Source: a virus. Taken from it: DNA of 64,000 nucleotides. The stretch covers positions 32,001 through 96,000 of IMG/VR virus record IMGVR_UViG_3300030329_005959; one strand, written 5' to 3'. The translations under genes were made by a program, and so were the position numbers. Position 1 is the first letter of the stretch. The number at the start of each line of letters is the position of its first letter. The notes beneath the pieces were generated by a model. The model searched no databases. It saw only the letters and a program-made list of their open reading frames with translations, and had not been told where the DNA came from. Shown piece after piece: positions 1 through 64,000 of the stretch.

Positions 1-278
1 ATCGTAATAGTCAGCAATCCATTTTCCAATTTAGAAAAAATACACTCTTCGGCAACGTCTTTTGTTAAATGTATTTTAAATTTTTTACGACGTTTCTTAT
101 TTTCGGCACAAACACTTAAAGCTCCGTTGAGAGAGGTAAGTTTAATTTCTTTTTTAGAAAACCCAGCCAGCTCCAATTCTGCTGTATACACATCTCCCAT
201 GTCTGCCACAGATACATCTGAAGCTAATGTAAAGGGATAGGTAGGGTTTTCAAATAGTTTTTCGAATAAAGGATTCAT
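1..278 (-). CDS. Small heat-shock protein Hsp20/alpha-crystallin (3'-truncated by window edge; not in ORF track)
   Basis: Manual translation from ATG at 278: MNPLFEKLFENPTYPF...AELELAGFSKKEIKLT...SKLENGLLTIT; LAGF..EI and NGLLTI are Hsp20 motifs. Confidence 0.8.
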   Translation of the reverse strand, partial: MNPLFEKLFENPTYPFTLASDVSVADMGDVYTAELELAGFSKKEIKLTSLNGALSVCAENKKRRKKFKIHLTKDVAEECIFSKLENGLLTIT

Positions 279-315
279 GGTTATTTAATAGCAAACGTTA
301 TACCAAGGCTAAATT

Positions 316-1389
316 TTAGAAAATAGCCTTTAAAATAGCATCTACGGTTTTAGCGTAGGTCATTTCTTCCGCTAACTTTTGTCCCTCTGAGTTAACTTGT
401 CCCACTTTTTCTTCCGCGTTTTCCATAGCAGAAATGGCTTCGTCTTCGGTCCAAGTGTAGAAAGTTCCCTTATTAAACGGAGATTGTTCATTAAAGAACA
501 GTCCGTCAATTACGGGCATTTCTCCTGAGGGCTCGATTAAGATTGAATTTTTTTCATTAGCCCAGTCTTTATGTGAGGTGGCATTTAATACAATGCTCCA
601 CTTGCCCAAGCAGGTAGCGTTGAAGGCGGGTAGATTCCATCCTTCTCCTCCTGACAGACCAGTTAAATCAATATCAATTGCGTTTAAAAGCTCATTAACC
701 TCGCTATTTTTTTCCAAGGGGGGAATTATATTAATATTATTAAAATGTTTTCCCTCTAAGGTTTGAGCTATCATTCCTTGCATTTGCTCTGGCTTAAAAA
801 ACGGGTTATTTATACAGCAAGAGAGCTGGTATTTGTTGTTGTTCCCATATTTTTTAAGCCAAGTCTTAATGATCTTCTGGGTGTGTTTTCTATTTTCATA
901 TTTCCCCATTAACCCAAAATGGATGACATCCGTAAGATAATCTTTTTTGGTGGGATAAAAATCTTCATCTAGACCCAAAGGAATGGCTTTTGTATTTGTG
1001 GCTCCCTTAGAATCAAAATGTTTTTTAGCTTCTGTAGAGCTGAAAAAGGTTGTATCTTGATGAGAACATAAGGCCATCTCCGTTTTCGTTGGCTGATTAC
1101 ATTCGTAGAAAGTGAAAAGATGTTGATCTTTTGTTTTTCTATTTTCACTTCCATTCAAGTGCCACAATCTTAAGCATGGAATTTCTGCTTTTAGAAAATC
1201 CCATCTCCGATTAATGCCCGTTTCTATATATTTTTTAAGTTCTTCAGAAACATCAAAAGCGCTAAGATCGACATCTCCCGTAGGGAAGATGCCTATCTCA
1301 ACGTTTAGCTTATATAATTCCCTAAGAAAATTATAAGAAACGTTTCCAAAGCTTAATCTATTAAGCGGGATTTCTAAAAGAAGCTTCAT
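316..1389 (-). CDS. Glycosyltransferase, GT-B fold (GT4-like)
   Basis: GKYENRKHT and SGGEGWNLPAFNA (variant of the EGFGLP..EA motif). Confidence 0.8.
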   Translation of the reverse strand: MKLLLEIPLNRLSFGNVSYNFLRELYKLNVEIGIFPTGDVDLSAFDVSEELKKYIETGINRRWDFLKAEIPCLRLWHLNGSENRKTKDQHLFTFYECNQPTKTEMALCSHQDTTFFSSTEAKKHFDSKGATNTKAIPLGLDEDFYPTKKDYLTDVIHFGLMGKYENRKHTQKIIKTWLKKYGNNNKYQLSCCINNPFFKPEQMQGMIAQTLEGKHFNNINIIPPLEKNSEVNELLNAIDIDLTGLSGGEGWNLPAFNATCLGKWSIVLNATSHKDWANEKNSILIEPSGEMPVIDGLFFNEQSPFNKGTFYTWTEDEAISAMENAEEKVGQVNSEGQKLAEEMTYAKTVDAILKAIF

Positions 1390-1754
1390 TAAAAGGGAAC
1401 AAGATCTTCAGATTCCTCAGATTTTTCGCTTTCGGAGTCAGAGTCTGACTTCTTGCCAGAACTTAAAAACTGGAGATCCTTTCCGCGAATATAATATTTA
1501 CTAAAGGTCTTTCCATCCTTCTCCCAAGAAGACATGCAAAGTTCGCCTTGAACCATAAATTCGCGCCCCTTTGTGAGATATTGTTCCGCGATTTCTGCCG
1601 TCTTATTCCAAAACTCTACGTCGATAAAACATTTGGTTTTGGCGTTGGCTGTAGAGATCCCAACTCTCAGATTGGCTACCTTGTTGCCTGTATCAGTGGT
1701 TCGGACTTCGGGGTCTTTTACCAGATATGCTGCGGCTGTAATTGAATTAAACAT
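1389..1754 (-). CDS. ssb: Single-stranded DNA-binding protein
   Basis: OB-fold pattern DPEVR...W.K.AE...YL.KG...V.G.L; acidic tail ending DLVPF. Confidence 0.95.
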   Translation of the reverse strand: MFNSITAAAYLVKDPEVRTTDTGNKVANLRVGISTANAKTKCFIDVEFWNKTAEIAEQYLTKGREFMVQGELCMSSWEKDGKTFSKYYIRGKDLQFLSSGKKSDSDSESEKSEESEDLVPF

Positions 1755-2328
1755 AATTTCCTTCTTTTTTTACTTTGTTAATGAACCTGTTGTGGATATT
1801 TATACATCCTTGAATACTCATGTCAAGATCTTCTGCAATTTTTCTCCACGGAGTGAGTTTATTATTATCCACCCCATATCTTAAGTCAATTATTTTTTTG
1901 ACCCTTGCGTCCTTTTCTCTTTTTAGACATTTTTTAAACAAAATAAAAGCCTCTTCTTTATTTATTTCCCCTACAAAGCTCTCACACGAAGGCTCTATAT
2001 AGTTAGAAGCTCCGTCGATAAAAACCTCCCTGTTTTTTTTCTTCTTGTTAAGAATATTTAAACATTTCCATTTTGTCTGATTAGCTAAATGAGTGGAGAA
2101 TTTAGTATTTCTGTTAGGGTCGTAATTTAAAGCAGCAGAATAAATCGTAGAATCCTTTTCGCCCACTAATTGTTTTTTATCCACTGAACATTGAGGGTGA
2201 GACATAAACTGATTTACCATCGTGTGAAAAATGCCTGAGTGCCTGTCTATAATTTCTAGGAGGCTGTCCTCGTCGTTTGTTTTTTGGATATTAGAGATTA
2301 AAGTGTAGTCGCTTTGCACTGCACTCAT
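1747..2328 (-). CDS. Phage-encoded sigma70-family RNA polymerase sigma factor
   Basis: Region-2-like YDPNRNTKFSTHL and region-4-like LRYG...PWRKIAEDLDMS; ATG at 2328 preferred over TTG 2355. Confidence 0.78.
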   Translation of the reverse strand: MSAVQSDYTLISNIQKTNDEDSLLEIIDRHSGIFHTMVNQFMSHPQCSVDKKQLVGEKDSTIYSAALNYDPNRNTKFSTHLANQTKWKCLNILNKKKKNREVFIDGASNYIEPSCESFVGEINKEEAFILFKKCLKREKDARVKKIIDLRYGVDNNKLTPWRKIAEDLDMSIQGCINIHNRFINKVKKEGNYV

Positions 2329-2355
2329 CTTACGGCCTGACTTGTCTTTTTCCAA

Positions 2356-2550
2356 AAGAATTCTCTGATTATTTATAATATATTTACAAAAACGTTTTAC
2401 ATAAAGAATAACGTTATCCTTTACTATTACGTTAAAGGATTAAGAATCGTTTTAGAACCGTTTCACGGTAATTGTAACGTGAAGTCTGATTCTGTCAACT
2501 AAAATTTTTCGGAAATTTCTTGATTGACGGTGGACACTGTGTTCCCCTAA
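2356..2550. other. AT-rich divergent intergenic region with periodic CGTT repeats; candidate replication origin
   Basis: Strand switch; CG cores at 2393, 2412, 2430, 2448; inverted repeat ATCCTTTA(2416-2423)/TAAAGGAT(2433-2440). Confidence 0.4.
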
Positions 2551-2568
2551 GTGTAAATTCATTTGACC
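2551..2568 (+). promoter_or_regulatory. GTGTA phage promoter motif before nrdB
   Basis: GTGTAAAT starting 18 nt before ATG 2569; recurrent motif. Confidence 0.55.
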
Positions 2569-3543
2569 ATGATTTTTGAAGAACAAATATCCAGAAAGCC
2601 CGATCACTATCCTTGGGCACAAGAGTTTATTGAGGCAATGCATACTGGGTTTTGGACCGACAAAGAATTCAGTTTTAGCAGTGATATACAGGACTTTAAT
2701 GTCAATTTAGACGAAAATGAACGGGAGATGATTATTCGAACTCTGTCCGCGATTGGTCAAATTGAAGTAGCTGTAAAAAAATTCTGGAGCAAGCTTGGAG
2801 ATAACCTACCCCACCCCAGTTTAACCGATCTCGGCTATGTCATGGCTAACGTGGAAGTGATTCACAATAATGCTTACGAAAGACTCCTACAGATTCTGGG
2901 CCTAGAGGATATTTTCGAAGAAAATTTAAAGTTGGATTTTATCGAGGGTCGCGTCAATTATCTGAGGAAGTATACCCACAGGTTTTATAAAGATTCAAAG
3001 AAACAATATGTTTATGCTCTTATTTTGTTTACTTTGTTTGTGGAGAATGTCTCCTTATTTAGTCAGTTTTATGTAATCAATTGGTTTAACCGATATAGAA
3101 ACGTTCTTAAGGATACTGGTCAGCAAGTTAAATATACACGAAACGAAGAAAATATTCATGCTCTTGCAGGAATCAAGATCATCAACACCATCCGAAGTGA
3201 ACACCCAGAACTTTTTGATGAAGAATTAGAACAAAGAATAACCACTGAAGCTAAGGCTGCTTTTTTAGCAGAAAGCAACATTGTAGACTGGATGGTAAAT
3301 GGATTTAATGAAAAAGGACTCAGCGCCGAGATATTAAAAGAGTTTATTAAAAATAGAATAAATGATTCTCTGGAAAAAATCGGCTTTTCTACAGCGTTTG
3401 ATGTTGACACTTCAGTGTTGGAGGATACAATGTGGTTCGAAGAGGAATTGATTGGCAACAATGCCACAGATTTCTTTCACTCTCGTCCCGTAGAGTATTC
3501 TAAAAATTCTCAAACATTCGATGCTGACGACCTTTTTGAATGA
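2569..3543 (+). CDS. nrdB: Ribonucleotide reductase class I beta subunit
   Basis: FW..E, EVIH...Y, ENVSLFSQF, EENIH di-iron motifs, C-terminal DFF...Y. Confidence 0.95.
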   Translation: MIFEEQISRKPDHYPWAQEFIEAMHTGFWTDKEFSFSSDIQDFNVNLDENEREMIIRTLSAIGQIEVAVKKFWSKLGDNLPHPSLTDLGYVMANVEVIHNNAYERLLQILGLEDIFEENLKLDFIEGRVNYLRKYTHRFYKDSKKQYVYALILFTLFVENVSLFSQFYVINWFNRYRNVLKDTGQQVKYTRNEENIHALAGIKIINTIRSEHPELFDEELEQRITTEAKAAFLAESNIVDWMVNGFNEKGLSAEILKEFIKNRINDSLEKIGFSTAFDVDTSVLEDTMWFEEELIGNNATDFFHSRPVEYSKNSQTFDADDLFE

Positions 3544-5186
3544 AAAGATATAAGTGGCTCAACAAAGACTCTCGCGATTTTTTAAAGAGAGGATATCTTA
3601 AAGAGGGGGAATCGGCAGAACAGCGAGGCCACGACATTGCTGTAGCCGCAGAAAAACTACTTAAAATTAAGGGCTTTTCTGAAAAATTCGAAGAATATTT
3701 GTTTAGGGGATTTTATTCCTTAGCTAGTCCAGTCTGGGCTAATTTTGGAAGAGAGAGAGGTCTTCCTATTTCCTGTAATGGAGTCTTTATTGAAGATAGA
3801 ATGGACGCGATCCTCGACAAACAAGCCGAGGTGGGGATGCAAACAAAACACGGTTCTGGCACATCTGGATATTTTGGTGAATTAAGATCAAGAGGAGCAG
3901 ATATCTCAGCAGGGGGGACATCTAGCGGCCCCGTCCATTTTATGGAGCTTTTTGATAAGGTTTCTTCTGTTGTTTCTCAAAGCAATGTTAGAAGGGGTTC
4001 TTTTGCCGCATATTTACCTGTAGAGCACCCCGACATTAGCGAGTTCTTAAGAATACGGAGCGAAGGAAATCCAATACAAGAAATGTCTTTTGCTGTTTGC
4101 ATCACAGACGAATGGATGCGATCCATGATAGAAGGAGACAGAAAAAAACGATCAATATGGGCATCTATTATAAGAAAAAGATTTGAAACAGGCTATCCTT
4201 ATATTTTCTTTACAGATACAGCAAACAAAGAGGCCCCAAAACCATATAAAGACAAAAAACTTAAAATTAGTGCATCTAATCTCTGTAGCGAAATATTTCT
4301 ACACTCTTCAGAAGACGAGTCTTTTGTTTGCTGTTTATCTTCCCTAAACCTTCTTATGTGGGATGATATTGTAAAGACAGACGCTATAGAGACCCTTGTT
4401 TATTTTCTTGATGCTGTGATGGAGGAATATATTTTAAAAACAAAAAATATTCCTTTTATGGAAGCATCTCACAACTTTGCAAAAAGACAAAGAGCTTTAG
4501 GAGTCGGGGTTTTAGGCTGGCATTCTTTTTTGCAATCTAAAATGATTCCATTTGAAGGCATGGAGGCCAAGTTTTTAAACACTGAAATTCATAAGACTAT
4601 AAGAGAGAAGGCAGATAACGCCACCGAAGAATTAGCTGTGTTACTCGGAGAACCCACGCACCTTGAGGGGTATGGGAGGAGAAATATGACTACAATGGCA
4701 ATTGCTCCCACGACTTCTAGCTCTTTTATATTAGGCCAAGTGTCCCCATCAATAGAGCCTCTTAACAGTAATTATTTTACAAAGGATTTAGCTAAGGGTA
4801 AATTTACTTACAAAAACCCATATCTAGAAGAACTTTTGGAAGATAAAAAGAAAAATACACAAACCACTTGGAAGTCAATTCTCAGCAAAGGTGGTTCTGT
4901 TCAACACTTAGATTTTTTAACTAATGAAGAAAAAGATGTATTTAAAACCTTTGGCGAGACATCTCAAAAGGAGATCGTCATCCAAGCTTCTCAGCGACAA
5001 AAGTTTATAGATCAAGGCCAAAGTCTTAATTTGATGATTTCTCCCAAATGTCCTCCCAAACAAGCCAGCGAACTTCTTATTTTTGGATGGGAGCAGGGAA
5101 TTAAGAGCTTTTACTACCAGCGTAGCGCCAACCCGAGCCAAGAACTAGCTCGCTCTATTTTAAATTGTTCGTCGTGTGAAGGGTAG
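3540..5186 (+). CDS. nrdA: Ribonucleotide reductase class I alpha subunit (compact, no ATP cone)
   Basis: SCN, SNLCSEI, VCCLSSLN, APTTSSS, DQGQSLN, C-terminal CSSCEG. Confidence 0.95.
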   Translation: MKRYKWLNKDSRDFLKRGYLKEGESAEQRGHDIAVAAEKLLKIKGFSEKFEEYLFRGFYSLASPVWANFGRERGLPISCNGVFIEDRMDAILDKQAEVGMQTKHGSGTSGYFGELRSRGADISAGGTSSGPVHFMELFDKVSSVVSQSNVRRGSFAAYLPVEHPDISEFLRIRSEGNPIQEMSFAVCITDEWMRSMIEGDRKKRSIWASIIRKRFETGYPYIFFTDTANKEAPKPYKDKKLKISASNLCSEIFLHSSEDESFVCCLSSLNLLMWDDIVKTDAIETLVYFLDAVMEEYILKTKNIPFMEASHNFAKRQRALGVGVLGWHSFLQSKMIPFEGMEAKFLNTEIHKTIREKADNATEELAVLLGEPTHLEGYGRRNMTTMAIAPTTSSSFILGQVSPSIEPLNSNYFTKDLAKGKFTYKNPYLEELLEDKKKNTQTTWKSILSKGGSVQHLDFLTNEEKDVFKTFGETSQKEIVIQASQRQKFIDQGQSLNLMISPKCPPKQASELLIFGWEQGIKSFYYQRSANPSQELARSILNCSSCEG

Positions 5187-5202
5187 GTGTAAATTTAATA
5201 AT
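5187..5202 (+). promoter_or_regulatory. GTGTA phage promoter motif
   Basis: GTGTAAATTTAATAAT then ATG at 5203 (16 nt). Confidence 0.65.
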
Positions 5203-5619
5203 ATGAAATCTAGCTTTTCAGAAAAAATTTATACCTGCCTTGTAGCTAAGGTTATAAAATATAATGAAGAGCAAAAATCTCCTATTACGGTTGATCAATT
5301 AATCAGGGTATATAAAAGAGGAGAAAAAACCTCTAGAGTTTTCTTTTCTTTCGACAAAAGCACCGCGCAGTGGGCTATGGCCCGAGTAAATATGTTTTTG
5401 CGTCTTAGCTCAGACCGCCGCGTATGTGACTCTTACCGATTCCAAGACTTAGACATATCTAAAGGCATAGACCGAACCTATCATCAAGAGGAAGCGGAAC
5501 CTTTCTGGAAGTTTTCTGAGTTAGATTTTACCATGGCTCGTTCTGATTTGCTATTGGCTCATATCACCGACAAAGAGGCAGAAAATACGTTTTTCCCTCC
5601 CGTTCTTGAAGAAGATTAG
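5203..5619 (+). CDS. Conserved viral hypothetical protein (DUF5824-like motif)
   Basis: L.RVYKRG...QWAMARVNMFL; start moved to ATG 5203. Confidence 0.5.
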   Translation: MKSSFSEKIYTCLVAKVIKYNEEQKSPITVDQLIRVYKRGEKTSRVFFSFDKSTAQWAMARVNMFLRLSSDRRVCDSYRFQDLDISKGIDRTYHQEEAEPFWKFSELDFTMARSDLLLAHITDKEAENTFFPPVLEED

Positions 5620-5633
5620 TTTTCGGTTATAAT
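5606..5633 (+). promoter_or_regulatory. sigma70-type promoter of the sugar operon
   Basis: TTGAAG-N16-TATAAT, ATG 5 nt downstream. Confidence 0.5.
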
Positions 5634-5638
5634 CACCG

Positions 5639-7276
5639 ATGTCTAGTAAAAAGATCTCTGTGTGCGCTTTATGGCGCGATAGCGAATCCCATATTAATAG
5701 AACTTTAAATCAATTTGAAGATTTAGAAGAGTTGGATTTTGATTTTGAATATTATTTTTATGAAAATGACTCTAAAGATAATACTTCTACTTTGCTCCAA
5801 GCGTGGCTTAAGGACAGAGAGGGCATATTAAAAACTGAGACTTTGGGTGCTACAAAATTTGGCAGCACTCATGATCTGGAACGTATGCAGCTTCTGTCTG
5901 ACTGTAGAAACAAATGCAAAGATTTACTGTGTGATACTGAATCAGAATATACACTACTTGTTGATTCGGATATTATTTTTAATAAAGAAAATTTATTAGC
6001 CCATTTTGAGACCATCAAATCACTGGATGATTGTGTTATGTTAACTCCTAATGTGAGACAAAACATACCTGATCTTATCCAACATAATTCGCAAGATTCT
6101 TATTACGACATTTTACCTTTCTGGGACAGCGAAAAGAAAAATGCTTTAGGCTGGTCAAATTGCCCCTTCAGGAATGGCATCGACATTATGAATTGGAACC
6201 TTGGTAAACCCATTAAATGTTTTTCAGCCTTTGGTGGCTTCGCTTTAATAAAGACAGAGGTTCTTAAAAAAATCAATTGGTCTACAATAGGGGCTAGCGA
6301 GCATGTTAATTTTTGCCAAGAAATTAATGATTACGGCTCTATTTATATTGATCCCAAAAATAAAGTTTATGCCGAAGTAGAATTAGATTATTTACATTTA
6401 GAGGCTTTTAAAGAGACTGCTGTGGATAGGAGCAGGAAACCAATAACAATTGATCATGAAATTTTTACGAGTCAGAACTATAAAAAATTAAACTCTATAA
6501 AAAACCCAAAGGAGAAATCTAAGTATATTAAAGATTTGTTTTTGGAAAAAACAACCACCCAAACTGAAAAGCTTAAATTTCTTAAAAATTGTTTTCAAGG
6601 AGAAAAGGCTGTCCTAGTCTCCTGCGGCCCCTCTATTACTGAGCAAGATGAAGAAAAATTAAAATCCATCTTGGAAACCCGATTAGTTCTATCAATTAAA
6701 CAAAGCTTTGATCTTTTCTCCGAATATGTGGACATCCACTTCTATAATTGTGCTAACTATAAAAAATATGATTATTCTATACATAAGCCAATTGTATTTG
6801 AGGCTTCTACGGTTTATGGAAAGCTAGGGGAGTGTGATTTACTCTTTAAAATACCACAAGGAATGGATTATGATAACTCTTTATGTTCTCACAAAGACTT
6901 GGATTCTTGGACTTTAGAAAAGCAACCTTTTGAGAGGTGCTATGGCCCAGGAATCGAGTATGAAATAGTGTTATTTGCTGTAGAACATTTAGGCATATCC
7001 GAGTTAGTTACAATAGGTTGGGACAATAAACTTATAAACAACGGTGACGCTGATAGACAACATTTTTACGATAAAAACACAGGTTCGAACGAACAATGGA
7101 TTCAGGCGAACAAGGTTTCTAGCTCAGAGTTTTCTGTTAGCAAACTAAGCACAGAAGAAGAAATGACATCTGGCTTTATAATGGATTTTTATAATTGGCT
7201 TAAATCTAAAGGATGCGAGTTAAAAATAGTTTCTGAAATCAGCCCCGCTCCAAACGAAATTAAAACAACCTTATGA
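5639..7276 (+). CDS. Fusion: GT-A glycosyltransferase (N-term) plus Maf/DUF115-like domain (C-term)
   Basis: ENDSKDNT, VDSD, SAFGGFALI, EHVNFC; then LKNCFQGEKAVLVSCGPSI and LGISELVTIGWD typical of DUF115/Maf. Confidence 0.7.
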   Translation: MSSKKISVCALWRDSESHINRTLNQFEDLEELDFDFEYYFYENDSKDNTSTLLQAWLKDREGILKTETLGATKFGSTHDLERMQLLSDCRNKCKDLLCDTESEYTLLVDSDIIFNKENLLAHFETIKSLDDCVMLTPNVRQNIPDLIQHNSQDSYYDILPFWDSEKKNALGWSNCPFRNGIDIMNWNLGKPIKCFSAFGGFALIKTEVLKKINWSTIGASEHVNFCQEINDYGSIYIDPKNKVYAEVELDYLHLEAFKETAVDRSRKPITIDHEIFTSQNYKKLNSIKNPKEKSKYIKDLFLEKTTTQTEKLKFLKNCFQGEKAVLVSCGPSITEQDEEKLKSILETRLVLSIKQSFDLFSEYVDIHFYNCANYKKYDYSIHKPIVFEASTVYGKLGECDLLFKIPQGMDYDNSLCSHKDLDSWTLEKQPFERCYGPGIEYEIVLFAVEHLGISELVTIGWDNKLINNGDADRQHFYDKNTGSNEQWIQANKVSSSEFSVSKLSTEEEMTSGFIMDFYNWLKSKGCELKIVSEISPAPNEIKTTL

Positions 7277-8295
7277 AGACTTTTTTCAAAAACAAAAAAG
7301 TGTTAGTAACTGGAGGAACAGGCTCTCTCGGACAAAAACTTGTAGAAAGATTGCAGTCTTATGATGCTTTACCTATAGTTTACAGCAGAGATGAAGGCAA
7401 ACAGGCTCTCAACTTTAAAAACAATAACAACTTAATCAAAATTATTGGGGATGTGAGAGATTTTGACAAACTTAATACATCTCTCAAAATTCACAAACCC
7501 GATTTTATTATACATGCTGCGGCCTTAAAGAGAATTGATGATATGGAGTTTTATCCTGATGAATGTGTCAAAACAAATGTATCAGGATCGGAAAACGTGG
7601 CGAGAGCCGCCCTGCAAAACGAGATTCAGAAATGTATATTAGTATCCACCGATAAAGCCTGTAAGCCAATTAATGTTTATGGGTCTTCTAAATTTTTAGC
7701 GGAAAGATTTTTTACTAACTATGATTACAATTCGGATACGACAATCTTTTCGTCAGTTAGATATGGAAATGTGATTGCCTCCCGAGGTTCTTTTATACCA
7801 CTATGGGTTGATGCCATACAAAAAAACGAGAGTATAAAAATTACATCTACTGAATGCACCAGATTTCTGTTCACCTTAAAAGATTCTGTAGATACAGTTT
7901 TAAGCTCACTCCAAAACAGTGTGGGAGGGGAGGTATTTGTTCCCCAGATCAACTCTTATACACTTCCTGTTTGCGTTAAAGCTCTTGAATATTTGTTTGA
8001 TAAAAAAGCCAAGACTCACATTATCGGACTGAGACCTGGAGAAAAGCTGCACGAAGATATGTTAGCTGAAACAGAACTTCCGTTTACTTATAAGGTCGAG
8101 GACCATGATTTTTTGCAATTATTTAATGAAGAGCCTACCGAGCGTGTTGATTTATTGCAAATAAGACCCCAATATACCAAAAAAACATATCAAACTTTTT
8201 CGAAATATGAGGGTCCGCACTTCAACTCAGAACTTTGGGTTAAGGAGGATGTCGAAGAATTATCACGATTGATTGAGTCAGGCTTAAAATGTTAA
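7273..8295 (+). CDS. pseB: UDP-GlcNAc 4,6-dehydratase (PseB/FlaA1-like)
   Basis: TGGTGSLG, SRDE, STDKA, YGSSK, RYGNVIASRGS, GLRPGEKLHE. Confidence 0.85.
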   Translation: MKTFFKNKKVLVTGGTGSLGQKLVERLQSYDALPIVYSRDEGKQALNFKNNNNLIKIIGDVRDFDKLNTSLKIHKPDFIIHAAALKRIDDMEFYPDECVKTNVSGSENVARAALQNEIQKCILVSTDKACKPINVYGSSKFLAERFFTNYDYNSDTTIFSSVRYGNVIASRGSFIPLWVDAIQKNESIKITSTECTRFLFTLKDSVDTVLSSLQNSVGGEVFVPQINSYTLPVCVKALEYLFDKKAKTHIIGLRPGEKLHEDMLAETELPFTYKVEDHDFLQLFNEEPTERVDLLQIRPQYTKKTYQTFSKYEGPHFNSELWVKEDVEELSRLIESGLKC

Positions 8296-9545
8296 CATCA
8301 GAAGAAATATTATGGCAAAACGCCATTAGACTAATGCCGCGAGGGACGCAAACAATGAGTAAGTGTCCCGATCAGTTTGTAGAGGGGGTCTATCCCAAGT
8401 TCGCTAAAAAATCTAAAGGAGCTTATATCCAAGCTCTAGACAACAAGTGGTATTTGGACTACATGTGTGGGTTGGGTCCAATTATTTTAGGCTTTAATCA
8501 CAAGAAAACAAACAAGGCTATATCCAACCAACTCAAAAAAGGAATTATTCATTCTCTCCCTACGCTGTTGGAGCAAGAACTGGCTGCTTTAATATGTGAT
8601 AGTGTTCCGTGTGCGGAGCAGGTTAGATTTGCTAAAAATGGAACTGATGTAGATCTCGCTGCGGTGCGAATAGCCCGTTCATACACTGGTAGAGAACATA
8701 TTGTTAAGTGTGGATATCATGGATGGGGAGACTGGCACGGCATCACTCTTCGTCCCCACGGCATACCTAAGTGTCTAGAAGAATGTGTTTCTGAGTTTGA
8801 ATACAACAACCTCGCCAGTTTAGAGAGCGAACTTTCTAAGCGCCCTGTGGCGGGGGTAATAATGGAAGCTCAAGCTCTGACAAAACCACAAGAAGGCTTC
8901 TTGCAGGGGGTTAAGGACTTATGTAGGAAGCATGGAGCGGTGTTGATATTTGATGAAGTAGTCACAGGGTTTCGTTGGGCACTGGGGGGCGCTCAAGAAC
9001 ATTATGGAGTCACTCCTGACTTATGTTGTTTAGGGAAAGGAATGGCTAACGGAATGCCTCTTAGTGCCATCGCTGGAAAAAAAGAATATATGCAAGAACT
9101 TAATCATGCATTTTTTTCTATGACTTTTGGAGGAGAATGTTTATCTTTAGCCGCGTCTATAGAAACAATAAAAGAGCTTAAAAATAAAAACTATAAACAT
9201 ATTTGGGATCTAGGAAACAAGCTGGACAAAGGAATAAAAGAAGCCGCCAAAAAGCACGGGTTAGAAATTAATTTTAGTGGAAGCGCCCCTCGACACAATC
9301 TATCATTTAGCGACAAATACGATGATCCTCAAGGCATGAAAGCTCTTTTTTATCAAGAAATGTTCAGAGAGGGTGTTCTTTTCCCTAATGTCATTTATAT
9401 ACAATTTTCTCACACTTTGAAAGACATAGAAAAAACTATAACAGCAGCAGACAAATCTTTTTCTTTTCTGAAAAAAAATCTCAATAAAATAGATTTAGTT
9501 TTGAGAGGAAAAAGGAGCATTAACATTTTTAGAAAAAACACTTAA
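8289..9545 (+). CDS. PLP-dependent class III aminotransferase (GSA-aminomutase-like), probable sugar aminotransferase
   Basis: GYHGW, LIFDEVVTGFR, PDL..LGKGMANGMP; sugar-operon context. Confidence 0.85.
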   Translation: MLTSEEILWQNAIRLMPRGTQTMSKCPDQFVEGVYPKFAKKSKGAYIQALDNKWYLDYMCGLGPIILGFNHKKTNKAISNQLKKGIIHSLPTLLEQELAALICDSVPCAEQVRFAKNGTDVDLAAVRIARSYTGREHIVKCGYHGWGDWHGITLRPHGIPKCLEECVSEFEYNNLASLESELSKRPVAGVIMEAQALTKPQEGFLQGVKDLCRKHGAVLIFDEVVTGFRWALGGAQEHYGVTPDLCCLGKGMANGMPLSAIAGKKEYMQELNHAFFSMTFGGECLSLAASIETIKELKNKNYKHIWDLGNKLDKGIKEAAKKHGLEINFSGSAPRHNLSFSDKYDDPQGMKALFYQEMFREGVLFPNVIYIQFSHTLKDIEKTITAADKSFSFLKKNLNKIDLVLRGKRSINIFRKNT

Positions 9546-10486
9546 TGAAAGAAAAAATTAAAGAAATAGAACAGGCTCTTGATGCCCTTTTGCTCGATCA
9601 AGAAAACAGAGTAGATAGGTTTGATGCAAATTACATTGATGACTTTCACTTTATTCTGAAAGAAACCCATTCAATTAAAAAAACCGAAGACGAACACAAC
9701 GACAGTTTCAACAAACTTAAAAAGCTCGTTGGTGGGAATTCAAAATCTGTTAAAGAACTAGGCGAAACTATAAAAACCATAGAAGGATTAAACATATCTA
9801 AATATAAGCCAAAGGAATCTGACTCATCTACTAAATCTGAGCATAAGTATGATCAAACTTCTAGTTGGGACTCAGCTAAAGACCTCAAAGTTAATGACCA
9901 AAATAAAGATAAACTTAATCAACTTCAGGTCGATTATTCGGTTCTTAGTCATGCTAATCAAAAAGTCGCCCCTTCAGTTTTTTGGAGGCGCGACGGTTTA
10001 ACTGATGAAAAAAACCAGCTATTTAAGGATTTTTGTGCTGGAAAAAAAGTCCTATGCATAGGGCCAAGATGGGCCGAAGAGGTTTCATATATATCTAACA
10101 CCTTTAAGTGTGAAGCTCTTGGGTTAGATCTTTTTTCGAATAACAAAGATCTAGTAAAAGTCGGTGATATGCACGATATGCCTTTTGAGGATAACACCTT
10201 CGATGTAGTATATCAAAAGAACACTTTTAACAAATCTTACGACATTAGAAAATGTTTAGACGAGTGCGTGAGGGTTTTAGTCAATGGTGGCGTTATAATT
10301 TCTGACGAACTATTAGGATATAATATTGGAGTCAATGAAATTGCCCGAACGAGTATAAACAGGAATTCTTGGTATACCTCCTATCTTGATAAAACAGTAG
10401 ATGAGATTTTGTGTGACAAAGAAGTGTCCATAAACGCAAGCTGGGTGGATCTTGTTGGACTATATGCTGTTAAAATAAAAAAATAG
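9545..10486 (+). CDS. SAM-dependent methyltransferase with helical N-terminal extension
   Basis: VLCIGPR, GLDL, GDMHDMPFEDNTFDVVY, ECVRVLVNGG. Confidence 0.8.
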   Translation: MKEKIKEIEQALDALLLDQENRVDRFDANYIDDFHFILKETHSIKKTEDEHNDSFNKLKKLVGGNSKSVKELGETIKTIEGLNISKYKPKESDSSTKSEHKYDQTSSWDSAKDLKVNDQNKDKLNQLQVDYSVLSHANQKVAPSVFWRRDGLTDEKNQLFKDFCAGKKVLCIGPRWAEEVSYISNTFKCEALGLDLFSNNKDLVKVGDMHDMPFEDNTFDVVYQKNTFNKSYDIRKCLDECVRVLVNGGVIISDELLGYNIGVNEIARTSINRNSWYTSYLDKTVDEILCDKEVSINASWVDLVGLYAVKIKK

Positions 10487-10488
10487 CT

Positions 10489-11178
10489 ATGAAGTCTATA
10501 GAAAACACTCTTTTTTTTATTCAAGCGAGGACTCAATCGACAAGAGTGCCTAACAAAATGTTAAGGCCGTTTGCTGATTCGAACTTATTTGAAATAGCTG
10601 TTAAAAAACTACTCAAGTCAGAGGTCATACCTAAAGATAATTTTTATTTATCTATAATGGATGAGGAGTTGATTAAAATAGCAGAAAAGTATAATGTAAA
10701 CTATTTTACGAGAAGCGAAGAGTCTACTCAAGAACCAGTTACTTTACCGAAAGTGTTTGAGTGGCACGACAAGCTACCGTTTACACACTATGTGAATGTA
10801 AACGCTTGCAATCCACTTCTTAAAATAGAAACCATAGACAGTTTTATCCAAAAATTTTTACAAACCAAATCAAGGGGACTGTTTGGTGTCTTTGAGAAAA
10901 AAACTTTTCTTTTTGGGTGTAATCACTCAATGTTAAATGAGTTTTATGGAGGCGAAAGACATTTATCCACACTGGAAACCAAGTTTGTGGAGACCTGTTA
11001 TGAGGCAGCTCATTCTTTGTATGCTGGTTGCGTAGAAGATATCAAAAAGCACATTTATATGGGCTCATTTACTAGCGAAAATGATCCTGAGTTCTTTATT
11101 CTTGATGAAAAAGAGTGTCTAGACATTGATTGGCCTTGGCAATTTGAAATGGCGGAAAAACTTTATTCAAATTCATGA
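10489..11178 (+). CDS. Acylneuraminate/nonulosonate cytidylyltransferase (NeuA/PseF-like)
   Basis: IQARTQSTRVPNKM, NPLL, LDID. Confidence 0.85.
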   Translation: MKSIENTLFFIQARTQSTRVPNKMLRPFADSNLFEIAVKKLLKSEVIPKDNFYLSIMDEELIKIAEKYNVNYFTRSEESTQEPVTLPKVFEWHDKLPFTHYVNVNACNPLLKIETIDSFIQKFLQTKSRGLFGVFEKKTFLFGCNHSMLNEFYGGERHLSTLETKFVETCYEAAHSLYAGCVEDIKKHIYMGSFTSENDPEFFILDEKECLDIDWPWQFEMAEKLYSNS

Positions 11179-11984
11179 AAGCAGTAATAATTGGTGGAGG
11201 CTCCATTGGTCAGCGACATGCGGGGAACTTAAAAGGTTTGGGTGTTAATACTAGAATTGTAGATATTGATGAAATAGAAACCATAGACTCTATCTTAAAT
11301 AATGGCTTTGATTTTGGTTTGGTTTGCTCACCGAATCTATATCATATAGAACATTGCACAAAATTAGCGGAATATAACATTCCAACCTTCTGTGAAAAAC
11401 CTTTTTATTCTGACGTTGACGGAGTGGCTTCTCTTTTAAAAACTGTTGAAGAAAAAAAATTAATCACAATGGTAGCGGCGAACTTAAGATTCGCGGACGA
11501 GGTGAAATCTATTGATTCTACAGCTAGCTATATTAATGTCCACTTTGGCTATGACCTAAAAAAATGGAGACCAGATTCGGACCACTTGCTTTCTTATAGT
11601 GCCAATAAAGCTTTAGGTGGAGGCATTCTCCTAGACGCTATACACGAACTAGATTACCTTTATTTTAAATTTGGTAAAATACAAGACATTTTTTATAACA
11701 AAAGCAAGTTAACAAATATCACAAATGATACCGAAGATTTGGTTGTCGGGCGCATTTATTTCGAAAGCGGAACTATAGCTGATTTTTCTCTTAACTATCT
11801 CTCGGAGGATTATCAAAGATATTACGATATTTTAGAGGACGGCGTTTTAAAAAGAAAAAACATAAATATCAGCAACCAGATGTATATAGACGAAATGACT
11901 TATTTTATTGATTGCGTGGTATCAAATACCCAAGGTATGAATAGTTTTAATGAGGCAAACACACTGTTAACTACAATTATTTAA
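11175..11984 (+). CDS. Gfo/Idh/MocA NAD-dependent oxidoreductase
   Basis: IGGGSIGQRH, CEKP, GGGILLDAIHELDY. Confidence 0.85.
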   Translation: MKAVIIGGGSIGQRHAGNLKGLGVNTRIVDIDEIETIDSILNNGFDFGLVCSPNLYHIEHCTKLAEYNIPTFCEKPFYSDVDGVASLLKTVEEKKLITMVAANLRFADEVKSIDSTASYINVHFGYDLKKWRPDSDHLLSYSANKALGGGILLDAIHELDYLYFKFGKIQDIFYNKSKLTNITNDTEDLVVGRIYFESGTIADFSLNYLSEDYQRYYDILEDGVLKRKNINISNQMYIDEMTYFIDCVVSNTQGMNSFNEANTLLTTII

Positions 11985-12809
11985 ATGGAAAATTGGGTCG
12001 AAAATAAAAAAGTGCATGATGCAGAATGGGGTATGCTCTATGCTTATTGTATGGCTAATGCTGCCAAATATACCAACATAAAAGAAGAGTGGGCGAATTT
12101 ATTCAGTTTTGAAATGGGGCACCCCCTTACCTTGAGATATATTTCAGAAGGTAAGCATAAGATTAACGGGAAGGAAGGATATTTTAAAAGCAAAAATAAA
12201 CATCTGCAAAACAGAATTGATAAATATATCACCCCAACGACTGATGCTATACTAGACTTAGGCGCTGGCTGGGGAAGGCACAGCATTCAGTTGGCCTTTA
12301 ATAATCCCGATTACAATATAATCTCGGGCGAACTATCAGATACAGGGAAGGCTATCCTAGAATATTTTATCGAAAAATATGATTTGTCTATCACAATCGT
12401 TGATTTTAATTGGCATGACCATAAATCTATAATTGATTTTTTGTCTCAGCAGTTTAGCTACGACGAAGGCAAAACTTGGTCTAACTTTAAAGAGATAATT
12501 ATTTTTACTAGCAATGCTATAGAGCAGATACCCAACATTAAGTTGGAATTCTTTACAGATTTATTGAGTTTGCCTATTAAAAAAATTAGCGCTATTCACA
12601 TCGAGCCTGTGAAGTTTCAATATGATAATGCTGATTTTCCCTTCTCCGAGGAAAATGCTCATTACAACCGAAACCTTAAAACGGTATTAGATAGTTTAGT
12701 ATCTTTGGGTCTTATTAAGATCAAAGATGTGATACCGCTCTATTGGGGGCACAGTTTAAATATAGCATCACAAAACAACACTCTAATAGAATGGGTAAAA
12801 CTTTTATAA
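11985..12809 (+). CDS. SAM-dependent methyltransferase
   Basis: ILDLGAGWGRH motif I; IEQI; HIEP. Confidence 0.7.
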   Translation: MENWVENKKVHDAEWGMLYAYCMANAAKYTNIKEEWANLFSFEMGHPLTLRYISEGKHKINGKEGYFKSKNKHLQNRIDKYITPTTDAILDLGAGWGRHSIQLAFNNPDYNIISGELSDTGKAILEYFIEKYDLSITIVDFNWHDHKSIIDFLSQQFSYDEGKTWSNFKEIIIFTSNAIEQIPNIKLEFFTDLLSLPIKKISAIHIEPVKFQYDNADFPFSEENAHYNRNLKTVLDSLVSLGLIKIKDVIPLYWGHSLNIASQNNTLIEWVKLL

Positions 12810-13786
12810 TAGCTGAAGCAGGGGCAAATCACAATAGAAATTTTGACCAAGCGCTTTCTTTAATAGATGTAGCAAAAGAATCAGGGGCAACTGCGGTAAA
12901 GTTCCAAACTTATTCTTCAGAAACCCTCTATGCAGCAAGCACCCCAGATTTTGCGGGTTACAAAAACATAAGCAAACTAATAAAAGATATAGAGCTTCCC
13001 AGATCTTGGCAAAAAGATCTGAAGGATTACTGTGATGAGAGTGGGATTGAGTTTATGTCTACGCCTTTTGACGAGAAAGCTGTAGAAGAGCTTGTTGATT
13101 TAGGGGTTAAAAGACTTAAAATCTCAGGCTTTGAATCTACAGATCCTCGCTTTGTAAAATTAGTGGCGTCTACGGGTTTGCCAATTATAATGAGCATTGG
13201 AATAGGGTTTGACCTTAAATACGTAGAGTCTTTTTTAGAAATTTTTTCAGCGTATAACAATCACCTAACATTACTACACTGTAACAACGCTTACCCCACC
13301 CCCATGCAAGATGCAAACCTGCGGCAGATGGGGGTTTTATCGACGTATAAAGGTGTTGACGCAGTAGGTTTTTCTGACCATACAATTTCGACCCTAACCC
13401 CTTCTTGGGCGGTTGCTTTAGGAGCAACTGTTATTGAAAAACATTTTACTATAAGCCGCAAACTACGAGGACCAGACCACCCTTTTGCTCTTGAGCCTCT
13501 TGAACTTAAAGAAATGGTGGACAACATCCACTTGGCTGAACTAGCAATTAAAAACAAAGGTTCTGGCTTTACAAAATCTGAGAGGCCGTTTTCTAAAGCA
13601 ATGAGATCGGTGGTCTCTCTAGGGTCTATAAAAAAAGGAGAGGTTTTAACAGTTACTAACACTACTACCAAAAGGCCGTTTTTGGAGAATTCGGTTCCTG
13701 CATTTGATTATTTTAAGGTATTAGGTAAAATAGTTACAGAAGATATAGAAGACGACCAAATCTTAAACAAAAATCAAATCAAATGA
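12791..13786 (+). CDS. neuB: Nonulosonic acid synthase (NeuB/PseI family) with C-terminal SAF domain
   Basis: IIAEAGANHN, VKFQ, STPFD, LHC..AYPTP, GFSDHT, IEKHFT, GPDH; start ATG 12791. Confidence 0.93.
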   Translation: MGKTFIIAEAGANHNRNFDQALSLIDVAKESGATAVKFQTYSSETLYAASTPDFAGYKNISKLIKDIELPRSWQKDLKDYCDESGIEFMSTPFDEKAVEELVDLGVKRLKISGFESTDPRFVKLVASTGLPIIMSIGIGFDLKYVESFLEIFSAYNNHLTLLHCNNAYPTPMQDANLRQMGVLSTYKGVDAVGFSDHTISTLTPSWAVALGATVIEKHFTISRKLRGPDHPFALEPLELKEMVDNIHLAELAIKNKGSGFTKSERPFSKAMRSVVSLGSIKKGEVLTVTNTTTKRPFLENSVPAFDYFKVLGKIVTEDIEDDQILNKNQIK

Positions 13787-14610
13787 GCGACTTACAAAAA
13801 AGAATTGTAGAAGAATTAAAAGAAGACGGGATTTCTATCACTCATGTAGACGAATTATTTGGAGATACCTCTCGAAACTATTTTTCTAATTCTTTGTTGT
13901 ATTTTAATGAATTTCTATCCTCTCCACACATTAAAGAAAGATGTGATAGGATATCTTCAGGAAATCCCATCCAAGACAAGAATAAATGGTTTGAGGTAAC
14001 GGTTTATGAGTATTTGAACAGGGGCCTGAGTCTGGATGACGGAGATGTAATAAGAATGAACTTGTCTCCCGAAATTCTTTCTATCGCGGAAGCTTTTTAC
14101 GGGACTCTCCCTAAAGTTAGGAACATTCTTACTTGGGTTCACCCACAAAACCCCTCTACATCAGAAATTGGATCGCAGCGTTGGCACCGAGACAAAGAAG
14201 ATGAATCCATTTTAAAAGTTTTTATTTTATTTTCTGAAGTTGGCCCTAAAAACGGTCCCACGCAATTTATCAAGAAGTCGCAAGCGGGTGGAAAATATCA
14301 AGATATTTCATCTTTAGGAGGCGACGGATATGGGGGGTTAAACTATGAAATTCCAGAGGGAGAGCTTGTCTCTTGTGAGGGGACGGTAGGGACAATAATT
14401 TTTATGAACAACAATGGGGTTCATAAAGGAGGGTTGGTAAAAGACGGTATCAGAAGCCTAACTCACGCTTGTTTTCTAAAGCCTACAGCTCCCTTTCTCA
14501 ATAATGGAGTGTTGCCCTGTTTTGAATATGATTCCCAAGTTAATCTTTTAGACAGAGAGGGTGAGTCCTATCAAAATTTAAGCGATACCCAAAAATTTGT
14601 TCTCTCATGA
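13783..14610 (+). CDS. 2-oxoglutarate/Fe(II) dioxygenase (PhyH-like)
   Basis: WHRD, LKVFI, NGP, distal HKG facial triad. Confidence 0.75.
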   Translation: MSDLQKRIVEELKEDGISITHVDELFGDTSRNYFSNSLLYFNEFLSSPHIKERCDRISSGNPIQDKNKWFEVTVYEYLNRGLSLDDGDVIRMNLSPEILSIAEAFYGTLPKVRNILTWVHPQNPSTSEIGSQRWHRDKEDESILKVFILFSEVGPKNGPTQFIKKSQAGGKYQDISSLGGDGYGGLNYEIPEGELVSCEGTVGTIIFMNNNGVHKGGLVKDGIRSLTHACFLKPTAPFLNNGVLPCFEYDSQVNLLDREGESYQNLSDTQKFVLS

Positions 14611-15269
14611 CCGCTTTGGTAATATCGCAAGATAGACCTTGGACTCGCCAACTAATTAATAGTCTGGATAACGAGGAACATGAGATTTTTTATTCTTCTT
14701 TAATATCTCAGGAGTTAATTGAAAATATCGGCCCTGATTGGATATTTTTCTTTCACTGGTCCGAAATTGTTCCTAAAACTATATACAAAAATTATAAGTG
14801 TTGCGTAATCCACACTGGCAATTTACCTAAGGCGAGAGGAGGAAGTCCTCTGCAAAATCAAATATTAGAGGGCGTGACCGACACCCAAGTAAATATTATT
14901 GAAATGTCAGGTGAGATAGATGCTGGCGGGATATATTGCTCTGCTCCTATTTCTTTACAAGGGAGTATTACTGATATATGGCTTTCAATAGCTGATGTAA
15001 CCTCTAATTTAATAAACTTTTGTATGTCTGCAAACCCGAAAGCGGCTCCACAAAGGGGGAAGTCCCAAACATATAAACGCATTAAAAATAATAGTGTTAA
15101 CTTTAATATTGAAAAGCCACTTTCCTTCGTTTATGATCAGATTAGAATGGTGGATGATGATTTTTATCCTAAATGCCATTTGGACATCAATGGTTTTAGG
15201 TTAGAGTTTAGCAGGGCAAAACTGAAAACAGATAAAATTTTAGCCGATGTTACAATTACCAAAAAATAG
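14607..15269 (+). CDS. Sugar N-formyltransferase (Fmt-like)
   Basis: HTGNLPKARGGSPLQNQI, IDAGGI. Confidence 0.85.
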   Translation: MTALVISQDRPWTRQLINSLDNEEHEIFYSSLISQELIENIGPDWIFFFHWSEIVPKTIYKNYKCCVIHTGNLPKARGGSPLQNQILEGVTDTQVNIIEMSGEIDAGGIYCSAPISLQGSITDIWLSIADVTSNLINFCMSANPKAAPQRGKSQTYKRIKNNSVNFNIEKPLSFVYDQIRMVDDDFYPKCHLDINGFRLEFSRAKLKTDKILADVTITKK

Positions 15270-15912
15270 CGACATATTAATTTTAGCTGCTCATCCCGAT
15301 GATGAAACATTAGGGTGTGGCGCTACTGCGGCTAAACTCTCAGAGGAAGGTCACAATATCCACTTAATGACATTCACTGACGGGGTTGATGCCAGAGACG
15401 AAAAAGGAAAGGAAAACAGAAACAACAGGCTGGGCCGTATCTCCGAGATACTAGGAATTAATTCGTTTAATCATGGAGATTTTCCCGATAACAGCATGGA
15501 CGTTGTTCCCTTGTTAAAACTTTGCAAATACATAGAAAATCACTGTCCTTTTGCACCTGATTTAATTTTTACCCACCACCCCGATTGTCTTAATATAGAT
15601 CATGAAATGGTTTACCGAGCCACTTTAACCGCCTTTAGGCCGCAGTTTGGGTTAAGACAAACAATTTTGTCTTATTTTGTCCCGTCTTCAACCGATTACA
15701 ATCCTCAGGCTAACTTTAACGGGAATGTCTATGTTGACATCAAAGGCTATGTGGATAAAAAGCTAAAAGCGTTATCGGTTTATGACGAAGAGATGAGAGA
15801 ACACCCTCACAGCAGAAGCTACACTAATGTAAAAAATTTGTCTTCTACATGGGGAAGCGAAGTCGGCTTAGAGTCTGCTGAGAAATTTCAACTAATAAGA
15901 TCTGTTTCTTAA
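15247..15912 (+). CDS. PIG-L/LmbE-family N-deacetylase
   Basis: AAHPDDETLGCG, THH...NIDH. Confidence 0.9.
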   Translation: MLQLPKNSDILILAAHPDDETLGCGATAAKLSEEGHNIHLMTFTDGVDARDEKGKENRNNRLGRISEILGINSFNHGDFPDNSMDVVPLLKLCKYIENHCPFAPDLIFTHHPDCLNIDHEMVYRATLTAFRPQFGLRQTILSYFVPSSTDYNPQANFNGNVYVDIKGYVDKKLKALSVYDEEMREHPHSRSYTNVKNLSSTWGSEVGLESAEKFQLIRSVS

Positions 15913-15913
15913 A

Positions 15914-16444
15914 ATGATAGAAGGCAAGAAAGTAAATTTAACTAAAGTTGACAGAGAGAATATCGAACAACTTAGGGAATGGAGAAACAACCCGTTGTTG
16001 AGAAAATATTTTAGAGAACACCGAGAGATCAACAAAGATAATCAATCTTGTTGGTATGAAAGCAAGGTGTTGGGAGATCCTAATCAATATAACTTTGAAA
16101 TAAGGGCCAACAAAAACTCTGAACTAATCGGGCATTGCGGCCTTTATTATATTAATTGGATTAGCAGGACTGCTGAGTTTGGCATTTATATTGGAGATAG
16201 AGCCTATAGAAATGGAGGTTATGGTTCGGACACCCTTAGAACTTTAATTGGTTATGGATTTAAAGATTTAAATTTAAATAGAATTTGGTGCGAAGTTTAC
16301 GACAACAATAAATCCATTGAAGTATATAAGCATATTGGCTTTAAATACGAGGGCACATTAAGACAAAACTATTACAACGAAGGCCGCTATTGGGATGCTC
16401 ATGTTCTCGGTATGCTGAAAAGTGAATATGAATCAATCTCTTAA
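15914..16444 (+). CDS. GNAT N-acetyltransferase (PseH/RimJ-like)
   Basis: WRN, AEFGIYIG, RNGGYG, LNLNRI, YKHIGFKYEG. Confidence 0.85.
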   Translation: MIEGKKVNLTKVDRENIEQLREWRNNPLLRKYFREHREINKDNQSCWYESKVLGDPNQYNFEIRANKNSELIGHCGLYYINWISRTAEFGIYIGDRAYRNGGYGSDTLRTLIGYGFKDLNLNRIWCEVYDNNKSIEVYKHIGFKYEGTLRQNYYNEGRYWDAHVLGMLKSEYESIS

Positions 16445-17195
16445 AGACAGCAAAGTATTAATTGTAGGGACTTCCAGTTCGGTAGCCCAATACGATAAAA
16501 AATTCCTCCAAGAAAAACGAGAAAACGGATATAAGATATTATCTTATTCTGGCAACTCTCTTATTTATTTATACGACATTGGATTTAAGCCTGATTTTTT
16601 CATTTTTTTCGACCCTTTTGCCTATACTATTGGAATAGGAAATATGGGGGAGCGATGCAAAGATTGGCTAAAGGAAACGACATATATAGGGTATGAAAAC
16701 AGCTCCTTTGAGTCTTTGTTGGCTACTAATAAATTCTTAAACGGAAGCGAAAGTTTTGGATTCACTGATTTTTTAAGAAACGACTCTTTGGTTAACCTCT
16801 ATAAAGACAATCCTCCTTCAGAAATCTTTAAAGAGTGTTTGTGTGAAAATCCCACAACCGTAAATTTTGATCAGATAGAAAATTTAAACTTGTCAGACAG
16901 GCTTTACATGATAAGAAACTATGGTAATGAATTAGACAAATTTACCTATTATCTTCTGCCAGTAATTTTTAATTTCTTCAAAAACCTTTCGACTTTAGAG
17001 TGTTTGGGTTTTGGGACATTTGGGTTCGACCGATACAGGGGAACATCAGGGTCTTATTCCGAATATGTAAGAGCATATGATCAAATCTTACCTCATTTGA
17101 ATAATGTCAAAATAAACCAAAATGTTGACATTAAATTAGAGGATGATAGTTATTTCAAAAAAGTCGAAACTCTCTTTTCTAAAGATATTTCATGA
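16428..17195 (+). CDS. Hypothetical protein, possible second Maf/sialyltransferase-like enzyme
   Basis: KVLIVGTSSSV, PDF..FFD and LGF echo DUF115/GT42-type motifs; weak. Confidence 0.4.
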   Translation: MNQSLKDSKVLIVGTSSSVAQYDKKFLQEKRENGYKILSYSGNSLIYLYDIGFKPDFFIFFDPFAYTIGIGNMGERCKDWLKETTYIGYENSSFESLLATNKFLNGSESFGFTDFLRNDSLVNLYKDNPPSEIFKECLCENPTTVNFDQIENLNLSDRLYMIRNYGNELDKFTYYLLPVIFNFFKNLSTLECLGFGTFGFDRYRGTSGSYSEYVRAYDQILPHLNNVKINQNVDIKLEDDSYFKKVETLFSKDIS

Positions 17196-18238
17196 AAAAA
17201 ATAATTATAACAGGGGTGACAGGTCAAGATGGTAGCCATATGGCAGACTATTTACTCCAGAATACAGAGCACACCGTCATTGGTGGAGTAAGAAGGTTAA
17301 GTGTTGAAAACCACAAGAACATCAAGCATTTAGAAAAAAACCCTCGTTTTTATCTTATTGATTTAGATGTAACGGATGCTCATAACACTGATAATGTAAT
17401 TTCTAGGGAAAAACCCGATTATTTTATTAATTTTGCTGCGAATTCTTTTGTGGGCAGCAGTTGGGATATGCCTGTAAATCACATGCAGACTAATTGCATG
17501 GCGGTTCTCTACCAGTTAGAAGCGCTTCGAAAGCATACCCCTCACTGCCGTTATTACAACGCAGGTAGCTCTGAGGAGTTTGGGAACGTTGTGACGACTC
17601 CGCAAGCAGAAGATCATCCCTTGCGCCCCAGAAGCCCATATGGAGCCTCTAAATGCGCTGCCCGACATTTGGTAAAAGTTTACCGAGACTCTTACAAACT
17701 TTACGCGGTTCAGGGTTGGTTATTTAATCACGAAGGTGTTCGCAGAGGGGAAGAATTTGTTACTAGGAAGATCACAAAAAATGTCGCCAAAATTTTAGCA
17801 CAATATGAAACGGGCAAAGTTGTGGTCCCGATGCAATTAGGCAATTTAGACGCGAAGAGGGACTGGAGCGATGCGGAAGATTTTATTAGAGGCGTCTGGT
17901 TGATGTTAAATCAAGATAGAGAAAACCCGAAGGACTACGTTCTTTCCTCTAATGAAACACACACTATAAGAGAATTTATTGAGGAAGCTTTTAATTTTGT
18001 AGGTTTCCACAGAAACGCTTGTGAATGGAAAGGGGAAGGTCTTGAAGAAAAATACATGCACGGTCGAGATTGTTTTGTGGAAATTAATTCAGATTTTTAT
18101 AGGCCAGCAGAGGTTGACTTGCTTTTGGGCGACTCAACAAAAGCGCGTGATGAGCTTGGGTGGAAACCAAAAACCACATTTATCCAGCTTATCAAAAAAA
18201 TGGTTGACAAGGATGTGGCGTCAGTTATTACTGGGTAG
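17192..18238 (+). CDS. gmd: GDP-mannose 4,6-dehydratase
   Basis: ITGVTGQDGS, PRSPYGASK, FNHE..RRGEEFVTRKI, GNLDAKRDW, RPAEVDLLLGD. Confidence 0.95.
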   Translation: MKKIIITGVTGQDGSHMADYLLQNTEHTVIGGVRRLSVENHKNIKHLEKNPRFYLIDLDVTDAHNTDNVISREKPDYFINFAANSFVGSSWDMPVNHMQTNCMAVLYQLEALRKHTPHCRYYNAGSSEEFGNVVTTPQAEDHPLRPRSPYGASKCAARHLVKVYRDSYKLYAVQGWLFNHEGVRRGEEFVTRKITKNVAKILAQYETGKVVVPMQLGNLDAKRDWSDAEDFIRGVWLMLNQDRENPKDYVLSSNETHTIREFIEEAFNFVGFHRNACEWKGEGLEEKYMHGRDCFVEINSDFYRPAEVDLLLGDSTKARDELGWKPKTTFIQLIKKMVDKDVASVITG

Positions 18239-18585
18239 TGCCGAAGTCTAAAGGCCCGAATAAACGGGATATCATTTTTCGTCTTATAGAAGTTCCCGAC
18301 AAAGGGAGGCGACCATTTTTCGCGAGGGAAATGAAGTTGCTTAACGATCTTTGTGATCGCTATTCTTTGGAGTTTATGAATATTGTAAACTTTGGGAAAA
18401 AGTTTGATTCTCTGGCTTATCTTGTTAGCCCGAAACTTAAGAACTCTCTTGATGAAAAGTTTAGAGCCTTCAATTTTAAGGTTGATTTATCCAAGTATGA
18501 AACCTATGATATAGGGGAAAAAATAGGTGACGATGCGGTCATTTCACAAACCCCCAAAACAGTAAAAGATTTTTTAGATGAGTAA
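18238..18585 (+). CDS. Hypothetical protein upstream of recA
   Basis: 115-aa ORF coupled to recA; TTGACA at 18204 upstream. Confidence 0.6.
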   Translation: MPKSKGPNKRDIIFRLIEVPDKGRRPFFAREMKLLNDLCDRYSLEFMNIVNFGKKFDSLAYLVSPKLKNSLDEKFRAFNFKVDLSKYETYDIGEKIGDDAVISQTPKTVKDFLDE

Positions 18586-19690
18586 AGAGATTCAACCACA
18601 AGAACTTCTTGGCAATTATTTGAAAGCGCACAAGGAAGATCACTATAATTTCGAAGATAGCATAGATTATAAAATCTCCAGCGGCTCTCTTCAATTTGAC
18701 ATGCATCTGGAGGGTGGCTTTGGGCCTGGGTTGCATCGTTTCACAGGAGTCAACGAAGGCGGCAAAACTTCAGAGTCTTTACAGGTTATGAAAAACTTTC
18801 TTAAGGGACTCCCCAAATCACGGGGGCTATATGTAAAAGCGGAAGGACGATTAGGGCCAGAGGTTCAAAAGCGCTCTGGTGTTAAGTTTGTTTTTTCTCC
18901 TGAAGAGTGGGTAGACGGAACTTGTTTTGTTTTTGAAAGCAATATTTATGAAACAGTAATGGGACTAATACGACAACTCATTACTAATAACGAGGACAAG
19001 GTTAAATATTGTTTTATTTTAGATTCTGTGGACGGTTTAATCCGCAAAGATGACCTAGACAAAAACTTCGAAGAGAGCACTAAAGTCGCTGGGGGTGCGG
19101 TTGTTGCCTCTAATTTCTGCAAAAAAACGAGCACCGCTCTGGGCAAGCGAGGGCACATGGCTATCTTCATTAGTCAAGTCCGTGCGGACATTAAACTCGA
19201 CCCTTATTCCAAGGCTCCTGTTCGCCAAACCACAGCTACAGGGGGGAACGCTCTCTTGCATTTTGCGAACAACATTTTAGAGTTCGAACCTCGCTTTAAA
19301 GGAGATTTAATTTTGAAAAACCCTTCCGTCAAAACAATGGATGCGAAGAAGAATCCAATTATTGGACACCATGCCAAGGTTACTATTAAAAAATCCGCTC
19401 ACGAAAACACCAACACAACCCTTTCTTATCCTATTCGTTATGGGCGCATAGACGGCAACTCAATATGGGTGGAGAAGGAAATCGTAGATCTCCTCTATGC
19501 GTGGGAATTTGTGGAAAAGAAAGGCGCGTGGATTAAGCCTAGCGATGACTTTAAAGAGTTAGTTGACTCCAAAGGATTTGGTTTTCCTGATAAAATTCAG
19601 GGCGATAACAATCTCTTTAAAACTATAGAAGATAACAAAGAATTGTCTGCATTTCTAATAGACTATTTCAAGGAACAGATAAATGCATGA
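18578..19690 (+). CDS. recA: RecA/UvsX-like recombinase
   Basis: SSGSL..D..L.GG, Walker A GVNEGGKT, ILDSV, ISQVR, TGGNAL. Confidence 0.88.
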   Translation: MSKEIQPQELLGNYLKAHKEDHYNFEDSIDYKISSGSLQFDMHLEGGFGPGLHRFTGVNEGGKTSESLQVMKNFLKGLPKSRGLYVKAEGRLGPEVQKRSGVKFVFSPEEWVDGTCFVFESNIYETVMGLIRQLITNNEDKVKYCFILDSVDGLIRKDDLDKNFEESTKVAGGAVVASNFCKKTSTALGKRGHMAIFISQVRADIKLDPYSKAPVRQTTATGGNALLHFANNILEFEPRFKGDLILKNPSVKTMDAKKNPIIGHHAKVTIKKSAHENTNTTLSYPIRYGRIDGNSIWVEKEIVDLLYAWEFVEKKGAWIKPSDDFKELVDSKGFGFPDKIQGDNNLFKTIEDNKELSAFLIDYFKEQINA

Positions 19691-20094
19691 AGTTTATTGA
19701 CTCATATGGCAAACAGAGAAATCTAAAGAACGCAAAGAAGTATTTAATAGATTGGGACAAGCCTAGCCGCAGCAAGTTCCAAACCCAAGTTAAAAGGTTT
19801 CTAAGAAGGTATTGGAAGAATGATATTGTGTTCGAAGAGTTTAGGGTCGTAGGCACTCGCCTTACCTTAGACTTTTATAATGCCAATAAAAAGATAGCAG
19901 TTGAAGTTCAAGGGGCACAGCACACAAAATTTGTTAAGTTTTTCCATAAAAATCGTTTCAAGTATAGAGAGCAACTCAAAAGGGATGAAAAAAAGCTCGA
20001 CTTTTGTAAAGCTAATGATATAAAGTTGGCAGAAGTTTATCCACAGGACAAAATAGTAGCCTCATTATTTAAAAAACAGGATATTTATTTATGA
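19687..20094 (+). CDS. DUF559/Vsr-like endonuclease
   Basis: LDFY...IAVEVQGAQH...RD..K..FC. Confidence 0.75.
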   Translation: MKFIDSYGKQRNLKNAKKYLIDWDKPSRSKFQTQVKRFLRRYWKNDIVFEEFRVVGTRLTLDFYNANKKIAVEVQGAQHTKFVKFFHKNRFKYREQLKRDEKKLDFCKANDIKLAEVYPQDKIVASLFKKQDIYL

Positions 20095-20324
20095 ATTTAG
20101 AAGAAAATGACGAATTCTCTATCCCGTCTGAGATGGTAGAAAAAATTTACGAGCTGTCAGGGGGCGTGGATAAATATAAAGGTGTGATATTGGCGGTTTC
20201 TTCTGAAAATGGCAAACCTTTAATATATTGTAAATTTGATTGTGGGATGACTGAGTTTGCTTTGACTAAAGCTCTTGAAAACCACTTTACATCCCCTCTT
20301 GAAAGAAGGGAAGAAGACCGATGA
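20091..20324 (+). CDS. Hypothetical protein
   Basis: 77-aa ORF with ATGA overlaps on both sides. Confidence 0.6.
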   Translation: MNLEENDEFSIPSEMVEKIYELSGGVDKYKGVILAVSSENGKPLIYCKFDCGMTEFALTKALENHFTSPLERREEDR

Positions 20325-21838
20325 TTTATAACTTTGAACTAGAAAAGCAGCTATTGGCGGGTTTGATTAAAGAGCCTGACACTTTAGCAGAAATATCCAA
20401 TTTTATTGGCACTTCTGATTTTTACTCCAAGCAAAGCTCTTTGCACTCAGCCATTTTCAGGATTGTTAAACAAGCTATAGATGCAGGAGACGAGGTAGAC
20501 GAAGTTATTATAGCTCAAAGGGTTAACGACGTAGGGTTGTCATTCGAAGATAATTTAAACCCCTCGGATTATATTAAATCCTTAGCTCTCAGAAAAGTCC
20601 CCAAAGGCAACACCCTCAAAACAGCTAAGGAATTAAAAAAATATTCAATTAGGCGTGAAATCTTGGATTCTTCTCAAGATATCGCCAAAAAGATGAAAAA
20701 CATGGCTCCTGAGGCGTCCTATAGAGCCATTATAGAAGCCGCTGATTCCGCATACAATTCCCGCATTAACCTCTACGAGATGGGCAATGACACGCCTGAA
20801 AATATTTATGAGGAAATGGAGGCTCTTATAGAAGAGCGCGGCAACAATCCCGTTACAGAGTTCGGGATGATGGGTCCGCACCCTAAAGTCAACGAAATTT
20901 ACGGCTCATTGCTCCGCGCAGGAAATATTACCGTTATAGTAGCCAGATCGGGAGTTGGTAAAACAAATTTCTGCATGGATTACAGCACGAAGGTGAGTCT
21001 TAAGTATGATGTCCCAGTTTTGCATTTTGATAACGGCGAGATGAGCAAAGAAGAGCTTATTATGCGCCAGTGCGCTGCCCTTTCAGGGGTTTCCATGCAT
21101 CTACTGGAGAGTGGTAAATGGAGGCAAGCTGGCGAGAAAGTGGTAGATAAAGTCCGCTCGGTTTGGCCAGTGGTTAAAAACTTAAAATTTTATTATTATA
21201 ATGTGGGAGGAATGGACGTAGACTCTATGGTCAACACTCTTAAAAGATTTTATTATTCCAAGGTAGGTCGAGGCAAATCAATGGTATTTTCCTTTGATTA
21301 CATTAAAACCACCTCAGAAAATATCGCCAACAAGTCAGAGTGGCAGGTAGTGGGGGAGATGGTGGACAAGTTTAAGAAGTGTGTGCAGAAGGAAATTCTT
21401 CATGACGGTAATCCCGTTATTCCTATGATCACTTCTGTCCAGTCCAACAGATACGGCATCACCAATAACAGAAACTCTCAAAACATTGTAGATGACGAGT
21501 CTATTGTTTCTCTTTCAGATCGCATTACCCAATTCTGTTCCCACATGTTTATTTTGCGGAACAAGACCACTGATGAGATAGAGACTGAAGGGGGTAGATT
21601 TGGCACTCATAAGCTGATTAACGTCAAATCTCGACATTTAGGAAGTGATATTGCTGGTGCTATTGAACCAGTTAGGATTGGAGACGCGCTGCGTAAAAAT
21701 TCTATAAACTTAGAATTTAATAACTTTAATATCGCGGAAAGGGGAGACTTGAGAGATATCGCTAGAATGCTAGATGGCGAAGAAGATTTAGATGGTGATG
21801 GAGTCCAACAAACAATCCCAGATTTCGATGAGTTCTGA
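20321..21838 (+). CDS. dnaB: Replicative DNA helicase
   Basis: DnaB N-domain (E..LL..L, DFY...H..IF), ARSGVGKT, EMS.EEL..R, FDYI, SVQSNR. Confidence 0.9.
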   Translation: MIYNFELEKQLLAGLIKEPDTLAEISNFIGTSDFYSKQSSLHSAIFRIVKQAIDAGDEVDEVIIAQRVNDVGLSFEDNLNPSDYIKSLALRKVPKGNTLKTAKELKKYSIRREILDSSQDIAKKMKNMAPEASYRAIIEAADSAYNSRINLYEMGNDTPENIYEEMEALIEERGNNPVTEFGMMGPHPKVNEIYGSLLRAGNITVIVARSGVGKTNFCMDYSTKVSLKYDVPVLHFDNGEMSKEELIMRQCAALSGVSMHLLESGKWRQAGEKVVDKVRSVWPVVKNLKFYYYNVGGMDVDSMVNTLKRFYYSKVGRGKSMVFSFDYIKTTSENIANKSEWQVVGEMVDKFKKCVQKEILHDGNPVIPMITSVQSNRYGITNNRNSQNIVDDESIVSLSDRITQFCSHMFILRNKTTDEIETEGGRFGTHKLINVKSRHLGSDIAGAIEPVRIGDALRKNSINLEFNNFNIAERGDLRDIARMLDGEEDLDGDGVQQTIPDFDEF

Positions 21839-22862
21839 AGACTTCCAAGGTGTTTTGGAGTCGATAGGATACAATCTAATTGACTGCGGGGACCATTGGA
21901 GAACACAAGCTCTATATCGAGATGGCGACAACAAAACTGCTGTAAAAATTTATAAGAATACAGGAGTATGGATGGACTTTGTAGAGAACAAAGGGTCGAT
22001 GCCTTTTGAAGCATTGATCCGCTTAACAGTCAAAGACGACAAACAAGTAAAAGAGATCATTGGTGACACCAAACTAGAAACCTCTACGCTTTACTCCCCT
22101 AAAGAAACAATAGAAATGGAAAAAATTTACCCCCCATCTTCCTTAGACCGACTTTTCCCAAATTATCATTTTTATGAGAAAAGGGGTATTTCTAAGCAGA
22201 CACAGCAAGCCTTCCAAGCTGGCTTGGCTGGGGTGGGTAAAATGTATAGAAGGATGGTTTTTCCTGTTTTCAACGAACACGATCAGATAATTGGCTTTTC
22301 TGGCAGGAAAGTGGACTCAAATAACGATTACCCCAAGTGGAAACACATCGGGAGGCGCAACAACTGGGTTTATCCCGCTTACAATAAAAAGACAGGTGTA
22401 GACGAAGAAATAACAGCCCAAGAGCAAGTGGTTCTAGTAGAAAGCATAGGAGATGCAATGGCATTATATGAACAAGGTATTAAAAACGTTTTGGTTATTT
22501 TTGGTCTCTCTGTTAACAATAATATCGTTAACTATCTTAGTGGTAAGCCTATTAATCATATTTTTATTTCGACTAACAATGACGCGGCTAGTCAAGAAAA
22601 TAGGGGCTTTATTGCGGCCATCAAAAGCTTCATAAAGCTTTCTAAGTATTTCGACCTAGACAGGTTGACTGTAAAATTCCCCCCGAAACCCTATAATGAT
22701 TTTGGTGACGCTCATTTGTCGGAATACGACCTTACTGCTTGGCTTGGCAAAGACATAGATAAAGCTGCACAACTAGATTACATCTTAGAGTTTGTTAGAA
22801 ACAACCCATCTTGCTTCACTAAGAAAGAAATAAAAACATCCTTAATACTTAGTGATGCCTGA
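21828..22862 (+). CDS. dnaG: DnaG-type primase (TOPRIM)
   Basis: RMVFPV...IIGFSGR, PKW, LVESIGDAMAL, NDFGD; start ATG 21828. Confidence 0.85.
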   Translation: MSSEDFQGVLESIGYNLIDCGDHWRTQALYRDGDNKTAVKIYKNTGVWMDFVENKGSMPFEALIRLTVKDDKQVKEIIGDTKLETSTLYSPKETIEMEKIYPPSSLDRLFPNYHFYEKRGISKQTQQAFQAGLAGVGKMYRRMVFPVFNEHDQIIGFSGRKVDSNNDYPKWKHIGRRNNWVYPAYNKKTGVDEEITAQEQVVLVESIGDAMALYEQGIKNVLVIFGLSVNNNIVNYLSGKPINHIFISTNNDAASQENRGFIAAIKSFIKLSKYFDLDRLTVKFPPKPYNDFGDAHLSEYDLTAWLGKDIDKAAQLDYILEFVRNNPSCFTKKEIKTSLILSDA

Positions 22863-23880
22863 ACTCCAAACGCCGTTATCTGCTAGTAGAATAAAAACGG
22901 CGCAGTCGTGTTCGTGGCTCTATTGGTGCAAGTATAAGTTAAAGCTGCCCGATAAAAGCAATGATGGAGCCCGAAGAGGCTCCATTTGCCATTTAGTTTT
23001 TGAAGTGCTTGGGGCAAAGGGAAGGAAGAAATATTATAATAAAATAATAAAAAGTCAAGATGTTTTTGCTGTCCCTTCGATAGAGCGATTAATTCTTAAA
23101 CATGCTACTAGAGAGGGTATAGATGACCCTGAGAATGTAGAGCTAATGAAAGACATGATCTTCAATGGTCTTTCGTATGATTTTTTTGGCTGTGATCTAG
23201 GAAAGCCCACAGAGGAATACTCAGAGAAGGATTTTGATATCATAAAAAATGATGGCAATATAAAATACAAAATAAGAGGCTTTATAGATAAGTTATTTTT
23301 GTATAAAAAAAAGAAATTTGCTATCATACGAGACTTCAAGACGAGCAAAGAAGTTTTTAAAGGTAAAGACCAAACCGACAACCTGCAAGACCTTATGTAT
23401 AGCCTTGCGGTTAAAAACCTGTTCCCCGAGTATTCTGAGAGAGTTAGCGAATTTCTCTTCCTTAAGTTCGACCTAGACCCCGATGCAGCAAAATCAGGTG
23501 TTGTCCGCATGAAGGCCCTTGACGAGAACGAGCTAGAGGGTTTTGAAATGCAGTTATCTGAAATACAAAAATATTTAGACAACTTTTCTGAAAAAGATGC
23601 CAAGAAAAACTATGCCGCTCATCAAGGTTTTCCCAAAGACAACTCCTTTAGCGGAAAACTTCTATGTGGATTTGCGACAAAGAAAGGAGAACTAAAGTTG
23701 GATGGCAGTCCCAAATGGCATTGCCCCATGAAGTTTGATTTCTTTTATTATCAAGTCACAAATTCAGAAGGAAAATTTGTGGCCTCATATTTTGAAGATG
23801 AGTTTTCCGAGGACTTGGTGCCTGAGGATTGCAGCTACGAAATGATGTATTATCAGGGTTGTCCCGCACATTCTTCTTGA
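22855..23880 (+). CDS. PD-(D/E)XK nuclease (RecB/Cas4-like exonuclease)
   Basis: LSASRI...C, GSICH..FE, RGFIDKL, DFKTSK, Q..MY. Confidence 0.85.
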   Translation: MPELQTPLSASRIKTAQSCSWLYWCKYKLKLPDKSNDGARRGSICHLVFEVLGAKGRKKYYNKIIKSQDVFAVPSIERLILKHATREGIDDPENVELMKDMIFNGLSYDFFGCDLGKPTEEYSEKDFDIIKNDGNIKYKIRGFIDKLFLYKKKKFAIIRDFKTSKEVFKGKDQTDNLQDLMYSLAVKNLFPEYSERVSEFLFLKFDLDPDAAKSGVVRMKALDENELEGFEMQLSEIQKYLDNFSEKDAKKNYAAHQGFPKDNSFSGKLLCGFATKKGELKLDGSPKWHCPMKFDFFYYQVTNSEGKFVASYFEDEFSEDLVPEDCSYEMMYYQGCPAHSS

Positions 23881-23904
23881 CCTTTCAAGGAAAAGGTCCA
23901 ATAT
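23877..23904 (+). promoter_or_regulatory. sigma70-type promoter of the Pol III genes with overlapping inverted repeat
   Basis: TTGACC-N16-CAATAT; GACCTTT/AAAGGTC inverted repeat inside. Confidence 0.5.
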
Positions 23905-23911
23905 ACAGGAG

Positions 23912-24649
23912 ATGACTCCAGTATTCAAGTCAACCTACTCTATAGGGAAGAGCATTCTAACTCTCGATAAGGAAGAGACAGAGGGCGGTCCAGATAGTAT
24001 AATTGAAATATGCAAAGAAAACTCCATCAAGTCTCTTGTTCTTGTGGAAGATTCAATGACAGGATTTGTTACTGCCCACAATCGCTGCAAAGAGGCTGGT
24101 ATTGATCTAGTCTTCGGCTTGAGAATTACCTGCTGCAATGATACTTATGAAGACGATGATTCTGATCACAAGATTATAATTTTTGCTAAGAACGATGAGG
24201 GTTGCCGTTTACTCTACCGAATTTATTCATACGCTTACACAGGACAAAACGGTAAAGTAGATTTTGGGTTTCTGTTCGGTATTTGGGACGACAATATTGA
24301 ATTAGTTATTCCTTTTTATGATTCTTTTATATATAATAATAACTTTCACTTTAAAAAGTGTGTCCCCGATTTTTCCACAATACTCCCGACTTTTTGGCTG
24401 GAAGCGAACGACTTACCCTTCGATGGCTTGTTAGCTGAGAAGGTATTAAAGTTTGCCCAAGGAATGATGAGGCCAGTTAAGCGGGTAAAAACTATTCTAT
24501 ATAAAAACAGAGACGATGCTGAAGCTCTTCAAACTTACAAGATTCTCTGTAACCGAAATTTTGGCCGAGCCGCCTCTTTAAGTAGTCCTAACCTTAATCA
24601 CTTCGGCAGTAAGGAGTTCTGCCTTGAATCTTATTTGCAATATGAATGA
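23912..24649 (+). CDS. Stand-alone PHP domain of DNA polymerase III alpha (degenerate metal site)
   Basis: FKSTYSIGKSIL, LVEDSMTGF, GIDLVFG, IIFAKNDEG..LL..IYS match the DnaE N-terminus. Confidence 0.8.
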   Translation: MTPVFKSTYSIGKSILTLDKEETEGGPDSIIEICKENSIKSLVLVEDSMTGFVTAHNRCKEAGIDLVFGLRITCCNDTYEDDDSDHKIIIFAKNDEGCRLLYRIYSYAYTGQNGKVDFGFLFGIWDDNIELVIPFYDSFIYNNNFHFKKCVPDFSTILPTFWLEANDLPFDGLLAEKVLKFAQGMMRPVKRVKTILYKNRDDAEALQTYKILCNRNFGRAASLSSPNLNHFGSKEFCLESYLQYE

Positions 24650-25274
24650 GTCATTACTTAGATTTAACAAAAAGCAAAGATATCTTGTTTTTGACACTGA
24701 GACGGAGGGGCTGAATTTAGTTACCTCTAGGCCGTGGCAAATCGCTTGGTTGGTAGTGGAGGGAGATACAATTCTTTCCCGTCATGACAAGTTTATAGAT
24801 TGGCCTGACTTAAACGTTTCTGAAGGTGCAGCCAAAGTCACAGGCTTTTCTCGCAAAGAGTATGAAAAGAAAGCTGAAGCTCCCGACCAAGTGTGGTGCC
24901 AATTTTCTGCCCAACTTTATAATGAAGACAACTTAGTTATCGGGCAAAACCTTTTAGGTTTTGATGTTTACATAATTAATGTGTGGCGCAAATTGATGGG
25001 TATGCAAAGTGATTACTCTTTTGTAAACCGAATCATAGATACTAAATCCTTGGCGACAGCTATTGCTAAACAAATCCCCGTAGAGAAGCAGAACTTTCTA
25101 CCTTGGCAGTATAGGTTGCTGAACTACAGAGAAAGAGGCTTAAAAACCTCTCAAGCCACCCTTCTAAAAAAATACAGCATCCCCCACGATCCGAAGAGGC
25201 TCCACGATGCCCTTTATGATATTGAAATGAATTTTAAAGTTTTTCGTAAGCAACTTTTTGAGCTGGAGATATGA
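24642..25274 (+). CDS. DEDDh 3'-5' proofreading exonuclease (DnaQ/epsilon-like)
   Basis: FDTETEG, GQNLLGFD, IDT, HDALYD. Confidence 0.9.
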   Translation: MNESLLRFNKKQRYLVFDTETEGLNLVTSRPWQIAWLVVEGDTILSRHDKFIDWPDLNVSEGAAKVTGFSRKEYEKKAEAPDQVWCQFSAQLYNEDNLVIGQNLLGFDVYIINVWRKLMGMQSDYSFVNRIIDTKSLATAIAKQIPVEKQNFLPWQYRLLNYRERGLKTSQATLLKKYSIPHDPKRLHDALYDIEMNFKVFRKQLFELEI

Positions 25275-27826
25275 ATTCCACTAAATATACAGGCTATAAA
25301 ACCCCCTTTCCTGTAGGGGTTAAGCTGCCAAAAATCAAAATCGAAAAAAAATATTACGAAGAAGTCTCTTGCGTAGACCTGGAAGATAACTTCCAATTCC
25401 TTAGAAAGCTGTGTTTTAAAAAGGTCAAAGAAAAAGGTATAGACCAACAGGACAATGCTCAAATCTATTATGACCGTATTAAAGAAGAGTTGGCGATCTT
25501 CCAAGACTTAGGGTTTGTTGATTATATTCTTCTGAACTGGGACATCCTTAACTATTGCAAGGAAAACGATATCCCCACGGGTGCGGGTCGCGGCAGTGCG
25601 GCGGGGTCTCTAGTTTTGTATGTTATAGGAGTCACTAACATTGACCCTATCGAGCATGATTTATTTTTTGAGCGCTTTGTGTCTAAGAGCAGAGCCAAAA
25701 AGATAGAACATGAAGGTGAAACTTATTTAGACGGCAGCTTGCTCGCTGATGTAGATAATGACATCTCTTATGATCGACGCGCCGAGGTCATTAAATATAT
25801 TGAGAAAAAATTCGAAGGGCGAACTTCCAAGATTCTCACTTTAAACACTTTAAGCAGTAAGCTCTGCATGAAAGAGTGTGGTAAAATAGTTGAAGAATTA
25901 AGCGAGGGAGAGGTGAACCAAATCAGTGATACAATTCCCAAACACTTTGGGATAGTCGCCAAGCTAGACACAGCCTATGAGGAAAGTGAGACTTTTAAGG
26001 CTTATGCTGATAAATACCCCAAAGTCTTTAGGATAGCGCAGAAGCTCCAAGGACTAAACAAAAATACAGGGGTTCACCCTTCAGGTATTTGCATTTCTTA
26101 TTATGATTTAGATGATATCATGCCGTTACAAACCACTAATGACGGGGCGTTGGTTTCTGGTTATGACATGAATGATGTGGCTAGCCTAAGCGTTAAGTTT
26201 GATATCCTTGGTTTAAGGACTTTATCTGTAGTTCATGATGTCTGTAAGCAAATAGGGATAGATGCCTCTGAGATCGACCCCCATCACCATTCCATCTATG
26301 CAGCCTTGTCTTGTCTGCGGTCTCCGCAAGGGCTTTTTCAGATCGAAGCAGACACTAACTTCAAGGTATGCCAACAAATAGCTCCACGCGATCTTGAGCA
26401 ACTTTCTGCGGTGGTCGCTATTGCTAGACCTGGGGCACTAGACTTTAAGGATAGATATGCAGAATATGCGCGAACAGGTGAATCTCAGTCGGTTCATGAA
26501 TTTTTTGATGACATTCTTAGTTATACGGGTGGCATCCCCTTGTATCAGGAGCAGTTAATGAAAATGGCTGTTAAAGTAGGATTCAGTCTGGATGAATCCG
26601 AGCAGCTTCGACGCATCGTGGGCAAGAAAAAGGTGGATCAAATGCCAGCGTGGAAAGCGAAGATCGAAGAGAAGATAGAAAAGAATAATCTCGATCCAGC
26701 CATCGGAGACGTTTTATGGAGCGTGGCAGAAGACTCTGCTAATTACTCTTTTAACAAATCTCACTCTATTAGTTACGCTTATCTTGCAGCTTGCACGGTG
26801 TATCTTAAATTTAACTACCCCAAGGAGTTCTTTTTAAGTCTTTTAAAATACACTAAATATGAGCCTAATTCTCATGAAGAGATAGCTAAAATTACCCAAG
26901 AATTAGGTAATTTTGGCATAAAGCTTTTACCTCCCGATCTTAATAAGTCTGATATTGATTTTAAGATTGAAGAAGACAACATAAGATATGGCCTTAATTC
27001 TATCAAAGGCGTTTCCACCAAGGTTTTGGAGTCTTTATTAGAATTTAGAGAGGACTCGTTTGCTAACAAGTATGAAGTATTTTTATCCGCGAAGCAAGCT
27101 GGGTTAAACATAGGGACTCTCTCTGCCTTAATACAAGCAGGACTTCTTGATTCATTTGTTTCTAGCAATCGGTGTCGATTAGTTTTAGAGGCTCAAACTT
27201 TTAACATTCTTACTGACCGAGAGAAGAGAAACCTGATTGCGTTAGGCCCTAAATACGACTACGACATTATCACAGCCATTCATGAGGCTAGGAAAGAGGA
27301 GATGGTGGGCGATGACAACCGCCAAATGTTTACAGAGAAGCGTTTCGGGACATTCCGCAAAAAATTTAATCCATATAAAGAAATATATGAGATGAATTCA
27401 AAACACATCAAATATGCTAATTGGTATTTTGAAGAGAAACTTCTGGGCTATAGCTACTCTCACAACATAAGGCAGGTTTTTAGTTACGAAGATGATTTTC
27501 ACTCATCTGCGGTCGTGAGAGATTTACCTGATAGAGCAAACGTTAAGTTTGTGGGTATTCTGACTGACATTATCCGCAGGACTAGTAGAAATGGCAACAA
27601 ATATGCCCGTCTGGACTTGCAAGACGAAGCGGGAAAAGTAGATGGTTTATTTCTTGACAGTCAACGCGCACCGCGCCTCACTAATTATCTAGATTCTGGT
27701 AAGAAATTACCCAAAAAAGGGGAAATTATGATAATTTATGGCTCAAAGGGTGATGATGTTGTTTTTGTTGACAAACTCTTTCCATTAAAGGATAAAATCT
27801 ACATGAAGTTATCTGAACTTAAATAG
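25271..27826 (+). CDS. dnaE: DNA polymerase III alpha catalytic core (no PHP domain)
   Basis: GAGRGSAAGSLV, FERF, DVDND, GVHPSG, KFDILGL, YQEQLM, YSFNKSH, C-terminal OB fold. Confidence 0.95.
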   Translation: MNSTKYTGYKTPFPVGVKLPKIKIEKKYYEEVSCVDLEDNFQFLRKLCFKKVKEKGIDQQDNAQIYYDRIKEELAIFQDLGFVDYILLNWDILNYCKENDIPTGAGRGSAAGSLVLYVIGVTNIDPIEHDLFFERFVSKSRAKKIEHEGETYLDGSLLADVDNDISYDRRAEVIKYIEKKFEGRTSKILTLNTLSSKLCMKECGKIVEELSEGEVNQISDTIPKHFGIVAKLDTAYEESETFKAYADKYPKVFRIAQKLQGLNKNTGVHPSGICISYYDLDDIMPLQTTNDGALVSGYDMNDVASLSVKFDILGLRTLSVVHDVCKQIGIDASEIDPHHHSIYAALSCLRSPQGLFQIEADTNFKVCQQIAPRDLEQLSAVVAIARPGALDFKDRYAEYARTGESQSVHEFFDDILSYTGGIPLYQEQLMKMAVKVGFSLDESEQLRRIVGKKKVDQMPAWKAKIEEKIEKNNLDPAIGDVLWSVAEDSANYSFNKSHSISYAYLAACTVYLKFNYPKEFFLSLLKYTKYEPNSHEEIAKITQELGNFGIKLLPPDLNKSDIDFKIEEDNIRYGLNSIKGVSTKVLESLLEFREDSFANKYEVFLSAKQAGLNIGTLSALIQAGLLDSFVSSNRCRLVLEAQTFNILTDREKRNLIALGPKYDYDIITAIHEARKEEMVGDDNRQMFTEKRFGTFRKKFNPYKEIYEMNSKHIKYANWYFEEKLLGYSYSHNIRQVFSYEDDFHSSAVVRDLPDRANVKFVGILTDIIRRTSRNGNKYARLDLQDEAGKVDGLFLDSQRAPRLTNYLDSGKKLPKKGEIMIIYGSKGDDVVFVDKLFPLKDKIYMKLSELK

Positions 27827-27837
27827 TGTAATTAATT
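27826..27837 (+). promoter_or_regulatory. GTGTA phage promoter motif before clp gene
   Basis: GTGTAATTAATT then ATG ATG (12 and 15 nt). Confidence 0.55.
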
Positions 27838-30267
27838 ATGATGGGTCTAACTGATTTCAATTTAACACCAAAAGCAAAAAAAGGGTTAAAAGACGCCAAA
27901 AAATTCGCAGAAGCCAACGGACACGCGCTTGTAACTACCGAGCACCTAATTTACGGGTGCTTAGTTAATTTATCAGATAGCTGTGCCTTAAAACTTAAAG
28001 GATATGGGGTTCCTCTTGAACAAAAGGAATTTGTTAAAATCTTCAAAGATTACGCCTCTAAAAATACAAAGATTTTTGAATCTACAAAGGGGCAAGGAGG
28101 CTGGCACGAAGATGTTAACGAAGTAATTCTTTTCGCCAAAGAGTTTTCCGACCAGTTTGACAGTTACTTTATTGGTGTTGAGCACATTTTGTATGTGATT
28201 TTAGACATGGAAGGCCCGTTTATCGCGCATTTGCGGGAAAACGCCATTGATCCCCTTCACGCAAAAGATGTAATAGAAACTCATGTTTTAGAAAGTAGCA
28301 TCCCCCCCACAGACCAAATAAAAAATATTTTACAGATTCAGGGTAAAAGAAATTTTTCCCTCCAAGAAGAGGAGCAGCGCCCCGTAAGCCACTTAAGCAA
28401 GTATTGCATCAATCTTAATGAACGCTTTCTAGATAAACAATCCTCTAAAATTTCAGGTAGAGACGATGAGACTAACGAACTAATAGAAATCCTCTCCAAA
28501 AAAAATAAAAGTAACGCTATTTTGGTCGGGGAGGCTGGAGTCGGTAAAACTGCGATTGTGGAGGGGTTAGCCCAACGTATAGTTTCCCAAACGGTGCCTC
28601 CCCACATGTCCCTAATGCAAATCTGTGGGGTTGATATCAGCGCTATGGTTGCTGGCACTAAATACAGGGGAGAGTTTGAGGAGAGATTCAAGTCCCTTAT
28701 CTCAGAAGCAGAAAAAGAACCTAATATAATTTTATTTTTTGACGAAATACACACAATCATCGGAGCGGGTAATTCGGAAGGGGCCGTAGACGCATCTAAT
28801 ATGTTAAAACCTGCTTTAGCAAGGGGCGACATAAAATGCATAGGCGCTACTACCTCCCAAGAGTATAAGAAGTTTTTTGAGAAGGATACAGCCATGAAAA
28901 GAAGGTTTGACAAAATCGTGGTGGAGGAACCTTCCAAAGCAGATACTAAAAAAATAGTAATGGAGGCTCTTCCTTTTTATGAGGATTTTCACCACGTTGA
29001 TTACAAAGAAGAAGATATCGACACCATCCTAGATCTGGCTGAAAAATTTTTAAGCAATAAAAGGTTTCCCGATAAAGCTTTTGATTTAGTGGATCAAATC
29101 GGAGCGAGGACTAGAATCAAGTATGTCCCCGTTTCCTCTCAAATGGCTTCTGCGAGGAAAAAATTCTGTGACTTCTTAGTCAAGAACGGGGAGGACAAAG
29201 AATTAAATGAGGAACAATTTACCGTTCTCTTAAAAGATTACCTGCAAGAACTCGCGGCGAGCGGGAAACCAAAAGGACGTAAGCAAAAAATACGACAGAA
29301 GGATATAATCGCTGTCTTTACTGAAAAAACAGGCTTGTCGCCCAAGACTATTGCTAAAAACAATTCAGCGTTTATCAATTTCCCCAAACACATGAATAGT
29401 GAGATATTTGGTCAAGAAGAGAATATCGAGACCATCCATAATGCTTTGTCTTGCGCTAAAGCGGGGCTGAATGACCCCCAGAAACCACTTTCTAACTTTT
29501 TGTTTATAGGGGGCACCAGTGTAGGTAAAACTTTCACTGCTAAGAAAATAGCTAAATATTTTTATGGCAATGAAAAGTCCTTTTTACAACTTAACATGAG
29601 CGAATACCAAGATAAAACAGCTATCTCTAAGCTTATAGGAGCCAACGCAGGTTATGTGGGTTACGAGGACGGAGGACTTTTGACAGAGTTTGTTCGTAAT
29701 AACCCCAACTGTGTCGTTCTATTTGATGAGGTGGAAAAATGCGACCCTAAAATCTTGGACTTATTACTACATATTTTGGATGAAGGTTATGCCACAGACA
29801 ACTTAAATAGAGAAATTGATTTTCGAAGAACAGTTATTGTTATGACCTCTAATATTGGTCACAGCGAAAAATCTAAACGAAGTATGGGATTCGTTCCTAC
29901 CCAAGAAACAGACTCGGACATTTACAAAAAATCTCTAGAAAAGCATTTGCGTCCTGAATTACTAGCCCGATTAGACGAAATACTTTTCTTTAACGAGTTA
30001 AATGATAGCCACCTTCTTAAGATTATTAACCAAGAACTTAAGCATATTGCGACTCGTCTCTTAGATAGAGGTATCGAACTAAGCTATAACTCCAGTGTAA
30101 AAAAACTTATTTTTAATAAAGCGAAAAGGAAAAACAGTCATGCTAGGCAGATTAAAAACCTAGTTAAAAGCACTATTCAAGTTCCTCTGTCTGAGTTTAT
30201 TGTAAAAAATCGCAAAATAGAGAAAATTTCTCTTAAAGTAGTTGACAAATCGCTAGCATTTATATAA
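27838..30267 (+). CDS. ClpA/ClpC-type double AAA+ chaperone with ClpP-docking MGF loop
   Basis: Clp-N repeats (TEHL, GVEHIL), GEAGVGKT, KYRGEFEER, FFDEIH, PDKA, GGTSVGKT, GYVGY, FDEVEK, SMGF. Confidence 0.93.
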   Translation: MMGLTDFNLTPKAKKGLKDAKKFAEANGHALVTTEHLIYGCLVNLSDSCALKLKGYGVPLEQKEFVKIFKDYASKNTKIFESTKGQGGWHEDVNEVILFAKEFSDQFDSYFIGVEHILYVILDMEGPFIAHLRENAIDPLHAKDVIETHVLESSIPPTDQIKNILQIQGKRNFSLQEEEQRPVSHLSKYCINLNERFLDKQSSKISGRDDETNELIEILSKKNKSNAILVGEAGVGKTAIVEGLAQRIVSQTVPPHMSLMQICGVDISAMVAGTKYRGEFEERFKSLISEAEKEPNIILFFDEIHTIIGAGNSEGAVDASNMLKPALARGDIKCIGATTSQEYKKFFEKDTAMKRRFDKIVVEEPSKADTKKIVMEALPFYEDFHHVDYKEEDIDTILDLAEKFLSNKRFPDKAFDLVDQIGARTRIKYVPVSSQMASARKKFCDFLVKNGEDKELNEEQFTVLLKDYLQELAASGKPKGRKQKIRQKDIIAVFTEKTGLSPKTIAKNNSAFINFPKHMNSEIFGQEENIETIHNALSCAKAGLNDPQKPLSNFLFIGGTSVGKTFTAKKIAKYFYGNEKSFLQLNMSEYQDKTAISKLIGANAGYVGYEDGGLLTEFVRNNPNCVVLFDEVEKCDPKILDLLLHILDEGYATDNLNREIDFRRTVIVMTSNIGHSEKSKRSMGFVPTQETDSDIYKKSLEKHLRPELLARLDEILFFNELNDSHLLKIINQELKHIATRLLDRGIELSYNSSVKKLIFNKAKRKNSHARQIKNLVKSTIQVPLSEFIVKNRKIEKISLKVVDKSLAFI

Positions 30268-30270
30268 TAT
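30242..30270 (+). promoter_or_regulatory. sigma70-type promoter, leaderless
   Basis: TTGACA-N17-TAATAT, ATG at 30277. Confidence 0.7.
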
Positions 30271-30276
30271 ACCCAT

Positions 30277-30501
30277 ATGAAACGAGTAAACACTAGAGTC
30301 ATGAGAGCGATCCGCAACACCAAAGGTAGGTTTTTCGGTCTCTACACTTCGCAGGGTGAAACCTTGAATGCCCAGCTGTCAGGAGAAACCGATAACTACG
30401 TTAAGGTCTATGATCGCAATGCTCGCGAAGATCGCACTTTTGCTAAGACCAGCATTTGTGGGGTGCGTATCGCAGAACAAAATTTCGGCAAGGTATTTTA
30501 A
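30277..30501 (+). CDS. Small basic hypothetical protein
   Basis: 74-aa ORF with its own promoter and terminator. Confidence 0.7.
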   Translation: MKRVNTRVMRAIRNTKGRFFGLYTSQGETLNAQLSGETDNYVKVYDRNAREDRTFAKTSICGVRIAEQNFGKVF

Positions 30502-30556
30502 CCTCTGTCATACCTTACCGATATAAGAAGAAGTTGTTGCATCCTTCTTCTAAGAG

Positions 30557-30588
30557 TCAACCCCCTTGAAAAAGGGGGTTGATTTATT
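30557..30588 (+). terminator. Rho-independent terminator
   Basis: Perfect 11-bp stem TCAACCCCCTT-GAAA-AAGGGGGTTGA followed by TTTATT. Confidence 0.8.
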
Positions 30589-30598
30589 ATTATAAGTA

Positions 30599-31663
30599 GT
30601 GAAACTCTCTTCTTTATTTAAAGACAAGGCTTATGCCTTTGCTCAGTCAGGCGACCCTGAAGACGATTGTAAGTTCGCTACAGCTCTTCTCAAAAAAACC
30701 AACCCTGAACTTAACATAAAACATCTCGCCCTGTGGTCAGTCACGGATTATTACGATGTTTTCATGATTTTAACTGCTAATCAAGAGCTTTTAAAATTAA
30801 AAATTTCTTTAAGTGATCCCGATCACGTTTTGGAAAAAGAAAGTGTTGTTTTAAGAAGAAGCCATTGTCCTGCTCTCCCTATTTTGGTGGATTACGGAAC
30901 AAGCAAAATAGGAGAAGAGGTTACTTATTTGTTGGCGCGTGTTCCTGCGGGAGAAAACGTGAGAAGTCAGGGCAGATCATGCTTAATAAATAATTTAGAT
31001 TTATTTCTTAAGAGTTATTGGGTGTTTGCTAAAAGCCACAACGTTAAACCCACTTATAAAAAAGTCATAACTTATTTTACAAAAAATTTAATACCTCAGA
31101 ATGTTTTAGGAAAAGAGTCTCTGGAGGCTTTAGAAGATTATACTGATTCTGATTTGTGCGAAAAATTTCTCTTAGATCTCCGTGCAGATATTCTATCTCG
31201 CTTTAAAGACATACAGAAAAAACTAAACAAAAAATGTCATGCGGCCTTGTCCCTTGATTCAATTTTTTATTATGGTGGGGGTTTTTATTTTGATGAACTG
31301 CATAATGTTTGTATGGGTCATCCTTATATAGACTTTTGTGATATGGTGATTGAATCAGGCAGTCCTCCCGAAAATGATATTTATTTATGGAAACAATTTT
31401 GTGACAGCGGCTCTTTCCCGCAGGACAGAGATCTGTATGATAAGATTTATCAACTATGCCTAAGAAAAAAGCTCGCTGATTTATTAATTTCATACATCAA
31501 AGAGGTTTATGTTTATGATTCTTTTCGATACGAAGAAATCTTCCATGTAGCTGATAGCTTTTCCCATGCCTATACTCGATTCCAAGAGATAGAATCTTTC
31601 TCAGAAAACAAAGATTTCATCATGAAAACGATTTGCGAGCCTATTTTTGGTGTAAAAGCATAG
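30599..31663 (+). CDS. APH/choline-kinase-fold protein, degenerate active site
   Basis: KLK...LEKE...L, CHAAL in the HGDL position, FDE...GHPYID. Confidence 0.55.
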   Translation: MKLSSLFKDKAYAFAQSGDPEDDCKFATALLKKTNPELNIKHLALWSVTDYYDVFMILTANQELLKLKISLSDPDHVLEKESVVLRRSHCPALPILVDYGTSKIGEEVTYLLARVPAGENVRSQGRSCLINNLDLFLKSYWVFAKSHNVKPTYKKVITYFTKNLIPQNVLGKESLEALEDYTDSDLCEKFLLDLRADILSRFKDIQKKLNKKCHAALSLDSIFYYGGGFYFDELHNVCMGHPYIDFCDMVIESGSPPENDIYLWKQFCDSGSFPQDRDLYDKIYQLCLRKKLADLLISYIKEVYVYDSFRYEEIFHVADSFSHAYTRFQEIESFSENKDFIMKTICEPIFGVKA

Positions 31664-31665
31664 GT
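31650..31665 (+). promoter_or_regulatory. GTGTA phage promoter motif
   Basis: GTGTAAAAGCATAGGT then ATG 31666 (16 nt). Confidence 0.6.
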
Positions 31666-31878
31666 ATGCCCCTCCCCTCTCCAAGAGACAAAGAGAAACG
31701 TTCTGACTTTATGAACAGATGTATGCTTGATCTTGCGGGTAAAGAGGAGTTTAAGGACAACAAACAAAGAGCCGCTGTCTGCTATTCTCAGTTTAAGAAA
31801 GGGGCCAGTAAAGCCTCTGCAATAGTTGACGATGATGATGAGACTTTTTATTGTTTTTTAAAGGAGCCAAACAAATAA
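31666..31878 (+). CDS. Small conserved phage protein (MPLP..RCM..QR.AVC type)
   Basis: MPLPSPRDKEKRSDFMNRCM...QRAAVCYSQF. Confidence 0.65.
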   Translation: MPLPSPRDKEKRSDFMNRCMLDLAGKEEFKDNKQRAAVCYSQFKKGASKASAIVDDDDETFYCFLKEPNK

Positions 31879-31888
31879 CCAAAGAAAA

Positions 31889-32230
31889 ATGCCCGAAAAC
31901 AAAGAAACCAAATCAATTGACAGCAAGTTCTTAATCTCTTTAGGTATCGGGCTTGCTGTTCAAGCAGCGGGAATTGTATGGTGGGCTAGCAACTTACAAA
32001 GTTCTGTGCAGCATAACGATTACCAGCTCCAGATGTTAAAAAAGGATGTCGATGCTCACGCAATTTTTGTCCGCGACTGGCCAGCTGGCAAATGGGGTAG
32101 CGGAAGTCTCCCAGATGACGTAAAACAAAATTTAAAAATTTCGATGCTAGAGCTTGATGTGGAGAAGATTATGGAAAAGCTGTATAACGGCAGTCACTCT
32201 CCCCCTCCACAAGCCTCCAAAAATAATTGA
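31889..32230 (+). CDS. Membrane-anchored coiled-coil hypothetical protein
   Basis: One N-terminal hydrophobic helix FLISLGIGLAVQAAGIVWWA. Confidence 0.6.
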   Translation: MPENKETKSIDSKFLISLGIGLAVQAAGIVWWASNLQSSVQHNDYQLQMLKKDVDAHAIFVRDWPAGKWGSGSLPDDVKQNLKISMLELDVEKIMEKLYNGSHSPPPQASKNN

Positions 32231-32254
32231 ATTTCATTCTGTGATACATACAAT
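32227..32254 (+). promoter_or_regulatory. sigma70-type promoter, leaderless
   Basis: TTGAAT-N16-TACAAT, ATG at 32260. Confidence 0.5.
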
Positions 32255-32259
32255 CTTAC

Positions 32260-32766
32260 ATGATTGTTCAGTATTATAAGCCTAATTCCAAGAACACGGG
32301 ATGCGCCTTCAGTTTCGATATTGGAGCTAACAATAAAAACCAAGAGCCCTGTGTCTACGTCAGGGCGGTAAAGCAATATTCTTGGGATAGCTCTAAGAGG
32401 AGTGGTTCTTTTTCAGGTAATGCTAAAGATCCAGAAAAATCTATTTCTATTAAATTAAATGAGATTGAGGTGGGAGGACTTATAAATGCAGTCACTAACT
32501 ATAAGGAATTTTCTGCCTTTCATTCCTACGAGGACAACAAAACAAGTATTTCCTTTAAGCCTTATACCAAAAAAGATGGCACAGAGGCTTTTTCTTTCGG
32601 GGTAACTCGTAATTCTAGCAACAAATTCGGCATTGGAGTAGAAATGTCTGAAGCTTATGGGTTACTTGAATTTTGTAAATTTTTTCTTTCAGAACTTTAT
32701 ATCTGTAGGTTGCAAAATAATTTGAAACAACGAAAACTAACCGATCTTCGGTCGAGTGGGGTCTGA
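32260..32766 (+). CDS. Hypothetical protein (possible PC4/Whirly-like nucleic-acid-binding fold)
   Basis: Repeated beta-beta-beta-alpha pattern; fold call is tentative. Confidence 0.45.
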   Translation: MIVQYYKPNSKNTGCAFSFDIGANNKNQEPCVYVRAVKQYSWDSSKRSGSFSGNAKDPEKSISIKLNEIEVGGLINAVTNYKEFSAFHSYEDNKTSISFKPYTKKDGTEAFSFGVTRNSSNKFGIGVEMSEAYGLLEFCKFFLSELYICRLQNNLKQRKLTDLRSSGV

Positions 32767-32809
32767 TATCACAAGCTACACTATATTCTGAATCACAAAA
32801 AACTCTCTC

Positions 32810-34702
32810 ATGAGTAAAAAAACAGTCTTAATACATTCTAATTTTTGTAGGGCTTTTACTGGATTCGGTAAAAACAAAAAAAATATTATGCGGTATCTTT
32901 TTAATACTGGCAAATATAATCTTGTGGAGTTAGCTAATGGGATTCATTGGGATGATCCCGTGACCCAAACTCTTCCGTGGACATGCCGAGGCTCTCTATC
33001 ACCTCCTCAAGAGTTAAACAACTTAAACCCAGAAGAAAAACGGGCTGCGGGTTATGGAGCCAAGCTTGTAGATCGGGCCATAAAAGAATTTAAGCCTGAT
33101 GTTTATATAGGCATAGAAGACATTTGGGCGTTTAATAATTTTCACAGAAAGTCATGGTGGAATAAAGTTAACACCATGATTTGGACTACATTAGACAGCC
33201 TTCCTATCTTACCTCAAGCGGTGGAGTATGCCCCTAAAATAAAAAACTATTATGTGTGGTCTTCTTTCGCTGAAGAAGCTTTTAAGAAAAAAGGTTATAC
33301 TCACATTAAAACTCTGCGAGGATCTTTAGAGGGCTCTAATTTTTTTAGAATGCCTGATGAAAAACGAGCGGAACTTAGGGAAGCTCATAAACTAAATGAC
33401 CAGTATCTGGTAGGGTTTGTTTTCCGTAATCAATTAAGAAAAAGTGTTCCGAATCTTTTGGAGGGTTTTAAAATCTTCAAAGAAAAAGAGCCCAAAGCAA
33501 AACTCCTTCTCCACACTCATTGGTCTGAAGGGTGGGATATACCTCGATTGCTTGCAGAAAAACAGATAAATCATGTCGATGTATTAACAACTTATGTCTG
33601 CTCGAAATGCGGCTCTTACGAAGTGCGTCCCTTTTCAGGTCAAGGACAGAAGTGCAACAAATGTCGTTCTGAAGGGACGGTCAATACCACCAATCCAAGC
33701 AGGGGGGTCACTGAAGAACAATTAAACGAAATTTACAATCTTATGGATGTTTATTGCCACCCCTTTACTAGCGGAGGTCAAGAGATACCCATCCAAGAAG
33801 CTAAACTAACCGAACTTATAACCCTAGTCACTAATTATTCTTGTGGAGAAGACACTTGCACTTCAGATTCAGGAGGGCTCCCCTTGGAGTGGAGTGAATA
33901 CAGGGAGCCTGGGACTCAGTTTATTAAAGCTTCCACTTCCGCTCAAAGTATCGCAGACCAATTAACTAAGGTGCATGGACTAGAAGAAGAAGAAAAAAAA
34001 GAGTGGGGCCGCAAAGCTCGGCAATGGACTATTGATAATTTTTCCGTTGAGGTAATAGGGAAGAAACTAGAAGAGATAATCGACGCCATGCCTGATGTAG
34101 ATTATGATTATGACAGTGCGAGCATTCTTAAATTTGATCCAAGTTATGAACCAAAAGCCCACTACCCAGAATCTAAAAATTTTATTATAGATATCTATAA
34201 AAATATTTTAAAGGAAGACGTTGATGAAAATTCTGAAGGTTTTAAGCATTGGCTTAATGAATTAAACAATGGGAAAACCGCTACCGAAATTGTAAATCAT
34301 TTTAGGAAAGTGGCCATGGATGAAAACAATAAAACAAATCTTCCTGATCTTTCCTCTCTACTTGGAGATAGCGACAAAGGAAAAAGGATTGCTGTTGTAA
34401 TACCGCAAAGCGAAACGGATGTATTTCTAGTAAATTCTCTCTTGAAAAACCTCAAGAAACAACATAAGAACTACAACCTTTATATTTTTACGCAGCCTCA
34501 ATACTTTAGTTATATAGACGATAATCCTTATATTCACAAAATAATGCCTTATTCTCCTGTTTTGGAAAATTCTTTTTTAATGGAAGGGGCTGGTGACCAT
34601 GAGGGATTTTTTGAAATGGTTTTTTATCCACATACAACGACACAAAAACAAGCGTCTTATATGCATAACGGTTTAAATAAACACCAATTTTCTCTTCGTT
34701 AG
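32810..34702 (+). CDS. Multidomain glycosyltransferase: GT4 with Zn ribbon + DUF4214-like + GT9-like N-terminal half
   Basis: TGFG, RNQLRK, CSKC/CNKC, GGQEIPIQEA; IYKNIL...D.EG.KHW...L..G; DVFL..SLL..LK...NPYI. Confidence 0.75.
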   Translation: MSKKTVLIHSNFCRAFTGFGKNKKNIMRYLFNTGKYNLVELANGIHWDDPVTQTLPWTCRGSLSPPQELNNLNPEEKRAAGYGAKLVDRAIKEFKPDVYIGIEDIWAFNNFHRKSWWNKVNTMIWTTLDSLPILPQAVEYAPKIKNYYVWSSFAEEAFKKKGYTHIKTLRGSLEGSNFFRMPDEKRAELREAHKLNDQYLVGFVFRNQLRKSVPNLLEGFKIFKEKEPKAKLLLHTHWSEGWDIPRLLAEKQINHVDVLTTYVCSKCGSYEVRPFSGQGQKCNKCRSEGTVNTTNPSRGVTEEQLNEIYNLMDVYCHPFTSGGQEIPIQEAKLTELITLVTNYSCGEDTCTSDSGGLPLEWSEYREPGTQFIKASTSAQSIADQLTKVHGLEEEEKKEWGRKARQWTIDNFSVEVIGKKLEEIIDAMPDVDYDYDSASILKFDPSYEPKAHYPESKNFIIDIYKNILKEDVDENSEGFKHWLNELNNGKTATEIVNHFRKVAMDENNKTNLPDLSSLLGDSDKGKRIAVVIPQSETDVFLVNSLLKNLKKQHKNYNLYIFTQPQYFSYIDDNPYIHKIMPYSPVLENSFLMEGAGDHEGFFEMVFYPHTTTQKQASYMHNGLNKHQFSLR

Positions 34703-34704
34703 TT

Positions 34705-35847
34705 ATGTCTCACTTACTAGAAGAATATGCCAAAAATTTAGGAGTGAAAATTTCCACTCCTATTGTGAAGGATCACTTTTTCCCTTTGGTGGCGCAGAAA
34801 TACATCACACTCTCTAATGATGACGTTGTTGAGTCCAAACATTATCCTGATTACGATATTGTATTAAATTTGCTCCGACCGTTCCTGCAACATGAAAACA
34901 TCAAAGTTATCCAACTTGGGGGTAAATCAAAAATAGAAGGAGTGGATGCTGCTTTAAACCTCTCTTTCAAACAGCAAAGTTTTATTATCTCTAGGTCTTT
35001 ACTGCATGTGGGATCTGATAGTGTATTGAATCATCTGGCAAGCTCCAAACAAATACCTACAGTTAACATATTTGGTAATACCTTCCCTGAAATTAATCGA
35101 CCTATTTTCTCTAGATCCTCTTCTAATATAAATTTAACTCCAGTGTGGGACAAGAAACCGTGTTTTATCAACATCGACCCTAAAAACCAAATAAATACCA
35201 TCAAACCTGAGGAGATAGCGGGAAGCATATTAGATTTATTAAAAATAGACAAAAAACAACTTACTTTTAAAACTCTTTTTGTCGGGAAACATTTTAAACA
35301 GAAAATCCTAGAGGTTGTCCCTACTGTTTTCGCGCCCCTTAAACTCGCCGCAAATCAAATACCTTTAATACGAGCTGATTATGGCTTCGATGAGGATTCG
35401 TTTTTAAAGTTTTGTCAAAGCTACAAAGTATCTGTTTACTTAGACAAACTTATTCAGCCACAAGCTTTAACCAATATAGCAGCTAACATTCAAAGTCTTT
35501 CTATTTTTGTAGACTCTACTTGGGACACTATCCCCGACAAATATTTTAAAATATTAAAAGACTTGCAGATTGAATGTATTCTTTTTGTTAAAAACGAAAA
35601 AGAAATAGCTGCGATACGCAACAAATATTTTGATGTCCCCGTGCGCCCTTACCTTCCAGAAAAAAAACCCCCATGCACTGTTAGCGATGGGTCTAGGTTT
35701 ATTTGTGATAAACGCATAGTCGAAGGCTCCAAAGAGTATTTAAGTTACGCTCATTGGAAAAAAGGGCTTGACAGAAACAACGAAGTGATAGATACTCCTG
35801 AATATTGGAGAGAATCAGATCACTTTTATATTTATGAGTCAGACTAA
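34705..35847 (+). CDS. GT9 (heptosyltransferase-like) C-terminal half plus unknown domain
   Basis: VIQLGG, LHVGSDS..NHLA....PTVNIFG. Confidence 0.7.
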   Translation: MSHLLEEYAKNLGVKISTPIVKDHFFPLVAQKYITLSNDDVVESKHYPDYDIVLNLLRPFLQHENIKVIQLGGKSKIEGVDAALNLSFKQQSFIISRSLLHVGSDSVLNHLASSKQIPTVNIFGNTFPEINRPIFSRSSSNINLTPVWDKKPCFINIDPKNQINTIKPEEIAGSILDLLKIDKKQLTFKTLFVGKHFKQKILEVVPTVFAPLKLAANQIPLIRADYGFDEDSFLKFCQSYKVSVYLDKLIQPQALTNIAANIQSLSIFVDSTWDTIPDKYFKILKDLQIECILFVKNEKEIAAIRNKYFDVPVRPYLPEKKPPCTVSDGSRFICDKRIVEGSKEYLSYAHWKKGLDRNNEVIDTPEYWRESDHFYIYESD

Positions 35848-36610
35848 AACAGCCAAAAAGAAGGCAGCAAAGAAGTTCTACGGTCCCGATGTTTATAAGC
35901 GTAACAGCCACGGGTTGTTAGAAAACGCGGAGTATATCTTTAACGAAGATGGCTCTGTAAACTGGAGGGCGATGATCAAGCCTGAGTTTCTTTACCCTAA
36001 CAAGGGGTGGTTCGATTCTCGTAATCAACCTGTGCCGACATCTCCAGAGGGTTTAGAAGATAAGCAGCTACTTATTATGCTTGGAGGTATCAAGGAGCTA
36101 GCTAAAATGCGCGGGTATTCTACGGTTGCTTTTGACGTAGTTCACTCTTCAGATGGTTATGTCACTGCTAAATGCATGATAAACTGGAATAAAAACTACG
36201 AAACACAAGATGAGGTTGTTTATGAAGACTACGCGAATGCCACTCTTTCTAATACAGATAGTTTTTGCGCTAAGTTCTTAGAAACGATTGCCTGTAATCG
36301 TGCTTTTGTTCGTTGCGTCCGCAACTATTTGAATATCCACATTGTAGGCGCAGATGAAATAGATAAATCCCAAGCCAGCGCTCAATCCTATGAGTCCGAT
36401 GCTGTCGCTACTCCTATCACCCCTGTAGACCTCTTGGAAAAGACCCTTAGGGAGAAGCATAATGTTGATTCCTTTGAGGGGTGCAAGAATGTTCTCAGAG
36501 ATCTGTGGAAGACTGAAAGCTACAGGAACGAAAAGGCTAAGGAGTGGTCTTGCTTCAAAGACATCCCCGCTAAAGAAGCTCGCAAGCTAATTGTTGTCTT
36601 AAATAAATGA
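35834..36610 (+). CDS. Hypothetical protein, possible single-strand annealing protein
   Basis: GGIKELA..RG, ANAT, ETIACNRAFVRCVR...VGADEI resembles SSAP cores; tentative. Confidence 0.4.
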   Translation: MSQTKTAKKKAAKKFYGPDVYKRNSHGLLENAEYIFNEDGSVNWRAMIKPEFLYPNKGWFDSRNQPVPTSPEGLEDKQLLIMLGGIKELAKMRGYSTVAFDVVHSSDGYVTAKCMINWNKNYETQDEVVYEDYANATLSNTDSFCAKFLETIACNRAFVRCVRNYLNIHIVGADEIDKSQASAQSYESDAVATPITPVDLLEKTLREKHNVDSFEGCKNVLRDLWKTESYRNEKAKEWSCFKDIPAKEARKLIVVLNK

Positions 36611-37065
36611 TTAAGAGATTAACAAATCCTTCTGAATTCAAAAGGGCTTTAGATGACATTTTTGATCTTTTCGAATATGAAAATGAAAATCAAGGTCACC
36701 AGTTTTTGAGGCATAACAAAGAACACATTTCCAATTCTTTTGCACATCAAAAAGTGTTAGTTTGGGATTTTTTTGTGTGGGCTAATTTAAATGAACATAA
36801 TAAATATGATGCCACAATCGCTTTTTTAAACCAAAAAAACGAAAAATTTGGAGAGGAGATTTTTTCAGAATATATTTGGATGTCAGCGAATCCCAATGTA
36901 GGCTACAAACTCTTAGCCACAGCGTTAAAATTCGCCAAAGAAAAAGAATTCAAACATGTGACCATGACTTGCGCTATGCGGCACCCAAAAGCAGAGAAAA
37001 TAGGTCGCTTCTATGAAAAAATGGGTTTCGTAAAAGATTCTGAAACCTATATAGTCAAGCTATGA
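36607..37065 (+). CDS. GNAT-fold protein
   Basis: GYKLL..A...AK, FYEKMGF. Confidence 0.6.
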   Translation: MIKRLTNPSEFKRALDDIFDLFEYENENQGHQFLRHNKEHISNSFAHQKVLVWDFFVWANLNEHNKYDATIAFLNQKNEKFGEEIFSEYIWMSANPNVGYKLLATALKFAKEKEFKHVTMTCAMRHPKAEKIGRFYEKMGFVKDSETYIVKL

Positions 37066-37259
37066 ACAATAAAATAGCCAGAGAATTAAGAAAGCTTTGC
37101 GATCCTGTAGATCCAGTATCTACAAGAGTTTACCGACGTTTAAAAAAACAATACAAGAAACTACCCCACCATGCCAGAAGAGACTTTATCGACCTCCTTA
37201 GACAAACAACCTTCAAATTGGACGAAGAACAAGGTGGGAGCCTTTTGGATAAAGACTAA
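37062..37259 (+). CDS. Small basic hypothetical protein
   Basis: ATGA-coupled to the upstream gene; overlaps the next ORF by 89 nt. Confidence 0.5.
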   Translation: MNNKIARELRKLCDPVDPVSTRVYRRLKKQYKKLPHHARRDFIDLLRQTTFKLDEEQGGSLLDKD

Positions 37260-37401
37260 AGAAAATGGTCGAAGTTACCTTTCAGGTAATATCGAAATCA
37301 ATGGTAAGTCGGTGCCTTGTTTAATCTTTAAAAATGATTATCAAGAGGGCAACACTCCGCACTTTCATATCTACGCTGTCGATCAAACAACAGCTAAATA
37401 A
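37171..37401 (+). CDS. DUF736-like small beta protein
   Basis: VGAFWIK...GRSYLSG.I...IFKN....P.F.IY. Confidence 0.6.
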   Translation: MPEETLSTSLDKQPSNWTKNKVGAFWIKTKENGRSYLSGNIEINGKSVPCLIFKNDYQEGNTPHFHIYAVDQTTAK

Positions 37402-37687
37402 TTTCGTTTTCTTCTCTTTCTTCTCGGACTGATTCTGGCTGATATTGTTCACGCCAGTCTTGATAATCTGCTTCTGATTCCAGAGCGAGCTTTTCATCAT
37501 CGCTTAGGGTCATGCCATCGTCCTCTATTAAGAGATACGATCCTCCTTGATCGCTTTCAGAGACTTCCCAACCATACATGAATTCTGATTCATCTTCTTC
37601 CTTCTTAGGTCGCCCCAATTTTTCCTCCCAAAGCTCTCTGCTTCTTTGTTCGGCACCATCAATATTTTCGAATTTTAAATATCTCAT
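37394..37687 (-). CDS. Acidic hypothetical protein, end of tail operon
   Basis: ATGA-coupled to the upstream tail gene. Confidence 0.6.
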   Translation of the reverse strand: MRYLKFENIDGAEQRSRELWEEKLGRPKKEEDESEFMYGWEVSESDQGGSYLLIEDDGMTLSDDEKLALESEADYQDWREQYQPESVREEREENEII

Positions 37688-38664
37688 GCGTAATTAATCT
37701 CGTTATATATTGCGGCATTTGTCTCTAATGCAAGTTTAAGGTCATCATCTAATGCCGCTTCCCCCGATCCCGCGCTTGAATCAAATACATAAACTTCTCT
37801 GATTATTCCATTAAAAGGATTGTTGCTTATTCTTCTACAACCAATTCTAAATCTATCCGATCTACCAATATGTTTATCTTCATTTACGTCTCTAGTGGTT
37901 TCGGTCCCGCTCACTCTAAGTATCATGGATTTTCCATCTCCTCCTGCGGCAGTTGATCTTTGCCTGTCGTAGTATGAACCCACTATTGTGCGTGTATATG
38001 TTGGATAACCACTAGCACTATCTTCGTCATAAGCATCTACAGCTAACCTGTAACTTCCACCAGATAAATAAATCATTTCTACTCCATCATTAAAATTATC
38101 TAAATTAGTAATGAGACCGCCAGCTCCTGTAAAATTAAATACTTCACAAGCCATAACTAAACTAAAATTATCGTCAGTATTAGGTAATCTGTATTGGTTT
38201 ACTTGCAAATAATCTCCAGAAGCGCTATATCCCCCAGAGGTAACACATTTAAGCCCTCTGTTAAACACTCCAGAAGAAATTAACTCAGGCTGTCTACTTG
38301 TAGTTGTTTGGACTGCATCTGGTGCAGTTGGATATCCGCTCCAAGATCCTCCACCTTGTTGAGTGCTTGTATTGCCACTTTGGTTATACCACTTGGTAAC
38401 GAAAGCTGAGTTGCTTCCTACAAAATCTCTAAGGGTGCTCCCTGCGCTAGTCAAACTGTTAAGGGTCACCTCTTTTTGATTGTAAAAATAAACATCTGCT
38501 TCGGTGCTATCAGAATCTCTTCTAACTCTTATAGCAGCACCAGTGTAAGCCGCACGAAGCAGCCTTAATCCATAGGCTAGCCTTGCGGTGGGCATACCGC
38601 TTATATCTAGAGGAGTTTCTACATGTTTTTCGAATATCCCCGACATTGAGGGTCTTATAATCAT
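37684..38664 (-). CDS. Lectin-like (ConA/LamG, arabinofuranosidase-B-like N-terminus) virion protein
   Basis: AYGLRLL..AYTG.AIRVRR.SD, VTKWYNQSG, FRIG....FNG.I.E. Confidence 0.7.
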   Translation of the reverse strand: MIIRPSMSGIFEKHVETPLDISGMPTARLAYGLRLLRAAYTGAAIRVRRDSDSTEADVYFYNQKEVTLNSLTSAGSTLRDFVGSNSAFVTKWYNQSGNTSTQQGGGSWSGYPTAPDAVQTTTSRQPELISSGVFNRGLKCVTSGGYSASGDYLQVNQYRLPNTDDNFSLVMACEVFNFTGAGGLITNLDNFNDGVEMIYLSGGSYRLAVDAYDEDSASGYPTYTRTIVGSYYDRQRSTAAGGDGKSMILRVSGTETTRDVNEDKHIGRSDRFRIGCRRISNNPFNGIIREVYVFDSSAGSGEAALDDDLKLALETNAAIYNEINYA

Positions 38665-41600
38665 AATAAATTACCGAATACTGCGTAGGTGTTTGTAGCT
38701 AGTCTTACTATAGACCCAGGTTGATATCCAGATGCTAAGGTCACAGTCCCATTAGTGGTCCCATTAATAATCATATTGCTCGACCCTACAATGTCTACAT
38801 CTTGTCCAGTATGTAATACTGATGCATTAAACCCTGCTCCCAAATCACTAGATATCGTTATTTGGTCAAATGAGGTAGAGGTTCCGTTAATAAATGTCCC
38901 GTTATCTGCGACCCTCAAAGTGAAGTCTGCGCTTTTTTCAGACAAACTAAACCCACCTTTAATTGCCCCTGAGACATCCAGCTCGGTAGTGGGGGCGCTG
39001 TTTCCAATCCCGACATTTCCTTGAACTATTAACCCATTAGAAGGCGCGGCAGTCCCTATATAAGATGTCCCCACACTAGCGTTTCCGTATAATCCCAGTG
39101 TGCTACTGGTTGAATAATAACCTAATGCAGTTTTTCCTTCTACTGTTAATCCGTTCTCAATCGAAGCACCAACTAGACTGCTTCCTACAACCATTCCCGT
39201 TGCATAGATACATCCCTGCGTATGGAGTTTATATAGAGCGTTGGGAGAGTCTGTCCCCACACCGACATTGCTATTGGAAGCTACTGTAAGTGCTGTAGTC
39301 CCTGCCGTAGCAAGCTGAATTGTGTCTGTGCTGACATCTATACGAGTATCGGTATCTCCATCATGAAAAATTGTATTTTGAAGATAGATACTATTAAAAG
39401 TCGGAGAACCACCATCAGCAACCCCTCCAATGTCAGACAAAACTTCAGAAGTAGAGCGACTCTCTAATCCATCAGCAGTAAATCTAGCGTATTCGTTATC
39501 GGCTACGGTCGCGCTGTCAATCTTAACGGCATTTGTGTCTGCTATCCCGAAAGTCAAGGATGCTTGTTTTGCATCCAATTGAGTTTGTATGTTTGAGGAT
39601 ACGCCATCAAGATAATCAAATTCAGTGCTTGTAACGTCTGTCGCATATAAAGCTTCTAAGTAGTCGATCTCACCAGAAGAAAGATTTTGAAGCTCACTAT
39701 CTAAAGATAGATCACCGAGAAGTTCAGATGTTGAGCGCCCCTCAAGACCAGCAGATGTGAACCTAGCATATTCATCGTCAGCGACTGATGCGCTGTCGAT
39801 TTTTACAGCATTTGTATTTGAGATGCCAAATGTCAAAGAGGCTTGCGCCCCGATATCACTAAGAACCTCTGATGTTGAACGACTCTCTAAACCGTCAGCA
39901 GTAAACCGTGCGTATTCGTCGTCGGCAACGTCTGCACTGTCGATTTTAACAGCGTTTGTGTTTGCTATCCCGAAGGTAAGTGAAGCCTGTCCTCCAATGT
40001 CTGAAAGAACTTCTGATGCCGATCTACCTTCTACTTGAGTTCCGTCTATGCGGAGAAAATCGTTATCAACAAGTGTGCTGTTTGCTTGGATAACGTTATT
40101 ATTACTTATCCCTACGTCTTTTGTGGCAGCAGTGCCGAGTCCTAAAGATGTCGATGCGTCTCCAGAAAGCAAATATCCTGTTCCATTTAAGGTCAGTCTG
40201 TTTTCAAGCCCTGTGCCGTAAAAATCTCCACCTCCTGATATCCCTCCTGCTCCTGTAGTAATTAAACTATTAAAAGTGGGAGAATCACTAGTGCTTAATC
40301 CTATATCGCTTCGGACTTCAGAAGTAGAGCGGCTTTCTAAACCATTAGATGTAAATCTAGCGTATTCATTGTCAGCTACTGACGCGCTATCTATTTTGAC
40401 TGCATTGGTATTTGCTATACCAAAGGTAAGCGAAGCTTGCGCCCCGATATCCGAAAGCACTTCTGAAGTAGACCTGCTTTCTAAACCGTCAGCTGTAAAT
40501 CTCGCATATTCGTCATCAGCAACGTCTGCACTGTCAATCTTTACTGCGTTTGTATTTGATATACCAAACGTAAGAGAAGCTTGTCCTCCGATGTCAGACA
40601 AGACTTCAGAGGCAGATCTTCCTTCGATTTGAGTGCCATCTATTCTGAGGAAGTCGTTATCTACTAAGGTGTTATTCGCTTGTAAAAGGTTTGTATTGCT
40701 AATACCCACGTTCAACGGAGCAGCTGCACCAGTGGCGCTACTTAAAACAAAACGTCCGTCTAGATCTGTAGTAACAGTGGACGCATCGTTGCGACTTAAT
40801 GTAATAACACCATCACTTGTGTTAAAAGATGCACCAGTAACAAAGGTGTTTGTATCAGGTGGAGAATCTCCTGATAGGAGATAAGGAGTTCCGTTGTTCG
40901 TAATTCTATTCCCGACTCCAGTCCCTAGAACACTCCCCGTAACTGTGAGTGTAGATGTGCCAGTTATATCAATACTCTCAAATACACCTGACACCCCAGA
41001 CAAATATTGCCCTTGGACGGCCATAGAAGTCGTTGTCGTATTACCTCTAGCTGAGACCGTCTGAAGAGTGTCTGTTTCTGTCGCAGACCCCGTAGAAACA
41101 GCGTTTCCATTCACAAAAAGTCCACTTGTCGATTCAACGTAGACTCCATTAACAAAATCTAAAGTCGCAGTATGCGCTCCACTCGACGCATGAACTCTAT
41201 CTTGCCCATCTGCTAATACTGCGGCTCCGCTGTGTCCAGTTGGTATTTCAGCTTTATTACCTAAAGCAAAAGCATAGTCTCCGCTTACCTTTGAAGCTTT
41301 TCCTGGGCCTACAAGTGCGAATCGTCCTGAGGATTCGGTAAACCAGCCACCAAGGGTAACAGAATCGTTAGCGTAAATTTTATTTCCTTCTCCACCTAAT
41401 ACAGAACTGAATGTGCCATGCACTTCATTTTCTTCTCCTCCTCCGATAAAAGCGTAACCATTACCTCCTGAAATAATGTTTGATACACCGCCACCTATGG
41501 CAGAAATGCCAGCGTATATCTCGTTACTTTGACCTCCTCCAACAAAAGAAGTGGTAGCACTTTCTATTTTATTATTTTGGCCACCCCCAACTATTGAATA

Positions 41601-43574
41601 GTTAGAATTAAAAATATCATTATTCTTTCCTCCAATGCTGGAGGAATAATCTGAACCCGTTAGATCAATTTGTGAACCACCTCCAATAAAGTTAAAGTCA
41701 CCCCCTGATATGTTATTAGTGACTCCTCCCGCGATTACATCATAATCTCCCGAAATCTGATGCCCACTACCGCCGCCGATCAAACAACCTGACGAATTAA
41801 GCATGGAATCGTAAGCAGCTATGATGGCTGAAGTCTCAGTTTGAAGTGAGTAACCATCCTTGCCTATCTCTACAGCCGACTTACCGAGAGGGTCATACAT
41901 AGTTGCCCCATCGCTAGTGAAATCCAACCTAGACTGTCCGTTTGTCACAAGTCTAAATTCGTCGTTGTCGGGAAAGCCAAAGTAAGAATTAGCGTCCCCA
42001 ACGTGTCGAATCCAACTATTAATATAAAAGATACTACTACCATTCATATAAATGTCGGTAGTGCTTGTGTTTCCTAAGTCAACAACCTCCTGTAAGGGGC
42101 AACAACCAGTCGTAATATCTGTAGTCAACGCATACTCTACAGTATCTGAATATTTTAATCTTCCCGTCATGGAGGTGGCTTTTCCCGAAACGATTAAGTT
42201 CCCTCCCTCTCCCGTTAGGTCGGTTATTTTTAGGTTTCCTGCGAGGTTCCCACTCCCTTCGATTGGGAGATAAATAGGAACTGGAGATTCATAGTCCGCT
42301 ATGACAACCCCCGACCCCGAAACGGGATACAGTCCCGTAGTCATTGAGTAAGGAGTCCCGAAGGCTAATTTAAGATCTAAAGGTGTGCCTTCTGGCACAC
42401 CGTCTTTTAGAGTGATGGAAAAATCTTGTTGCTGCCTTTGGTTAAGATTATAAACCCCTAGCAAATTTCCCTCATTAGTTGGAGAGTTCGCGGACCAGAT
42501 TGCCATATCGCCAAATTCGGTGTATCTGGGGTCATTCATGAATGACAGGTCTAATCTTATATCTCCTGTAGTGCCTGTAGTATTAATTAACTGGTTATTG
42601 AAATACTTTCTTGCGTCCGCAGCGTCAGCAGCACTCATCCCACCTGTGTCGGGCGCTGGAAAGTTCTCGCTGTTATCAGATTCGTTTAGGTAGGTTCCTC
42701 CCGAAGCTCTGTAGTATAGGTGGTCTAAGTATAAATCATTTGCATACAAATAAATTTCACTTCTGTGGGTGGTTCCGTCGTAATTAACAACATCGTTTCT
42801 TACGCCAAAATTTGGTGTATAGACTCCAAATACATCTGCATTTTGGGCTACAGTGAAAGGAAAAGTGGAAGCGGTAGTGGTTCGATAACTAGGATACACC
42901 AAACCTCCTGTAATATCAAGAATACTTATTATTTGTCCACTAATATATGGTGATGCATTTATAGAAGCAGAGGAATTCACCAATCCTCCAGCGGGGTCTC
43001 CTAATCCAAACTGGAGGGTGACATCTCCCCTTAGGTGTATGCCGCTCCCCGTGGTTGTAGATATGAGATCACCTGTATCCACATCAAAAACAGTTTCAAA
43101 TTCTTTGATGTCTAGCGTAGTGAATGGTCCCTCATAAAAACCACTAGCGGTGATTTCACTGGTGGTTGTTCCTATCCCTACTTTACCTGTGTATGTATTA
43201 GTCCCCTCATACACGGCATATAAAGCTCCACTATAATTAGTCCCCCTAACCAAAGTGTGTGAGGTGGCACCCCCCACATTCACATACCCAGTGCCTTCGC
43301 CCCTAACGTCTCCGTTGGGGGTAGCCCCTCCGATTAACGTCCCTGTGGACATATATTGGTCGGCTAGCGGAGTGGTGTAGCCCGAAGGCAATCCCGCGCT
43401 CCCGCTCTCTACTATATTAATAAAACGAACACTTGCCCACGAACCATAAACAGCTTCAGAATTAAGCGCACCTCCTGCGCCCGTAATTCCTGTCGCGTAG
43501 GTATAAGCTCCCGAGCCATAAACATAAGCACCATCGTCTTTCGTATGTTTTAAAACTGTGTATCCTGCGTCCAT
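38661..43574 (-). CDS. Long tail fibre/adhesin with internal repeats
   Basis: 1637 aa, G/S/T-rich; GGG.N.I beta-roll repeats, LQ.V...GNTTT motifs, NVGIG...P...L.V.G motifs; follows J. Confidence 0.85.
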   Translation of the reverse strand: MDAGYTVLKHTKDDGAYVYGSGAYTYATGITGAGGALNSEAVYGSWASVRFINIVESGSAGLPSGYTTPLADQYMSTGTLIGGATPNGDVRGEGTGYVNVGGATSHTLVRGTNYSGALYAVYEGTNTYTGKVGIGTTTSEITASGFYEGPFTTLDIKEFETVFDVDTGDLISTTTGSGIHLRGDVTLQFGLGDPAGGLVNSSASINASPYISGQIISILDITGGLVYPSYRTTTASTFPFTVAQNADVFGVYTPNFGVRNDVVNYDGTTHRSEIYLYANDLYLDHLYYRASGGTYLNESDNSENFPAPDTGGMSAADAADARKYFNNQLINTTGTTGDIRLDLSFMNDPRYTEFGDMAIWSANSPTNEGNLLGVYNLNQRQQQDFSITLKDGVPEGTPLDLKLAFGTPYSMTTGLYPVSGSGVVIADYESPVPIYLPIEGSGNLAGNLKITDLTGEGGNLIVSGKATSMTGRLKYSDTVEYALTTDITTGCCPLQEVVDLGNTSTTDIYMNGSSIFYINSWIRHVGDANSYFGFPDNDEFRLVTNGQSRLDFTSDGATMYDPLGKSAVEIGKDGYSLQTETSAIIAAYDSMLNSSGCLIGGGSGHQISGDYDVIAGGVTNNISGGDFNFIGGGSQIDLTGSDYSSSIGGKNNDIFNSNYSIVGGGQNNKIESATTSFVGGGQSNEIYAGISAIGGGVSNIISGGNGYAFIGGGEENEVHGTFSSVLGGEGNKIYANDSVTLGGWFTESSGRFALVGPGKASKVSGDYAFALGNKAEIPTGHSGAAVLADGQDRVHASSGAHTATLDFVNGVYVESTSGLFVNGNAVSTGSATETDTLQTVSARGNTTTTSMAVQGQYLSGVSGVFESIDITGTSTLTVTGSVLGTGVGNRITNNGTPYLLSGDSPPDTNTFVTGASFNTSDGVITLSRNDASTVTTDLDGRFVLSSATGAAAPLNVGISNTNLLQANNTLVDNDFLRIDGTQIEGRSASEVLSDIGGQASLTFGISNTNAVKIDSADVADDEYARFTADGLESRSTSEVLSDIGAQASLTFGIANTNAVKIDSASVADNEYARFTSNGLESRSTSEVRSDIGLSTSDSPTFNSLITTGAGGISGGGDFYGTGLENRLTLNGTGYLLSGDASTSLGLGTAATKDVGISNNNVIQANSTLVDNDFLRIDGTQVEGRSASEVLSDIGGQASLTFGIANTNAVKIDSADVADDEYARFTADGLESRSTSEVLSDIGAQASLTFGISNTNAVKIDSASVADDEYARFTSAGLEGRSTSELLGDLSLDSELQNLSSGEIDYLEALYATDVTSTEFDYLDGVSSNIQTQLDAKQASLTFGIADTNAVKIDSATVADNEYARFTADGLESRSTSEVLSDIGGVADGGSPTFNSIYLQNTIFHDGDTDTRIDVSTDTIQLATAGTTALTVASNSNVGVGTDSPNALYKLHTQGCIYATGMVVGSSLVGASIENGLTVEGKTALGYYSTSSTLGLYGNASVGTSYIGTAAPSNGLIVQGNVGIGNSAPTTELDVSGAIKGGFSLSEKSADFTLRVADNGTFINGTSTSFDQITISSDLGAGFNASVLHTGQDVDIVGSSNMIINGTTNGTVTLASGYQPGSIVRLATNTYAVFGNLL
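39424..40709 (-). repeat. Seven ~48-aa (144-bp) coding repeats in the tail fibre, order B-A-A, B-A-A, A
   Basis: A = QASLTFGI.NTNAVKIDSA.VAD.EYARFT..GLE.RSTSEVLSDIG; B = VGISN.N..QAN.TLVDNDFLRIDGTQ.EGRSASEVLSDIG. Confidence 0.95.
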
Positions 43575-46500
43575 TATAAAATTGCTATCTGGTTAACAAA
43601 AGATTTATTGAATATTAAAAGGTCATCATAAACTACAAATATTCCTGAACAGTCATAATTAGAATCAAAGTAAAAATTAGCCAGCGCTTTGCCGCCCTTT
43701 TGCCCTAAGGCATTAACACAATAGTTGTAAACCCCTACTTGACCTAAATTTGAAAACTGGTAACCTGTGTCTGCAACTGTAGTTTCAGTTACTCGTCCGT
43801 TAGGATGCGTTAAACGCACATTAAAGCCCGTGCTGTTTGTTATGTCGGTCCATCTCCCTGTGATAGTAAAAGTGTCAGTAACGGAGTCTGGAACCCCTGT
43901 AGAAAGATACTCTAGAACTGGTGATGCTAGAGTTTCATAAGTGACGTTATTAATAGTTTGGGCGACTTGATAACTATAAGTATCCGCTTTGTTTTCTATA
44001 CTTATATCTTTTTCTATTAAATTAAATTTGCCTGTATCGTATTTAGTGGCGCTGACAAGATATTCATTGGGAGCCTCCTCCTGCATCGAAATTACTTTAT
44101 AAATAAAGGGGCTGGCATCTCTGATTTCAAATTTTGCAGGACTGCCTAATTTTATAAAAGGCAGTAACTGTGGTTTATCAAACCCCGAAAGCACACTGCC
44201 GTATGGGTTGTAACCAGACAATTCTAAGTCGGAAGCACTTTCTACAATAACTCCAGTAACAGATAGCACAGCCATTTGGTTGGGCGAACTTCCTGAAATT
44301 TCTGAGTTAAGAACTCCGTGACCTCCTCCGAAAGCACTGTCAAAGTCAATTCCTGAAAAGGGGAAATGATGAGTTGTAGAACGTCCCGATGTTATGCTCA
44401 TGTCCACCTCCGTGATTGCGCCTGTATTGAAACTAAACAAAGTTTGAGCACCAGTTCCTGATGCAATAAAATCTCCAGAACCCAAAGCGAAGGCTCCTGT
44501 CCTCTGGTTGGCTGGCTCTGATTCTGGCGACGATCCTGATGCCAACGTCCATCCCGTAAACCCTGTGTTAAAATAAAGAAACTTCCCACTTTCGGCATGA
44601 TTTCCACTAACGCCTGTGTATAGACCGTATTGCTGAGAAAGTTGCCTAGTATCTGGTAGGCTTACATCATAACCTGAGGTGTAACCCGAGAATCCGTAAT
44701 CTCCTGTATACGCGGCCCATGCGTCAGTCACTTGTCCTGTAACGGTGAAGCCTTGGTAGCGGCTTCTAAGAATGTTATTTAAACTGTCTATATCTTCTAT
44801 CGTATCTCGACCTGTGGGGTTATAAACGGTCAAGGTCGATTCCATGTCTCCTGAAATATAGCTATTACTTATTCTTATTGTTTCATTCTCAAGGTCTACA
44901 GCTAGAATTTTACCAAAATTAGCTTTATTGGTTTTTAGTTCATCCTCGATGGTTATTAGGTCTCCAGGTTGGCAAAGGAGACTCTCTAGTCCTGCTGTGA
45001 AAGCAACGGTTTGGTTTTCATCAATCGTGTTAAAGATGGCGTGTTGACCCATGCGCCTAGCCATTGCGCGAGAAGTTATACCTACGCCTTCTATCGTTGT
45101 TTTAAATACCCCTCTCTCCTTTATATCTTCTTCGTCTTCTATTACTTCTATTTTGGGAGTGAACTTATCAAAGCGGTCTCTAAAGCTCACCTCTATAGTA
45201 TTGTATTGCTGATCTCTCCTAGTGTTTGAATAGTAAAACTGACCGTCTTTCACCGACTCATTAGTAAACAAATTAATAGAGCCTCTTGGCCGATCATCTA
45301 CAAAATTTATTTCCGAGTTCCCAAAGAAAACTCGACCCCTAAATAGGGAAGCAATAGTATTAATGGCGTCGTAAAGTTTTTGTCCCCTATCGAAAACAAC
45401 ATTACACGAAAATCTAGGCTCTAAACCTCCACGGCCATCTGTTACCCCTTCAAAGTAACCATTATCGTCTACCGCATCACAAAACCGCCCTATTTTATAT
45501 AACTGCCATTTATTAATTTTTGACTCATCAATATGGCTTCCCATCCCATAACGAGAATTAGTGAGAAGGTCATATAAAATCCACGCAGGGTTATCAGTCC
45601 ACTTTAAAACGGGAGCGAAGTTTCCGTCCCAATCTCCATTATATACAGCTTTGCTACTTGCTGGAGCGGCTTCAAACTCCTCAACAGTATTCCAATACCT
45701 TTTATCAGTGCGCCCACGTTCGGGGTAATAATTAGAGGGCACTTTTACTAATTTTAATTTACAATCGTAAGTGCGCTTTGGAATGTTGCCGAAAGCTCTG
45801 GAGTCAAGTTTGGTTCCTACAATTGCCGAGAAGGGATAAGGCATATCTACCTCGATAATTTCAGTAACCTTGTTGAGATTGACTATTTTATTTAATAAGA
45901 CAGAGTTACTCTCGTAAGATAGCTTAGTTACTTTCACATAACGCTTTTGCACACTATCTTGGTCGATAGTCCCCACTTCAATCCCCGTGAGCCCATCCTC
46001 GCTTAATTCTTGATTTTCTTTTATAAGAACCTCAGGCAATTCAAATGGGATGTTTAAACTCTCCCTTCGGTCTAAATTAACAACATAGTCATTGTTGTTT
46101 GGTCCTGAAGCGCTATCAGGATTGCCTAAATCAACCAATGTTTGCCCTTCTATTAAAGCTACTATTCTAAAAGTATAAGTTTTAAAGGGTATTTCGGCTC
46201 CCACTCCCTTGTCATATTTGCCTGTTTCTACTTGGATGTTTAAAACCGCTGGGAATTTACTTCCTGGGTTTTTGTCCCCTCCATCTCCCGTTAGGTGAGG
46301 GATGGTAATTTTTTTCAAGAGAGTGTCTGATAAAGCTTCTATATTTAATGTAATAAAAACCTTCGCTACATTAGGGTTGTATACGGTGTGAACACAGGGA
46401 ATTGCCTTTTCATCCCAATTTACTAGAGAACCTTCTGCCCATTTCGAGTAGTTGAATGTGCGAGCGTCGTTATCACCCGCATATCTCTCGTCGTCGCTTC

Positions 46501-48379
46501 CTTCCATAAGGGGCAAGTTAGTGCTTGGGTCTATTTGTAAATTAAAATTTGCCGCTCCCAGAGCCAATACTTCGCTGCGGGTAAGCGAATCCGACCCCGC
46601 GTTGATTCTTTGTGGCGCGTTTCCTTGAGCACCCGCAGCACGGCGATTGATGGCCGCAGCAGGGCCAAGTCCAGCAGGTCTTGTTGTGAACGGGCCAAAA
46701 AGTTCCTTATTGTAAACGTGATCTATAAATACTCTACGGAACGCCTTTAAAGGTGTTTGATCTTCTGTCCCTTGTTTAAATTCAGCTAAAACGTTGGTGT
46801 AATTAAATTTTAAATTAGAAGAAACTTCGGTTTCGGTTACATTTGGAATGCCATTTCGCCAATCTTGTCCAAACCCCACCGTGGTCGTATATTGTAGGGT
46901 ATTTATATCTGTCATGTGTTGCACGGTTTGTCGGTGGAAAGAAACTATCTTGGACTCCACTCCCTCTCCCGAGAATATCGCGTTCTGCATCGGCAATGTA
47001 AAAACTATAAACCCGTGCATTTTGCCTGTGAGATTGCCCAGAGAATCAATTTCTGGGCAAGTAATATCTAATTTCCTTCCATAGCTCATCCTTGCCAGTG
47101 TCCCGATCATCCAGTCGATTGGAATTCCGTTCAACCAACCATCCATAGCCCAGCCCGAGCCAAGCACGAGAGGATCGGCTCCGACAACCATAGTTGTCAT
47201 GTCGAGCACATTGCTCCCATCTTCATCCAAAATGTTTCTACCGACGATGTTGGGGTTATCCTCTTCGACTTTAACTATAAAAGTGAAACCTAAGTTTAAC
47301 CATTCGGTAGTCTGCTCCTTTACCCAGTTGCTCAGTAGTCCTGCGATATTTTGGTTTCCCTCTGCGCCCCACCCCAGATTAGTAAGAGCTTTTGCTGCTA
47401 AGGTTTTTTGAAAGTTATTAGCTTCAGGGTTTAATCCGTCAGGACTATTATTATCGTTCCATAAAGCAAGGATTTCGGTCAGCTCTGACCTTACAAAATT
47501 TTCAGCGTCGTCAAGGGTTCTACTGAATCCCCCCATCCAACCAATAGGGTTCTCTGCGCTATTTCTCTCTTTGGGAGTAAATCCGCAAAAAAACTTGGAG
47601 GACGCCAAGGTGTTTTGGTCCGTCCAATACATAGATTGAGGTCTGACTCCTTCTCCATCCTCACCATTCCATAGTCCCCGAGGAAAGCGGTCATTTCTGA
47701 AAGCAGCATCTACTTGGCTGTCGCCGTCCCCCCCGTAATTCAGTTCTCCATCCAGATACCAATAAAATCTTACTCCGCTAGAGCTTTCTAGATAAGCCCT
47801 AATATACAGGGAGGATTCTAAATGATCAGGAGCTTCTTCAGGATTTTCGTCACCCACTCTTATCTTCTGGAAGATCATGTTCAGGGTATGCCACGGAGTC
47901 CAGTTAGCGTCTGCCCATTCTACCCGCATCTGCGATTCATAGTTATTTGGTTCCCCTCCTACCCCGTTATGATTTAAGGTAGATATCAGTCCGTCTTGAC
48001 TTAAATCTATTTGCCTAGTGAGGGCTTTACAAAACTCCTTGAGCGCCCGTATACCCGTCCCCGTTCCACTCGCTAATTCTCTAGCGTTCTGTTCTGCGCC
48101 TTGCTGAGATAACGTGTTGTTTGCGCCCTCGTTATCTATCGCCACTGCCGTATCCTCAAAGTAGATTCCTTTTAGGATATTTAACCCTTCCAATAGGTCT
48201 CCCTCAGGTCCGACCAATCCCGCGATAGGCCCATCACTAATCAAATCAATAGTTTCAGCATAGCTGTGCGAAGCCCCATACTGTAACTCTCCCATTACGG
48301 GAGGCAAGTAAACTGGAGGCTGGGGTTTTTTCTTTTTCTTCGCCCCAGCGACCTGCAACTTTTTTAGTATATGGCTCAT
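43574..48379 (-). CDS. Tail tip / host-specificity protein J (lambda gpJ-like) with large insertions
   Basis: DLISDGPI.GL, YPFSA, IPKRTY, WTDNPAWILYDLLTN.RYGMG, EPRFSCN, PGDLI.I.D. Confidence 0.92.
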   Translation of the reverse strand: MSHILKKLQVAGAKKKKKPQPPVYLPPVMGELQYGASHSYAETIDLISDGPIAGLVGPEGDLLEGLNILKGIYFEDTAVAIDNEGANNTLSQQGAEQNARELASGTGTGIRALKEFCKALTRQIDLSQDGLISTLNHNGVGGEPNNYESQMRVEWADANWTPWHTLNMIFQKIRVGDENPEEAPDHLESSLYIRAYLESSSGVRFYWYLDGELNYGGDGDSQVDAAFRNDRFPRGLWNGEDGEGVRPQSMYWTDQNTLASSKFFCGFTPKERNSAENPIGWMGGFSRTLDDAENFVRSELTEILALWNDNNSPDGLNPEANNFQKTLAAKALTNLGWGAEGNQNIAGLLSNWVKEQTTEWLNLGFTFIVKVEEDNPNIVGRNILDEDGSNVLDMTTMVVGADPLVLGSGWAMDGWLNGIPIDWMIGTLARMSYGRKLDITCPEIDSLGNLTGKMHGFIVFTLPMQNAIFSGEGVESKIVSFHRQTVQHMTDINTLQYTTTVGFGQDWRNGIPNVTETEVSSNLKFNYTNVLAEFKQGTEDQTPLKAFRRVFIDHVYNKELFGPFTTRPAGLGPAAAINRRAAGAQGNAPQRINAGSDSLTRSEVLALGAANFNLQIDPSTNLPLMEGSDDERYAGDNDARTFNYSKWAEGSLVNWDEKAIPCVHTVYNPNVAKVFITLNIEALSDTLLKKITIPHLTGDGGDKNPGSKFPAVLNIQVETGKYDKGVGAEIPFKTYTFRIVALIEGQTLVDLGNPDSASGPNNNDYVVNLDRRESLNIPFELPEVLIKENQELSEDGLTGIEVGTIDQDSVQKRYVKVTKLSYESNSVLLNKIVNLNKVTEIIEVDMPYPFSAIVGTKLDSRAFGNIPKRTYDCKLKLVKVPSNYYPERGRTDKRYWNTVEEFEAAPASSKAVYNGDWDGNFAPVLKWTDNPAWILYDLLTNSRYGMGSHIDESKINKWQLYKIGRFCDAVDDNGYFEGVTDGRGGLEPRFSCNVVFDRGQKLYDAINTIASLFRGRVFFGNSEINFVDDRPRGSINLFTNESVKDGQFYYSNTRRDQQYNTIEVSFRDRFDKFTPKIEVIEDEEDIKERGVFKTTIEGVGITSRAMARRMGQHAIFNTIDENQTVAFTAGLESLLCQPGDLITIEDELKTNKANFGKILAVDLENETIRISNSYISGDMESTLTVYNPTGRDTIEDIDSLNNILRSRYQGFTVTGQVTDAWAAYTGDYGFSGYTSGYDVSLPDTRQLSQQYGLYTGVSGNHAESGKFLYFNTGFTGWTLASGSSPESEPANQRTGAFALGSGDFIASGTGAQTLFSFNTGAITEVDMSITSGRSTTHHFPFSGIDFDSAFGGGHGVLNSEISGSSPNQMAVLSVTGVIVESASDLELSGYNPYGSVLSGFDKPQLLPFIKLGSPAKFEIRDASPFIYKVISMQEEAPNEYLVSATKYDTGKFNLIEKDISIENKADTYSYQVAQTINNVTYETLASPVLEYLSTGVPDSVTDTFTITGRWTDITNSTGFNVRLTHPNGRVTETTVADTGYQFSNLGQVGVYNYCVNALGQKGGKALANFYFDSNYDCSGIFVVYDDLLIFNKSFVNQIAIL

Positions 48380-49029
48380 GTTTGTCGTGTGCTACTGGTG
48401 GTCATAATAAATCCCCTTTTAAGACCCAAAGCATCTAGATCGGAGTGGGGAGCGGGTTGGGGAGTTAATGCTTTTTCAGTTCTCTCATGTTGGGGGTAAG
48501 ATTTAATGCTAGACTGTATCACTTGTGACCCCACTCTTAAGCGCCCATATCCCAGAGGTAAGGGGGCTCCTTGACTAGCCACATTCGCTAGATTACTGAA
48601 AACTTGAGACGCTTTAGCTGCTTGCGCTTCTGCGGTCTGTTGTTCTACCTCAGGTTGAGGGCTTAAAGCAAAAGAAAGAGCGGCCCAAACCACCGCAGCT
48701 GCGATTTTACCTATAAGCACTGCCGCTCCCCCCCCTCCAAGGAGAGCCGCAACTCCCGCAGCTATTGGCCCACTCCCTGCGATAGCGGGAACCAAATCAA
48801 TAGTTTGGGGGTTATTTTGATTATGGAGTTCTTCTTCAATGTTAATCCTTTTTTTATTAATAATAACCTCATATACACACCCCTCTTTATGCAATTGCAT
48901 AATTCTTTGGACAAAACCGCCCCTATTGGCATCAATAGCGTGTAGCACATTCTTTGGCCTTCCTATATTTAAATAGAAATTTTTCCCGTATTCCTTGGCC
49001 AAAACTCCGTGTAATCTTATGTTTGTCAT
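48376..49029 (-). CDS. Tail assembly protein I (lambda gpI-like)
   Basis: IRLHG.LA..YG, IDLVP.I.GSG, QGAPLPLGYGR..VGSQVI. Confidence 0.88.
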   Translation of the reverse strand: MTNIRLHGVLAKEYGKNFYLNIGRPKNVLHAIDANRGGFVQRIMQLHKEGCVYEVIINKKRINIEEELHNQNNPQTIDLVPAIAGSGPIAAGVAALLGGGGAAVLIGKIAAAVVWAALSFALSPQPEVEQQTAEAQAAKASQVFSNLANVASQGAPLPLGYGRLRVGSQVIQSSIKSYPQHERTEKALTPQPAPHSDLDALGLKRGFIMTTSSTRQT

Positions 49030-49427
49030 GCTACAGCCTTAATCCTTTCTAGTTTCTTTACATCTGCTTCACAAGTTTCGGGAGTATAAATATTTATTTT
49101 TTTACTGTTTAAACTGTATATCAAAAAGGGTTGGCAGCAATTATCAGCCATTTTCACATCGAACTCGGACGCTGTTTCATCTCCTACTATATGACTGTGG
49201 AAAATAGCCACCATTCCGTAGGCATCCTTAAAGAGTAAATAATTTAAAGGATTAATTAAAAAAAGAGAAGAAGGGTCAGGTGCGATATTTTCTTCTTTTT
49301 GAATTACATATTGGTTTGAGTTGTAATCATATCCTACAAAGCCGCAAATTTCCTCTTTAAAATTTTTCTGAGAAATTTTCTTGATGTGTTCAAGCACTTG
49401 GTTTTCTTTTTTAAATCGTTCTTCCAT
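49026..49427 (-). CDS. Tail assembly protein K-like JAB/MPN protease (no NlpC domain)
   Basis: EEICGF and intact JAMM HSH-x7-S-x2-D (FHSHIVGDETASEFD); between L and I. Confidence 0.85.
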   Translation of the reverse strand: MEERFKKENQVLEHIKKISQKNFKEEICGFVGYDYNSNQYVIQKEENIAPDPSSLFLINPLNYLLFKDAYGMVAIFHSHIVGDETASEFDVKMADNCCQPFLIYSLNSKKINIYTPETCEADVKKLERIKAVA

Positions 49428-51519
49428 GGCTAAATCCATCAGTTCCTGGGAACCCTCCAAATCGGGGGTTGGAGGGAGTATAGTTATCTAATCCTACGAA
49501 AGTTGAGGAGCTATAATCTTTAGTGACCCCTGAAAAAGCTCCGCTTCCTGTTAAGTGAAACTCACCCGTATGGATATCGAGCATCCCACTATTAATAGCG
49601 GGACTCCCTGTCGTCCCGTCCCACCACGCGACCAAGCTGTCTTTGCCATACAAAAGTGGCTCTGTTCCTTCGGGCAATCCGTCACCCGTCCCCCCTGTCA
49701 ATGTGCTCATCAGCCCTATGCACTCGCTGTATAATCGTGGAACATGAGTAAAAGAATTAGTTATTTCCCATGGAGAAACGATACGCTTTCTTAAAAAACG
49801 TATTTCTTCTTCCTTTAAAGCCCTCTTCCACAACCCCCACATTCCTAGATTTCCGTTCATTGTGGTAACATGCTTAGTCCCCTCAGGCCAGTTAAAAGGA
49901 TCAACATCGGCGGTGGGGAAATATTCCACAGCTCCAAGCATAAACGTTTCTGGTAATGCTGCATAAGGTGTTCCGTCTGATTGCCAACCCTCATACCGTT
50001 GATTCCACGAAGCAAAGTTTCCTAAATTATTTTGTAAAACCTCTGCATCTATCGGCAAGAATTGCTTTACCCCATCTACAAAGAATTCTATCATTGTGGT
50101 AGCGTCATCTCCTTCTCCATTAATAAAAGGAGCTGTCCCCGTCCGATGTCTAATGATATATTGACGCCATTCTTCATTCTCTTCTCTAGCTAGTTGCGGG
50201 GCACCTAAAGCTTGAGTGCGCCAAGCTGTTTCGTTAGTGTCTGTCGGATGAAGGGTGTGCCCAATGTATTGAGCTTGGACATTGTAAGCGGGGCTTGAAC
50301 TGAGGTTAATATTAAGGAATCTCCCCGCTGGCCACACCCCATTGTCGGCTTGAGAAGTGCTAAAAACCCCCGCTCCCAACGGAGAGTTTTCATTGATGTT
50401 CGCCCACCCCACAATAGTCCAGTCACCTCTTGGATCTAACGCTCCAGTAACCTCAGGATCAGTGGTATGGAAAAGGCCGCTAAACTCTGGGGCTCCCCCT
50501 AATTGTGCCCCTGACAACTTAACACAAGGGAAAGATTCGGAGTTCTCACCCCCTGACCTAAAAAGCAATTGGTCTGCTGTGTTAAATCTCTTTCGGCACG
50601 CTGTTAACCTTTTAGTGCAACCATCTTTTTGCCAAAAACTGGGGTTTTTTTCAGGATGGTTTCCTGTGTTAAAATCTGCGACAGACACATAAACCGTCTT
50701 GAGAGGTGACCCAGCGGCATTGGGGTTTCCTCCACCATACGGGGGTAGTAAGATGGTGGGGCTTTCTACTATGACTATATCCCCTTTGCTATATCCTTTA
50801 GTTGCATTCCACCCGAGACTTTCATCAGCCAAAAAATCACTTTGGGATTGGTTTCCATCAGGATCAAGAGGGGCGTTATATTGAGGGACCACACCACTCC
50901 CACTTGAGTCTAGAAATGGTCGCCCATTTTCCATTTCCACGGGTAACCCTTGATAACGACATCCTTCCCCTCTATATTGCCAATAACAAAATCTACCTTG
51001 GACCCCTCTAGAATTAACACTAAAGTTTTCTATATCTAGGGGAGAATTCAGCTCAAACTCTACAAATATCTTAGACTCTTGAGTCTTTCTCCCCATTATC
51101 CATTCCTCATCCAACAACTCAGCTTTACTATCGGCTACACCGAATGGGTTTCCTCCGTCAAAGTTGTCATCGTCTAAAAACTTAACTTGGACCTTTTTCC
51201 TGACGGTTTTTGCGTTTTTAAAATCTTTAAAATTTTGGAGTAGATTGGTGATAATATTATTTTTATTACCAAGTCTTACTTTTGGGCGCGGCAACTTACC
51301 GTCTCCCAGCATATCAAATCCTTCGCTTTCGATAGCGATGGGCACATATTGGAGACCTTGCCATTTTATAGGGTCACTATAAATAGCCCCTCCATGAAAA
51401 CCCACAAACAAGCTGGGCTTATTAATCCTATCGGGGTAAAACTTAAATAATTCAAGGACAGCTGTAGGCTGCAAATCTAGAAGACTACTTGCTGCCTTAT
51501 TTTTTCCTTCTCCCGCCAT
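49411..51519 (-). CDS. Minor tail protein L (lambda gpL-like) with inserted LamG-like domain
   Basis: CYWQYRGEGCRY, DGCTKRLTACRKRF, terminal FGGFPG. Confidence 0.9.
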   Translation of the reverse strand: MAGEGKNKAASSLLDLQPTAVLELFKFYPDRINKPSLFVGFHGGAIYSDPIKWQGLQYVPIAIESEGFDMLGDGKLPRPKVRLGNKNNIITNLLQNFKDFKNAKTVRKKVQVKFLDDDNFDGGNPFGVADSKAELLDEEWIMGRKTQESKIFVEFELNSPLDIENFSVNSRGVQGRFCYWQYRGEGCRYQGLPVEMENGRPFLDSSGSGVVPQYNAPLDPDGNQSQSDFLADESLGWNATKGYSKGDIVIVESPTILLPPYGGGNPNAAGSPLKTVYVSVADFNTGNHPEKNPSFWQKDGCTKRLTACRKRFNTADQLLFRSGGENSESFPCVKLSGAQLGGAPEFSGLFHTTDPEVTGALDPRGDWTIVGWANINENSPLGAGVFSTSQADNGVWPAGRFLNINLSSSPAYNVQAQYIGHTLHPTDTNETAWRTQALGAPQLAREENEEWRQYIIRHRTGTAPFINGEGDDATTMIEFFVDGVKQFLPIDAEVLQNNLGNFASWNQRYEGWQSDGTPYAALPETFMLGAVEYFPTADVDPFNWPEGTKHVTTMNGNLGMWGLWKRALKEEEIRFLRKRIVSPWEITNSFTHVPRLYSECIGLMSTLTGGTGDGLPEGTEPLLYGKDSLVAWWDGTTGSPAINSGMLDIHTGEFHLTGSGAFSGVTKDYSSSTFVGLDNYTPSNPRFGGFPGTDGFSHGRTI

Positions 51520-51533
51520 ATTTTTATTTACAC
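51520..51533 (-). promoter_or_regulatory. GTGTA phage promoter motif heading the tail operon
   Basis: Minus strand GTGTAAATAAAAAT then ATG 51519 (14 nt). Confidence 0.7.
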
Positions 51534-51554
51534 TTTATTACCCTATTATATAAT
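51527..51554 (+). promoter_or_regulatory. sigma70-type promoter overlapping the divergent GTGTA motif
   Basis: TTTACA-N16-TATAAT, ATG at 51561. Confidence 0.55.
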
Positions 51555-51560
51555 AAAGAA

Positions 51561-52286
51561 ATGAAAATTAAAGACCTAAACGACGCTGCCACAGTATGGC
51601 CCTTTTTTTACGATTACTCTGTGAGGTCTAAGCCCTATAGCGGCTGTGAGTCCCCGTCTGCTATCCTGAGGAAAGAAAAAATAAAAGGTTTCTTTGAGGA
51701 TTTAGGGCACTCTTGTGAAATATACAGAGCGGAAGAAGATGGAGAGCCCTTTGGTTTCATGTTTACCAAAGTAGAGAAAGATTTCATGTATCTCAGCTTT
51801 GCTTTCGGGATTAGTTCTAGCAGTAAATTCTCCCATACAAAATGGACGGAGTGTATTTACCGTCTTTTTGACTTACTTCTAGAAAAATACAAAAAAAATT
51901 ATTTTGTAGCAGAAATAAGAAGAGAACACAAAGTGGAAGCATTTAAAAAGTGGATTGAAAAATATCAAAAAAAAGCTATACTCTTTAAAGATCCAAAAAA
52001 TACTATTGTTTGGTGTAAATCAGAACGTATGAGTGTAATATTTAAAGTTGTCGGGACAAATAAGACAACAGAACATTTGATGGGCAAAGAAGCCTCGTTA
52101 GGATATACCCGTAAAGGGCCGCGTTGTGTAGTGCGGGAGCTTCTTTTCGAAGATCAGCGTTATATTTTAGATGAAAAAAGTATTGACTTCCTTTCTGATC
52201 ATGTTTTAATCCACGGGTTGCTGTCAGACGACAAAGAAAATGTCGGAAGAATAGCGCTTAAATTTGAGCCACAAAAGATAAAATGA
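51561..52286 (+). CDS. Hypothetical protein with probable nested in-frame start at 52029
   Basis: Start moved to ATG 51561; internal GTGTA motif at 52013. Confidence 0.6.
   Translation: MKIKDLNDAATVWPFFYDYSVRSKPYSGCESPSAILRKEKIKGFFEDLGHSCEIYRAEEDGEPFGFMFTKVEKDFMYLSFAFGISSSSKFSHTKWTECIYRLFDLLLEKYKKNYFVAEIRREHKVEAFKKWIEKYQKKAILFKDPKNTIVWCKSERMSVIFKVVGTNKTTEHLMGKEASLGYTRKGPRCVVRELLFEDQRYILDEKSIDFLSDHVLIHGLLSDDKENVGRIALKFEPQKIK
52013..52028 (+). promoter_or_regulatory. Intragenic GTGTA promoter motif
   Basis: GTGTAAATCAGAACGT then in-frame ATG 52029 (16 nt). Confidence 0.55.
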
Positions 52287-52480
52287 ATTGCGTTAACTAT
52301 AGAGTATATAACCGCAAAGGACAATACCACCACTGCTACAGCCCATCTCTAGAGGGAGCTTTGGATTGGGCAATCGACTGCGCTAAAGTAGTCCACGGAT
52401 CGGTGCGAGAAGTTTATCCCGATGGAGAAGAAAAAGAGATCTTTTCAGTAAAAGAAAAAGCCAGTGCTAAAGGCAATTAA
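52283..52480 (+). CDS. Hypothetical protein
   Basis: 65-aa ORF, ATGA-coupled. Confidence 0.55.
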   Translation: MNCVNYRVYNRKGQYHHCYSPSLEGALDWAIDCAKVVHGSVREVYPDGEEKEIFSVKEKASAKGN

Positions 52481-52718
52481 ATCACTTATAAAATCTGTAG
52501 AGCTTTTTTTGACTTTAAAAAACAAAAAGTTCTATTATGACTTACACAAAGAACACAGAAAAACAGAAGATGAACTTATTAAAGAAATCGAAAAACTTAG
52601 GGATACTGGTGATAGCAATGACGCTTCCCGCGCTGACCTCTTGCGGAAACGGCTCCGTATGGAAAATGAGCAATTTGAACATTTATCAGCCTTCTACTCT
52701 AAGATTGAAGAAGAATAA
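52464..52718 (+). CDS. Coiled-coil protein, candidate i-spanin (Rz-like)
   Basis: Amphipathic N-terminus, charged helical body, overlapped by a lipoprotein gene. Confidence 0.45.
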   Translation: MLKAIKSLIKSVELFLTLKNKKFYYDLHKEHRKTEDELIKEIEKLRDTGDSNDASRADLLRKRLRMENEQFEHLSAFYSKIEEE

Positions 52719-52848
52719 CCCTGTTCATACCCAAGATGGCCTTTATACCCCTCAGACTGACGAAGTGTGGCACTCTGACGCTCGATATAGAGAACTAGAG
52801 AGAGAGGTTTACTACTTGCCACGGCATCAAATACTAGCTGACAAATAA
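52570..52848 (+). CDS. Lipoprotein, candidate o-spanin (Rz1-like)
   Basis: MNLLKKSKNLGILVIAMTLPALTS-C lipobox, +1 frame overlap with the upstream gene. Confidence 0.6.
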   Translation: MNLLKKSKNLGILVIAMTLPALTSCGNGSVWKMSNLNIYQPSTLRLKKNNPVHTQDGLYTPQTDEVWHSDARYRELEREVYYLPRHQILADK

Positions 52849-52861
52849 TCCCATTTAGGGG

Positions 52862-52889
52862 TTGACAAAGATTTTCCACTAACTAATAT
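52862..52889 (+). promoter_or_regulatory. sigma70-type promoter of the OMP gene
   Basis: TTGACA-N16-TAATAT, ATG at 52898. Confidence 0.7.
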
Positions 52890-52897
52890 ACATAAAT

Positions 52898-53587
52898 ATG
52901 AAGACACTACTGTTTAGTCTCGTAACACTGTTGGGCGTTACTCTTGGTAACGCAGGTCTTAGCGCTGTAGATCTTGCAGAAAACATTTCTGTGGACGCTA
53001 GCGTTTCTTACAGCAATCTTTCCACTAGTGGCGGCTTGGCTGTCAGGGAGGATTCTTTGGGTTACTCCGTGCTTCTTGGCACTTCGTTTGAAGGTGGGGT
53101 TGCTTCGGTCGGCGTTGATATCTACGATGCTGACGGAGGAACTGACACTGACCTTTCGATTTCTTGGGCGCGTCCAGTAACTATTCTGGGGCAATCTCTT
53201 GAAGCAGAGATTTATTTTCAGCAAATCGAATCTTCTTACGGAGGTTGGGAGGAAGCTGGTCTTGGTCTGACCTATTCTAATGAATGGGCAGATGTAACTG
53301 CTACTTTGTGGCATGAACTAGGGACCGATGCTTCTTATGGAGTTGAAATCACTGTTTCCCGTGACTTTACTGTTCCTGTAGAGAATCTTACCGTTAGTCC
53401 ATTCGTTGCTGTAAATATTGCTAACGATTATAATGCAGTAGAGGTGGGGGTTTCTGCTGATTATGATTTTGGTAACAATCTTTCTGTAGGTGCAAAAGTT
53501 TCTTATAACCACAATGATGTAGATGGATCTGCCTACTCCCTCGATAACGATTGGGTCGTAGGTGCAGGGTTTAACTACAAATTCTGA
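52898..53587 (+). CDS. Outer-membrane beta-barrel protein
   Basis: Sec signal peptide, alternating amphipathic strands, C-terminal GAGFNYKF. Confidence 0.85.
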   Translation: MKTLLFSLVTLLGVTLGNAGLSAVDLAENISVDASVSYSNLSTSGGLAVREDSLGYSVLLGTSFEGGVASVGVDIYDADGGTDTDLSISWARPVTILGQSLEAEIYFQQIESSYGGWEEAGLGLTYSNEWADVTATLWHELGTDASYGVEITVSRDFTVPVENLTVSPFVAVNIANDYNAVEVGVSADYDFGNNLSVGAKVSYNHNDVDGSAYSLDNDWVVGAGFNYKF

Positions 53588-53611
53588 TTGTAATCCCCAA
53601 CAAATAATAAG

Positions 53612-53642
53612 AAAAGCCTCCCTTTTTTGGGAGGCTTTTTTT
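53612..53642 (+). terminator. Rho-independent terminator (possibly bidirectional)
   Basis: AAAAGCCTCCC-TTTTTT-GGGAGGCTTTTTTT. Confidence 0.9.
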
Positions 53643-53649
53643 GTATTCG

Positions 53650-53665
53650 GTGTAAATAAATAAAC
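53650..53665 (+). promoter_or_regulatory. GTGTA phage promoter motif heading the lysis cassette
   Basis: GTGTAAATAAATAAAC then ATG 53666 (16 nt). Confidence 0.7.
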
Positions 53666-53983
53666 ATGGAACCCGAAAAGTCTATTTTAAAGGAGTTTCT
53701 TAACGGCGGGTGGTTGGTCCCATTAGTGGGCGCTGCGGCGATGTTAGCTAGGCTTTTGTCGGGCAACAATGAACTGTCGTGTAAACAGCAATTAAAAAGA
53801 ATATTAACGGCAGCTATAGCTGCTGGTGTTGCTTGGTTTGTCTTAGAGCAAACTGATGTTTCGTCGTTAACCAAGGCTATTACATATGGCATTATCGGTG
53901 TTGTGAGCCCCGAAGTCATATCTGGTATAGTGCGACTAGGAGAAAAGTTCGCCAAGAACCCAGAAAAATTTATTAAAAAATGA
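53666..53983 (+). CDS. Holin (three transmembrane helices)
   Basis: Three hydrophobic segments, basic C-terminus, upstream of endolysin. Confidence 0.7.
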   Translation: MEPEKSILKEFLNGGWLVPLVGAAAMLARLLSGNNELSCKQQLKRILTAAIAAGVAWFVLEQTDVSSLTKAITYGIIGVVSPEVISGIVRLGEKFAKNPEKFIKK

Positions 53984-54585
53984 GACCCAAGTTCATAGTC
54001 TATTGCCTCGCAGCTATTTGTTTAACTTTTGCTTTTAAAGGTTTGCTTCTCACTGAAGATATTGACGAAACTCTAAAGGAAAACGCTCGCCAGTCTGAGT
54101 CCTCTATTATGGAAATAGGAATGTGCTTTGATTGGTATGGAGTTATTATAGTAGATTCTGTGGTTAAAACATCTAACGGTGTTATCACACCAGCAGAAAT
54201 GGTGGAGGTTTTGGAAGAAGAGAGTGCCTATAAAGATGAGTATTTAGAAGGATACAAAAAAGATATCACTCCTCAAGAGGTGGAGTTCGCTGAATTTGTT
54301 TTCGAACAAGAAAAAAAAATAAGCGTTTATGTAGAAAGGCTTATTGCTTGGGGAAAGGGTAACGATATAGACAGTATCCGAGCTTCTATTCCTGTTATGT
54401 ATGAAATGACTGACCCCACAATTGAGGCCATTAACAACATAATGGACACAAAAATGTATTACAATGAGGAACAGTCAGCAATTCTTCACGGAAAAATAAA
54501 ACTTTACTCTGACTTTATGATTTTAGCGGTTGTTCTATCGGTTGTAATGTCAGTGTGTGCGTCACTTAGTAGGAGGTGTAGATGA
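53980..54585 (+). CDS. Two-TM membrane protein with periplasmic four-helix-bundle chemoreceptor-type sensor domain (4HB_MCP-like)
   Basis: TM-(D.Y.V.IVD...K...G..T..E, T..E, MY...DP...AI..I)-TM; no cytoplasmic signalling domain. Confidence 0.65.
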   Translation: MRPKFIVYCLAAICLTFAFKGLLLTEDIDETLKENARQSESSIMEIGMCFDWYGVIIVDSVVKTSNGVITPAEMVEVLEEESAYKDEYLEGYKKDITPQEVEFAEFVFEQEKKISVYVERLIAWGKGNDIDSIRASIPVMYEMTDPTIEAINNIMDTKMYYNEEQSAILHGKIKLYSDFMILAVVLSVVMSVCASLSRRCR

Positions 54586-55202
54586 ATTTTAAAGGTAAAA
54601 AAGAAGTAGTCAAAGCAGTCCAAAAGCTTTTGGGTGTTTCTTCTGACGGGGCAGATGGCCCTGTGACATGGAATGCTATCTTAGCTAAACTCTCCACAAA
54701 GGAAACTACAGCGCCTAAGGGGACCATTCCTGAAAAAATGGTTTCATTAGCAAGGGAAGAAATAGGAGTATCCGAAGTGGATGGCAGTAATTGTGGACCT
54801 AGAGTGGATGAATACAAAGCGGCTACATGGCTGGACGCTGATAAGGGTTGGCCTTGGTGTGCTGCCTTTATTTGTTGGTTAGTCAGGGAAGCTATGGAGG
54901 GAGAGGCCGTATCGTTTAAACGCCCTAGAACGGCGGGTGCATGGGATTTTGAAAACTGGGCTAAACAAGAATCAAATAGAGGTGTAGAATTGCGTAAGCC
55001 TACAAACGAAGATATTAAAGCTGGTGATATTGTTGTGTTTACATTCTCTCATATTGGTATCGCCGTAGCTGACGTAGACTCAAGCGGTTACGTTAAAACT
55101 ATTGAAGGTAATACCAATGGTGCTGGTAGCCGAGAGGGTGGCTCAGTCTTGGAAAAAAATAGGCACGTTTCTAAGATCAGAAGTAGGATAAGAATTCTGT
55201 AG
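54582..55202 (+). CDS. Endolysin: peptidoglycan-binding motif + CHAP amidase
   Basis: VQKLLGV..DG..GP.T, PWCAAF, HIGI, TIEGNT. Confidence 0.9.
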   Translation: MNFKGKKEVVKAVQKLLGVSSDGADGPVTWNAILAKLSTKETTAPKGTIPEKMVSLAREEIGVSEVDGSNCGPRVDEYKAATWLDADKGWPWCAAFICWLVREAMEGEAVSFKRPRTAGAWDFENWAKQESNRGVELRKPTNEDIKAGDIVVFTFSHIGIAVADVDSSGYVKTIEGNTNGAGSREGGSVLEKNRHVSKIRSRIRIL

Positions 55203-55209
55203 ATTTTTA

Positions 55210-55237
55210 TTGACACCGAGGCTCAAACCTCTACTAT
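55210..55237 (+). promoter_or_regulatory. sigma70-type promoter
   Basis: TTGACA-N16-TACTAT, ATG at 55246. Confidence 0.65.
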
Positions 55238-55245
55238 TGGTGTTG

Positions 55246-55740
55246 ATGAAAGAACAAGCGATTCAAGTCCGCAAACAAGACATCCTCAAGTATGTATTGG
55301 GGGAGTCTGGTTACCATCCTATCGAGATCTCCCTTGATGAAGAGTATCTGCTCAATGAGAGATACGAGGTTTTCGACCTCTTCATTTATGATTGTTCTTC
55401 GAAGAAAAAAATTGTTCAAGGAGTTGACTATATTAATTTCTTTAAAGAAGTTGATAAATTGAGACAGAAAATATTGAGTGGAGAACACATAAGCAAGAGA
55501 GAAATCTTCTCGATGTGCGTTGAATTGGCTGAAATCGCCCCCAAGAAAGTTTTAATTGACAACTCTCTTGATTTGTCTGATATGCCTGTGGTTGACAGTG
55601 AGGCAATTAAAAAAGTATTTGGCTTAGATAAGCCTCGACCCAAGTTCGCTGATTTTAAAATGAGCGAAGAAGATCACGCCTTGGAAGAATACGAGGCAGA
55701 AAAAAGGAAACTATTTGATGGACTTGAAGAAGATGAATAA
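55246..55740 (+). CDS. Hypothetical protein
   Basis: Start moved to ATG 55246 after the promoter. Confidence 0.6.
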   Translation: MKEQAIQVRKQDILKYVLGESGYHPIEISLDEEYLLNERYEVFDLFIYDCSSKKKIVQGVDYINFFKEVDKLRQKILSGEHISKREIFSMCVELAEIAPKKVLIDNSLDLSDMPVVDSEAIKKVFGLDKPRPKFADFKMSEEDHALEEYEAEKRKLFDGLEEDE

Positions 55741-56101
55741 ATTTTCAGAATTAGAAAGCAACGTAATCCGTTGGGCGCAAGAACGAGGCATTTTTGATCG
55801 AGGGGATGCCTTGGCTCAGTTAGACAAGACAGAGGAAGAACTTGACGAAACAATCCATGCTGTAAAAGCTCTGCGAAACTGGGAGCTTGCTATGAAGCAC
55901 GACCCCAAAAATGTTAACCCCCAAACAATAGAGTCTTTGAAGAATGAGGTCGCTGATGGCATTGGTGATATGCTGGTGACAATCATTATTGCGGCTGAAA
56001 TGCTCAACCTTGAGAGTATCGAGTGTTTGCAGTTGGCCTACGATGAGATCAAAGACAGGACGGGTAAGATGGTGGGAGGCCAGTTTGTGAAAGACAAATG
56101 A
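55733..56101 (+). CDS. MazG-like nucleotide pyrophosphohydrolase
   Basis: WA.ERGI, Q..K..EE..E, DGIGD..VT, AYDEIKDRTG. Confidence 0.85.
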   Translation: MNKFSELESNVIRWAQERGIFDRGDALAQLDKTEEELDETIHAVKALRNWELAMKHDPKNVNPQTIESLKNEVADGIGDMLVTIIIAAEMLNLESIECLQLAYDEIKDRTGKMVGGQFVKDK

Positions 56102-56238
56102 AGAAAAAACAATCATCCTCTTATCAAGAGAAAAAAAAGAAGAGTTTCAAAGGATTTAATTCTCGCAAGAAAACTTCTTTCCTGAAAGGAAGCAAACATT
56201 ACAAGAAAAAATATCGCGGTCAGGGCAGAGTCAAGTGA
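56098..56238 (+). CDS. 46-aa Lys-rich protein with YRGQG motif (below ORF-track cutoff)
   Basis: MKKKQSSSYQEKKKKSFKGFNSRKKTSFLKGSKHYKKKYRGQGRVK; overlaps both neighbours by 4 nt. Confidence 0.75.
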   Translation: MKKKQSSSYQEKKKKSFKGFNSRKKTSFLKGSKHYKKKYRGQGRVK

Positions 56239-56762
56239 ACCTAGTTAATGACATTCCTATCACTGTCGATGATTTCGATCATGTAAGCTGCATTGTAGAA
56301 ATCCCCAAGGATACTAATACAAAATACGAATATAACGAAAGATTAAATATCTTTGAGTTAGATAGGTGTTTAGTATCCTCTTTGCAATATCCAATAAACT
56401 ACGGTTTCATTACTCAAACTTTAGCGTTAGATGATGATCCTTTAGATGTTCTGATTTTCAATCATGATCCCATCGACAGGGCTAGTCTAGTCAGGTGCAG
56501 GGTGATGGGTGTGTTAGGTTTCGAAGATGGCGGTAAGATAGACAATAAGGTAATTGCCGTTCCCCATTGGTCTCCTCAAGAAAAATATTCTAAACTTGGT
56601 GATATCGAATCCGCGCATCTAAAAATATTTAGGCAGTTTTTTAAAATATATAAAATAGATCGCAACTCAGAAACTAAAGTAGGAGAGTGGAGATGCGCTA
56701 ATACTGCTTTAAAAACAGTAAAAGAGTCACATCGCAGGTGGCTCAATGGAGCTTGGAATTAA
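56235..56762 (+). CDS. ppa: Inorganic pyrophosphatase (family I)
   Basis: VEIPK...KYE, YPINYGFI, DDDPLDV, DNKVIAV, FFKIYK. Confidence 0.93.
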   Translation: MNLVNDIPITVDDFDHVSCIVEIPKDTNTKYEYNERLNIFELDRCLVSSLQYPINYGFITQTLALDDDPLDVLIFNHDPIDRASLVRCRVMGVLGFEDGGKIDNKVIAVPHWSPQEKYSKLGDIESAHLKIFRQFFKIYKIDRNSETKVGEWRCANTALKTVKESHRRWLNGAWN

Positions 56763-56787
56763 AAATTCTGTTGAAATTCTATAAAAA

Positions 56788-56800
56788 GTGTAGATAATAG
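56788..56800 (+). promoter_or_regulatory. GTGTA motif (leadered variant)
   Basis: GTGTAGATAATAG, 31 nt before ATG 56819. Confidence 0.4.
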
Positions 56801-56818
56801 TAACAACAAATAAATATC

Positions 56819-57007
56819 ATGGATGTCATTTTACAATTATTTCAGGATAACCCTTGGTTTGGCGTGGTAGCAGCTGGTATTGCCTTTGCTTCTGCTATTA
56901 CTGCTGCTACTCCTACCCCTAAAAAGGGTAGCTTTTGGGCTAAAGTTTATGGGATCATCGACTGGGCTGCTCTGAACATCGGGAAAGCCAAAGATAAGGG
57001 AGAATAA
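56819..57007 (+). CDS. Small membrane protein (holin-like)
   Basis: One TM, ASAI.A.TPTPK...ALNIGKAK. Confidence 0.6.
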   Translation: MDVILQLFQDNPWFGVVAAGIAFASAITAATPTPKKGSFWAKVYGIIDWAALNIGKAKDKGE

Positions 57008-57024
57008 ATTACTTAATCTTTCAT

Positions 57025-57058
57025 AAAAACCTCCGCCCCTTGTGGTCGGGGGTTTTTT
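57025..57058 (+). terminator. Rho-independent terminator
   Basis: AAAAACCTCCG...CGGGGGTTTTTT. Confidence 0.75.
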
Positions 57059-57093
57059 GTTGCTATAATAGAGCCAACAGATATAATAAGCGT

Positions 57094-57627
57094 ATGATTT
57101 CAGATAAGGCACGGGGCTTGTCAGGCTCCAAGCATGTAGCTCACACTCAGAAGCTAATGGACGAGTCTACCGAAAGGTATCACCATTCTTGTTTGTCTGC
57201 TGGCCTGACGATCAAAAAAGCCACTAAAAAGCAGGACATTGGCCATGTCGATTTTGTAGTAGAGGGCGAGACTGTAGATTTAAAAGGATTAAAAAACTCT
57301 ACCAGAGAGGGTAAAATCCTATTAGAATTCCTTAACGTTCTTGGTAAAACGGGTTGGTGCAATGAAAACGGCACCCCTTTGTGGATAGCTTTTGATTTTG
57401 GAGCTTTCTTCCTCCATGTTAAAAACATCGACCTCTATAACCTAGCAAAAGAAAAATGTGATTTAAGGGACACCGTTAGCCGAGTAGACGCTTGCCTCCA
57501 CAAAGGATATCGCCGCAAAGGAAGAAAAGATTTAATGTCAATGGTTCTTTTGAAAGATGTTCTGGGGAGTTGCGAGCATTGGTTTTTGCCCTACACAAAA
57601 TACCAAATACCTATTGAAGAAATTTAG
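57094..57627 (+). CDS. PD-(D/E)XK-like nuclease
   Basis: D..HVDF....VDLKG, LE..NV.G..GW. Confidence 0.6.
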   Translation: MISDKARGLSGSKHVAHTQKLMDESTERYHHSCLSAGLTIKKATKKQDIGHVDFVVEGETVDLKGLKNSTREGKILLEFLNVLGKTGWCNENGTPLWIAFDFGAFFLHVKNIDLYNLAKEKCDLRDTVSRVDACLHKGYRRKGRKDLMSMVLLKDVLGSCEHWFLPYTKYQIPIEEI

Positions 57628-57641
57628 GTGTAATAGAAAGT
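57628..57641 (+). promoter_or_regulatory. GTGTA phage promoter motif
   Basis: GTGTAATAGAAAGT then ATG 57642 (14 nt). Confidence 0.65.
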
Positions 57642-57899
57642 ATGTCTAAAACAGTTCGACAATTAACAATGGAACAAAACGGTGTTCCAGGTGGTCAATA
57701 TGTGACAGGGGACACTACCGATGTCACGGGGAATTGGTTTGCTATTCAAGCGTTAGAAGCGACAACCATGAACGATGGAACCACTTCTAATCTGGAAAAC
57801 ATAGGCTCCTCTTCGGGTGTTATTCCTGCTGGCTCTACTATTTTTGGTGATTTTACCGTTATCAAATGTTCTGGCAAAGCCATATTGTATAATGCTTAA
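57642..57899 (+). CDS. Small beta-rich putative virion protein
   Basis: IPAGSTIFG.FT.I..SG..I.Y pattern; GTGTA promoter. Confidence 0.55.
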   Translation: MSKTVRQLTMEQNGVPGGQYVTGDTTDVTGNWFAIQALEATTMNDGTTSNLENIGSSSGVIPAGSTIFGDFTVIKCSGKAILYNA

Positions 57900-58797
57900 A
57901 TTAGGGCAAAGTTTAGGAACCCGTGCAAAACCAGTGGCGGGTCTACCTATAGATGAGATTTCTTCCGCTCCTCAGGGTGCTTGGAGTTTAAGGAAGCTAT
58001 CGTCAACTTATACTGGCCCCGTCCTTATCGCTAACAGCACCAGTGGTTACACAGCTACCGTTTATTTTGATGCTAATGGAGAATTAAGCCTAAATAGCCC
58101 CACTAACATGGGGAGTTATGGGTATCCAACGCTGAAGGACTGGGCTTGGAACGAAGGGGATGGCAATCTGTGGGTGAGCACTTGGTATGACCAGTCAGGA
58201 GGGACGACTCGCAATGCGACTCAAACTATCGCGGGTGACATGCCTATTCTTACTGAGGGGGGAGTTTTAGTAAAACAAGGGAGCTTTCTCTTTGCTGATG
58301 ATTATTTTAAGGTTTTAAATTATAAATTTCCTAACCCTAATGATAGCTGCACTATTTTAGCTGTCGCTCGCCCCACAAATTCAGACGCAATGGGAATCGT
58401 CACGGACATCGAGAGTTTTAATGATGGGGTAGAATTAATTTATGCTAGCAATAGCTGGGACTGGCGTATTAAAAATTCAGATTTAAATAATAACCCCATA
58501 GACCCCGTGATAAATGGCAAATTCCAAATAGCCATCGCAGTCTATGATACAAGCTTGGGTTCTAATCAACAAAAGCTTTATGTGAATGGGATATTAACGC
58601 AGCAAAACTGCACAGAAGACAAACATGTTGCTAGCACAGATAGGTTCAGAATCGGAGCCAGAATAACCACAAGCAATCAAATGGATGGCAATATTGCTGA
58701 AGCCATGATTTGGGACGCTGCTTTATCTGAGGCAGATATTCACAAGCTTCAGCATAATATTTTTATGCACTATTCTATTCCGAAAGGTTCGCCGTAG
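57892..58797 (+). CDS. Lectin-like (ConA/LamG) virion protein, paralog of 37684-38664
   Basis: AWSLRKL...YTG, WYDQSG, FNDGVELIY, EDKH...DRFRIG. Confidence 0.7.
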   Translation: MLKLGQSLGTRAKPVAGLPIDEISSAPQGAWSLRKLSSTYTGPVLIANSTSGYTATVYFDANGELSLNSPTNMGSYGYPTLKDWAWNEGDGNLWVSTWYDQSGGTTRNATQTIAGDMPILTEGGVLVKQGSFLFADDYFKVLNYKFPNPNDSCTILAVARPTNSDAMGIVTDIESFNDGVELIYASNSWDWRIKNSDLNNNPIDPVINGKFQIAIAVYDTSLGSNQQKLYVNGILTQQNCTEDKHVASTDRFRIGARITTSNQMDGNIAEAMIWDAALSEADIHKLQHNIFMHYSIPKGSP

Positions 58798-58810
58798 GCT
58801 AAAATTTCCC

Positions 58811-58838
58811 TTGACTTTTGTTTCAGTAGGCAGATAAT
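58811..58838 (+). promoter_or_regulatory. sigma70-type promoter
   Basis: TTGACT-N16-GATAAT, ATG at 58850. Confidence 0.6.
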
Positions 58839-58849
58839 GGTTACTGACT

Positions 58850-59080
58850 ATGGACCTTGATGATTGCGACTTGTATTTTGCTGATGATGCCATTCGCTTC
58901 ACTGGCTTAGATGAATGTGCCATAGGTGTTGACCAGAGAGGTTATATAGTCTACTCCTATCAAAAGATGCTTGAGCATTTTATGAAGGACATGAGTTACG
59001 AAGAAGCCGAGGAGTGGATCGGTTTCAATGTCGTGGGTATCAAACCTGATACATATACTGTTGTATATAATGAACATTAA
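58850..59080 (+). CDS. Conserved phage hypothetical protein
   Basis: GLD...IGV...VYS..K...EEA.EW..FN. Confidence 0.65.
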   Translation: MDLDDCDLYFADDAIRFTGLDECAIGVDQRGYIVYSYQKMLEHFMKDMSYEEAEEWIGFNVVGIKPDTYTVVYNEH

Positions 59081-59330
59081 ATTAATTAAATTGTCGTATG
59101 CGATACTTTCTATTATCGCAGGGTTAACGGTAGGGGTTGTCTTGTCCCTGTATGTGGGGCTAATGTCTTGCATCCAAACACTTATTGTGTTTCCTTTTCA
59201 GATCTATACCAACTGCGTGGCCAATGCCATAGAGAAGAAAATAAAAGCTATGGGCTCCCCCGCCCAAGGTGACGAGGATATGTGGGATCGACACATCCAA
59301 AGGATGGAAGAACAGAGCAAAAATAACTGA
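59070..59330 (+). CDS. Membrane hypothetical protein
   Basis: Long hydrophobic N-terminal half; ATG 59070. Confidence 0.5.
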   Translation: MNIKLIKLSYAILSIIAGLTVGVVLSLYVGLMSCIQTLIVFPFQIYTNCVANAIEKKIKAMGSPAQGDEDMWDRHIQRMEEQSKNN

Positions 59331-59331
59331 T

Positions 59332-59883
59332 ATGGTTGATCTATCACAAGCAAAACAAATAGAAGGTCACGAAGACTATTGGGTATTTCCTGATGGAAGG
59401 GTTTACAGCAACAAATTATGGAGAGGCAAAAGGGGTAGGTTTTTGAATCCTCCACTTAGAACTTGTGGAAAGAAAAAATATCGCACTGTGAGTTTGTGCG
59501 GGAAGAAAGGTAGGGTTTTAAAATCATTACATGTTTTAGTAGCTGAAGCCTTTATTGGCCCTCGACCAACTATAAATGGAAAAAGAACAGAGGTAGACCA
59601 TATAGATGGTAACTCTTTAAATAATCACGTAGACAATCTTAGATATGGCACTAGAGCAAACAATCAAATTAACAGACCGCCAGAAGAAAACTGTTTATCG
59701 AAATATAAAGGTGTTTCTCTCAACGTTAGGGGGCGACCATTTGCTCAATTAAGTATTAATAACAAAACTAAATATCTAGGAGAGTTTAACACTGAAATAG
59801 AAGCTGCAAAAGCTTACGATAAAAAAGCTTATGAAGTTCACGGTGAGTTCGCTTACCTTAACTTCCCAGAAGACTACAGATGA
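59332..59883 (+). CDS. Free-standing NUMOD4-HNH-AP2 homing endonuclease
   Basis: Y.V..DGRVYS, VDHIDGN.LNN...NL, SKYKGV...YLG.F..E.EAAKAYD...HGEFA.LNFP. Confidence 0.9.
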   Translation: MVDLSQAKQIEGHEDYWVFPDGRVYSNKLWRGKRGRFLNPPLRTCGKKKYRTVSLCGKKGRVLKSLHVLVAEAFIGPRPTINGKRTEVDHIDGNSLNNHVDNLRYGTRANNQINRPPEENCLSKYKGVSLNVRGRPFAQLSINNKTKYLGEFNTEIEAAKAYDKKAYEVHGEFAYLNFPEDYR

Positions 59884-60269
59884 ACACAAAAGAACTACTC
59901 CAACTCCACGATGATACCTGCGAGGCTTGCAAGGCAATCATGCAACAGAAAAATAGCGATTACACTGGAGGCAAGAATGCTACAGATATATTTGCTAATT
60001 TTAATTCCTCTAAGATCTTAAACATCCATCCAGTTCAAGGCTTGCTTCTGCGATTAATTGACAAAGTTCAAAGGATTCGTTCCTTTACCAACGACAAGGA
60101 ATTGAAAGTCGCAAATGAGTCTGTAGATGATGCTTGCGATGATATCGTAAACTATGCTATCTTGGCTAAGGCGATGTTGCGGGAGGAAAGATCCCAGATT
60201 GAACAGGACCGCCGAAATAAAGCAGGGCCGACACCAGATCAAGGAGGCCATCCAGCAGGGTGGTGCTAA
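59880..60269 (+). CDS. DUF1599-like (nucleotide-modification-associated) helical protein
   Basis: KNSDY, F.NF, RL.DK..R, ES..D...D..NYA. Confidence 0.7.
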   Translation: MNTKELLQLHDDTCEACKAIMQQKNSDYTGGKNATDIFANFNSSKILNIHPVQGLLLRLIDKVQRIRSFTNDKELKVANESVDDACDDIVNYAILAKAMLREERSQIEQDRRNKAGPTPDQGGHPAGWC

Positions 60270-60282
60270 ACATATAAGGTAA

Positions 60283-60528
60283 GTGAAAAAGAAGATTCAT
60301 ATAAACCAACACAAAATTCGGCGCAACGCCAAAACAGGAGAGCGCGAGCCTGTGATTACAGTCAAAACTTACAAGACAAACGATTATTGTCATGCTGTTA
60401 CCATCACTTCTCCATGCAGGGTTATATATTCTCCCGACAAACCTTTACCATGTGGCGCAAAAGTCTGGATCGAAACCGAGGGGGACGTAATATGTTCCCA
60501 GATCGAAGAGGATTCGCCAAATAAGTAA
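60283..60528 (+). CDS. Conserved phage hypothetical protein
   Basis: IHINQH.IR.N...PV.TVK...YSPDKPL.CGA.VWIET. Confidence 0.7.
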   Translation: MKKKIHINQHKIRRNAKTGEREPVITVKTYKTNDYCHAVTITSPCRVIYSPDKPLPCGAKVWIETEGDVICSQIEEDSPNK

Positions 60529-60530
60529 AT

Positions 60531-60607
60531 GGGTGCGTAGTCCAACTGGCAGAGACAACGGACTTAAAATCCGTCCAGTGCGGGTTCGAATCCCGCCGCG
60601 CCTACCA
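60531..60607 (+). tRNA. tRNA-Leu (anticodon TAA), short variable loop, encoded CCA
   Basis: Acceptor GGGTGCG/CGCGCCT-A-CCA; anticodon arm ACGGA-CTTAAAA-TCCGT; T arm GCGGG-TTCGAAT-CCCGC. Confidence 0.93.
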
Positions 60608-60636
60608 CACAATATATTTATATTCGCGCAGTTTAT

Positions 60637-60650
60637 GTGTAAATATATAT
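60637..60650 (+). promoter_or_regulatory. GTGTA phage promoter motif
   Basis: GTGTAAATATATAT followed by ATC at the usual start position (14 nt). Confidence 0.55.
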
Positions 60651-61772
60651 ATCAAGCTACTATCTACCATAGCGAGCCTACTTGTTTTTACATTTTCATC
60701 TTTAGGGTTATCTCAAGAGTCTAAATCTAACCTATTTGGGTTTCATTCAGAAATAGTAAGAGCAAATACTTATAATTTAATAGGTATTAATGTCGCTACT
60801 CAACCTCACGGTAGATTAATAAGAACTATAGGGCAAGCTTTCGGCCTTGAAAACGCGGCGGGTTTAAAAAGTCCTACGTTTGGATTTGATAGTAACGATC
60901 CGACAGAGGCAGATGTAGTATGGATTTGGCGTGATGACGGTTCTTGGTTGGGAATATACTACAATGACCAAGACTTAAGAACCGAAACCCCTCCGATGAC
61001 AAGGGGTTGGAAAGCGATTGGTTTCGGGGACACTGATGCATCCCGAGTTGTTATACCTGAAAACGGGGGATTTTTACTACAATCTAGACAAGAAAGAGAT
61101 TGGTTGTTAGTTTTTGGAGGAAATGTAAATGCATCCCCTAAATTTTTAAACATTAAAAATGGTTACAACATTGTAAATAGAGGAACTCCTTGGCCTTTGA
61201 GGTTAGATGAATGTGATATAGAGAACTCTCACAGCTTCCGTAAAGGTGCTAATGGTGATTTGATTGGGTTCGATAACTCTGATGGAAAATGGGAGCAATA
61301 TTATTTTGATGGTGAGTGGAAGAAAACAGACTCACCAGATGGCGATTACGGTCATGTAGAGCTACCCTCTGCGTTCTTTGTATACAGAAGAGGTAAGCAG
61401 GGTTATATCTGGATACGACCCCCCGTGGGCGTTTCTCCGACGAAAAATAAATTGGGCAACACTCCACCAGCACCCGATGTATCTGCAAGATTGGGTCTTA
61501 ACGAGTGGGGTAATCCAATTTTTGAGATTTCATGGCACTCAAGTAGCCCTAAAATCATTTACAGAACTGAAGTCTTTGGTTCCCACCCAGATTTACCACC
61601 CGAGGAAGCAGGAGACAGAAGCAGTTGGTTTTATTTACCCCCTCGTCGTGGCACTTGGGGCGATCACTTATCCGATCACGCCCTGTTACGTTGGTTGCGC
61701 TATGGAATAGTTAGAGTTTCTGCCGAATGGGAATATGATAATACGTCTCAGCTAAAAGCCCAGATCGAATGA
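60651..61772 (+). CDS. Secreted TIGR02597-like (Verrucomicrobia-type) protein, probable non-canonical start
   Basis: Frame open 99 codons upstream of TTG 60948: IKLLSTIASLLVFTFSSLG signal peptide, TIGQAFG..N..GL, EADVV, GYNIV. Confidence 0.6.
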   Translation: MKLLSTIASLLVFTFSSLGLSQESKSNLFGFHSEIVRANTYNLIGINVATQPHGRLIRTIGQAFGLENAAGLKSPTFGFDSNDPTEADVVWIWRDDGSWLGIYYNDQDLRTETPPMTRGWKAIGFGDTDASRVVIPENGGFLLQSRQERDWLLVFGGNVNASPKFLNIKNGYNIVNRGTPWPLRLDECDIENSHSFRKGANGDLIGFDNSDGKWEQYYFDGEWKKTDSPDGDYGHVELPSAFFVYRRGKQGYIWIRPPVGVSPTKNKLGNTPPAPDVSARLGLNEWGNPIFEISWHSSSPKIIYRTEVFGSHPDLPPEEAGDRSSWFYLPPRRGTWGDHLSDHALLRWLRYGIVRVSAEWEYDNTSQLKAQIE

Positions 61773-61785
61773 TTTGGCCCAAATA

Positions 61786-62457
61786 ATGGATAATGATATC
61801 CTAGAATTTCTTCAAGCGTCCTTATCTGCCCCTTTTAGCAGCATGGATTCTTTATTGTTTCTCCGCATACCGAAGAATGCGAGTTCTTCTATCATGGAAA
61901 GCCTTGGCACTAGAAACATAGTTAAAAAGTATGAAAAAAAACTACAAGAATCCTTAGATAAAAATATTTATAAAGATTTCTTCACTGCTACTCATGCTCG
62001 CCCCCACGAACTACAAACAGTTATCGGTGCAATAGAGCTTGATTGTTTTTCTTTCGCTGTTGCTCGAAATCCTTGGGACAGGGCTGTTTCTATGTATCAT
62101 TTTGCCAAAAAACTGGGGCTAGGGGATCTGTTTGGGTTCTCTAACGACTTATCTTTCGAGCGTTTTTGTGAAGTTCTTGAATCCCGAGATGGGGACCGTT
62201 TGTTTATGCCTGTCTTTAAGCAAACCGAATGGACCCATAGTTCCATAAAGGTTAATGAAATATTAAAATTTGAAAATCTGAGCGAGGATTTCTCAACTAT
62301 GGTAAAAAAGCACCAAATAAAACATATTTCCCCTGATCTACCCCACATTAATAGCACCGTTCACAAACCTTATCGGGATTATTTTAATTCCAACACTCAA
62401 AAAATTATAAAAAAAGTATTTGAAGAGGATTGCGATCTTCTTAAATATGTTTTTTGA
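61786..62457 (+). CDS. Sulfotransferase family 2 protein
   Basis: RIPKNASSSI (PAPS loop), FAVARNPWDRAVSMY, KFENL..DF, D..LL.Y.F. Confidence 0.85.
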   Translation: MDNDILEFLQASLSAPFSSMDSLLFLRIPKNASSSIMESLGTRNIVKKYEKKLQESLDKNIYKDFFTATHARPHELQTVIGAIELDCFSFAVARNPWDRAVSMYHFAKKLGLGDLFGFSNDLSFERFCEVLESRDGDRLFMPVFKQTEWTHSSIKVNEILKFENLSEDFSTMVKKHQIKHISPDLPHINSTVHKPYRDYFNSNTQKIIKKVFEEDCDLLKYVF

Positions 62458-62550
62458 TCCCAGATCGACTGCGATTTTCCCAAATAAGCGCGTGAGTCCC
62501 AGATCGAATGATATTTTTCCAAATAAGTGATTAGATTTTTTAATCGACTG

Positions 62551-62880
62551 TTATATTTTTTTCTTTACAGAAACTAAGTTTTGTATTTGAACGATTAAAC
62601 TCATCACATTATCAACAGAAATTTTTTCTGCGATTACACTTAGGGGAAAGTTCATCTCCGTATCTAATCTTATTCCTTCTTCTCTTTCCTCTGGCGTGAC
62701 GATCTCCATGACGTAATCATACAAACCTTTTCTCTTTAACAGGTTAAAATAATAATCTCTTTGTTGTTGTTGCGACTCCACCAATACATCGAGTCCGAGG
62801 TTCATGCTGGTCACCATTGTGAGATACCTAAAATATAATCCTTCGTTTGTAGTCAGATGAGAAACCACAATAAGATTCAT
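62551..62880 (-). CDS. Hypothetical protein
   Basis: Start moved to ATG 62880 after a GTGTA motif. Confidence 0.6.
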   Translation of the reverse strand: MNLIVVSHLTTNEGLYFRYLTMVTSMNLGLDVLVESQQQQRDYYFNLLKRKGLYDYVMEIVTPEEREEGIRLDTEMNFPLSVIAEKISVDNVMSLIVQIQNLVSVKKKI

Positions 62881-62894
62881 ACTATTATATACAC
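62881..62894 (-). promoter_or_regulatory. GTGTA phage promoter motif
   Basis: Minus strand GTGTATATAATAGT then ATG 62880 (14 nt). Confidence 0.65.
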
Positions 62895-62937
62895 TATGGT
62901 CGGGGTGAAAAAAATTCGAATTAAGGCAAAAAAATGC

Positions 62938-62965
62938 TTGCGCCCCCATTTCCCTAGTATATAGT
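62938..62965 (+). promoter_or_regulatory. sigma70-type promoter
   Basis: TTGCGC-N16-TATAGT, ATG at 62974. Confidence 0.55.
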
Positions 62966-62973
62966 GTCTCCAT

Positions 62974-63210
62974 ATGAACGAAACACCTAAGAAGCGGGGT
63001 CGCCCAAAGGGTTCCACATCATTCACTAGGGTTAGACTTGGTGACCTACTGGATTCCTTCGGACCCGATGCTGCTATTGTTGTATCCAAGAAGTGGATGG
63101 ATGAGGTTGGTCTGACCGTTGCTCCTGCTCCTGTCAAGACACTCCCTGCTGCTTCTGCTCCCGAGCAACCAGAAGAGAAGATTGAGTTCTCTGTTAATAC
63201 GTTTGAGTAA
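62974..63210 (+). CDS. Small AT-hook DNA-binding protein
   Basis: KKRGRPKGS; TAATG-coupled to ruvB. Confidence 0.65.
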   Translation: MNETPKKRGRPKGSTSFTRVRLGDLLDSFGPDAAIVVSKKWMDEVGLTVAPAPVKTLPAASAPEQPEEKIEFSVNTFE

Positions 63211-64000
63211 TGAGTCAACCTGTTGATATGTTTGAGGGTCTTATCGGACAGGATACCCTCAAGAGTCGCCTCCACTTCTATAGCAAAGCAAAGGAGGCTA
63301 CTGGCACACTTCCTTTTCTTCTGTTTAATGGAGCAAAGGGTCTGGGCAAGACTGAGTTCGCAAAATCATTTGCGAAGTCTCTGGGCAAGCCGATGATAGA
63401 AATTAATTGTTCTACTATTCGCAATGCCGAGCAGTTCTTTGAGCAGGTTTTTATTCCTGCGATTCTGGACAAGGATGTGACCGTTCTGTTAGATGAGGCT
63501 CATGCCTTACCGAAAGATTTAGAGATGGCGTTTCTCACCATCTTTAATATCGAAGGTGCCAAGACAAAACGATTTGAATTTGGTGAAAACAGTTTCCTGT
63601 TCGACTTCCAAAGGCAGACTTTCTTGTTTGCTACTACAGAGTTGGATAAATTGTTTCCTCCTTTCAAGGACCGTCTCACTCAGCTTGACTTCGAACCATA
63701 CAACGGAAAAGAGTTGGCTGGAATCATCCAGAAGAAACTCGACTGGATTACTTTTGGTGATAACGTCCTTGCTACGGTCGCTGAGACAGTGCGAGGTAAT
63801 GCTCGCTCCGCAATTAAACGCGCATTAGAAATCAGTGCGTATGCCGAGGTCAATAACAGGGCTAAGTTCAATCTAGAAGACTGGAAGAAACTTTGCGATC
63901 TGTTGGGCATCTTGCCATACGGCATCAATGCGACTGAGTTGCAGGTGATGCGTATCCTGAAGGACCGTGGTGCTTGCACGTTGCAGATGTTGTGTGCTGT
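63210..64000 (+). CDS. ruvB: Holliday junction branch-migration ATPase RuvB-like (3'-truncated; not in ORF track)
   Basis: Manual translation: FEGLIGQD, LLFNGAKGLGKT, LLDEAH, ATTE, PPFKDRL, Y..KEL..II, RGNAR. Confidence 0.88.
   Translation, partial: MSQPVDMFEGLIGQDTLKSRLHFYSKAKEATGTLPFLLFNGAKGLGKTEFAKSFAKSLGKPMIEINCSTIRNAEQFFEQVFIPAILDKDVTVLLDEAHALPKDLEMAFLTIFNIEGAKTKRFEFGENSFLFDFQRQTFLFATTELDKLFPPFKDRLTQLDFEPYNGKELAGIIQKKLDWITFGDNVLATVAETVRGNARSAIKRALEISAYAEVNNRAKFNLEDWKKLCDLLGILPYGINATELQVMRILKDRGACTLQMLCA

What the first reader, a model, noticed from the sequence alone, without database searches (positions are those of the whole stretch)
5639..18238. Phage-encoded nonulosonic acid (pseudaminic-type) biosynthesis and transfer operon: candidate virion glycan coat
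Seen: 13 tightly coupled genes in a phage backbone between nrdA and recA: GT-A/Maf fusion, PseB-like dehydratase, aminotransferase, two methyltransferases, cytidylyltransferase, Gfo/Idh/MocA oxidoreductase, NeuB/PseI synthase, 2OG oxygenase, formyltransferase, PIG-L deacetylase, PseH-like GNAT, a second Maf-like ORF and Gmd. Known: PseB-C-H-G-I-F makes CMP-pseudaminic acid, and Maf (DUF115) proteins are implicated in transferring it to Ser/Thr of flagellin. Inference: the phage makes its own decorated nine-carbon sugar and attaches it to virion proteins for shielding or surface mimicry. Alternatives are remodelling of the host surface or DNA modification.
Basis: partly seen in the sequence, partly recalled or inferred. 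Interest (0 to 1): 0.9.

Follow-up and report, generated by a model that had tools for sequence, protein, structure and literature searches.

The report
Phage-encoded sialic-acid-like sugar pathway island
An uncultured ~104-kb marine tailed phage carries 14 tightly packed genes that should build, decorate, activate and attach a bacterial sialic-acid-like (pseudaminic-type) sugar, but nothing yet shows whether the sugar ends up on the phage particle or on the infected cell.

Summary
Window 5639-18238 carries 14 (not 13) overlapping, co-oriented genes inside a real phage genome of 104 kb, about 94% complete. They are a GT-A/Maf-like fusion, a PseB-like dehydratase, a class III aminotransferase, two methyltransferases, a cytidylyltransferase, a Gfo/Idh/MocA enzyme, NeuB, a PhyH dioxygenase, a formyltransferase-like protein, a PIG-L deacetylase, a PseH-like GNAT, a minimal Maf-like protein (best fold match Maf 5MU5, Z 9.8) and Gmd.

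- **Sugar type:** NeuB falls in a phage-rich clade that is sister to canonical PseI (99/96 support), so a pseudaminic-type product is likely.
- **Non-canonical route:** the genome has no PseC, PseG or NeuC/LegG. Across 48 related islands, the class III aminotransferase plus Gfo pair and the DegT aminotransferase are mutually exclusive (13 vs 34, none with both). None of the islands has a PseG.
- **Mosaic island:** same-backbone phages carry different gene sets at this site.
- **Export:** every island protein is soluble, and the phage encodes no exporter, priming transferase or flagellin.
- **Rivals:** an integrase and a hydroxymethylase are also absent.

The virion-coat idea is plausible but unshown. 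The island lies in the replication module, and no acceptor motif was found. This scan has noted similar phage islands on at least 15 other genomes. The papers searched mention such genes only as putative host-surface AMGs.

The parts
5639..7276 (+). G1, 545 aa. Two-domain glycosyltransferase: an N-terminal GT-A domain (res 1-280, DSD motif near res 108-110) fused to a C-terminal MptE/Maf-like domain (res ~281-545).
   Evidence: AF2 model pLDDT 89. GT-A fold: VIA Z 18.8 to Mnn9 3zf8 and Z 18.2-18.4 to ColGalT1-type chains over res 1-250. DSD motif read from the sequence. C-half: PF01973 at 16.4 bits, below cut-off, at window 6557-6715. Relatives carry PF01973+PF00534 or PF01973+PF00535. 21 of the 30 nearest Atlas clusters carry PF01973. 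The two halves are separate ORFs in L013 and L026. The fold of the C-domain alone was not tested.
7273..8295 (+). G2, UDP-GlcNAc 4,6-dehydratase of the PseB/FnlA/CapE (inverting) type.
   Evidence: Polysacc_synt_2 E 1.2e-77. TIGR03589 PseB 262.8 bits, cut-off 407.75. Best solved relatives: H. pylori PseB 2gn4 208 bits, FnlA-type 198, CapE 193, PglF 122.
8289..9545 (+). G3, class III PLP aminotransferase (glutamate-1-semialdehyde-aminomutase-like). Inferred to stand in for PseC.
   Evidence: Aminotran_3 E 1e-46. PRK06209 332 bits. Mutually exclusive with DegT across 48 islands: 13 vs 34, none with both. More than 6600 relatives at E<1e-60, the best 120 at 70-79% identity.
9545..10486 (+). G4, class I SAM methyltransferase (tailoring).
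   Evidence: Methyltransf_11 E 8.7e-12.
10489..11178 (+). G5, divergent cytidylyltransferase; putative CMP-nonulosonate synthetase.
   Evidence: CTP_transf_3 51.8 bits. PseF 38.5 bits and KdsB 36 bits, both far below cut-off. No solved relative by sequence. 65-73% identical in islands that also have G3 and G6, but only ~42% in DegT-type islands.
11175..11984 (+). G6, Gfo/Idh/MocA NAD(P) oxidoreductase with an intact GGGSIG motif.
   Evidence: PF01408 and PF22725. Motif read from the sequence. Present in exactly the same 13 loci as G3.
11985..12809 (+). G7, class I SAM methyltransferase, recognisable by fold only.
   Evidence: Atlas structure TM 0.75 to class I methyltransferase clusters, feature scores 0.97-0.98. 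Pfam gives only Methyltransf_4 at 17 bits.
12743..13786 (+). G8, NeuB-family nonulosonate synthase with a SAF domain. The true start is probably ~50-60 nt downstream of the listed TTG.
   Evidence: NeuB E 6e-69 plus SAF. NeuB_NnaB 281.7 bits and PseI 247.3 bits, both below cut-off. In the careful ML tree its clade (100/100) is sister to labelled PseI at 99/96. Homologues align from residue ~17-21.
13783..14610 (+). G9, PhyH-type Fe(II)/2-oxoglutarate dioxygenase (tailoring).
   Evidence: PhyH 27.8 bits, cut-off 22. An HxD...H triad is visible in the sequence.
14607..15269 (+). G10, short formyltransferase-like protein.
   Evidence: Formyl_trans_C_2 57.4 bits and Formyl_trans_N 26.3 bits. By eye, the His and Asp of the catalytic motif are kept and the Asn of N-x-H is replaced.
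15247..15912 (+). G11, PIG-L/LmbE-type N-deacetylase.
   Evidence: PIG-L E 2.6e-21. 36% identical to the PIG-L next to neuB in a Halorussus cluster.
15914..16444 (+). G12, GNAT N-acetyltransferase, PseH-like.
   Evidence: Acetyltransf_3 E 2.5e-20. TIGR03585 PseH 82.5 bits, cut-off 93.1.
16422..17195 (+). G13, 257 aa. Minimal Maf/sialyltransferase-like domain; candidate CMP-nonulosonate transferase.
   Evidence: AF2 pLDDT 95.5. Best fold match is Maf glycosyltransferase 5mu5_A: Z 9.8, rmsd 3.6 over 179 residues, aligned to chain 260-502. Next come ST8SiaIII 7.4, MptE 7.2, ST3Gal 7.0 and CstI 5.9. 29 of 51 family members hit PF01973, and 2 are fused to CTP_transf_3. Only 68 relatives exist among 1.8 billion representatives.
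17192..18238 (+). G14, GDP-mannose 4,6-dehydratase (true Gmd type). Supplies a GDP-6-deoxyhexose precursor.
   Evidence: GDP_Man_Dehyd E 6e-104. TIGR01472 329.6 bits, cut-off 415. Aquifex Gmd 2z1m 265 bits over the full length. Only 25% identical to the Bacillus Pal-like enzyme.
316..1389 (-). Extra soluble glycosyltransferase (phrog_2170); possibly works with the island.
   Evidence: phrog_2170 E 1e-9. Its homologue lies directly next to the sugar island in L030, L037, L039 and L055.
32810..35847 (+). Two further soluble glycosyltransferases next to the tail module: GT4-like plus DUF4214 (630 aa) and GT9-like (380 aa). Possibly work with the island.
   Evidence: PF00534 27.4 bits, DUF4214, PF01075 24.7 bits. 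phrog_2170. Their homologues abut the sugar island in L030, L037 and L055. No membrane segments.

Best explanation
A virulent, uncultured ~104-kb tailed phage carries a mosaic 14-gene cassette in the long co-directional gene run that also holds its nucleotide and replication genes. The proposed steps below are inferred from homology, not shown.

1. The PseB-type dehydratase G2 converts host UDP-GlcNAc to the 4-keto-6-deoxy sugar.
2. The sugar is aminated by the class III aminotransferase G3. G3 always travels with the Gfo/Idh/MocA oxidoreductase G6, and this pair replaces the usual PseC.
3. The PseH-like GNAT G12 N-acylates the amino sugar.
4. The nucleotide is removed by an enzyme the phage does not visibly encode, either the host's PseG or an unrecognised substitute.
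5. NeuB (G8) condenses the free sugar with PEP.
6. The cytidylyltransferase G5 activates the product with CMP.
7. Tailoring enzymes re-decorate it: PIG-L (G11) and the formyltransferase-like G10 probably swap the N5 acyl group, and the two methyltransferases (G4, G7) and the PhyH dioxygenase (G9) add further changes.
8. The soluble Maf/sialyltransferase-like domains (G13 and the C-half of G1) transfer the sugar. The GT-A half of G1 probably adds a GDP-linked 6-deoxyhexose fed by Gmd (G14).

The acceptor must be reachable from the cytoplasm. My odds are roughly 40% for the phage's own virion proteins, 35% for host envelope glycan precursors, and the rest for something else.
For: - **Gene functions and coupling:**
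- **Phage identity:**
- **Pseudaminic-type:** G2's best solved relative is PseB. The NeuB clade is sister to labelled PseI at 99/96 and excludes the Leg/NeuC-context references. A cellular member of that clade (Oligoflexales) sits in a PseB-PseG-NeuB-PseC context.
- **G3+G6 as a substitute for PseC:** across 48 islands, DegT is in 34 and G3 in 13, with none holding both. G3 and G6 are present in exactly the same 13.
- **Mosaic origin:** G1, G2, PIG-L, G13 and Gmd are closest to the same-backbone phages, whereas G3, G5 and G6 are closest to another island type.
- **Transferases:** G13's best fold match is Maf 5MU5, followed by sialyltransferases. Its family is sometimes fused to a cytidylyltransferase. 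A G1-C-like domain occurs in 19 of 47 related sugar islands.
- **Cytoplasmic action:** no protein in the island has a membrane segment. The genome has no Wzx, no Bac_transf priming enzyme and no flagellin.
- **Virulent lifestyle:** no tyrosine integrase.
Against: - No enzyme reaches the NCBIfam equivalog cut-off of any Pse enzyme.
- PseG, NeuC/LegG and PtmE are all absent, so one obligatory step has no candidate. The stereochemistry of the product cannot be read from sequence.
- The G1 C-domain is linked to Maf only by weak, sub-threshold signals. It shows no profile-profile relation to the G13 family.
- G10 lacks one catalytic-motif residue, by eye.
- For the virion target specifically: the island lies between nrdA and the RecA-like gene, not among the structural genes, and no Ser/Thr-rich acceptor segments were found in the structural proteins.
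- The reference set for the tree is small, and the tree is rooted on a paralogue.
Confidence: 0.72

Rival explanations
1. Host-surface remodelling. The CMP-sugar and the transferases act on host lipid-linked or envelope glycan precursors, which the host's own machinery then exports. The infected cell changes its surface, which would block superinfection or stop progeny phage from sticking to debris.
For: - This is the reading given in the literature for similar gene sets in uncultured phage genomes (bioRxiv 10.1101/655167).
- The island lies in the replication gene run, presumably early or middle, rather than the late operon.
- Related islands carry several GT2, GT4 and TagF-like transferases, as polysaccharide loci do.
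- A GT9-like enzyme is present.
- From my own knowledge, not checked here: Maf-like transferases of Tannerella add a terminal nonulosonate to a lipid-linked glycan.
Against: - The phage has no flippase, priming phosphoglycosyltransferase, polymerase or ligase, and no protein in the island has a membrane segment.
- It has no integrase, so classical lysogenic serotype conversion does not apply.
- A costly 14-gene pathway would have to pay off within a single lytic cycle.
Confidence: 0.33
2. Metabolic support of a host pathway. The phage boosts or redirects the host's own pseudaminic-acid supply, for example for host flagellin, pili or S-layer, without having a target of its own.
For: The absence of PseG implies dependence on a host that already runs such a pathway.
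Against: - The phage brings its own candidate transferases and tailoring enzymes.
- The island's content differs between close relatives, which fits a specificity determinant better than a flux booster.
Confidence: 0.08
3. DNA hypermodification. The nine-carbon sugar is attached to modified bases of the phage genome to evade restriction.
For: - The island lies beside nrdAB and the replication genes.
- Phage glycosyltransferases that hypermodify DNA are known (Pyle et al. 2024, as cited in PMC12619734).
Against: - The 94%-complete genome has no thymidylate-synthase-family hydroxymethylase and no ThyX.
- The best fold relatives of the transferase are protein- or glycan-directed sialyltransferase-like enzymes.
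- As far as I know, no nonulosonate has been described on DNA.
Confidence: 0.04
4. Artefact. The island is cellular DNA mis-joined to a phage contig, or the record is not a virus.
For: IMG/VR classes the record as linear with no end repeats. Two related contigs were binned into Flavobacteriaceae MAGs.
Against: - GC content is continuous.
- Genes are overlap-coupled across both borders.
- Several independent metagenomes give the same backbone with an island at the same site.
- An identical G1 protein is on record from 21 contigs of up to 109.7 kb.
- The MAG contigs themselves carry phage-type neighbours.
Confidence: 0.02

Closest known systems
Bacterial CMP-pseudaminic acid pathway (PseB, PseC, PseH, PseG, PseI, PseF) of Helicobacter/Campylobacter, with Maf-dependent flagellin O-glycosylation
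   Same: - PseB-type dehydratase, PseH-like GNAT, NeuB-family synthase on the PseI side of the tree, a CMP-activating cytidylyltransferase, and Maf-fold candidate transferases.
- All proteins are soluble and cytoplasmic.

   Different: - No PseC; a class III aminotransferase plus a Gfo/Idh/MocA enzyme takes its place.
- No PseG.
- No flagellin.
- The Maf-like proteins have only the central catalytic domain (G13), or have it fused to a GT-A domain (G1).
- Extra tailoring enzymes and a Gmd are present.
- The pathway is encoded by a virus.

Haloarchaeal and alphaproteobacterial nonulosonate clusters with formyltransferase, PIG-L deacetylase and Gfo/Idh/MocA genes next to neuB (e.g. Halorussus plasmid locus L074, Azospirillum L068)
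   Same: The same accessory set lies around NeuB: cytidylyltransferase, Gfo/Idh/MocA, formyltransferase-like and PIG-L. The phage PIG-L is 36% identical to the Halorussus one.
   Different: - Those clusters contain NeuC (legionaminic-type logic), and their NeuB falls in the Leg/NeuC-context group.
- The phage has a PseB-type dehydratase and no NeuC.
Virion O-glycosylation of mycobacteriophages (Freeman et al. 2023, PMC10527164, as cited in PMC12619734)
   Same: Phage-encoded soluble glycosyltransferases and methyltransferases that could decorate the phage's own particle.
   Different: - In the mycobacteriophages the glycans sit on the C-termini of the capsid and tail-tube subunits.
- Here the island is in the replication module and no Ser/Thr-rich tails were found.
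- Here the phage also makes its own nine-carbon sugar donor.
Sugar-biosynthesis gene clusters noted in uncultured aquatic phage genomes (e.g. LBVG_26 with neuA, neuB, neuC, capD, pseA, pglC, pglD; bioRxiv 10.1101/655167)
   Same: An environmental phage genome carrying a nonulosonate synthase, a CMP-synthetase and sugar-tailoring genes.
   Different: - That cluster has neuC and was read as N-acetylneuraminic acid synthesis for altering the host surface.
- The passage found by the term search names no transferase and gives no comparative analysis; the paper was not read in full.
- The present island is PseB-type, lacks neuC and PseG, and includes Maf-like transferases.

Membership tests
CMP-pseudaminic acid pathway (PseBCHGIF) | PseB: inverting UDP-GlcNAc 4,6-dehydratase | tested here: inconclusive
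   TIGR03589 262.8 bits against a cut-off of 407.75. The best solved relative is H. pylori PseB at 208 bits, ahead of PglF at 122. Inversion at C5 cannot be read from sequence.
CMP-pseudaminic acid pathway (PseBCHGIF) | PseC: DegT-family C4 aminotransferase | tested here: not met
   No PF01041 match anywhere in the 104-kb genome at E<=1. A class III aminotransferase occupies the position.
CMP-pseudaminic acid pathway (PseBCHGIF) | PseH: GNAT N-acetyltransferase | tested here: inconclusive
   TIGR03585 82.5 bits against a cut-off of 93.1.
CMP-pseudaminic acid pathway (PseBCHGIF) | PseG: UDP-sugar hydrolase | tested here: not met
   No TIGR03590 match in the genome at E<=10. Also none in three related viral records, and none by tblastn in 47 related islands.
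CMP-pseudaminic acid pathway (PseBCHGIF) | PseI: pseudaminic acid synthase | tested here: inconclusive
   TIGR03586 247.3 bits against a cut-off of 340.25; NeuB_NnaB scores higher at 281.7. In the tree, its clade is sister to, not inside, the labelled PseI clade (99/96).
CMP-pseudaminic acid pathway (PseBCHGIF) | PseF: CMP-pseudaminic acid synthetase | tested here: inconclusive
   CTP_transf_3 51.8 bits. TIGR03584 38.5 bits against a cut-off of 205.7. No solved relative by sequence.
Legionaminic acid pathway (LegB, C, H, G, I, F, PtmE) | LegG/NeuC hydrolysing 2-epimerase, LegB-type dehydratase and PtmE nucleotidyltransferase | tested here: not met
   No PF02350 match in the genome. LegB model: G14 71.9 bits and G2 48.4 bits against a cut-off of 475. 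No PtmE or NeuC by tblastn. NeuB groups away from the Leg/NeuC-context references.
Maf (motility accessory factor) flagellin glycosyltransferases | Central MAF_flag10/MptE-like domain with a sialyltransferase-like fold | tested here: met
   G13: best of 48,161 chains is Maf 5mu5_A (Z 9.8, rmsd 3.6, 179 residues), followed by sialyltransferases and MptE. 29 of 51 family members hit PF01973. G13 itself scores only 13.1 bits, below the cut-off of 34.6. G1's C-half has weak sequence signals only, and its fold alone was not tested.
Maf (motility accessory factor) flagellin glycosyltransferases | Flanking N- and C-terminal domains of the ~630-aa Maf architecture | tested here: not met
   G13 is 257 aa and aligns only to residues 260-502 of the 632-residue chain. 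In G1 the domain is fused to a GT-A domain instead.
Maf (motility accessory factor) flagellin glycosyltransferases | Flagellin as acceptor, and genetic linkage to flagellar genes | tested here: not met
   No Flagellin_N match in the phage genome. Whether the host's flagellin is a target cannot be tested here.
Maf (motility accessory factor) flagellin glycosyltransferases | Use of a CMP-nonulosonate donor | not testable with these tools
   Only indirect evidence: linkage to NeuB and a cytidylyltransferase, and two family members fused to CTP_transf_3.
Mycobacteriophage-type virion O-glycosylation | Glycosyltransferase genes beside the structural genes, and acceptor tails on capsid or tail-tube subunits | tested here: not met
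   The island lies between nrdA and the RecA-like gene. The highest Ser+Thr fraction in any 30-aa window of any ORF is 0.43, and there are no C-terminal tails. Only the extra glycosyltransferases at 32810-35847 border the tail module.

The most novel reading that the evidence does not exclude
This phage lineage makes a new, heavily tailored pseudaminic-type nine-carbon sugar by a route that needs neither PseC nor PseG. It then uses stripped-down Maf-type transferases to coat its own capsid or tail. This would be the first virion known to carry a virus-encoded sialic-acid-like sugar, and island swapping would give each phage strain its own sugar coat.
Probability: 0.3. Interest if true: 0.85.

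Novelty: new variant of a known kind. Interest (0 to 1): 0.65.

Why it matters
- **No cultured counterpart.** PHROGs v4 has no family matching this NeuB, cytidylyltransferase, G1 or G13. The 50,697-record phage collection gives only three weak NeuB matches, none in a cultured phage: one is a misfiled bacterial contig and two are uncultured viral records. Yet at least 47 IMG/VR contigs carry close relatives. A whole class of phage biology may therefore be visible only in metagenomes.
- **Virion surface chemistry.** If the sugar goes on the particle, acidic nine-carbon sugars would change virion charge, stickiness, host recognition and decay in the sea.
- **Infected-cell chemistry.** If the sugar goes on the cell, it would be a costly lytic-cycle surface conversion.
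- **Useful enzymes.** The comparative pattern points to a class III aminotransferase plus Gfo pair that replaces PseC, and to a pathway without PseG. Both could help in making pseudaminic-acid derivatives. The minimal 257-aa Maf-like domain is a compact model for an enzyme family that is poorly understood.

Tried and rejected
- Megablast of the island against 50,697 phage records found nothing. tblastn with G1 also found nothing.
- Sequence searches of G1, G13 and G5 against solved structures found nothing.
- BLASTP of G13 against G1 found no similarity. The profile-profile comparison of the G1-C family with the G13 family gave probability 1.4%. I therefore do not claim that the two Maf-like domains are close kin.
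- Fold searches with the whole G1 model returned only GT-A matches.
- I tested whether Gmd (G14) is the Pal-like partner of a split Bacillus-type PseB, and rejected this: 25% identity, against a full-length match to true Gmd.
- I looked for Ser/Thr-rich acceptor tails in all 101 ORFs and found none.
- The promoter and terminator scan was not above shuffled expectation: 54 vs 52.4 and 18 vs 13.2. The sigma-70-like site at 5606-5633 just upstream of G1 is therefore not evidence.
- DNA modification was checked through ThyA and ThyX; both are absent.
- Lysogenic conversion was checked through the integrase; it is absent.
- The host could not be assigned. The only hint is that two related contigs were binned into Flavobacteriaceae MAGs.
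- Literature searches found no paper that characterises a phage-encoded nonulosonate pathway. They found only passing mentions of pseI or neuABC as viral auxiliary genes.

Full report
**What is there**

Window 5639-18238 holds 14 co-oriented ORFs. Their junctions overlap by 1-23 nt or are separated by 0-2 nt. The exception is NeuB, where the listed TTG start gives a 67-nt overlap and is probably too early, because homologues align from residue 17-21.

Pfam and NCBIfam name twelve of the ORFs directly:
- G2: PseB/FnlA-like dehydratase
- G3: class III aminotransferase
- G4: methyltransferase
- G5: CTP_transf_3 cytidylyltransferase
- G6: Gfo/Idh/MocA oxidoreductase
- G8: NeuB with a SAF domain
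- G9: PhyH dioxygenase
- G10: formyltransferase-like protein
- G11: PIG-L deacetylase
- G12: PseH-like GNAT
- G14: Gmd
- G1: weakly, a family 2 glycosyltransferase

G7 is a class I SAM methyltransferase by predicted fold (TM 0.75).

**It is a phage, and the join is real**

- The window is bases 32001-96000 of a 104,265-bp IMG/VR virus record that CheckV puts at 94% complete.
- The genome encodes a large terminase, a 2362-aa tape measure, a minor tail protein, nrdAB, an SSB, a RecA-like protein, a DnaB helicase, a primase, exonucleases, a DnaE-type polymerase and a Lon-like protease.
- No tyrosine integrase is present.
- GC content runs smoothly across both borders.
- A protein identical to G1 is on record from 21 contigs, the longest 109,752 bp.
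- Contigs from other metagenomes share the backbone (nrdA 77%, RecA-like 67%, helicase 75-78% identity) and carry a sugar island at the same place (L013, L017, L026).
- No cultured phage is close. The polymerase is under 30% identical to anything in 50,697 phage records.

**The two unnamed proteins**

*G1.* It folds confidently (pLDDT 89).
- Residues 1-280 are a GT-A glycosyltransferase (Z 18.8 to Mnn9 with GDP/Mn, Z 18.2-18.4 to ColGalT1-type chains), with a DSD motif.
- Its relatives split in two. About 314-aa proteins with PF11735/PF00535 match the N-half. About 675-aa proteins with PF01973 (MptE-like, the former MAF_flag10/DUF115) plus a GT4 domain match the C-half.
- The C-half itself reaches only 16.4 bits on PF01973. 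However, 21 of its 30 nearest Atlas clusters, mostly viral, carry that family in 15-23% of their members.
- In L013 and L026 the two halves are separate genes.

*G13.* Its family is rare: 68 relatives in 1.8 billion representatives.
- 29 of 51 members touch PF01973, and two are fused to a cytidylyltransferase.
- Its model (pLDDT 95.5) matches the Maf flagellin glycosyltransferase 5MU5 best out of 48,161 chains (Z 9.8, rmsd 3.6 A, 179 residues, chain residues 260-502).
- Next come ST8SiaIII (7.4), MptE (7.2), ST3Gal (7.0) and a Campylobacter sialyltransferase (5.9). Foldseek gives the same theme weakly.
- G13 is therefore a bare Maf/sialyltransferase-like catalytic domain.

The G1-C family and the G13 family are not detectably related to each other by profile comparison.

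**Which sugar**

- G2 is nearest to the inverting enzymes: H. pylori PseB 208 bits, FnlA-type 198, CapE 193, against PglF 122.
- For NeuB, the HMM scores are ambiguous (NeuB_NnaB 281.7, PseI 247.3, both below cut-off), and so are the solved relatives (SpsE 169, PseI 159, NmNeuB 146).
- I therefore built trees with references labelled by their annotated gene context: a Rhizobium LegB-LegC-NeuC-NeuB cluster, NeuB+NeuC loci, a Moritella NeuB, and four pseI genes from PseB-C-F-G-I clusters.
- In the careful tree of 39 rows, the window's NeuB lies in a 100/100 clade of viral contigs plus MAG sequences. That clade is sister to the labelled PseI clade at 99/96 and excludes the Leg/NeuC-context references. 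The quick 87-row tree left this node open.
- One cellular member of the clade (Oligoflexales, 60% identical) sits next to PseB-like, PseG (198 bits, above cut-off) and PseC-like genes.

I take the product to be pseudaminic-type with about two-in-three confidence. The reference set is small and the root is a paralogue.

**The route is not the textbook one**

- The whole genome lacks a DegT aminotransferase, PseG and a NeuC/LegG epimerase. A PtmE reference found nothing by tblastn, which covered the window and the 47 related loci only.
- I clustered all proteins within 9 kb of NeuB in the window and in 47 related viral loci.
- NeuB is in 48 loci. The PseB/Gmd-type dehydratases (one cluster) are in 46. 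The cytidylyltransferase is in 45.
- DegT is in 34 and the class III aminotransferase in 13, with no locus having both. The Gfo/Idh/MocA enzyme is in exactly the same 13 as the class III aminotransferase.
- The G3+G6 pair is therefore a functional alternative to PseC.
- It also travels with its own cytidylyltransferase subtype: 65-73% identity within this type, about 42% to the DegT-type islands. This suggests a product that differs enough to need a matched activating enzyme.
- None of the 47 loci has a PseG or NeuC by tblastn, and three related records have none by HMM. The nucleotide-removal step is either left to the host or done by an unrecognised protein.
- Tailoring: the trio NeuB, formyltransferase-like, PIG-L recurs in phage islands and resembles a haloarchaeal neuB locus. 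This fits exchange of the N5 acyl group, which is an inference.
- G10 keeps the His and Asp of the formyltransferase motif but not the Asn, by eye.
- G14 is a true Gmd, not the Pal-like half of a Bacillus-type split PseB. It may feed the GT-A half of G1 with a GDP-6-deoxyhexose, which is also an inference.

**The island is mosaic and it swaps**

- Against the same-backbone phage L017, identities are G1 62%, G2 67%, PIG-L 70%, G13 61% and Gmd 72%.
- Against the different island type in L025, they are G3 73%, G5 72% and G6 68%.
- Same-backbone relatives carry other content instead: DegT, a second NeuB paralogue of ~277 aa without a SAF domain, a sulfotransferase-like gene, a metallo-beta-lactamase-fold gene and other methyltransferases.
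- In L026 the island lies upstream of nrdB.
- Other lineages add GT2, GT4, TagF-like and FkbM-type genes.

**Where does the sugar go**

This is not resolved.
- *For a cytoplasmic acceptor:* no island protein and none of the three extra glycosyltransferases (316-1389; 32810-35847) has a membrane segment. The genome has no Wzx flippase, no Bac_transf priming enzyme and no flagellin. Together with the absent integrase, this argues against a self-sufficient surface-conversion system and leaves phage proteins as an attractive target.
- *Against a virion target:* the island lies in the nucleotide/replication gene run, and no Ser/Thr-rich tails or segments stand out in any ORF. The multi-transferase make-up of related islands looks like a polysaccharide locus. 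The one paper I found that comments on such genes in a phage genome reads them as host-surface alteration.
- *Association of the extra transferases:* homologues of the extra glycosyltransferases lie directly beside the sugar island in other lineages. In this phage, two of them border the tail module.
- *DNA modification* is unlikely, because no ThyA-family or ThyX gene is present.

**Novelty**

- PHROGs v4 has no family for this NeuB, cytidylyltransferase, G1 or G13.
- The phage record collection gives three weak NeuB matches, one of them a bacterial contig.
- Papers in the held library mention pseI or neuABC in viral metagenomes only in passing. None found here analyses transferases or tests chemistry.
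- Virion glycosylation is known for mycobacteriophages, as cited.
- This scan's own notes list similar phage islands on at least 15 other genomes. Those are unchecked AI notes and not independent evidence, but they show the theme is recurrent.

I therefore class this as a new variant of known kinds: a bacterial Pse/Maf system and phage-encoded glycosylation. The points new to this report are the PseC-free and PseG-free route and the minimal Maf-like transferases.

**Limits**

- The host is unknown.
- Every enzymatic step is inferred from homology.

Noticed in passing
L013:4444-5277, L026:1791-2621, L029:3984-4817 and about 19 other related viral loci: A second NeuB-family paralogue of ~277 aa without a SAF domain forms its own strongly supported clade, seen only in viral contigs here (22 rows). 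It sits in many related sugar islands but not in this window. It may make a second, different ulosonic acid.
   Followed up: partly
L054 and L055 (contigs binned as Flavobacteriaceae MAGs): These 'bacterial' contigs carry the sugar island together with homologues of the phage's extra glycosyltransferases, and their NeuB nests among those of viral contigs. They are probably phage contigs binned into MAGs. This is a weak host hint for that related lineage.
   Followed up: partly
47 related viral loci L005-L051: None has a recognisable PseG or NeuC/LegG. DegT and the class III aminotransferase+Gfo pair are strictly alternative (34 vs 13 loci, none with both). This is a general feature of this family of phage islands, not only of this window.
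   Followed up: yes
window 32810-37065: A second small sugar-enzyme group lies convergent with the tail genes (37684-51519, minus strand). It holds a GT4-like protein with a DUF4214 domain, a GT9-like protein, a 258-aa unknown and a weakly GNAT-like 152-aa protein.
   Followed up: partly
window 23912-27826: The replicative polymerase looks split into three adjacent ORFs: a PHP-domain protein (245 aa), an RNase_T-type exonuclease (216 aa) and a DnaE-like polymerase (851 aa).
   Followed up: no
window 27838-30267: An 809-aa ATP-dependent Lon-like protease (phrog_4871, 690 bits) lies right after the polymerase.
   Followed up: no
window 5606-5633: A sigma-70-like site (TTGAAG, 16 nt, TATAAT) fills the only real intergenic gap, just upstream of G1. 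Such sites are no more frequent in this region than in shuffled sequence, so it is only a lead.
   Followed up: partly
L013:2300-2917 and L017:2481-3098: Same-backbone relatives carry a 205-aa sulfotransferase-like gene (Sulfotransfer_2; tested on the L013 copy only) just before their G1 homologue. This hints at sulfated glycans in sister phages.
   Followed up: no

Follow-up and report, generated by a model that had tools for sequence, protein, structure and literature searches.

A chemoreceptor-type sensor protein without output domain encoded directly behind a predicted holin in an uncultured marine phage and its relatives

Introduction

The timing of lysis sets the burst size of a phage and is one of a small number of phage decisions for which a response to external conditions is known. 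To our knowledge, molecular examples of environment-responsive lysis timing come almost entirely from T-even phages. A stretch of 64,000 nucleotides from an uncultured marine phage (positions 32,001 to 96,000 of IMG/VR record IMGVR_UViG_3300030329_005959; hereafter the window) raises the question whether other phages have found a route of their own. It encodes a protein that a sequence-only reading had described as a chemoreceptor ligand-binding domain placed between holin and endolysin, and many relatives share this sensor gene directly behind a predicted holin. A chemoreceptor-type sensor that lacks its signalling part and stands behind a holin gene suggests that lysis timing may be tied to a signal in the envelope. 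In the literature searched, the coverage of which excludes most subscription journals, we found no description of a chemoreceptor-type sensor in a phage lysis cassette. Here, we asked what this protein is, how firmly it is linked to the holin-like gene and which functions its family would allow.

Results

Three overlapping genes in a lysis region

The locus consists of three consecutive open reading frames on the plus strand (Table 1). The sensor gene was claimed to overlap both neighbours by ATGA, and indeed this tetranucleotide is found at 53980-53983, shared with the holin-like gene, and at 54582-54585, shared with the endolysin gene. The peptide strings quoted in the sequence-only reading are present in the 201-aa product.

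Table 1. Features of the lysis region in window coordinates
Feature	Position	Strand	Basis or detail
Candidate overlapped spanin pair	52464..52848	+	84-aa helical charged protein (52464-52718) and 92-aa lipoprotein (52570-52848)
MipA/OmpV-family outer-membrane beta-barrel with signal peptide	52898..53587	+	Pfam MipA E 1.2e-5, 26.1 bits (cut-off 24.2)
Terminator-like GC-rich hairpin, bidirectional, T-runs on both strands	53612..53639		11-pair stem, 6 GC pairs
Holin-like protein, 105 aa, LydA-like (holin superfamily III) below threshold	53666..53983	+	Pfam PF16083, PHROG
Predicted output-less 4HB (chemoreceptor-type) sensor protein, 201 aa	53980..54585	+	ORF, AlphaFold2, profile and structural matches
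Predicted TM1, residues about 5-25	53992..54054	+	Hydropathy, family conservation
Predicted periplasmic four-helix bundle, residues about 26-177	54055..54510	+	AlphaFold2, structural matches, hhalign, dN/dS
Predicted TM2 (residues about 178-196) and 5-residue basic cytoplasmic tail	54511..54582	+	Hydropathy, AlphaFold2
CHAP-domain endolysin, 206 aa, without signal or SAR sequence	54582..55202	+	Pfam, PHROG, hydropathy

The endolysin call was upheld by Pfam CHAP (E 7.6e-9, above threshold) and by a PHROG endolysin family (E 1.7e-15). Hydropathy analysis revealed no hydrophobic N-terminus in this protein, and a CHAP endolysin without signal or SAR sequence needs a hole-forming holin. Upstream of the three genes, the lipoprotein gene of the candidate spanin pair lies out of frame with its partner and encodes an LTSC lipobox. 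Both genes of the pair are kept in 66-67 close loci and in the distant locus L011. The outer-membrane barrel gene is found upstream of the holin-like gene in 77 related loci, and its assignment to the MipA/OmpV family points to a diderm host. When 185,579 species genomes were scanned with the profile of the holin, the sole match was a 1.8-kb contig binned to an Acidimicrobiaceae MAG, which is no reliable clue to the host. The hairpin in front of the cassette terminates the barrel gene, and the holin-like gene starts 27 nt further on. Further small membrane proteins are encoded nearby, for example at 56819-57007.

The holin-like gene

The first gene encodes a protein for which two to three membrane helices are predicted and which ends in a basic tail. 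Its size, its membrane helices, its tail and the gene for a signal-less CHAP endolysin two genes downstream, reached via overlaps, are those of the holin class. Pfam LydA holin (PF16083) was matched at E 0.026 by the window protein and at 1e-5 to 4.5e-3 by four homologues, with scores of 15.1 to 26 bits that all lie under the cut-off of 28.4 bits. In each of the four homologues this family scored highest, and in the window protein it ranked second after SLATT_1. PHROG holin 6384 was matched at E 3e-3 by the window protein and at 3e-6 by its homologue in L002. Some database homologues carry a precomputed PF16083 match, and holin profiles came first for every family homologue tested. An hhalign comparison of the family with P1 LydA alone was weak (9.7% probability), and the AlphaFold2 model of the protein was poor (pLDDT 55). 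The holin assignment, for which sub-threshold profiles, small size, membrane helices and adjacency to an endolysin in one clade only can be named, is thus weaker than the endolysin assignment.

The holin-like gene and the sensor gene form a conserved unit

Linkage to the holin in other phages had been proposed as a check of the sequence-only reading, and we found it conserved at every locus that was long enough, down to about 20% identity. In a first set of 95 viral loci with the holin-like gene, the sensor gene lies directly 3' of it in 89, 86 of which have the 4-bp overlap; the other six loci end within 600 nt. The idea of a sensor wired between holin and endolysin therefore stands for the holin and the sensor, and falls for the endolysin as a third member throughout the family. 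A CHAP gene behind the sensor gene is confined to the clade of the window, where holin-like, sensor and CHAP genes are joined by overlaps in about 67 loci. The pair is also kept, without a CHAP gene behind it, in L002/L008/L010, L011, L012/L013, L016 and L108, the sensors of which are 18-32% identical. In five lineages its neighbours are structural genes, tRNA genes or others unrelated to lysis, and no endolysin gene is adjacent.

The coupling of sensor and holin-like gene is present in hundreds of contigs of uncultured aquatic phages. Searches by tblastn with the sensor, a distant relative and the holin-like protein against 50,697 phage records gave no match, so no cultured phage carries the pair among these records.

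Topology and fold of the sensor protein

The sensor protein was described as a helical periplasmic domain between two transmembrane helices, ending right after the second. This topology was borne out, with a domain of 150 residues and a tail of 5 residues, 3 of them basic, beyond TM2. Kyte-Doolittle windows of 19 residues exceed 1.6 only at the ends of the protein, at about residues 5-25 and 178-196, and basic residues are found at both ends. The N-terminus (MRPK) is predicted to lie in the cytoplasm. AlphaFold2 modelled the protein with a mean pLDDT of 84.5 and helices at residues 3-65, 71-93, 98-126, 130-135 and 137-196, limits which imply that TM1 and TM2 run on into the bundle's first and last helices. 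One helix face of TM1 (L10, I13, F17, G21) is conserved throughout the family. The absence of a HAMP or signalling domain also holds family-wide, as no member extends more than 41 residues beyond TM2. The sensor protein thus lacks the HAMP and PF00015 signalling domains of the MCP class.

A divergent branch of the 4HB_MCP superfamily

The likeness to 4HB_MCP sensor domains, put forward in the sequence-only reading, is supported by profile matches to MCPs, by hhalign and by structural matches. A search of 1.84 billion representatives with a profile built from close homologues matched proteins of 362-541 aa over query positions 12-197 (E 8e-6 to 1.4e-4). Pfam identified these as MCPs with 4HB_MCP_1, HAMP and MCPsignal domains, 4HB_MCP_1 being found at E 1e-10 to 5e-24, and the matched N-terminal region is the one covered by Pfam 4HB_MCP_1/TarH. 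An hhalign comparison of 26 diverse family members with five MCPs, which were drawn from the profile's own matches but classified independently by Pfam, gave a probability of 98.9% (E 1.4e-17) over 171 columns. In this alignment the motifs FDWY..VD..VK..HG, the E at position 100 and MY..TDP...IN are in register with the MCPs. Identity to the nearest MCPs found is only about 19%. Within the family, the alignment of diverse members contains no segment with enough conservation to scan for loci.

A direct match to PF12729 or TarH by Pfam's own models was not reached, and the window protein had no match at E up to 1. Searches of Pfam, PHROGs and PDB sequences with the sensor protein or the close-family profile returned nothing meaningful. 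When single members were searched, 4HB_MCP_1 was the Pfam family most often matched (3 of 26, best E 0.005, under the 27-bit cut-off), and among named ESM Atlas clusters those of 4HB_MCP_1 and TarH lie nearest. Since no member-family threshold of Pfam is reached, the protein represents a divergent branch of the clan and falls outside PF12729 (4HB_MCP_1) and PF02203 (TarH).

The best structural match by VIA-align was the Vc1313 ligand-binding domain (8bsa; Z 14.2, rmsd 2.2 A, 154 of 158 residues); further matches were 4k0d (Z 13.3), 9kup (Z 13.3 to 13.6) and NarQ (6xyn, Z 12.8), although helical bundles without relationship may likewise score about 13-14. The ten best matches are without exception bacterial 4HB sensor domains, from chemoreceptors or kinases, and the NarQ sensor is among them together with its TM helices. 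Foldseek gave weak E-values (0.11 at best in PDB and 0.0095 in BFVD), with 4HB sensors as top names. As a Z of about 14 is also what unrelated helical bundles typically reach at best, the fold match proves little alone and the weight lies on the sequence profiles. Taken together, profiles and model support the view that the sensor protein belongs to a divergent, output-less branch of the 4HB_MCP superfamily.

Selection on the sensor domain

Throughout the family, the most conserved segments of the bundle are residues 46-67 in distal helix 1 and 137-163 in distal helix 4. Conserved positions in these distal motifs are D51, W52, Y53, K63, G67, Y141, P146 and N152. For the 67 distinct genes of the window clade, pooled dN/dS was ~0.06 over the periplasmic domain, 0.014 at residues 46-67, 0.023 at residues 138-163, 0.11 for TM1 and 0.17 for TM2 with the tail, values which are rough because dS is near saturation. 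Purifying selection is strongest where helices 1 and 4 are farthest from the membrane, at positions where Tar-type receptors bind ligand. The sensor homologues form 202 clusters at 90% identity, and this breadth together with the low dN/dS means that the gene is not a chance reading frame. A decayed remnant of a captured host gene was considered and rejected, given purifying selection and the breadth of the family.

Hairpin-only variants occupy the sensor slot

In 24 loci among L110-L136 the slot of the sensor holds a gene of 49-51 aa with two TM helices, the same overlap and the same downstream gene. Three loci of this range (L116, L128 and L132) kept the full-length sensor gene. The hairpin proteins and their full-length sister proteins match in TM2 up to the IRE that both have at the C-terminus (five of six comparisons with 0 of 2000 shuffles). 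For TM1 of the hairpin, a relation to the full-length TM1 could not be demonstrated (p 0.014 to 0.68). DNA alignment of full-length and hairpin-only loci, the flanks of which are conserved, revealed no clean deletion junction. The hairpin gene has a dN/dS of about 0.28. These variants show that the core role can do without the bundle and that the membrane part, whatever its task, needs no sensing for it.

Discussion

A proposed holin partner acting through the membrane

We propose, with about an even chance of being right, that the sensor protein is a partner of the holin that acts through the membrane and has the bundle as its periplasmic input. The protein is predicted to sit in the inner membrane with both termini inside, TM1 leading into the periplasmic four-helix bundle and TM2 returning from it. 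It would descend from the sensor module of an MCP and would have lost everything beyond TM2. The LydA-like holin encoded immediately upstream would have it as its dedicated partner, and the protein would be made in a fixed proportion to this holin via translational coupling at the 4-bp overlap. Results of the analysis are the fold, homology and topology, the lack of an output domain, the conserved coupling to the holin-like gene, the peak of purifying selection at the distal bundle end and the natural variants cut down to a two-TM hairpin. We infer a contact with the holin, the sign of its effect, and the existence and nature of a signal. Both TM helices would probably touch holin helices, and this contact would alter when or whether the holin forms holes that admit the cytoplasmic CHAP endolysin to the wall. 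The role would be that of an antiholin-like or holin-modulating subunit. A ligand or partner protein at the conserved membrane-distal end could shift TM2 against TM1, as in chemoreceptors, and the shift of TM2 would then change the contact with the holin.

A narrower version of this proposal, which we hold only tentatively as a minority possibility, is that the chemoreceptor-derived sensor wired to the holin reads a specific envelope signal and advances or delays lysis. Such a signal could come from a small molecule or from a partner protein in the periplasm or outer membrane, for example the lipoprotein encoded nearby. The sensor QseE, which reads QseG, is a model for a lipoprotein partner as signal.

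Alternative functions

It is also conceivable, although unlikely, that nothing is sensed and that the protein is a structural co-holin, an obligatory or auxiliary subunit of the hole complex as in two-component holins, in which the bundle only dimerises or orients the helices. Four-helix bundles can act as mere dimerisation scaffolds, and 4HB sensors such as Tar and related receptors are constitutive dimers, which fits this reading. So do the strict translational coupling to the holin-like gene, the holin-like basic cytoplasmic tails in most lineages and the hairpin-only variants that retain the slot. However, conservation peaks at distal helices 1 and 4 and not at TM1 or at TM2 with its tail, and the same distal motifs are conserved in related MCPs and would not be needed by a scaffold.

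Less probable still is a membrane function unrelated to lysis timing, for example a superinfection-exclusion, injection-blocking or other envelope module, with the true holin elsewhere. The holin assignment is sub-threshold, other small membrane proteins are encoded near the pair, and in five lineages the pair stands beside non-lysis genes; as most lineages have no adjacent endolysin, the pair could serve such another function. Against this, the pair of the window clade is joined by overlaps to a cytoplasmic CHAP endolysin that requires a holin, in about 67 loci, and every tested family homologue matches holin profiles first. Moreover, a holin apart from the endolysin is also found in T4 and P1 (PMC9025707).

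That the protein is a decoy, a truncated receptor that pairs with a host chemoreceptor or joins its arrays and so disables chemotaxis during infection, appears very unlikely. Its relationship to MCP sensor modules is genuine and extends to TM1 and TM2, and mixed dimers with truncated receptors would be possible in principle, but a decoy would not be expected to show strict translational coupling to a holin-like gene in every lineage, the low identity of the sensor protein to the nearest MCPs places it far from any plausible host receptor, and hairpin-only variants retain the slot. A spanin, either unimolecular with an outer-membrane lipoprotein end and a C-terminal inner-membrane helix or an i-spanin, is hardly credible and was rejected: the lysis cassette location, the C-terminal TM helix and an N-terminal hydrophobic segment with two cysteines invariant in the close clade would suit it, but there is no [LVI][ASTVI][GAS]C lipobox (Y and I, not G, A or S, precede C9 and C14), the cysteines are not conserved in the wider family, TM1 is predicted to be continuous with bundle helix 1, the periplasmic part forms a compact bundle, about 60 A in length, and leads back to the inner membrane, and a separate candidate pair has a canonical LTSC lipobox.

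If the holin is regulated by its sensor-like partner, phages would have a second, unrelated and probably common route for sensing the envelope before lysis. A piston-type transmembrane sensor could then act on a membrane partner without a cytoplasmic output domain. Should lysis in addition be advanced or delayed by a specific signal, it would be the first known case in which a sensory module of bacteria has been put to use in directly regulating a pore-forming protein, and this use would be widespread in aquatic phages. The system is small, with three genes and, within the sensor protein, a soluble domain of 150 residues, and the sensor-less variants are a natural control.

Comparison with known systems

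The sensor protein shares TM1, an up-down-up-down bundle and TM2 with known 4HB sensor modules of chemoreceptors and sensor kinases (4HB_MCP_1, TarH and CHASE3; 8bsa, MCP2201 6its, Tar 1lih and NarQ 5iji). Likewise common to both are helices continuous from membrane to bundle and conserved motifs at distal helices 1 and 4. In contrast to these modules, the protein is phage-encoded, has no HAMP, kinase or MCP signalling domain and stays below threshold for every Pfam member family. A cellular precedent for a sensor of this kind is GlnX of Corynebacterium and Mycobacterium, a 4HB sensor that lacks a classical output domain and relays its signal by contact with another protein (PMC9769921). Both have a periplasmic 4HB part, and the sensor protein, too, would work by contact with a partner, but GlnX has four TM helices and two bundles, and its partner is a cytoplasmic kinase and not a membrane pore former.

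Among phage systems, the gene order resembles that of P1, where lydA is followed by lydB with the same 4-bp overlap; LydB antagonises LydA, and its loss leads to premature lysis (PMC9025707). The LydA family is the best Pfam match in the homologues of the holin-like protein, a partner gene follows with an equal start/stop overlap, and the endolysin may be unlinked, as in lineages here. Homology of the sensor protein to LydB was rejected (hhalign probability 0.15%), and LydB is not a two-TM four-helix bundle. In T4 lysis inhibition, the periplasmic antiholin RI holds the holin T (PMC8385771, PMC11413866). As a working analogy, a periplasmic domain could in both cases link holin triggering to an extracytoplasmic signal, while RI has no sequence or fold relation to the sensor protein. 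RI, which is small and secreted, binds a large periplasmic domain of the holin itself, whereas the holin described here has no such domain, so its contact with the sensor would be made within the membrane.

Probable holin, endolysin and neighbouring genes

The source IMG/VR virus record comprises 104 kb, and the window corresponds to its bases 32001-96000. Tail-tip genes of lambda-like type (J-like, L-like and I-like matches) are present in the window. After a strong hairpin terminator, three plus-strand genes linked in series by ATGA overlaps encode a probable holin, a membrane protein termed here the sensor protein, and a CHAP endolysin. By hydropathy, the endolysin lacks a hydrophobic N-terminus and therefore needs a hole-forming holin. 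The holin assignment is based on profile matches. The Pfam LydA holin family (PF16083) was the strongest match in four homologues tested and the second in the window protein (E 1e-5 to 0.026, all below the curated cut-off), and several PHROG holin families were matched by the window holin and its homologues (best E 3e-6).

Coordinates of the genes and elements described (L numbers denote related viral loci)
Feature	Position	Strand	Description
Candidate spanin pair	52464-52848	+	overlapped, Rz/Rz1-type
First spanin candidate	52464-52718	+	84 aa, helical, charged
Second spanin candidate	52570-52848	+	92-aa lipoprotein, out of frame; signal peptide, canonical LTSC lipobox
MipA/OmpV-family outer-membrane beta-barrel	52898-53587	+	signal peptide, C-terminal Phe
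Hairpin terminator, strong	53612-53639		5' of three-gene chain
Probable holin	53666-53983	+	105 aa; small membrane protein, basic tail
Sensor protein	53980-54585	+	201 aa; middle gene, ATGA overlaps
CHAP endolysin	54582-55202	+	206 aa; Pfam E 7.6e-9 (above threshold), PHROG endolysin E 1.7e-15
Single-TM protein	56819-57007	+	62 aa; phrog_9685; conserved TPTPK...ALNIGKAKDKG tail
Homologue of single-TM protein	L011:2886-3083
Equivalents of spanin candidates	L011:1824-2081, L011:1897-2181		lipobox ISSC
Hairpin gene examples	L127:3318-3473, L111:3318-3473, L118:3318-3467
Region after sensor gene	L002:4671-5321, L002:5268-5963
Protein upstream of holin homologue	L109:2561-2992		143 aa

Both spanin candidates were conserved in 66-67 close loci, with equivalents in the distant L011. 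Membrane anchoring of the 84-aa protein is uncertain, its N-terminus being weakly hydrophobic. The sensor protein itself was rejected as a spanin: it has no lipobox, its chain returns to the inner membrane, and a separate candidate pair exists. The MipA barrel gene ends at the hairpin, which is terminator-like in both directions; it lies upstream of the holin in 77 related loci, and its homologues were all metagenomic or viral proteins. Together, barrel and lipoprotein point to a diderm host. The 62-aa single-TM protein, with a homologue near the holin in L011, may be a further small late-region envelope protein. In the distant L109 lineage, the gene of a 143-aa protein overlaps the following holin homologue stop to start. 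This protein has a signal-like N-terminus and matches PHROG families of unknown function (E 7e-5) and, faintly, a 3D domain (Pfam E 0.089); its sequence could be that of an exported enzyme acting on the wall. Three tRNA genes (Gly-TCC, Asn-GTT, Trp-CCA) come after the sensor gene in the L002 lineage, and behind them lies a 231-aa ORF that matches the Pfam AMOP domain (E 1.2e-7) and whose listed start overlaps tRNA-Trp. To our knowledge, the AMOP domain is not usual in phages.

Relationship of the sensor protein to chemoreceptor sensors

The sensor protein sequence alone gave no match in Pfam, PHROG or PDB. A profile of close homologues, run against 1.84 billion representatives without a word index, recovered 50 proteins, the majority 195-257 aa long and built like the sensor protein. 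Five differ in build. Four of these (362-541 aa) were matched over the N-terminal part and all carry 4HB_MCP_1, a four-helix-bundle (4HB) sensor domain; TarH, HAMP and MCPsignal are spread among them, HAMP scoring below threshold in one and missing from another. The fifth (243 aa, matched over residues 14-195) has 4HB_MCP_1 and TarH only. Two of their clusters are named as Erwinia and Oxalicibacterium methyl-accepting chemotaxis proteins. By hhalign, 26 diverse family members (18-32% identical to the window protein, save one close homologue at 80%) aligned with those five at a probability of 98.9% (E 1.4e-17); the alignment spans 171 columns (residues 18-190) and places the conserved motifs of the two groups in register. 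Scanned singly, 3 of the 26 matched 4HB_MCP_1 sub-threshold and no other family was matched more often; the nearest named ESM Atlas clusters were 4HB_MCP_1 and TarH. The 4HB_MCP resemblance suggested in the sequence-only reading is thus real homology. Its description of a sensor without HAMP or signalling domain also held, as the protein ends 5 residues past TM2 and every family member lacks an output domain. By sequence comparison, the family is a divergent 4HB branch outside Pfam's curated models.

Hydrophobic segments are confined to residues ~5-25 and 178-196 (hydropathy), and the protein is acidic in the middle and basic at both ends. The AlphaFold2 model (24 homologues, mean pLDDT 84.5) has helices at 3-65, 71-93, 98-126, 130-135 and 137-196, a predicted four-helix bundle with the helix at each terminus continuing into the membrane. 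Foldseek returned NarQ, Tar, Adeh_2942, Vc1313 and MCP2201 as top names with weak E-values, and the best viral match carries a 4HB MCP domain annotation. Six 4HB sensor domains ranked first among 48,161 representative chains in VIA-align (top match Vc1313-LBD: Z 14.2, rmsd 2.2 A, 154/158 residues). In a further structural comparison sensors made up the 10 best matches of 10, including a NarQ fragment with membrane helices. Because helical bundles attain Z ~14 through arrangement alone, we do not rest the case for 4HB kinship on the fold. Five cysteines (C9, C14, C49, C193 and C200; two in TM1 and one each in helix 1, TM2 and the tail) are invariant in 24 aligned close-clade sequences and not conserved across the wider family.

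Conservation of the membrane-distal bundle

Among 67 distinct window-clade genes, pooled dN/dS was 0.06 for the bundle, 0.11 for TM1, 0.17 for TM2 plus tail, 0.014 for residues 46-67 and 0.023 for residues 138-163, all rough values with dS near saturation. The last two segments, which lie in helices 1 and 4 within the half far from the membrane, are also best conserved family-wide. This region is the ligand site of Tar-type receptors (aspartate receptor). In TM1, one face is conserved across the family (L10, I13, F17, G21). By analogy, the distal conservation favours a binding function rather than a mere scaffold. A pure co-holin or scaffold would agree with the coupling to the holin and the basic tails, but is at odds with the distal conservation, and we consider it unlikely.

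Linkage of probable holin and sensor gene

The sensor gene lies directly 3' of a holin homologue in 89 of 95 viral loci, with a 4-bp overlap in 86 of these; the remaining 6 loci end within 600 nt of the holin. Six more locus groups (L002 and L010; L008; L011; L012/L013; L016; L108) keep holin then sensor at identities of ~20-30% (sensor) and 37-62% (holin). Synteny with holins in other phages, proposed earlier as a check, was thus confirmed. The suggested position between holin and endolysin applies to ~67 window-clade loci, the only ones where CHAP comes next; in most other lineages the pair has no adjacent endolysin, and in the six groups it adjoins structural, tRNA or other non-lysis genes. 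Because these groups keep holin and sensor without CHAP, the conserved unit is the pair, not the triplet. Homology to 4HB sensors and linkage to the holin are well supported, and we hold both with high confidence. Neither gene was found in cultured phages (50,697-record collection), and no published account of a chemoreceptor-type sensor plus holin module was found in the literature covered, which leaves out most subscription journals. The weak holin assignment, and the many lineages (most of them) without adjacent endolysin, would suit an envelope module with a non-lysis role; this fits poorly with the overlap-fused endolysin of the window clade and seems quite improbable.

Hairpin variants

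At 24 of the loci numbered L110-L136, the sensor's slot is taken by a short gene (49-51 codons) for two membrane helices with a short loop between them; the downstream gene and the 4-bp overlap with the holin are both unchanged. L116, L128 and L132, in the same range, have a full-length gene. Compared with the L012 holin, that of the hairpin loci shows ~95-100% identity. Between hairpin and full-length loci the flanking DNA could be aligned, but not the interior, and the family HMM gave only ~5 bits on the hairpin. Its second helix and C-terminus match the full-length sister proteins (L116, L128), with 11 of 15 final residues identical in one example, including the terminal IRE; none of 2000 shuffles reached the score in 5 of 6 comparisons (sixth, p 0.002). 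The first helix showed no demonstrable relation to the full-length first helix. Hairpin genes are variable with the reading frame kept (pooled dN/dS ~0.28). From these alignments, we read the hairpins as proteins in which the bundle was lost or replaced and the membrane hairpin retained. The core function next to the holin would then lie with the membrane part, the bundle being an add-on input. A chemoreceptor decoy, which would leave both the strict coupling to the holin and the hairpin variants unexplained, is very hard to credit.

Proposed role and known systems

We propose that translational coupling would yield sensor protein in proportion to holin, and that the protein would lie in the inner membrane, probably dimeric as its relatives are, with TM1 and TM2 contacting the holin. 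Occupation of the distal site would move TM2 against TM1 and alter this contact, so that the hole for the cytoplasmic CHAP endolysin forms earlier or later. A role as holin partner, taking regulator and co-holin versions together, is likely. Signal-dependent control of lysis is more tentative, ranging from doubtful to an even chance with the specificity of the claim. The solved 4HB sensors TorS-TorT, QseE-QseG and LytS-XylFII, all among the structural matches of the sensor protein, read a partner protein and not a small molecule; by analogy, a protein might therefore serve as input here too.

Parts of this scheme have precedents. In phage P1, lydB directly follows lydA, and loss of lydB causes premature lysis (PMC9025707). 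The lydA/lydB genes share the 4-bp overlap of the holin/sensor pair. LydB has no homology to the sensor protein. In T4, the periplasmic antiholin RI controls holin T (PMC8385771, PMC11413866). GlnX is a 4HB sensor without output domain that signals via protein contacts (PMC9769921).

What the first reader, a model, noticed from the sequence alone, without database searches (positions are those of the whole stretch)
60193..62526. Bipartite 28-29-bp direct repeats that frame accessory genes like cassettes
Seen: five same-orientation copies of CCCAGATCGAA-N9/10-CCAAATAA (copies 1 and 4 slightly variant) at intervals of 304, 1262, 700 and 39 bp; I found none elsewhere in the window. The sulfotransferase ATG starts on the last base of copy 3 and its stop lies 1 nt before copy 4. 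Copy 3 contains the upstream gene's stop. Copy 2 ends one gene and precedes the tRNA by 6 nt. Copies 4-5 look like an empty slot. The motif persists even inside coding sequence. Inference: recombination sites of an integron-like gene-capture array (no site-specific recombinase in the window, but RuvB is adjacent), or polar protein-binding sites for packaging, ejection or replication termination.
Basis: partly seen in the sequence, partly recalled or inferred. Interest (0 to 1): 0.8.

Follow-up and report, generated by a model that had tools for sequence, protein, structure and literature searches.

The report
Polar repeats bounding a phage gene island
A 28-29-bp two-part DNA motif, conserved in one orientation across an uncultured lineage of ~100-kb marine phages, marks the places where accessory genes and tRNAs are swapped in and out, much like known phage recombination linkers, but it is not an integron and what reads the motif is still unknown.

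Summary
All five copies lie at the stated coordinates on the + strand, against 0 expected by chance. The 104-kb virus record holds eight more related copies just outside the window, and none on the other strand.

The exact motif occurs in 58 IMG/VR stretches of related phages. In 596 Gb of bacterial genomes it occurs only at chance level.

Relatives carry 19 different gene sets in 25 loci between the boundary copies. 53% of homology breakpoints fall inside the copies, which cover 5.7% of the span. The sulfotransferase plus copy 4 is an insertion between copies 3 and 5 relative to one relative.

So the mosaic, cassette-like behaviour is supported. Integron membership is not:
- no tyrosine or serine recombinase in the genome;
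- no hairpin in the site;
- most island genes have no site between them.

The motif is also not a promoter for the unit beside it, and not an intrinsic terminator.

Box 2, (C/T)AAATAA, is constant across clades. Box 1 is clade-specific. Tandem arrays sit at two positions flanking an operon for an AT-hook protein and a RuvB homologue.

Best reading: polar protein-binding repeat arrays that double as recombination linkers and landing pads, analogous to T4-type PeSLs. The primary molecular function remains inferred.

The parts
60193..60220 (+). Copy 1, a variant (CCCAGATTGAA-N9-CGAAATAA) inside the C-terminal tail of the DUF1599 gene. In most relatives the gene ends on the motif's TAA.
60497..60524 (+). 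Copy 2 (28 nt) at the end of the phrog_8676 gene, 6 nt before tRNA-Leu.
61759..61786 (+). Copy 3 (28 nt). It contains the TGA of the secreted-protein gene, and its last base is the A of the sulfotransferase ATG. An identical copy follows the same gene in L051.
62459..62487 (+). Copy 4 (29 nt, spacer CTGCGATTTTC), the penultimate copy of the conserved terminal pair. Homology with 9 relatives starts here.
62498..62526 (+). Copy 5 (29 nt, spacer TGATATTTTT), the terminal copy at the end of the + strand gene block. Homology with about 22 relatives starts here.
59880..60269 (+). DUF1599 (Nmad1) gene, the conserved left anchor of the variable island.
60283..60528 (+). Small gene (81 aa, phrog_8676) that ends ..SQIEEDSPNK* through copy 2.
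60531..60607 (+). tRNA-Leu(TAA). It is 96% identical to a tRNA-Leu that in relatives sits in the second motif cluster.
60637..61772 (+). Moron-like module: GTGTAAAT promoter-like motif plus a secreted-protein gene with no Pfam match. Homology to L051 runs exactly from the promoter motif to the end of copy 3.
61786..62457 (+). Sulfotransferase (Sulfotransfer_2), an accessory gene framed by copies 3 and 4.
62551..62880 (-). Convergent small gene ('rev6', 109 aa, no family) that abuts the terminal pair.
62974..63210 (+). f12, a 78-aa protein with an invariant RGRP AT-hook arm. It is a candidate reader of box 2.
63210..64000 (+). RuvB homologue (runs past the window end to 64130).

Best explanation
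The motif is a lineage-specific, polar, two-part cis-element. Box 1 is CCCAGATCGA(A) in this clade, and box 2 is (C/T)CAAATAA, about two helical turns downstream.

It is most likely read on DNA by phage-encoded protein(s). Its home is two tandem arrays that flank the operon of an AT-hook protein (f12) and a RuvB homologue. One array lies at the end of the late/accessory gene block (copies 4-5 here). The other lies about 4.7 kb downstream, next to the tRNAs.

In this clade, accessory genes and tRNAs have been inserted between or beside array units. The inferred route is homologous or microhomology recombination between copies in co-infecting genomes or on excised circles. As a result the units now frame modules and bound a hypervariable island.

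Shown:
- conservation of the motif;
- nucleotide-level selection on it;
- polarity;
- mosaic breakpoints at the motif;
- absence of an integrase, a hairpin and promoter geometry.

Inferred:
- that a protein reads the motif, and that f12 is that protein;
- that recombination between copies is the insertion route.
For: - Real and conserved. 58 IMG/VR stretches hold the exact motif, always on one strand within a locus. The bacterial genome collection holds it only at chance level.
- Nucleotide-level selection. The third-codon positions inside box 1 are 0.97-1.00 conserved, against a mean of 0.70 in the 20 upstream codons of the same gene (29 distinct sequences).
- Mosaic. There are 19 island architectures in 25 loci. 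81 of 154 HSP boundaries fall in the 5.7% of sequence covered by copies. L051 matches window 60637-61786 and then 62459 onward. tRNA-Leu sits in the island here but in the second cluster in L011, L016 and L046, where the motif directly abuts it.
- DNA-level array character. Units overlap at a 9-bp offset in the second cluster. The sister clade has CTGTGA-N12-CAAATAA in 2-4 tandem copies with a 34-35 bp period, at the same two positions. More distant clades have 3-4 CAAATAA at a 15-bp period at those positions. In L089 the motif overlies N-termini, C-termini and the interior of small ORFs.
- Candidate reader. f12 has an invariant RGRP AT-hook. The clade whose f12 lacks this arm has no arrays.
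Against: - No protein has been shown to bind the motif. The f12 link rests on adjacency and on one phylogenetic transition. The AlphaFold model of f12 is poor (pLDDT 68), and the Pfam AT_hook matches are only weak (E 0.08).
- The copies sit almost always at gene 3' ends and are co-oriented with transcription. An RNA-level role predicts this equally well.
- Exact homology per copy is only 10 + 8 nt unless the spacer is shared, which is short for RecA-type exchange.
- Many module junctions inside islands have no copy. The motif is therefore not the only exchange point.
- HSP boundaries come from related loci and are not independent events.
Confidence: 0.45

Rival explanations
1. RNA-level punctuation. 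The motif in the polycistronic transcript is a processing or translational-coupling signal between units. It could be a cleavage site for a phage or host endoribonuclease, or a stop/restart linker in a host that hardly uses Shine-Dalgarno sequences.
For: - The upstream ORF stops on the motif's TAA (26 contexts), on a TGA in the spacer (16), or 40 nt or less before it (20), out of 123 contexts.
- Downstream starts lie 0-4 nt after the motif in about 20 contexts.
- The motif forms tRNA trailers and leaders.
- Copy 3 gives an ATGA / 5-codon mini-ORF / TAATG relay between two genes.
- Only 15 of 103 genes have an SD-like motif.
- The motif is always co-oriented with flanking genes.
Against: - There is no conserved RNA fold.
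- Tandem and 9-bp-overlapping units with nothing between them have no obvious RNA role.
- The same holds for the arrays upstream of the f12 promoter in the sister clade and for the 15-bp CAAATAA arrays.
- The frame bias is explained by TAA being in frame in only one frame.
Confidence: 0.2
2. Replication-origin iterons, or a terminase or partition-type recognition array. The island copies would be secondary binding sites, and the neighbouring hypervariability a by-product of origin- or end-stimulated recombination.
For: - Two clusters of direct repeats flank a DNA-metabolism module.
- An AT-rich stretch follows the terminal pair in several relatives.
- The layout resembles the iteron clusters on both sides of the initiator gene in P1 and F replicons (my own knowledge).
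Against: - No initiator or terminase gene is identified next to the arrays. The ATPase there is a RuvB homologue.
- In this genome only 24 bp separate copy 5 from the convergent gene, so no unwinding element is conserved.
- Single copies 0.3-1.3 kb apart at gene ends are atypical for an origin or a pac site.
Confidence: 0.12
3. A phage-specific (middle-type) promoter. Box 1 would be an activator or sigma region-4 site and box 2 a -10-like element related to the GTGTAAATA late-type motif.
For: - The geometry is bipartite, with a 16-17 bp gap if the hexamers are taken as CCCAGA and AAATAA.
- Box 2 of the array units (CTAAATA) differs by one base from the GTGTAAATA core.
- Three tRNAs start 6-9 nt after box 2.
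- The phage encodes a sigma factor.
Against: - In L065 box 2 abuts the tRNA 5' end with a gap of 0.
- The conserved N-termini of the sulfotransferase and of family f3 start 0-2 nt after box 2, so transcripts would miss the start codon.
- The terminal pair points into a convergent gene or into a terminator.
- Nothing is conserved downstream of box 2.
Confidence: 0.08
4. A dedicated site-specific gene-capture system (integron-like) that uses an unrecognised recombinase, possibly helped by the neighbouring RuvB homologue and by RecA.
For: - Same-orientation sites lie at the 3' ends of modules.
- An insertion lies exactly between two copies.
- In L062 the HNH gene is itself framed by two copies.
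- In L089 six copies are interspersed with tiny ORFs.
Against: - No tyrosine or serine recombinase is found in the genome.
- The site has no inverted-repeat structure.
- Most island genes lack their own site.
- The arrays also exist without any insert.
Confidence: 0.07
5. Target or homing site of the HNH-AP2 endonuclease. Double-strand breaks from the enzyme would drive gene conversion around the motif.
For: The HNH-AP2 gene (59269-59883) lies 0-400 bp from a motif copy at three or four different insertion points in relatives. Copy 1 beside it carries the only change in the AGATC core.
Against: - Canonical copies coexist with an adjacent HNH gene in L019 and L026.
- Most motif-bearing loci have no HNH gene.
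- A cleavage target would not be kept under purifying selection.
Confidence: 0.05

Closest known systems
PeSLs (promoter-early stem-loops) of T4-type phages (Arbiol et al. 2010, PMC2839356; Comeau et al. 2014, PMC4122927)
   Same: Both are short conserved motifs at gene junctions in hyperplastic regions. They span from the stop of the upstream gene to the start of the next. Insertion, deletion and replacement events between relatives have their ends in the motif, and the motif flanks ORFans and auxiliary genes (for PeSLs; here).
   Different: PeSLs are a sigma-70 promoter plus a stable stem-loop terminator. This motif has neither, cannot serve the adjacent gene as a promoter, is confined to about 7.6 kb, and forms tandem or overlapping arrays.
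Integron attC/attI cassette arrays
   Same: Both have same-orientation sites at the 3' ends of accessory genes, variable gene content between sites, and apparently 'empty' adjacent sites.
   Different: There is no IntI-type recombinase and no imperfect inverted repeat or foldable strand. There is not one site per gene. The site is also embedded in core-gene coding sequence and in tRNA spacers.
Stoperators of Cluster A mycobacteriophages and start-associated sequences of Cluster K (Pope et al. 2011, PMC3203893)
   Same: Both are asymmetric repeats in one orientation relative to transcription, at or overlapping stop and start codons, and specific to a phage cluster.
   Different: Those elements are 13-14 bp, single-part and spread over the whole genome. 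Stoperators bind the immunity repressor of temperate phages. Here the motif is bipartite, clustered, and tied to a variable island. This comparison is partly from my own knowledge.
Plasmid or phage iteron clusters, and P1/P7 parS (boxA/boxB)
   Same: Both have direct-repeat arrays on both sides of a DNA-metabolism operon. Both combine one constant and one specificity-determining half-site.
   Different: No Rep or ParB-type protein is identified. The neighbouring ATPase is a RuvB homologue. Copies are scattered at gene ends. This comparison is from my own knowledge and was not tested.
Morons (promoter-gene-terminator units of lambdoid phages)
   Same: The secreted-protein module is bounded by its own promoter-like motif on the 5' side and by the repeat on the 3' side. 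It moves as a unit.
   Different: The 3' boundary is not a hairpin terminator.

Membership tests
Integron (attC cassette array) | Adjacent IntI-type tyrosine recombinase | tested here: not met
   PF00589 and PF00239 give no match in the 104-kb, 94%-complete record.
Integron (attC cassette array) | Site is an imperfect inverted repeat that folds as a single strand | tested here: not met
   The folds of the five copies have z-scores of +0.6, +0.3, -2.1, -0.6 and +1.4, with no shared structure. The boxes are not complementary to each other.
Integron (attC cassette array) | One site per cassette; content varies with breakpoints at the sites | tested here: inconclusive
   Breakpoints are enriched about 9-fold at the copies. 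However, islands in relatives hold up to 12 genes without an internal copy.
PeSL (T4-type promoter/stem-loop cassettes) | Sigma-70-type -35/-10 promoter in the motif | tested here: not met
   The consensus scan finds none at the copies. The adjacent starts and a tRNA abut box 2.
PeSL (T4-type promoter/stem-loop cassettes) | Stable stem-loop acting as terminator or attenuator | tested here: not met
   There is no conserved hairpin. Ordinary weak terminators lie downstream of the terminal copies instead.
PeSL (T4-type promoter/stem-loop cassettes) | Lies at gene junctions of a hyperplastic region, and indel or replacement ends lie in the motif | tested here: met
PeSL (T4-type promoter/stem-loop cassettes) | Recombination between copies yields mini-circles | not testable with these tools
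   This needs reads or PCR across circle junctions.
Stoperator-type polar repressor sites | Asymmetric site oriented with transcription, at gene ends | tested here: met
   All copies in a locus are on one strand. 69 of 123 contexts have a co-oriented ORF ending between 40 nt before and 8 nt after the motif's end.
Stoperator-type polar repressor sites | Dispersed across the genome and bound by the phage repressor | tested here: not met
   The 13 copies are confined to genome 92.2-99.8 kb. Binding is not testable here.
Iteron-type origin | Tandem direct repeats beside an initiator gene and an AT-rich unwinding element | tested here: inconclusive
   Tandem arrays are present at two sites. No initiator is identified. 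The AT-rich stretch is present in some relatives only.
CRISPR array | Regular repeat-spacer periodicity with a fully conserved repeat | tested here: not met
   Intervals are 304, 1262, 700 and 39 bp. The centre of the repeat is variable.

The most novel reading that the evidence does not exclude
The arrays are a recombinase-free gene-capture platform. The AT-hook protein f12 would bind the polar sites and recruit the co-encoded RuvB motor (with the phage RecA). Short-homology exchange would then be channelled to these sites, so that circles or co-infecting genomes carrying one copy insert genes and tRNAs there. That would be a functional analogue of an integron built from homologous-recombination parts.
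Probability: 0.1. Interest if true: 0.9.

Novelty: new variant of a known kind. Interest (0 to 1): 0.6.

Why it matters
Hypervariable islands are where phages keep host-takeover and auxiliary metabolic genes, yet outside T4-type PeSLs and lambdoid moron boundaries few sequence signals that direct the shuffling are known.

This element is a conserved, polar signal with a constant half and a clade-specific half. It marks the exchange points in an abundant, uncultured marine phage lineage. It sits beside a RuvB homologue and an AT-hook protein, which gives concrete candidates for binding and recombination assays.

It also offers a practical marker for locating accessory-gene islands and assembly break points in viromes.

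Tried and rejected
- Promoter for the adjacent unit. Rejected because box 2 abuts a tRNA 5' end (L065, gap 0) and the conserved start codons of the sulfotransferase and of family f3.
- Intrinsic terminator. Rejected because there is no hairpin, and ordinary terminators lie downstream of the terminal copies.
- Shared C-terminal peptide (SQIE..K). All in-frame copies read the same way, but only that frame puts the motif's TAA in frame. The motif also occurs in noncoding arrays, in tRNA spacers and, in L089, at N-termini.
- Dam/GATC-dependent function. The sister-clade motif has no GATC.
- Host-derived sequence. The motif is at chance level in bacterial genomes.
- Cultured relatives. None: only the tRNA matches known phages.
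- Fold of f12. The AlphaFold model was too poor (pLDDT 68) for a fold search, so I skipped it. The ESM Atlas gave only unnamed viral clusters.
- Earlier notes of this scan, searched by sequence and by words: nothing found.
- Whole-genome motif maps of four ~100-kb relatives could not be made, because those records are not held.
Full report
**Observation**

The exact pattern gives three matches against 0.00 expected. Box 1 with one mismatch or fewer gives exactly these five sites.

The gene relations also hold.
- Copy 1 lies in the tail of a DUF1599 gene.
- Copy 2 closes a small phrog_8676 gene and lies 6 nt before tRNA-Leu(TAA).
- Copy 3 holds the TGA of a secreted-protein gene and ends on the A of the sulfotransferase ATG.
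- The sulfotransferase stop ends 1 nt before copy 4.

The conserved N-terminus of sulfotransferase homologues confirms that this ATG is the real start.

**Genome context**

The window is bases 32001-96000 of a 104,265-bp IMG/VR virus record that is linear and 94% complete. It has no cultured relative: only the tRNA matches known phages.

A whole-record scan finds eight more GATC-N14/15-AAATAA units at genome 99159-99820. All are on the + strand and none on the - strand. Six of them form three pairs that overlap at an 8-9 bp offset.

The record has no tyrosine or serine recombinase. It does encode a sigma factor. The gene after the repeat field, which PHROGs names a clamp loader, is a full-length RuvB homologue (E 1e-20 over residues 6-302).

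**Conservation**

The exact motif occurs in 58 stretches of IMG/VR contigs, many from ~100-kb genomes. Allowing one mismatch per box gives 133 instances. No locus carries copies on both strands.

In 596 Gb of bacterial and archaeal genomes there are only 13 single hits, which is about the chance number. The element therefore belongs to the phage lineage.

The consensus is CCCAGATCGAA, then about 8-9 variable bases, then C(C/T)AAATAA. Nothing is conserved downstream. Mismatches never fall in AGATC.

At the DUF1599 C-terminus the four third-codon positions inside box 1 are 0.97-1.00 conserved. The 20 codons before them average 0.70 at the third position (29 distinct sequences). Selection therefore acts on the nucleotides, not on the peptide.

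**Cassette-like behaviour**

Gene maps of the loci show a conserved frame. In order it runs: virion genes, DUF1599 with a copy, a variable island of 0.5-5 kb, a terminal single or double copy, a convergent small gene, f12, and RuvB.

Among 25 loci that hold both boundaries there are 19 different island contents. In a blastn comparison of this phage with all loci, three kinds of boundary pile up:
- DUF1599 alignments end at 60204-60208;
- 9 alignments start at 62459;
- about 22 alignments start at 62495-62498.

Overall 81 of 154 alignment boundaries lie inside the copies, which occupy 5.7% of the span. These loci are related, so the boundaries are not independent events.

L051 matches 60637-61786 at 93% identity. 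That stretch runs from the GTGTAAAT promoter-like motif to the last base of copy 3. The match then resumes at 62459. Relative to L051, the sulfotransferase plus copy 4 is therefore an insertion between two copies.

tRNA-Leu lies in the island here. A 96%-identical tRNA-Leu lies in the second cluster in L016 (also L011 and L046), where GATC follows its discriminator base directly.

Against a strict cassette model, islands of relatives hold up to 12 genes with no copy between them.

**What the motif is not**

- *Not an integron.* There is no integrase, no attC-like fold and not one site per gene.
- *Not the promoter of the neighbouring unit.* In L065 box 2 touches the tRNA 5' end. The conserved starts of the sulfotransferase and of family f3 lie 0-2 nt after it.
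- *Not an intrinsic terminator.* It has no hairpin. Terminal copies are followed by ordinary weak hairpin/T-run terminators in 50 of 180 downstream contexts, against 10 of 180 upstream controls. L016 gives a clear example.
- *Not a shared peptide.* The constant reading frame (..SQIE..K*) follows from TAA being in frame in one frame only.

**What it looks like**

Relatives anchored on RuvB show that the element is older than box 1.

- A sister clade has gCCTGTGAAt-N9-gCCAAATAA, with the same GAATGAT-type spacer. It occurs as 2-4 tandem copies at a 34-35 bp period upstream of f12-ruvB, and again after a tRNA about 2 kb downstream.
- In L089 six copies within 700 bp overlie the N-termini, C-termini and interior of tiny ORFs.
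- More distant clades have 3-4 CAAATAA at a 15-bp period at the same two positions, plus AATTACRAACGA-N9-TAAATAA.
- A still more distant clade has no arrays.

Box 2 is therefore constant and box 1 is clade-specific, and the arrays flank the f12-ruvB operon. f12 carries an invariant RGRP AT-hook arm. The array-less clade has a different arm. That is a single phylogenetic transition, so it is a lead and not a proof.

Tandem, overlapping, helically phased units that tolerate any coding context fit protein-binding sites on DNA better than an RNA signal. Even so, the strict 3'-end, co-oriented placement and the low Shine-Dalgarno use (15 of 103 genes) keep an RNA punctuation or coupling role alive.

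**Mechanism proposed**

I read the element as polar protein-binding arrays of unknown primary role: regulation, loading of the RuvB module, or an origin-like function. Their repeated, conserved sequence offers short homology between co-infecting genomes and within one genome. Recombination by the phage RecA/RuvB or by host functions at these copies would insert, delete and move modules and tRNAs, spreading the array units apart.

This is the behaviour described for PeSLs of T4-type phages (PMC2839356; PMC4122927), but with a motif that lacks both PeSL components. I put 0.45 on this combined statement.

**Verdict**

The integron reading fails as family membership, but the 'works like cassette boundaries' part is supported. 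I file the element as a new variant of a known kind, namely recombination-linker repeats in phage hyperplastic regions. Interest is 0.6.

The same stretch was also noted by another first-stage reading of an overlapping window (13 copies of GATC-N14/15-AAATAA). I reproduced that count.

Noticed in passing
window 60637-60660: The secreted-protein gene has no ATG, GTG or TTG before 60948. A perfect signal peptide (KLLSTIASLLVFTFSSLGLSQ) starts at an in-frame ATC (60651), 5 nt after a GTGTAAATA promoter-like motif. This could be a leaderless mRNA with a non-canonical start. In L054 the homologue has ATG at that place.
   Followed up: partly
window 59269-59883: A free-standing HNH-AP2 homing-endonuclease gene overlaps the DUF1599 start. 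In relatives the same family sits at three or four other points, always within about 400 bp of a motif copy. In L062 it is framed by two copies.
   Followed up: partly
window 62881-62973: Divergent sigma-70-like promoters are placed so that both the - strand gene (ATG at 62880) and f12 (ATG at 62974) would be leaderless or nearly so.
   Followed up: no
L142:3440-3480 (genome 99440-99480): A sigma-70-like promoter, TTGACC-N17-TAGAGT, has its spacer formed by a GC-rich hairpin (CCCACCgtagGTGGG), 6 nt before an ATG. It is conserved in L011, L016 and L046. This is the architecture of a true PeSL (stem-loop between -35 and -10).
   Followed up: no
window 62974-64000 and L142: There is an operon of an AT-hook protein (invariant RGRPxGSTSF) and a full-length RuvB homologue. 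PHROGs labels the latter a clamp loader. An Ogg-like HhH glycosylase lies 2 kb downstream.
   Followed up: partly
L041, L045, L080-L082: In some relatives the whole f12-ruvB module between the two motif clusters is inverted, while both clusters keep their orientation.
   Followed up: no
L011:13467-13539, L016:12130-12203, L046:11391-11463: The tRNA-Leu(TAA) genes in the second cluster lack an encoded CCA. Their ..CCCA end doubles as the first bases of box 1. The island copy in this window encodes CCA.
   Followed up: partly
whole genome (G000): Only 15 of 103 predicted genes have GGAG, GAGG or AGGA within 18 nt upstream, and there is no G enrichment before starts. The host probably initiates translation without Shine-Dalgarno pairing.
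   Followed up: partly
L084:11122-15604, L088:10041-15422, L090:9870-16798: Relatives carry 4-7 copies of 64-76-nt palindromic elements with GC-rich centres, spaced about 1 kb apart in the early-gene region. They probably correspond to the 77-bp double palindromes noted by another reader for this genome.
   Followed up: no
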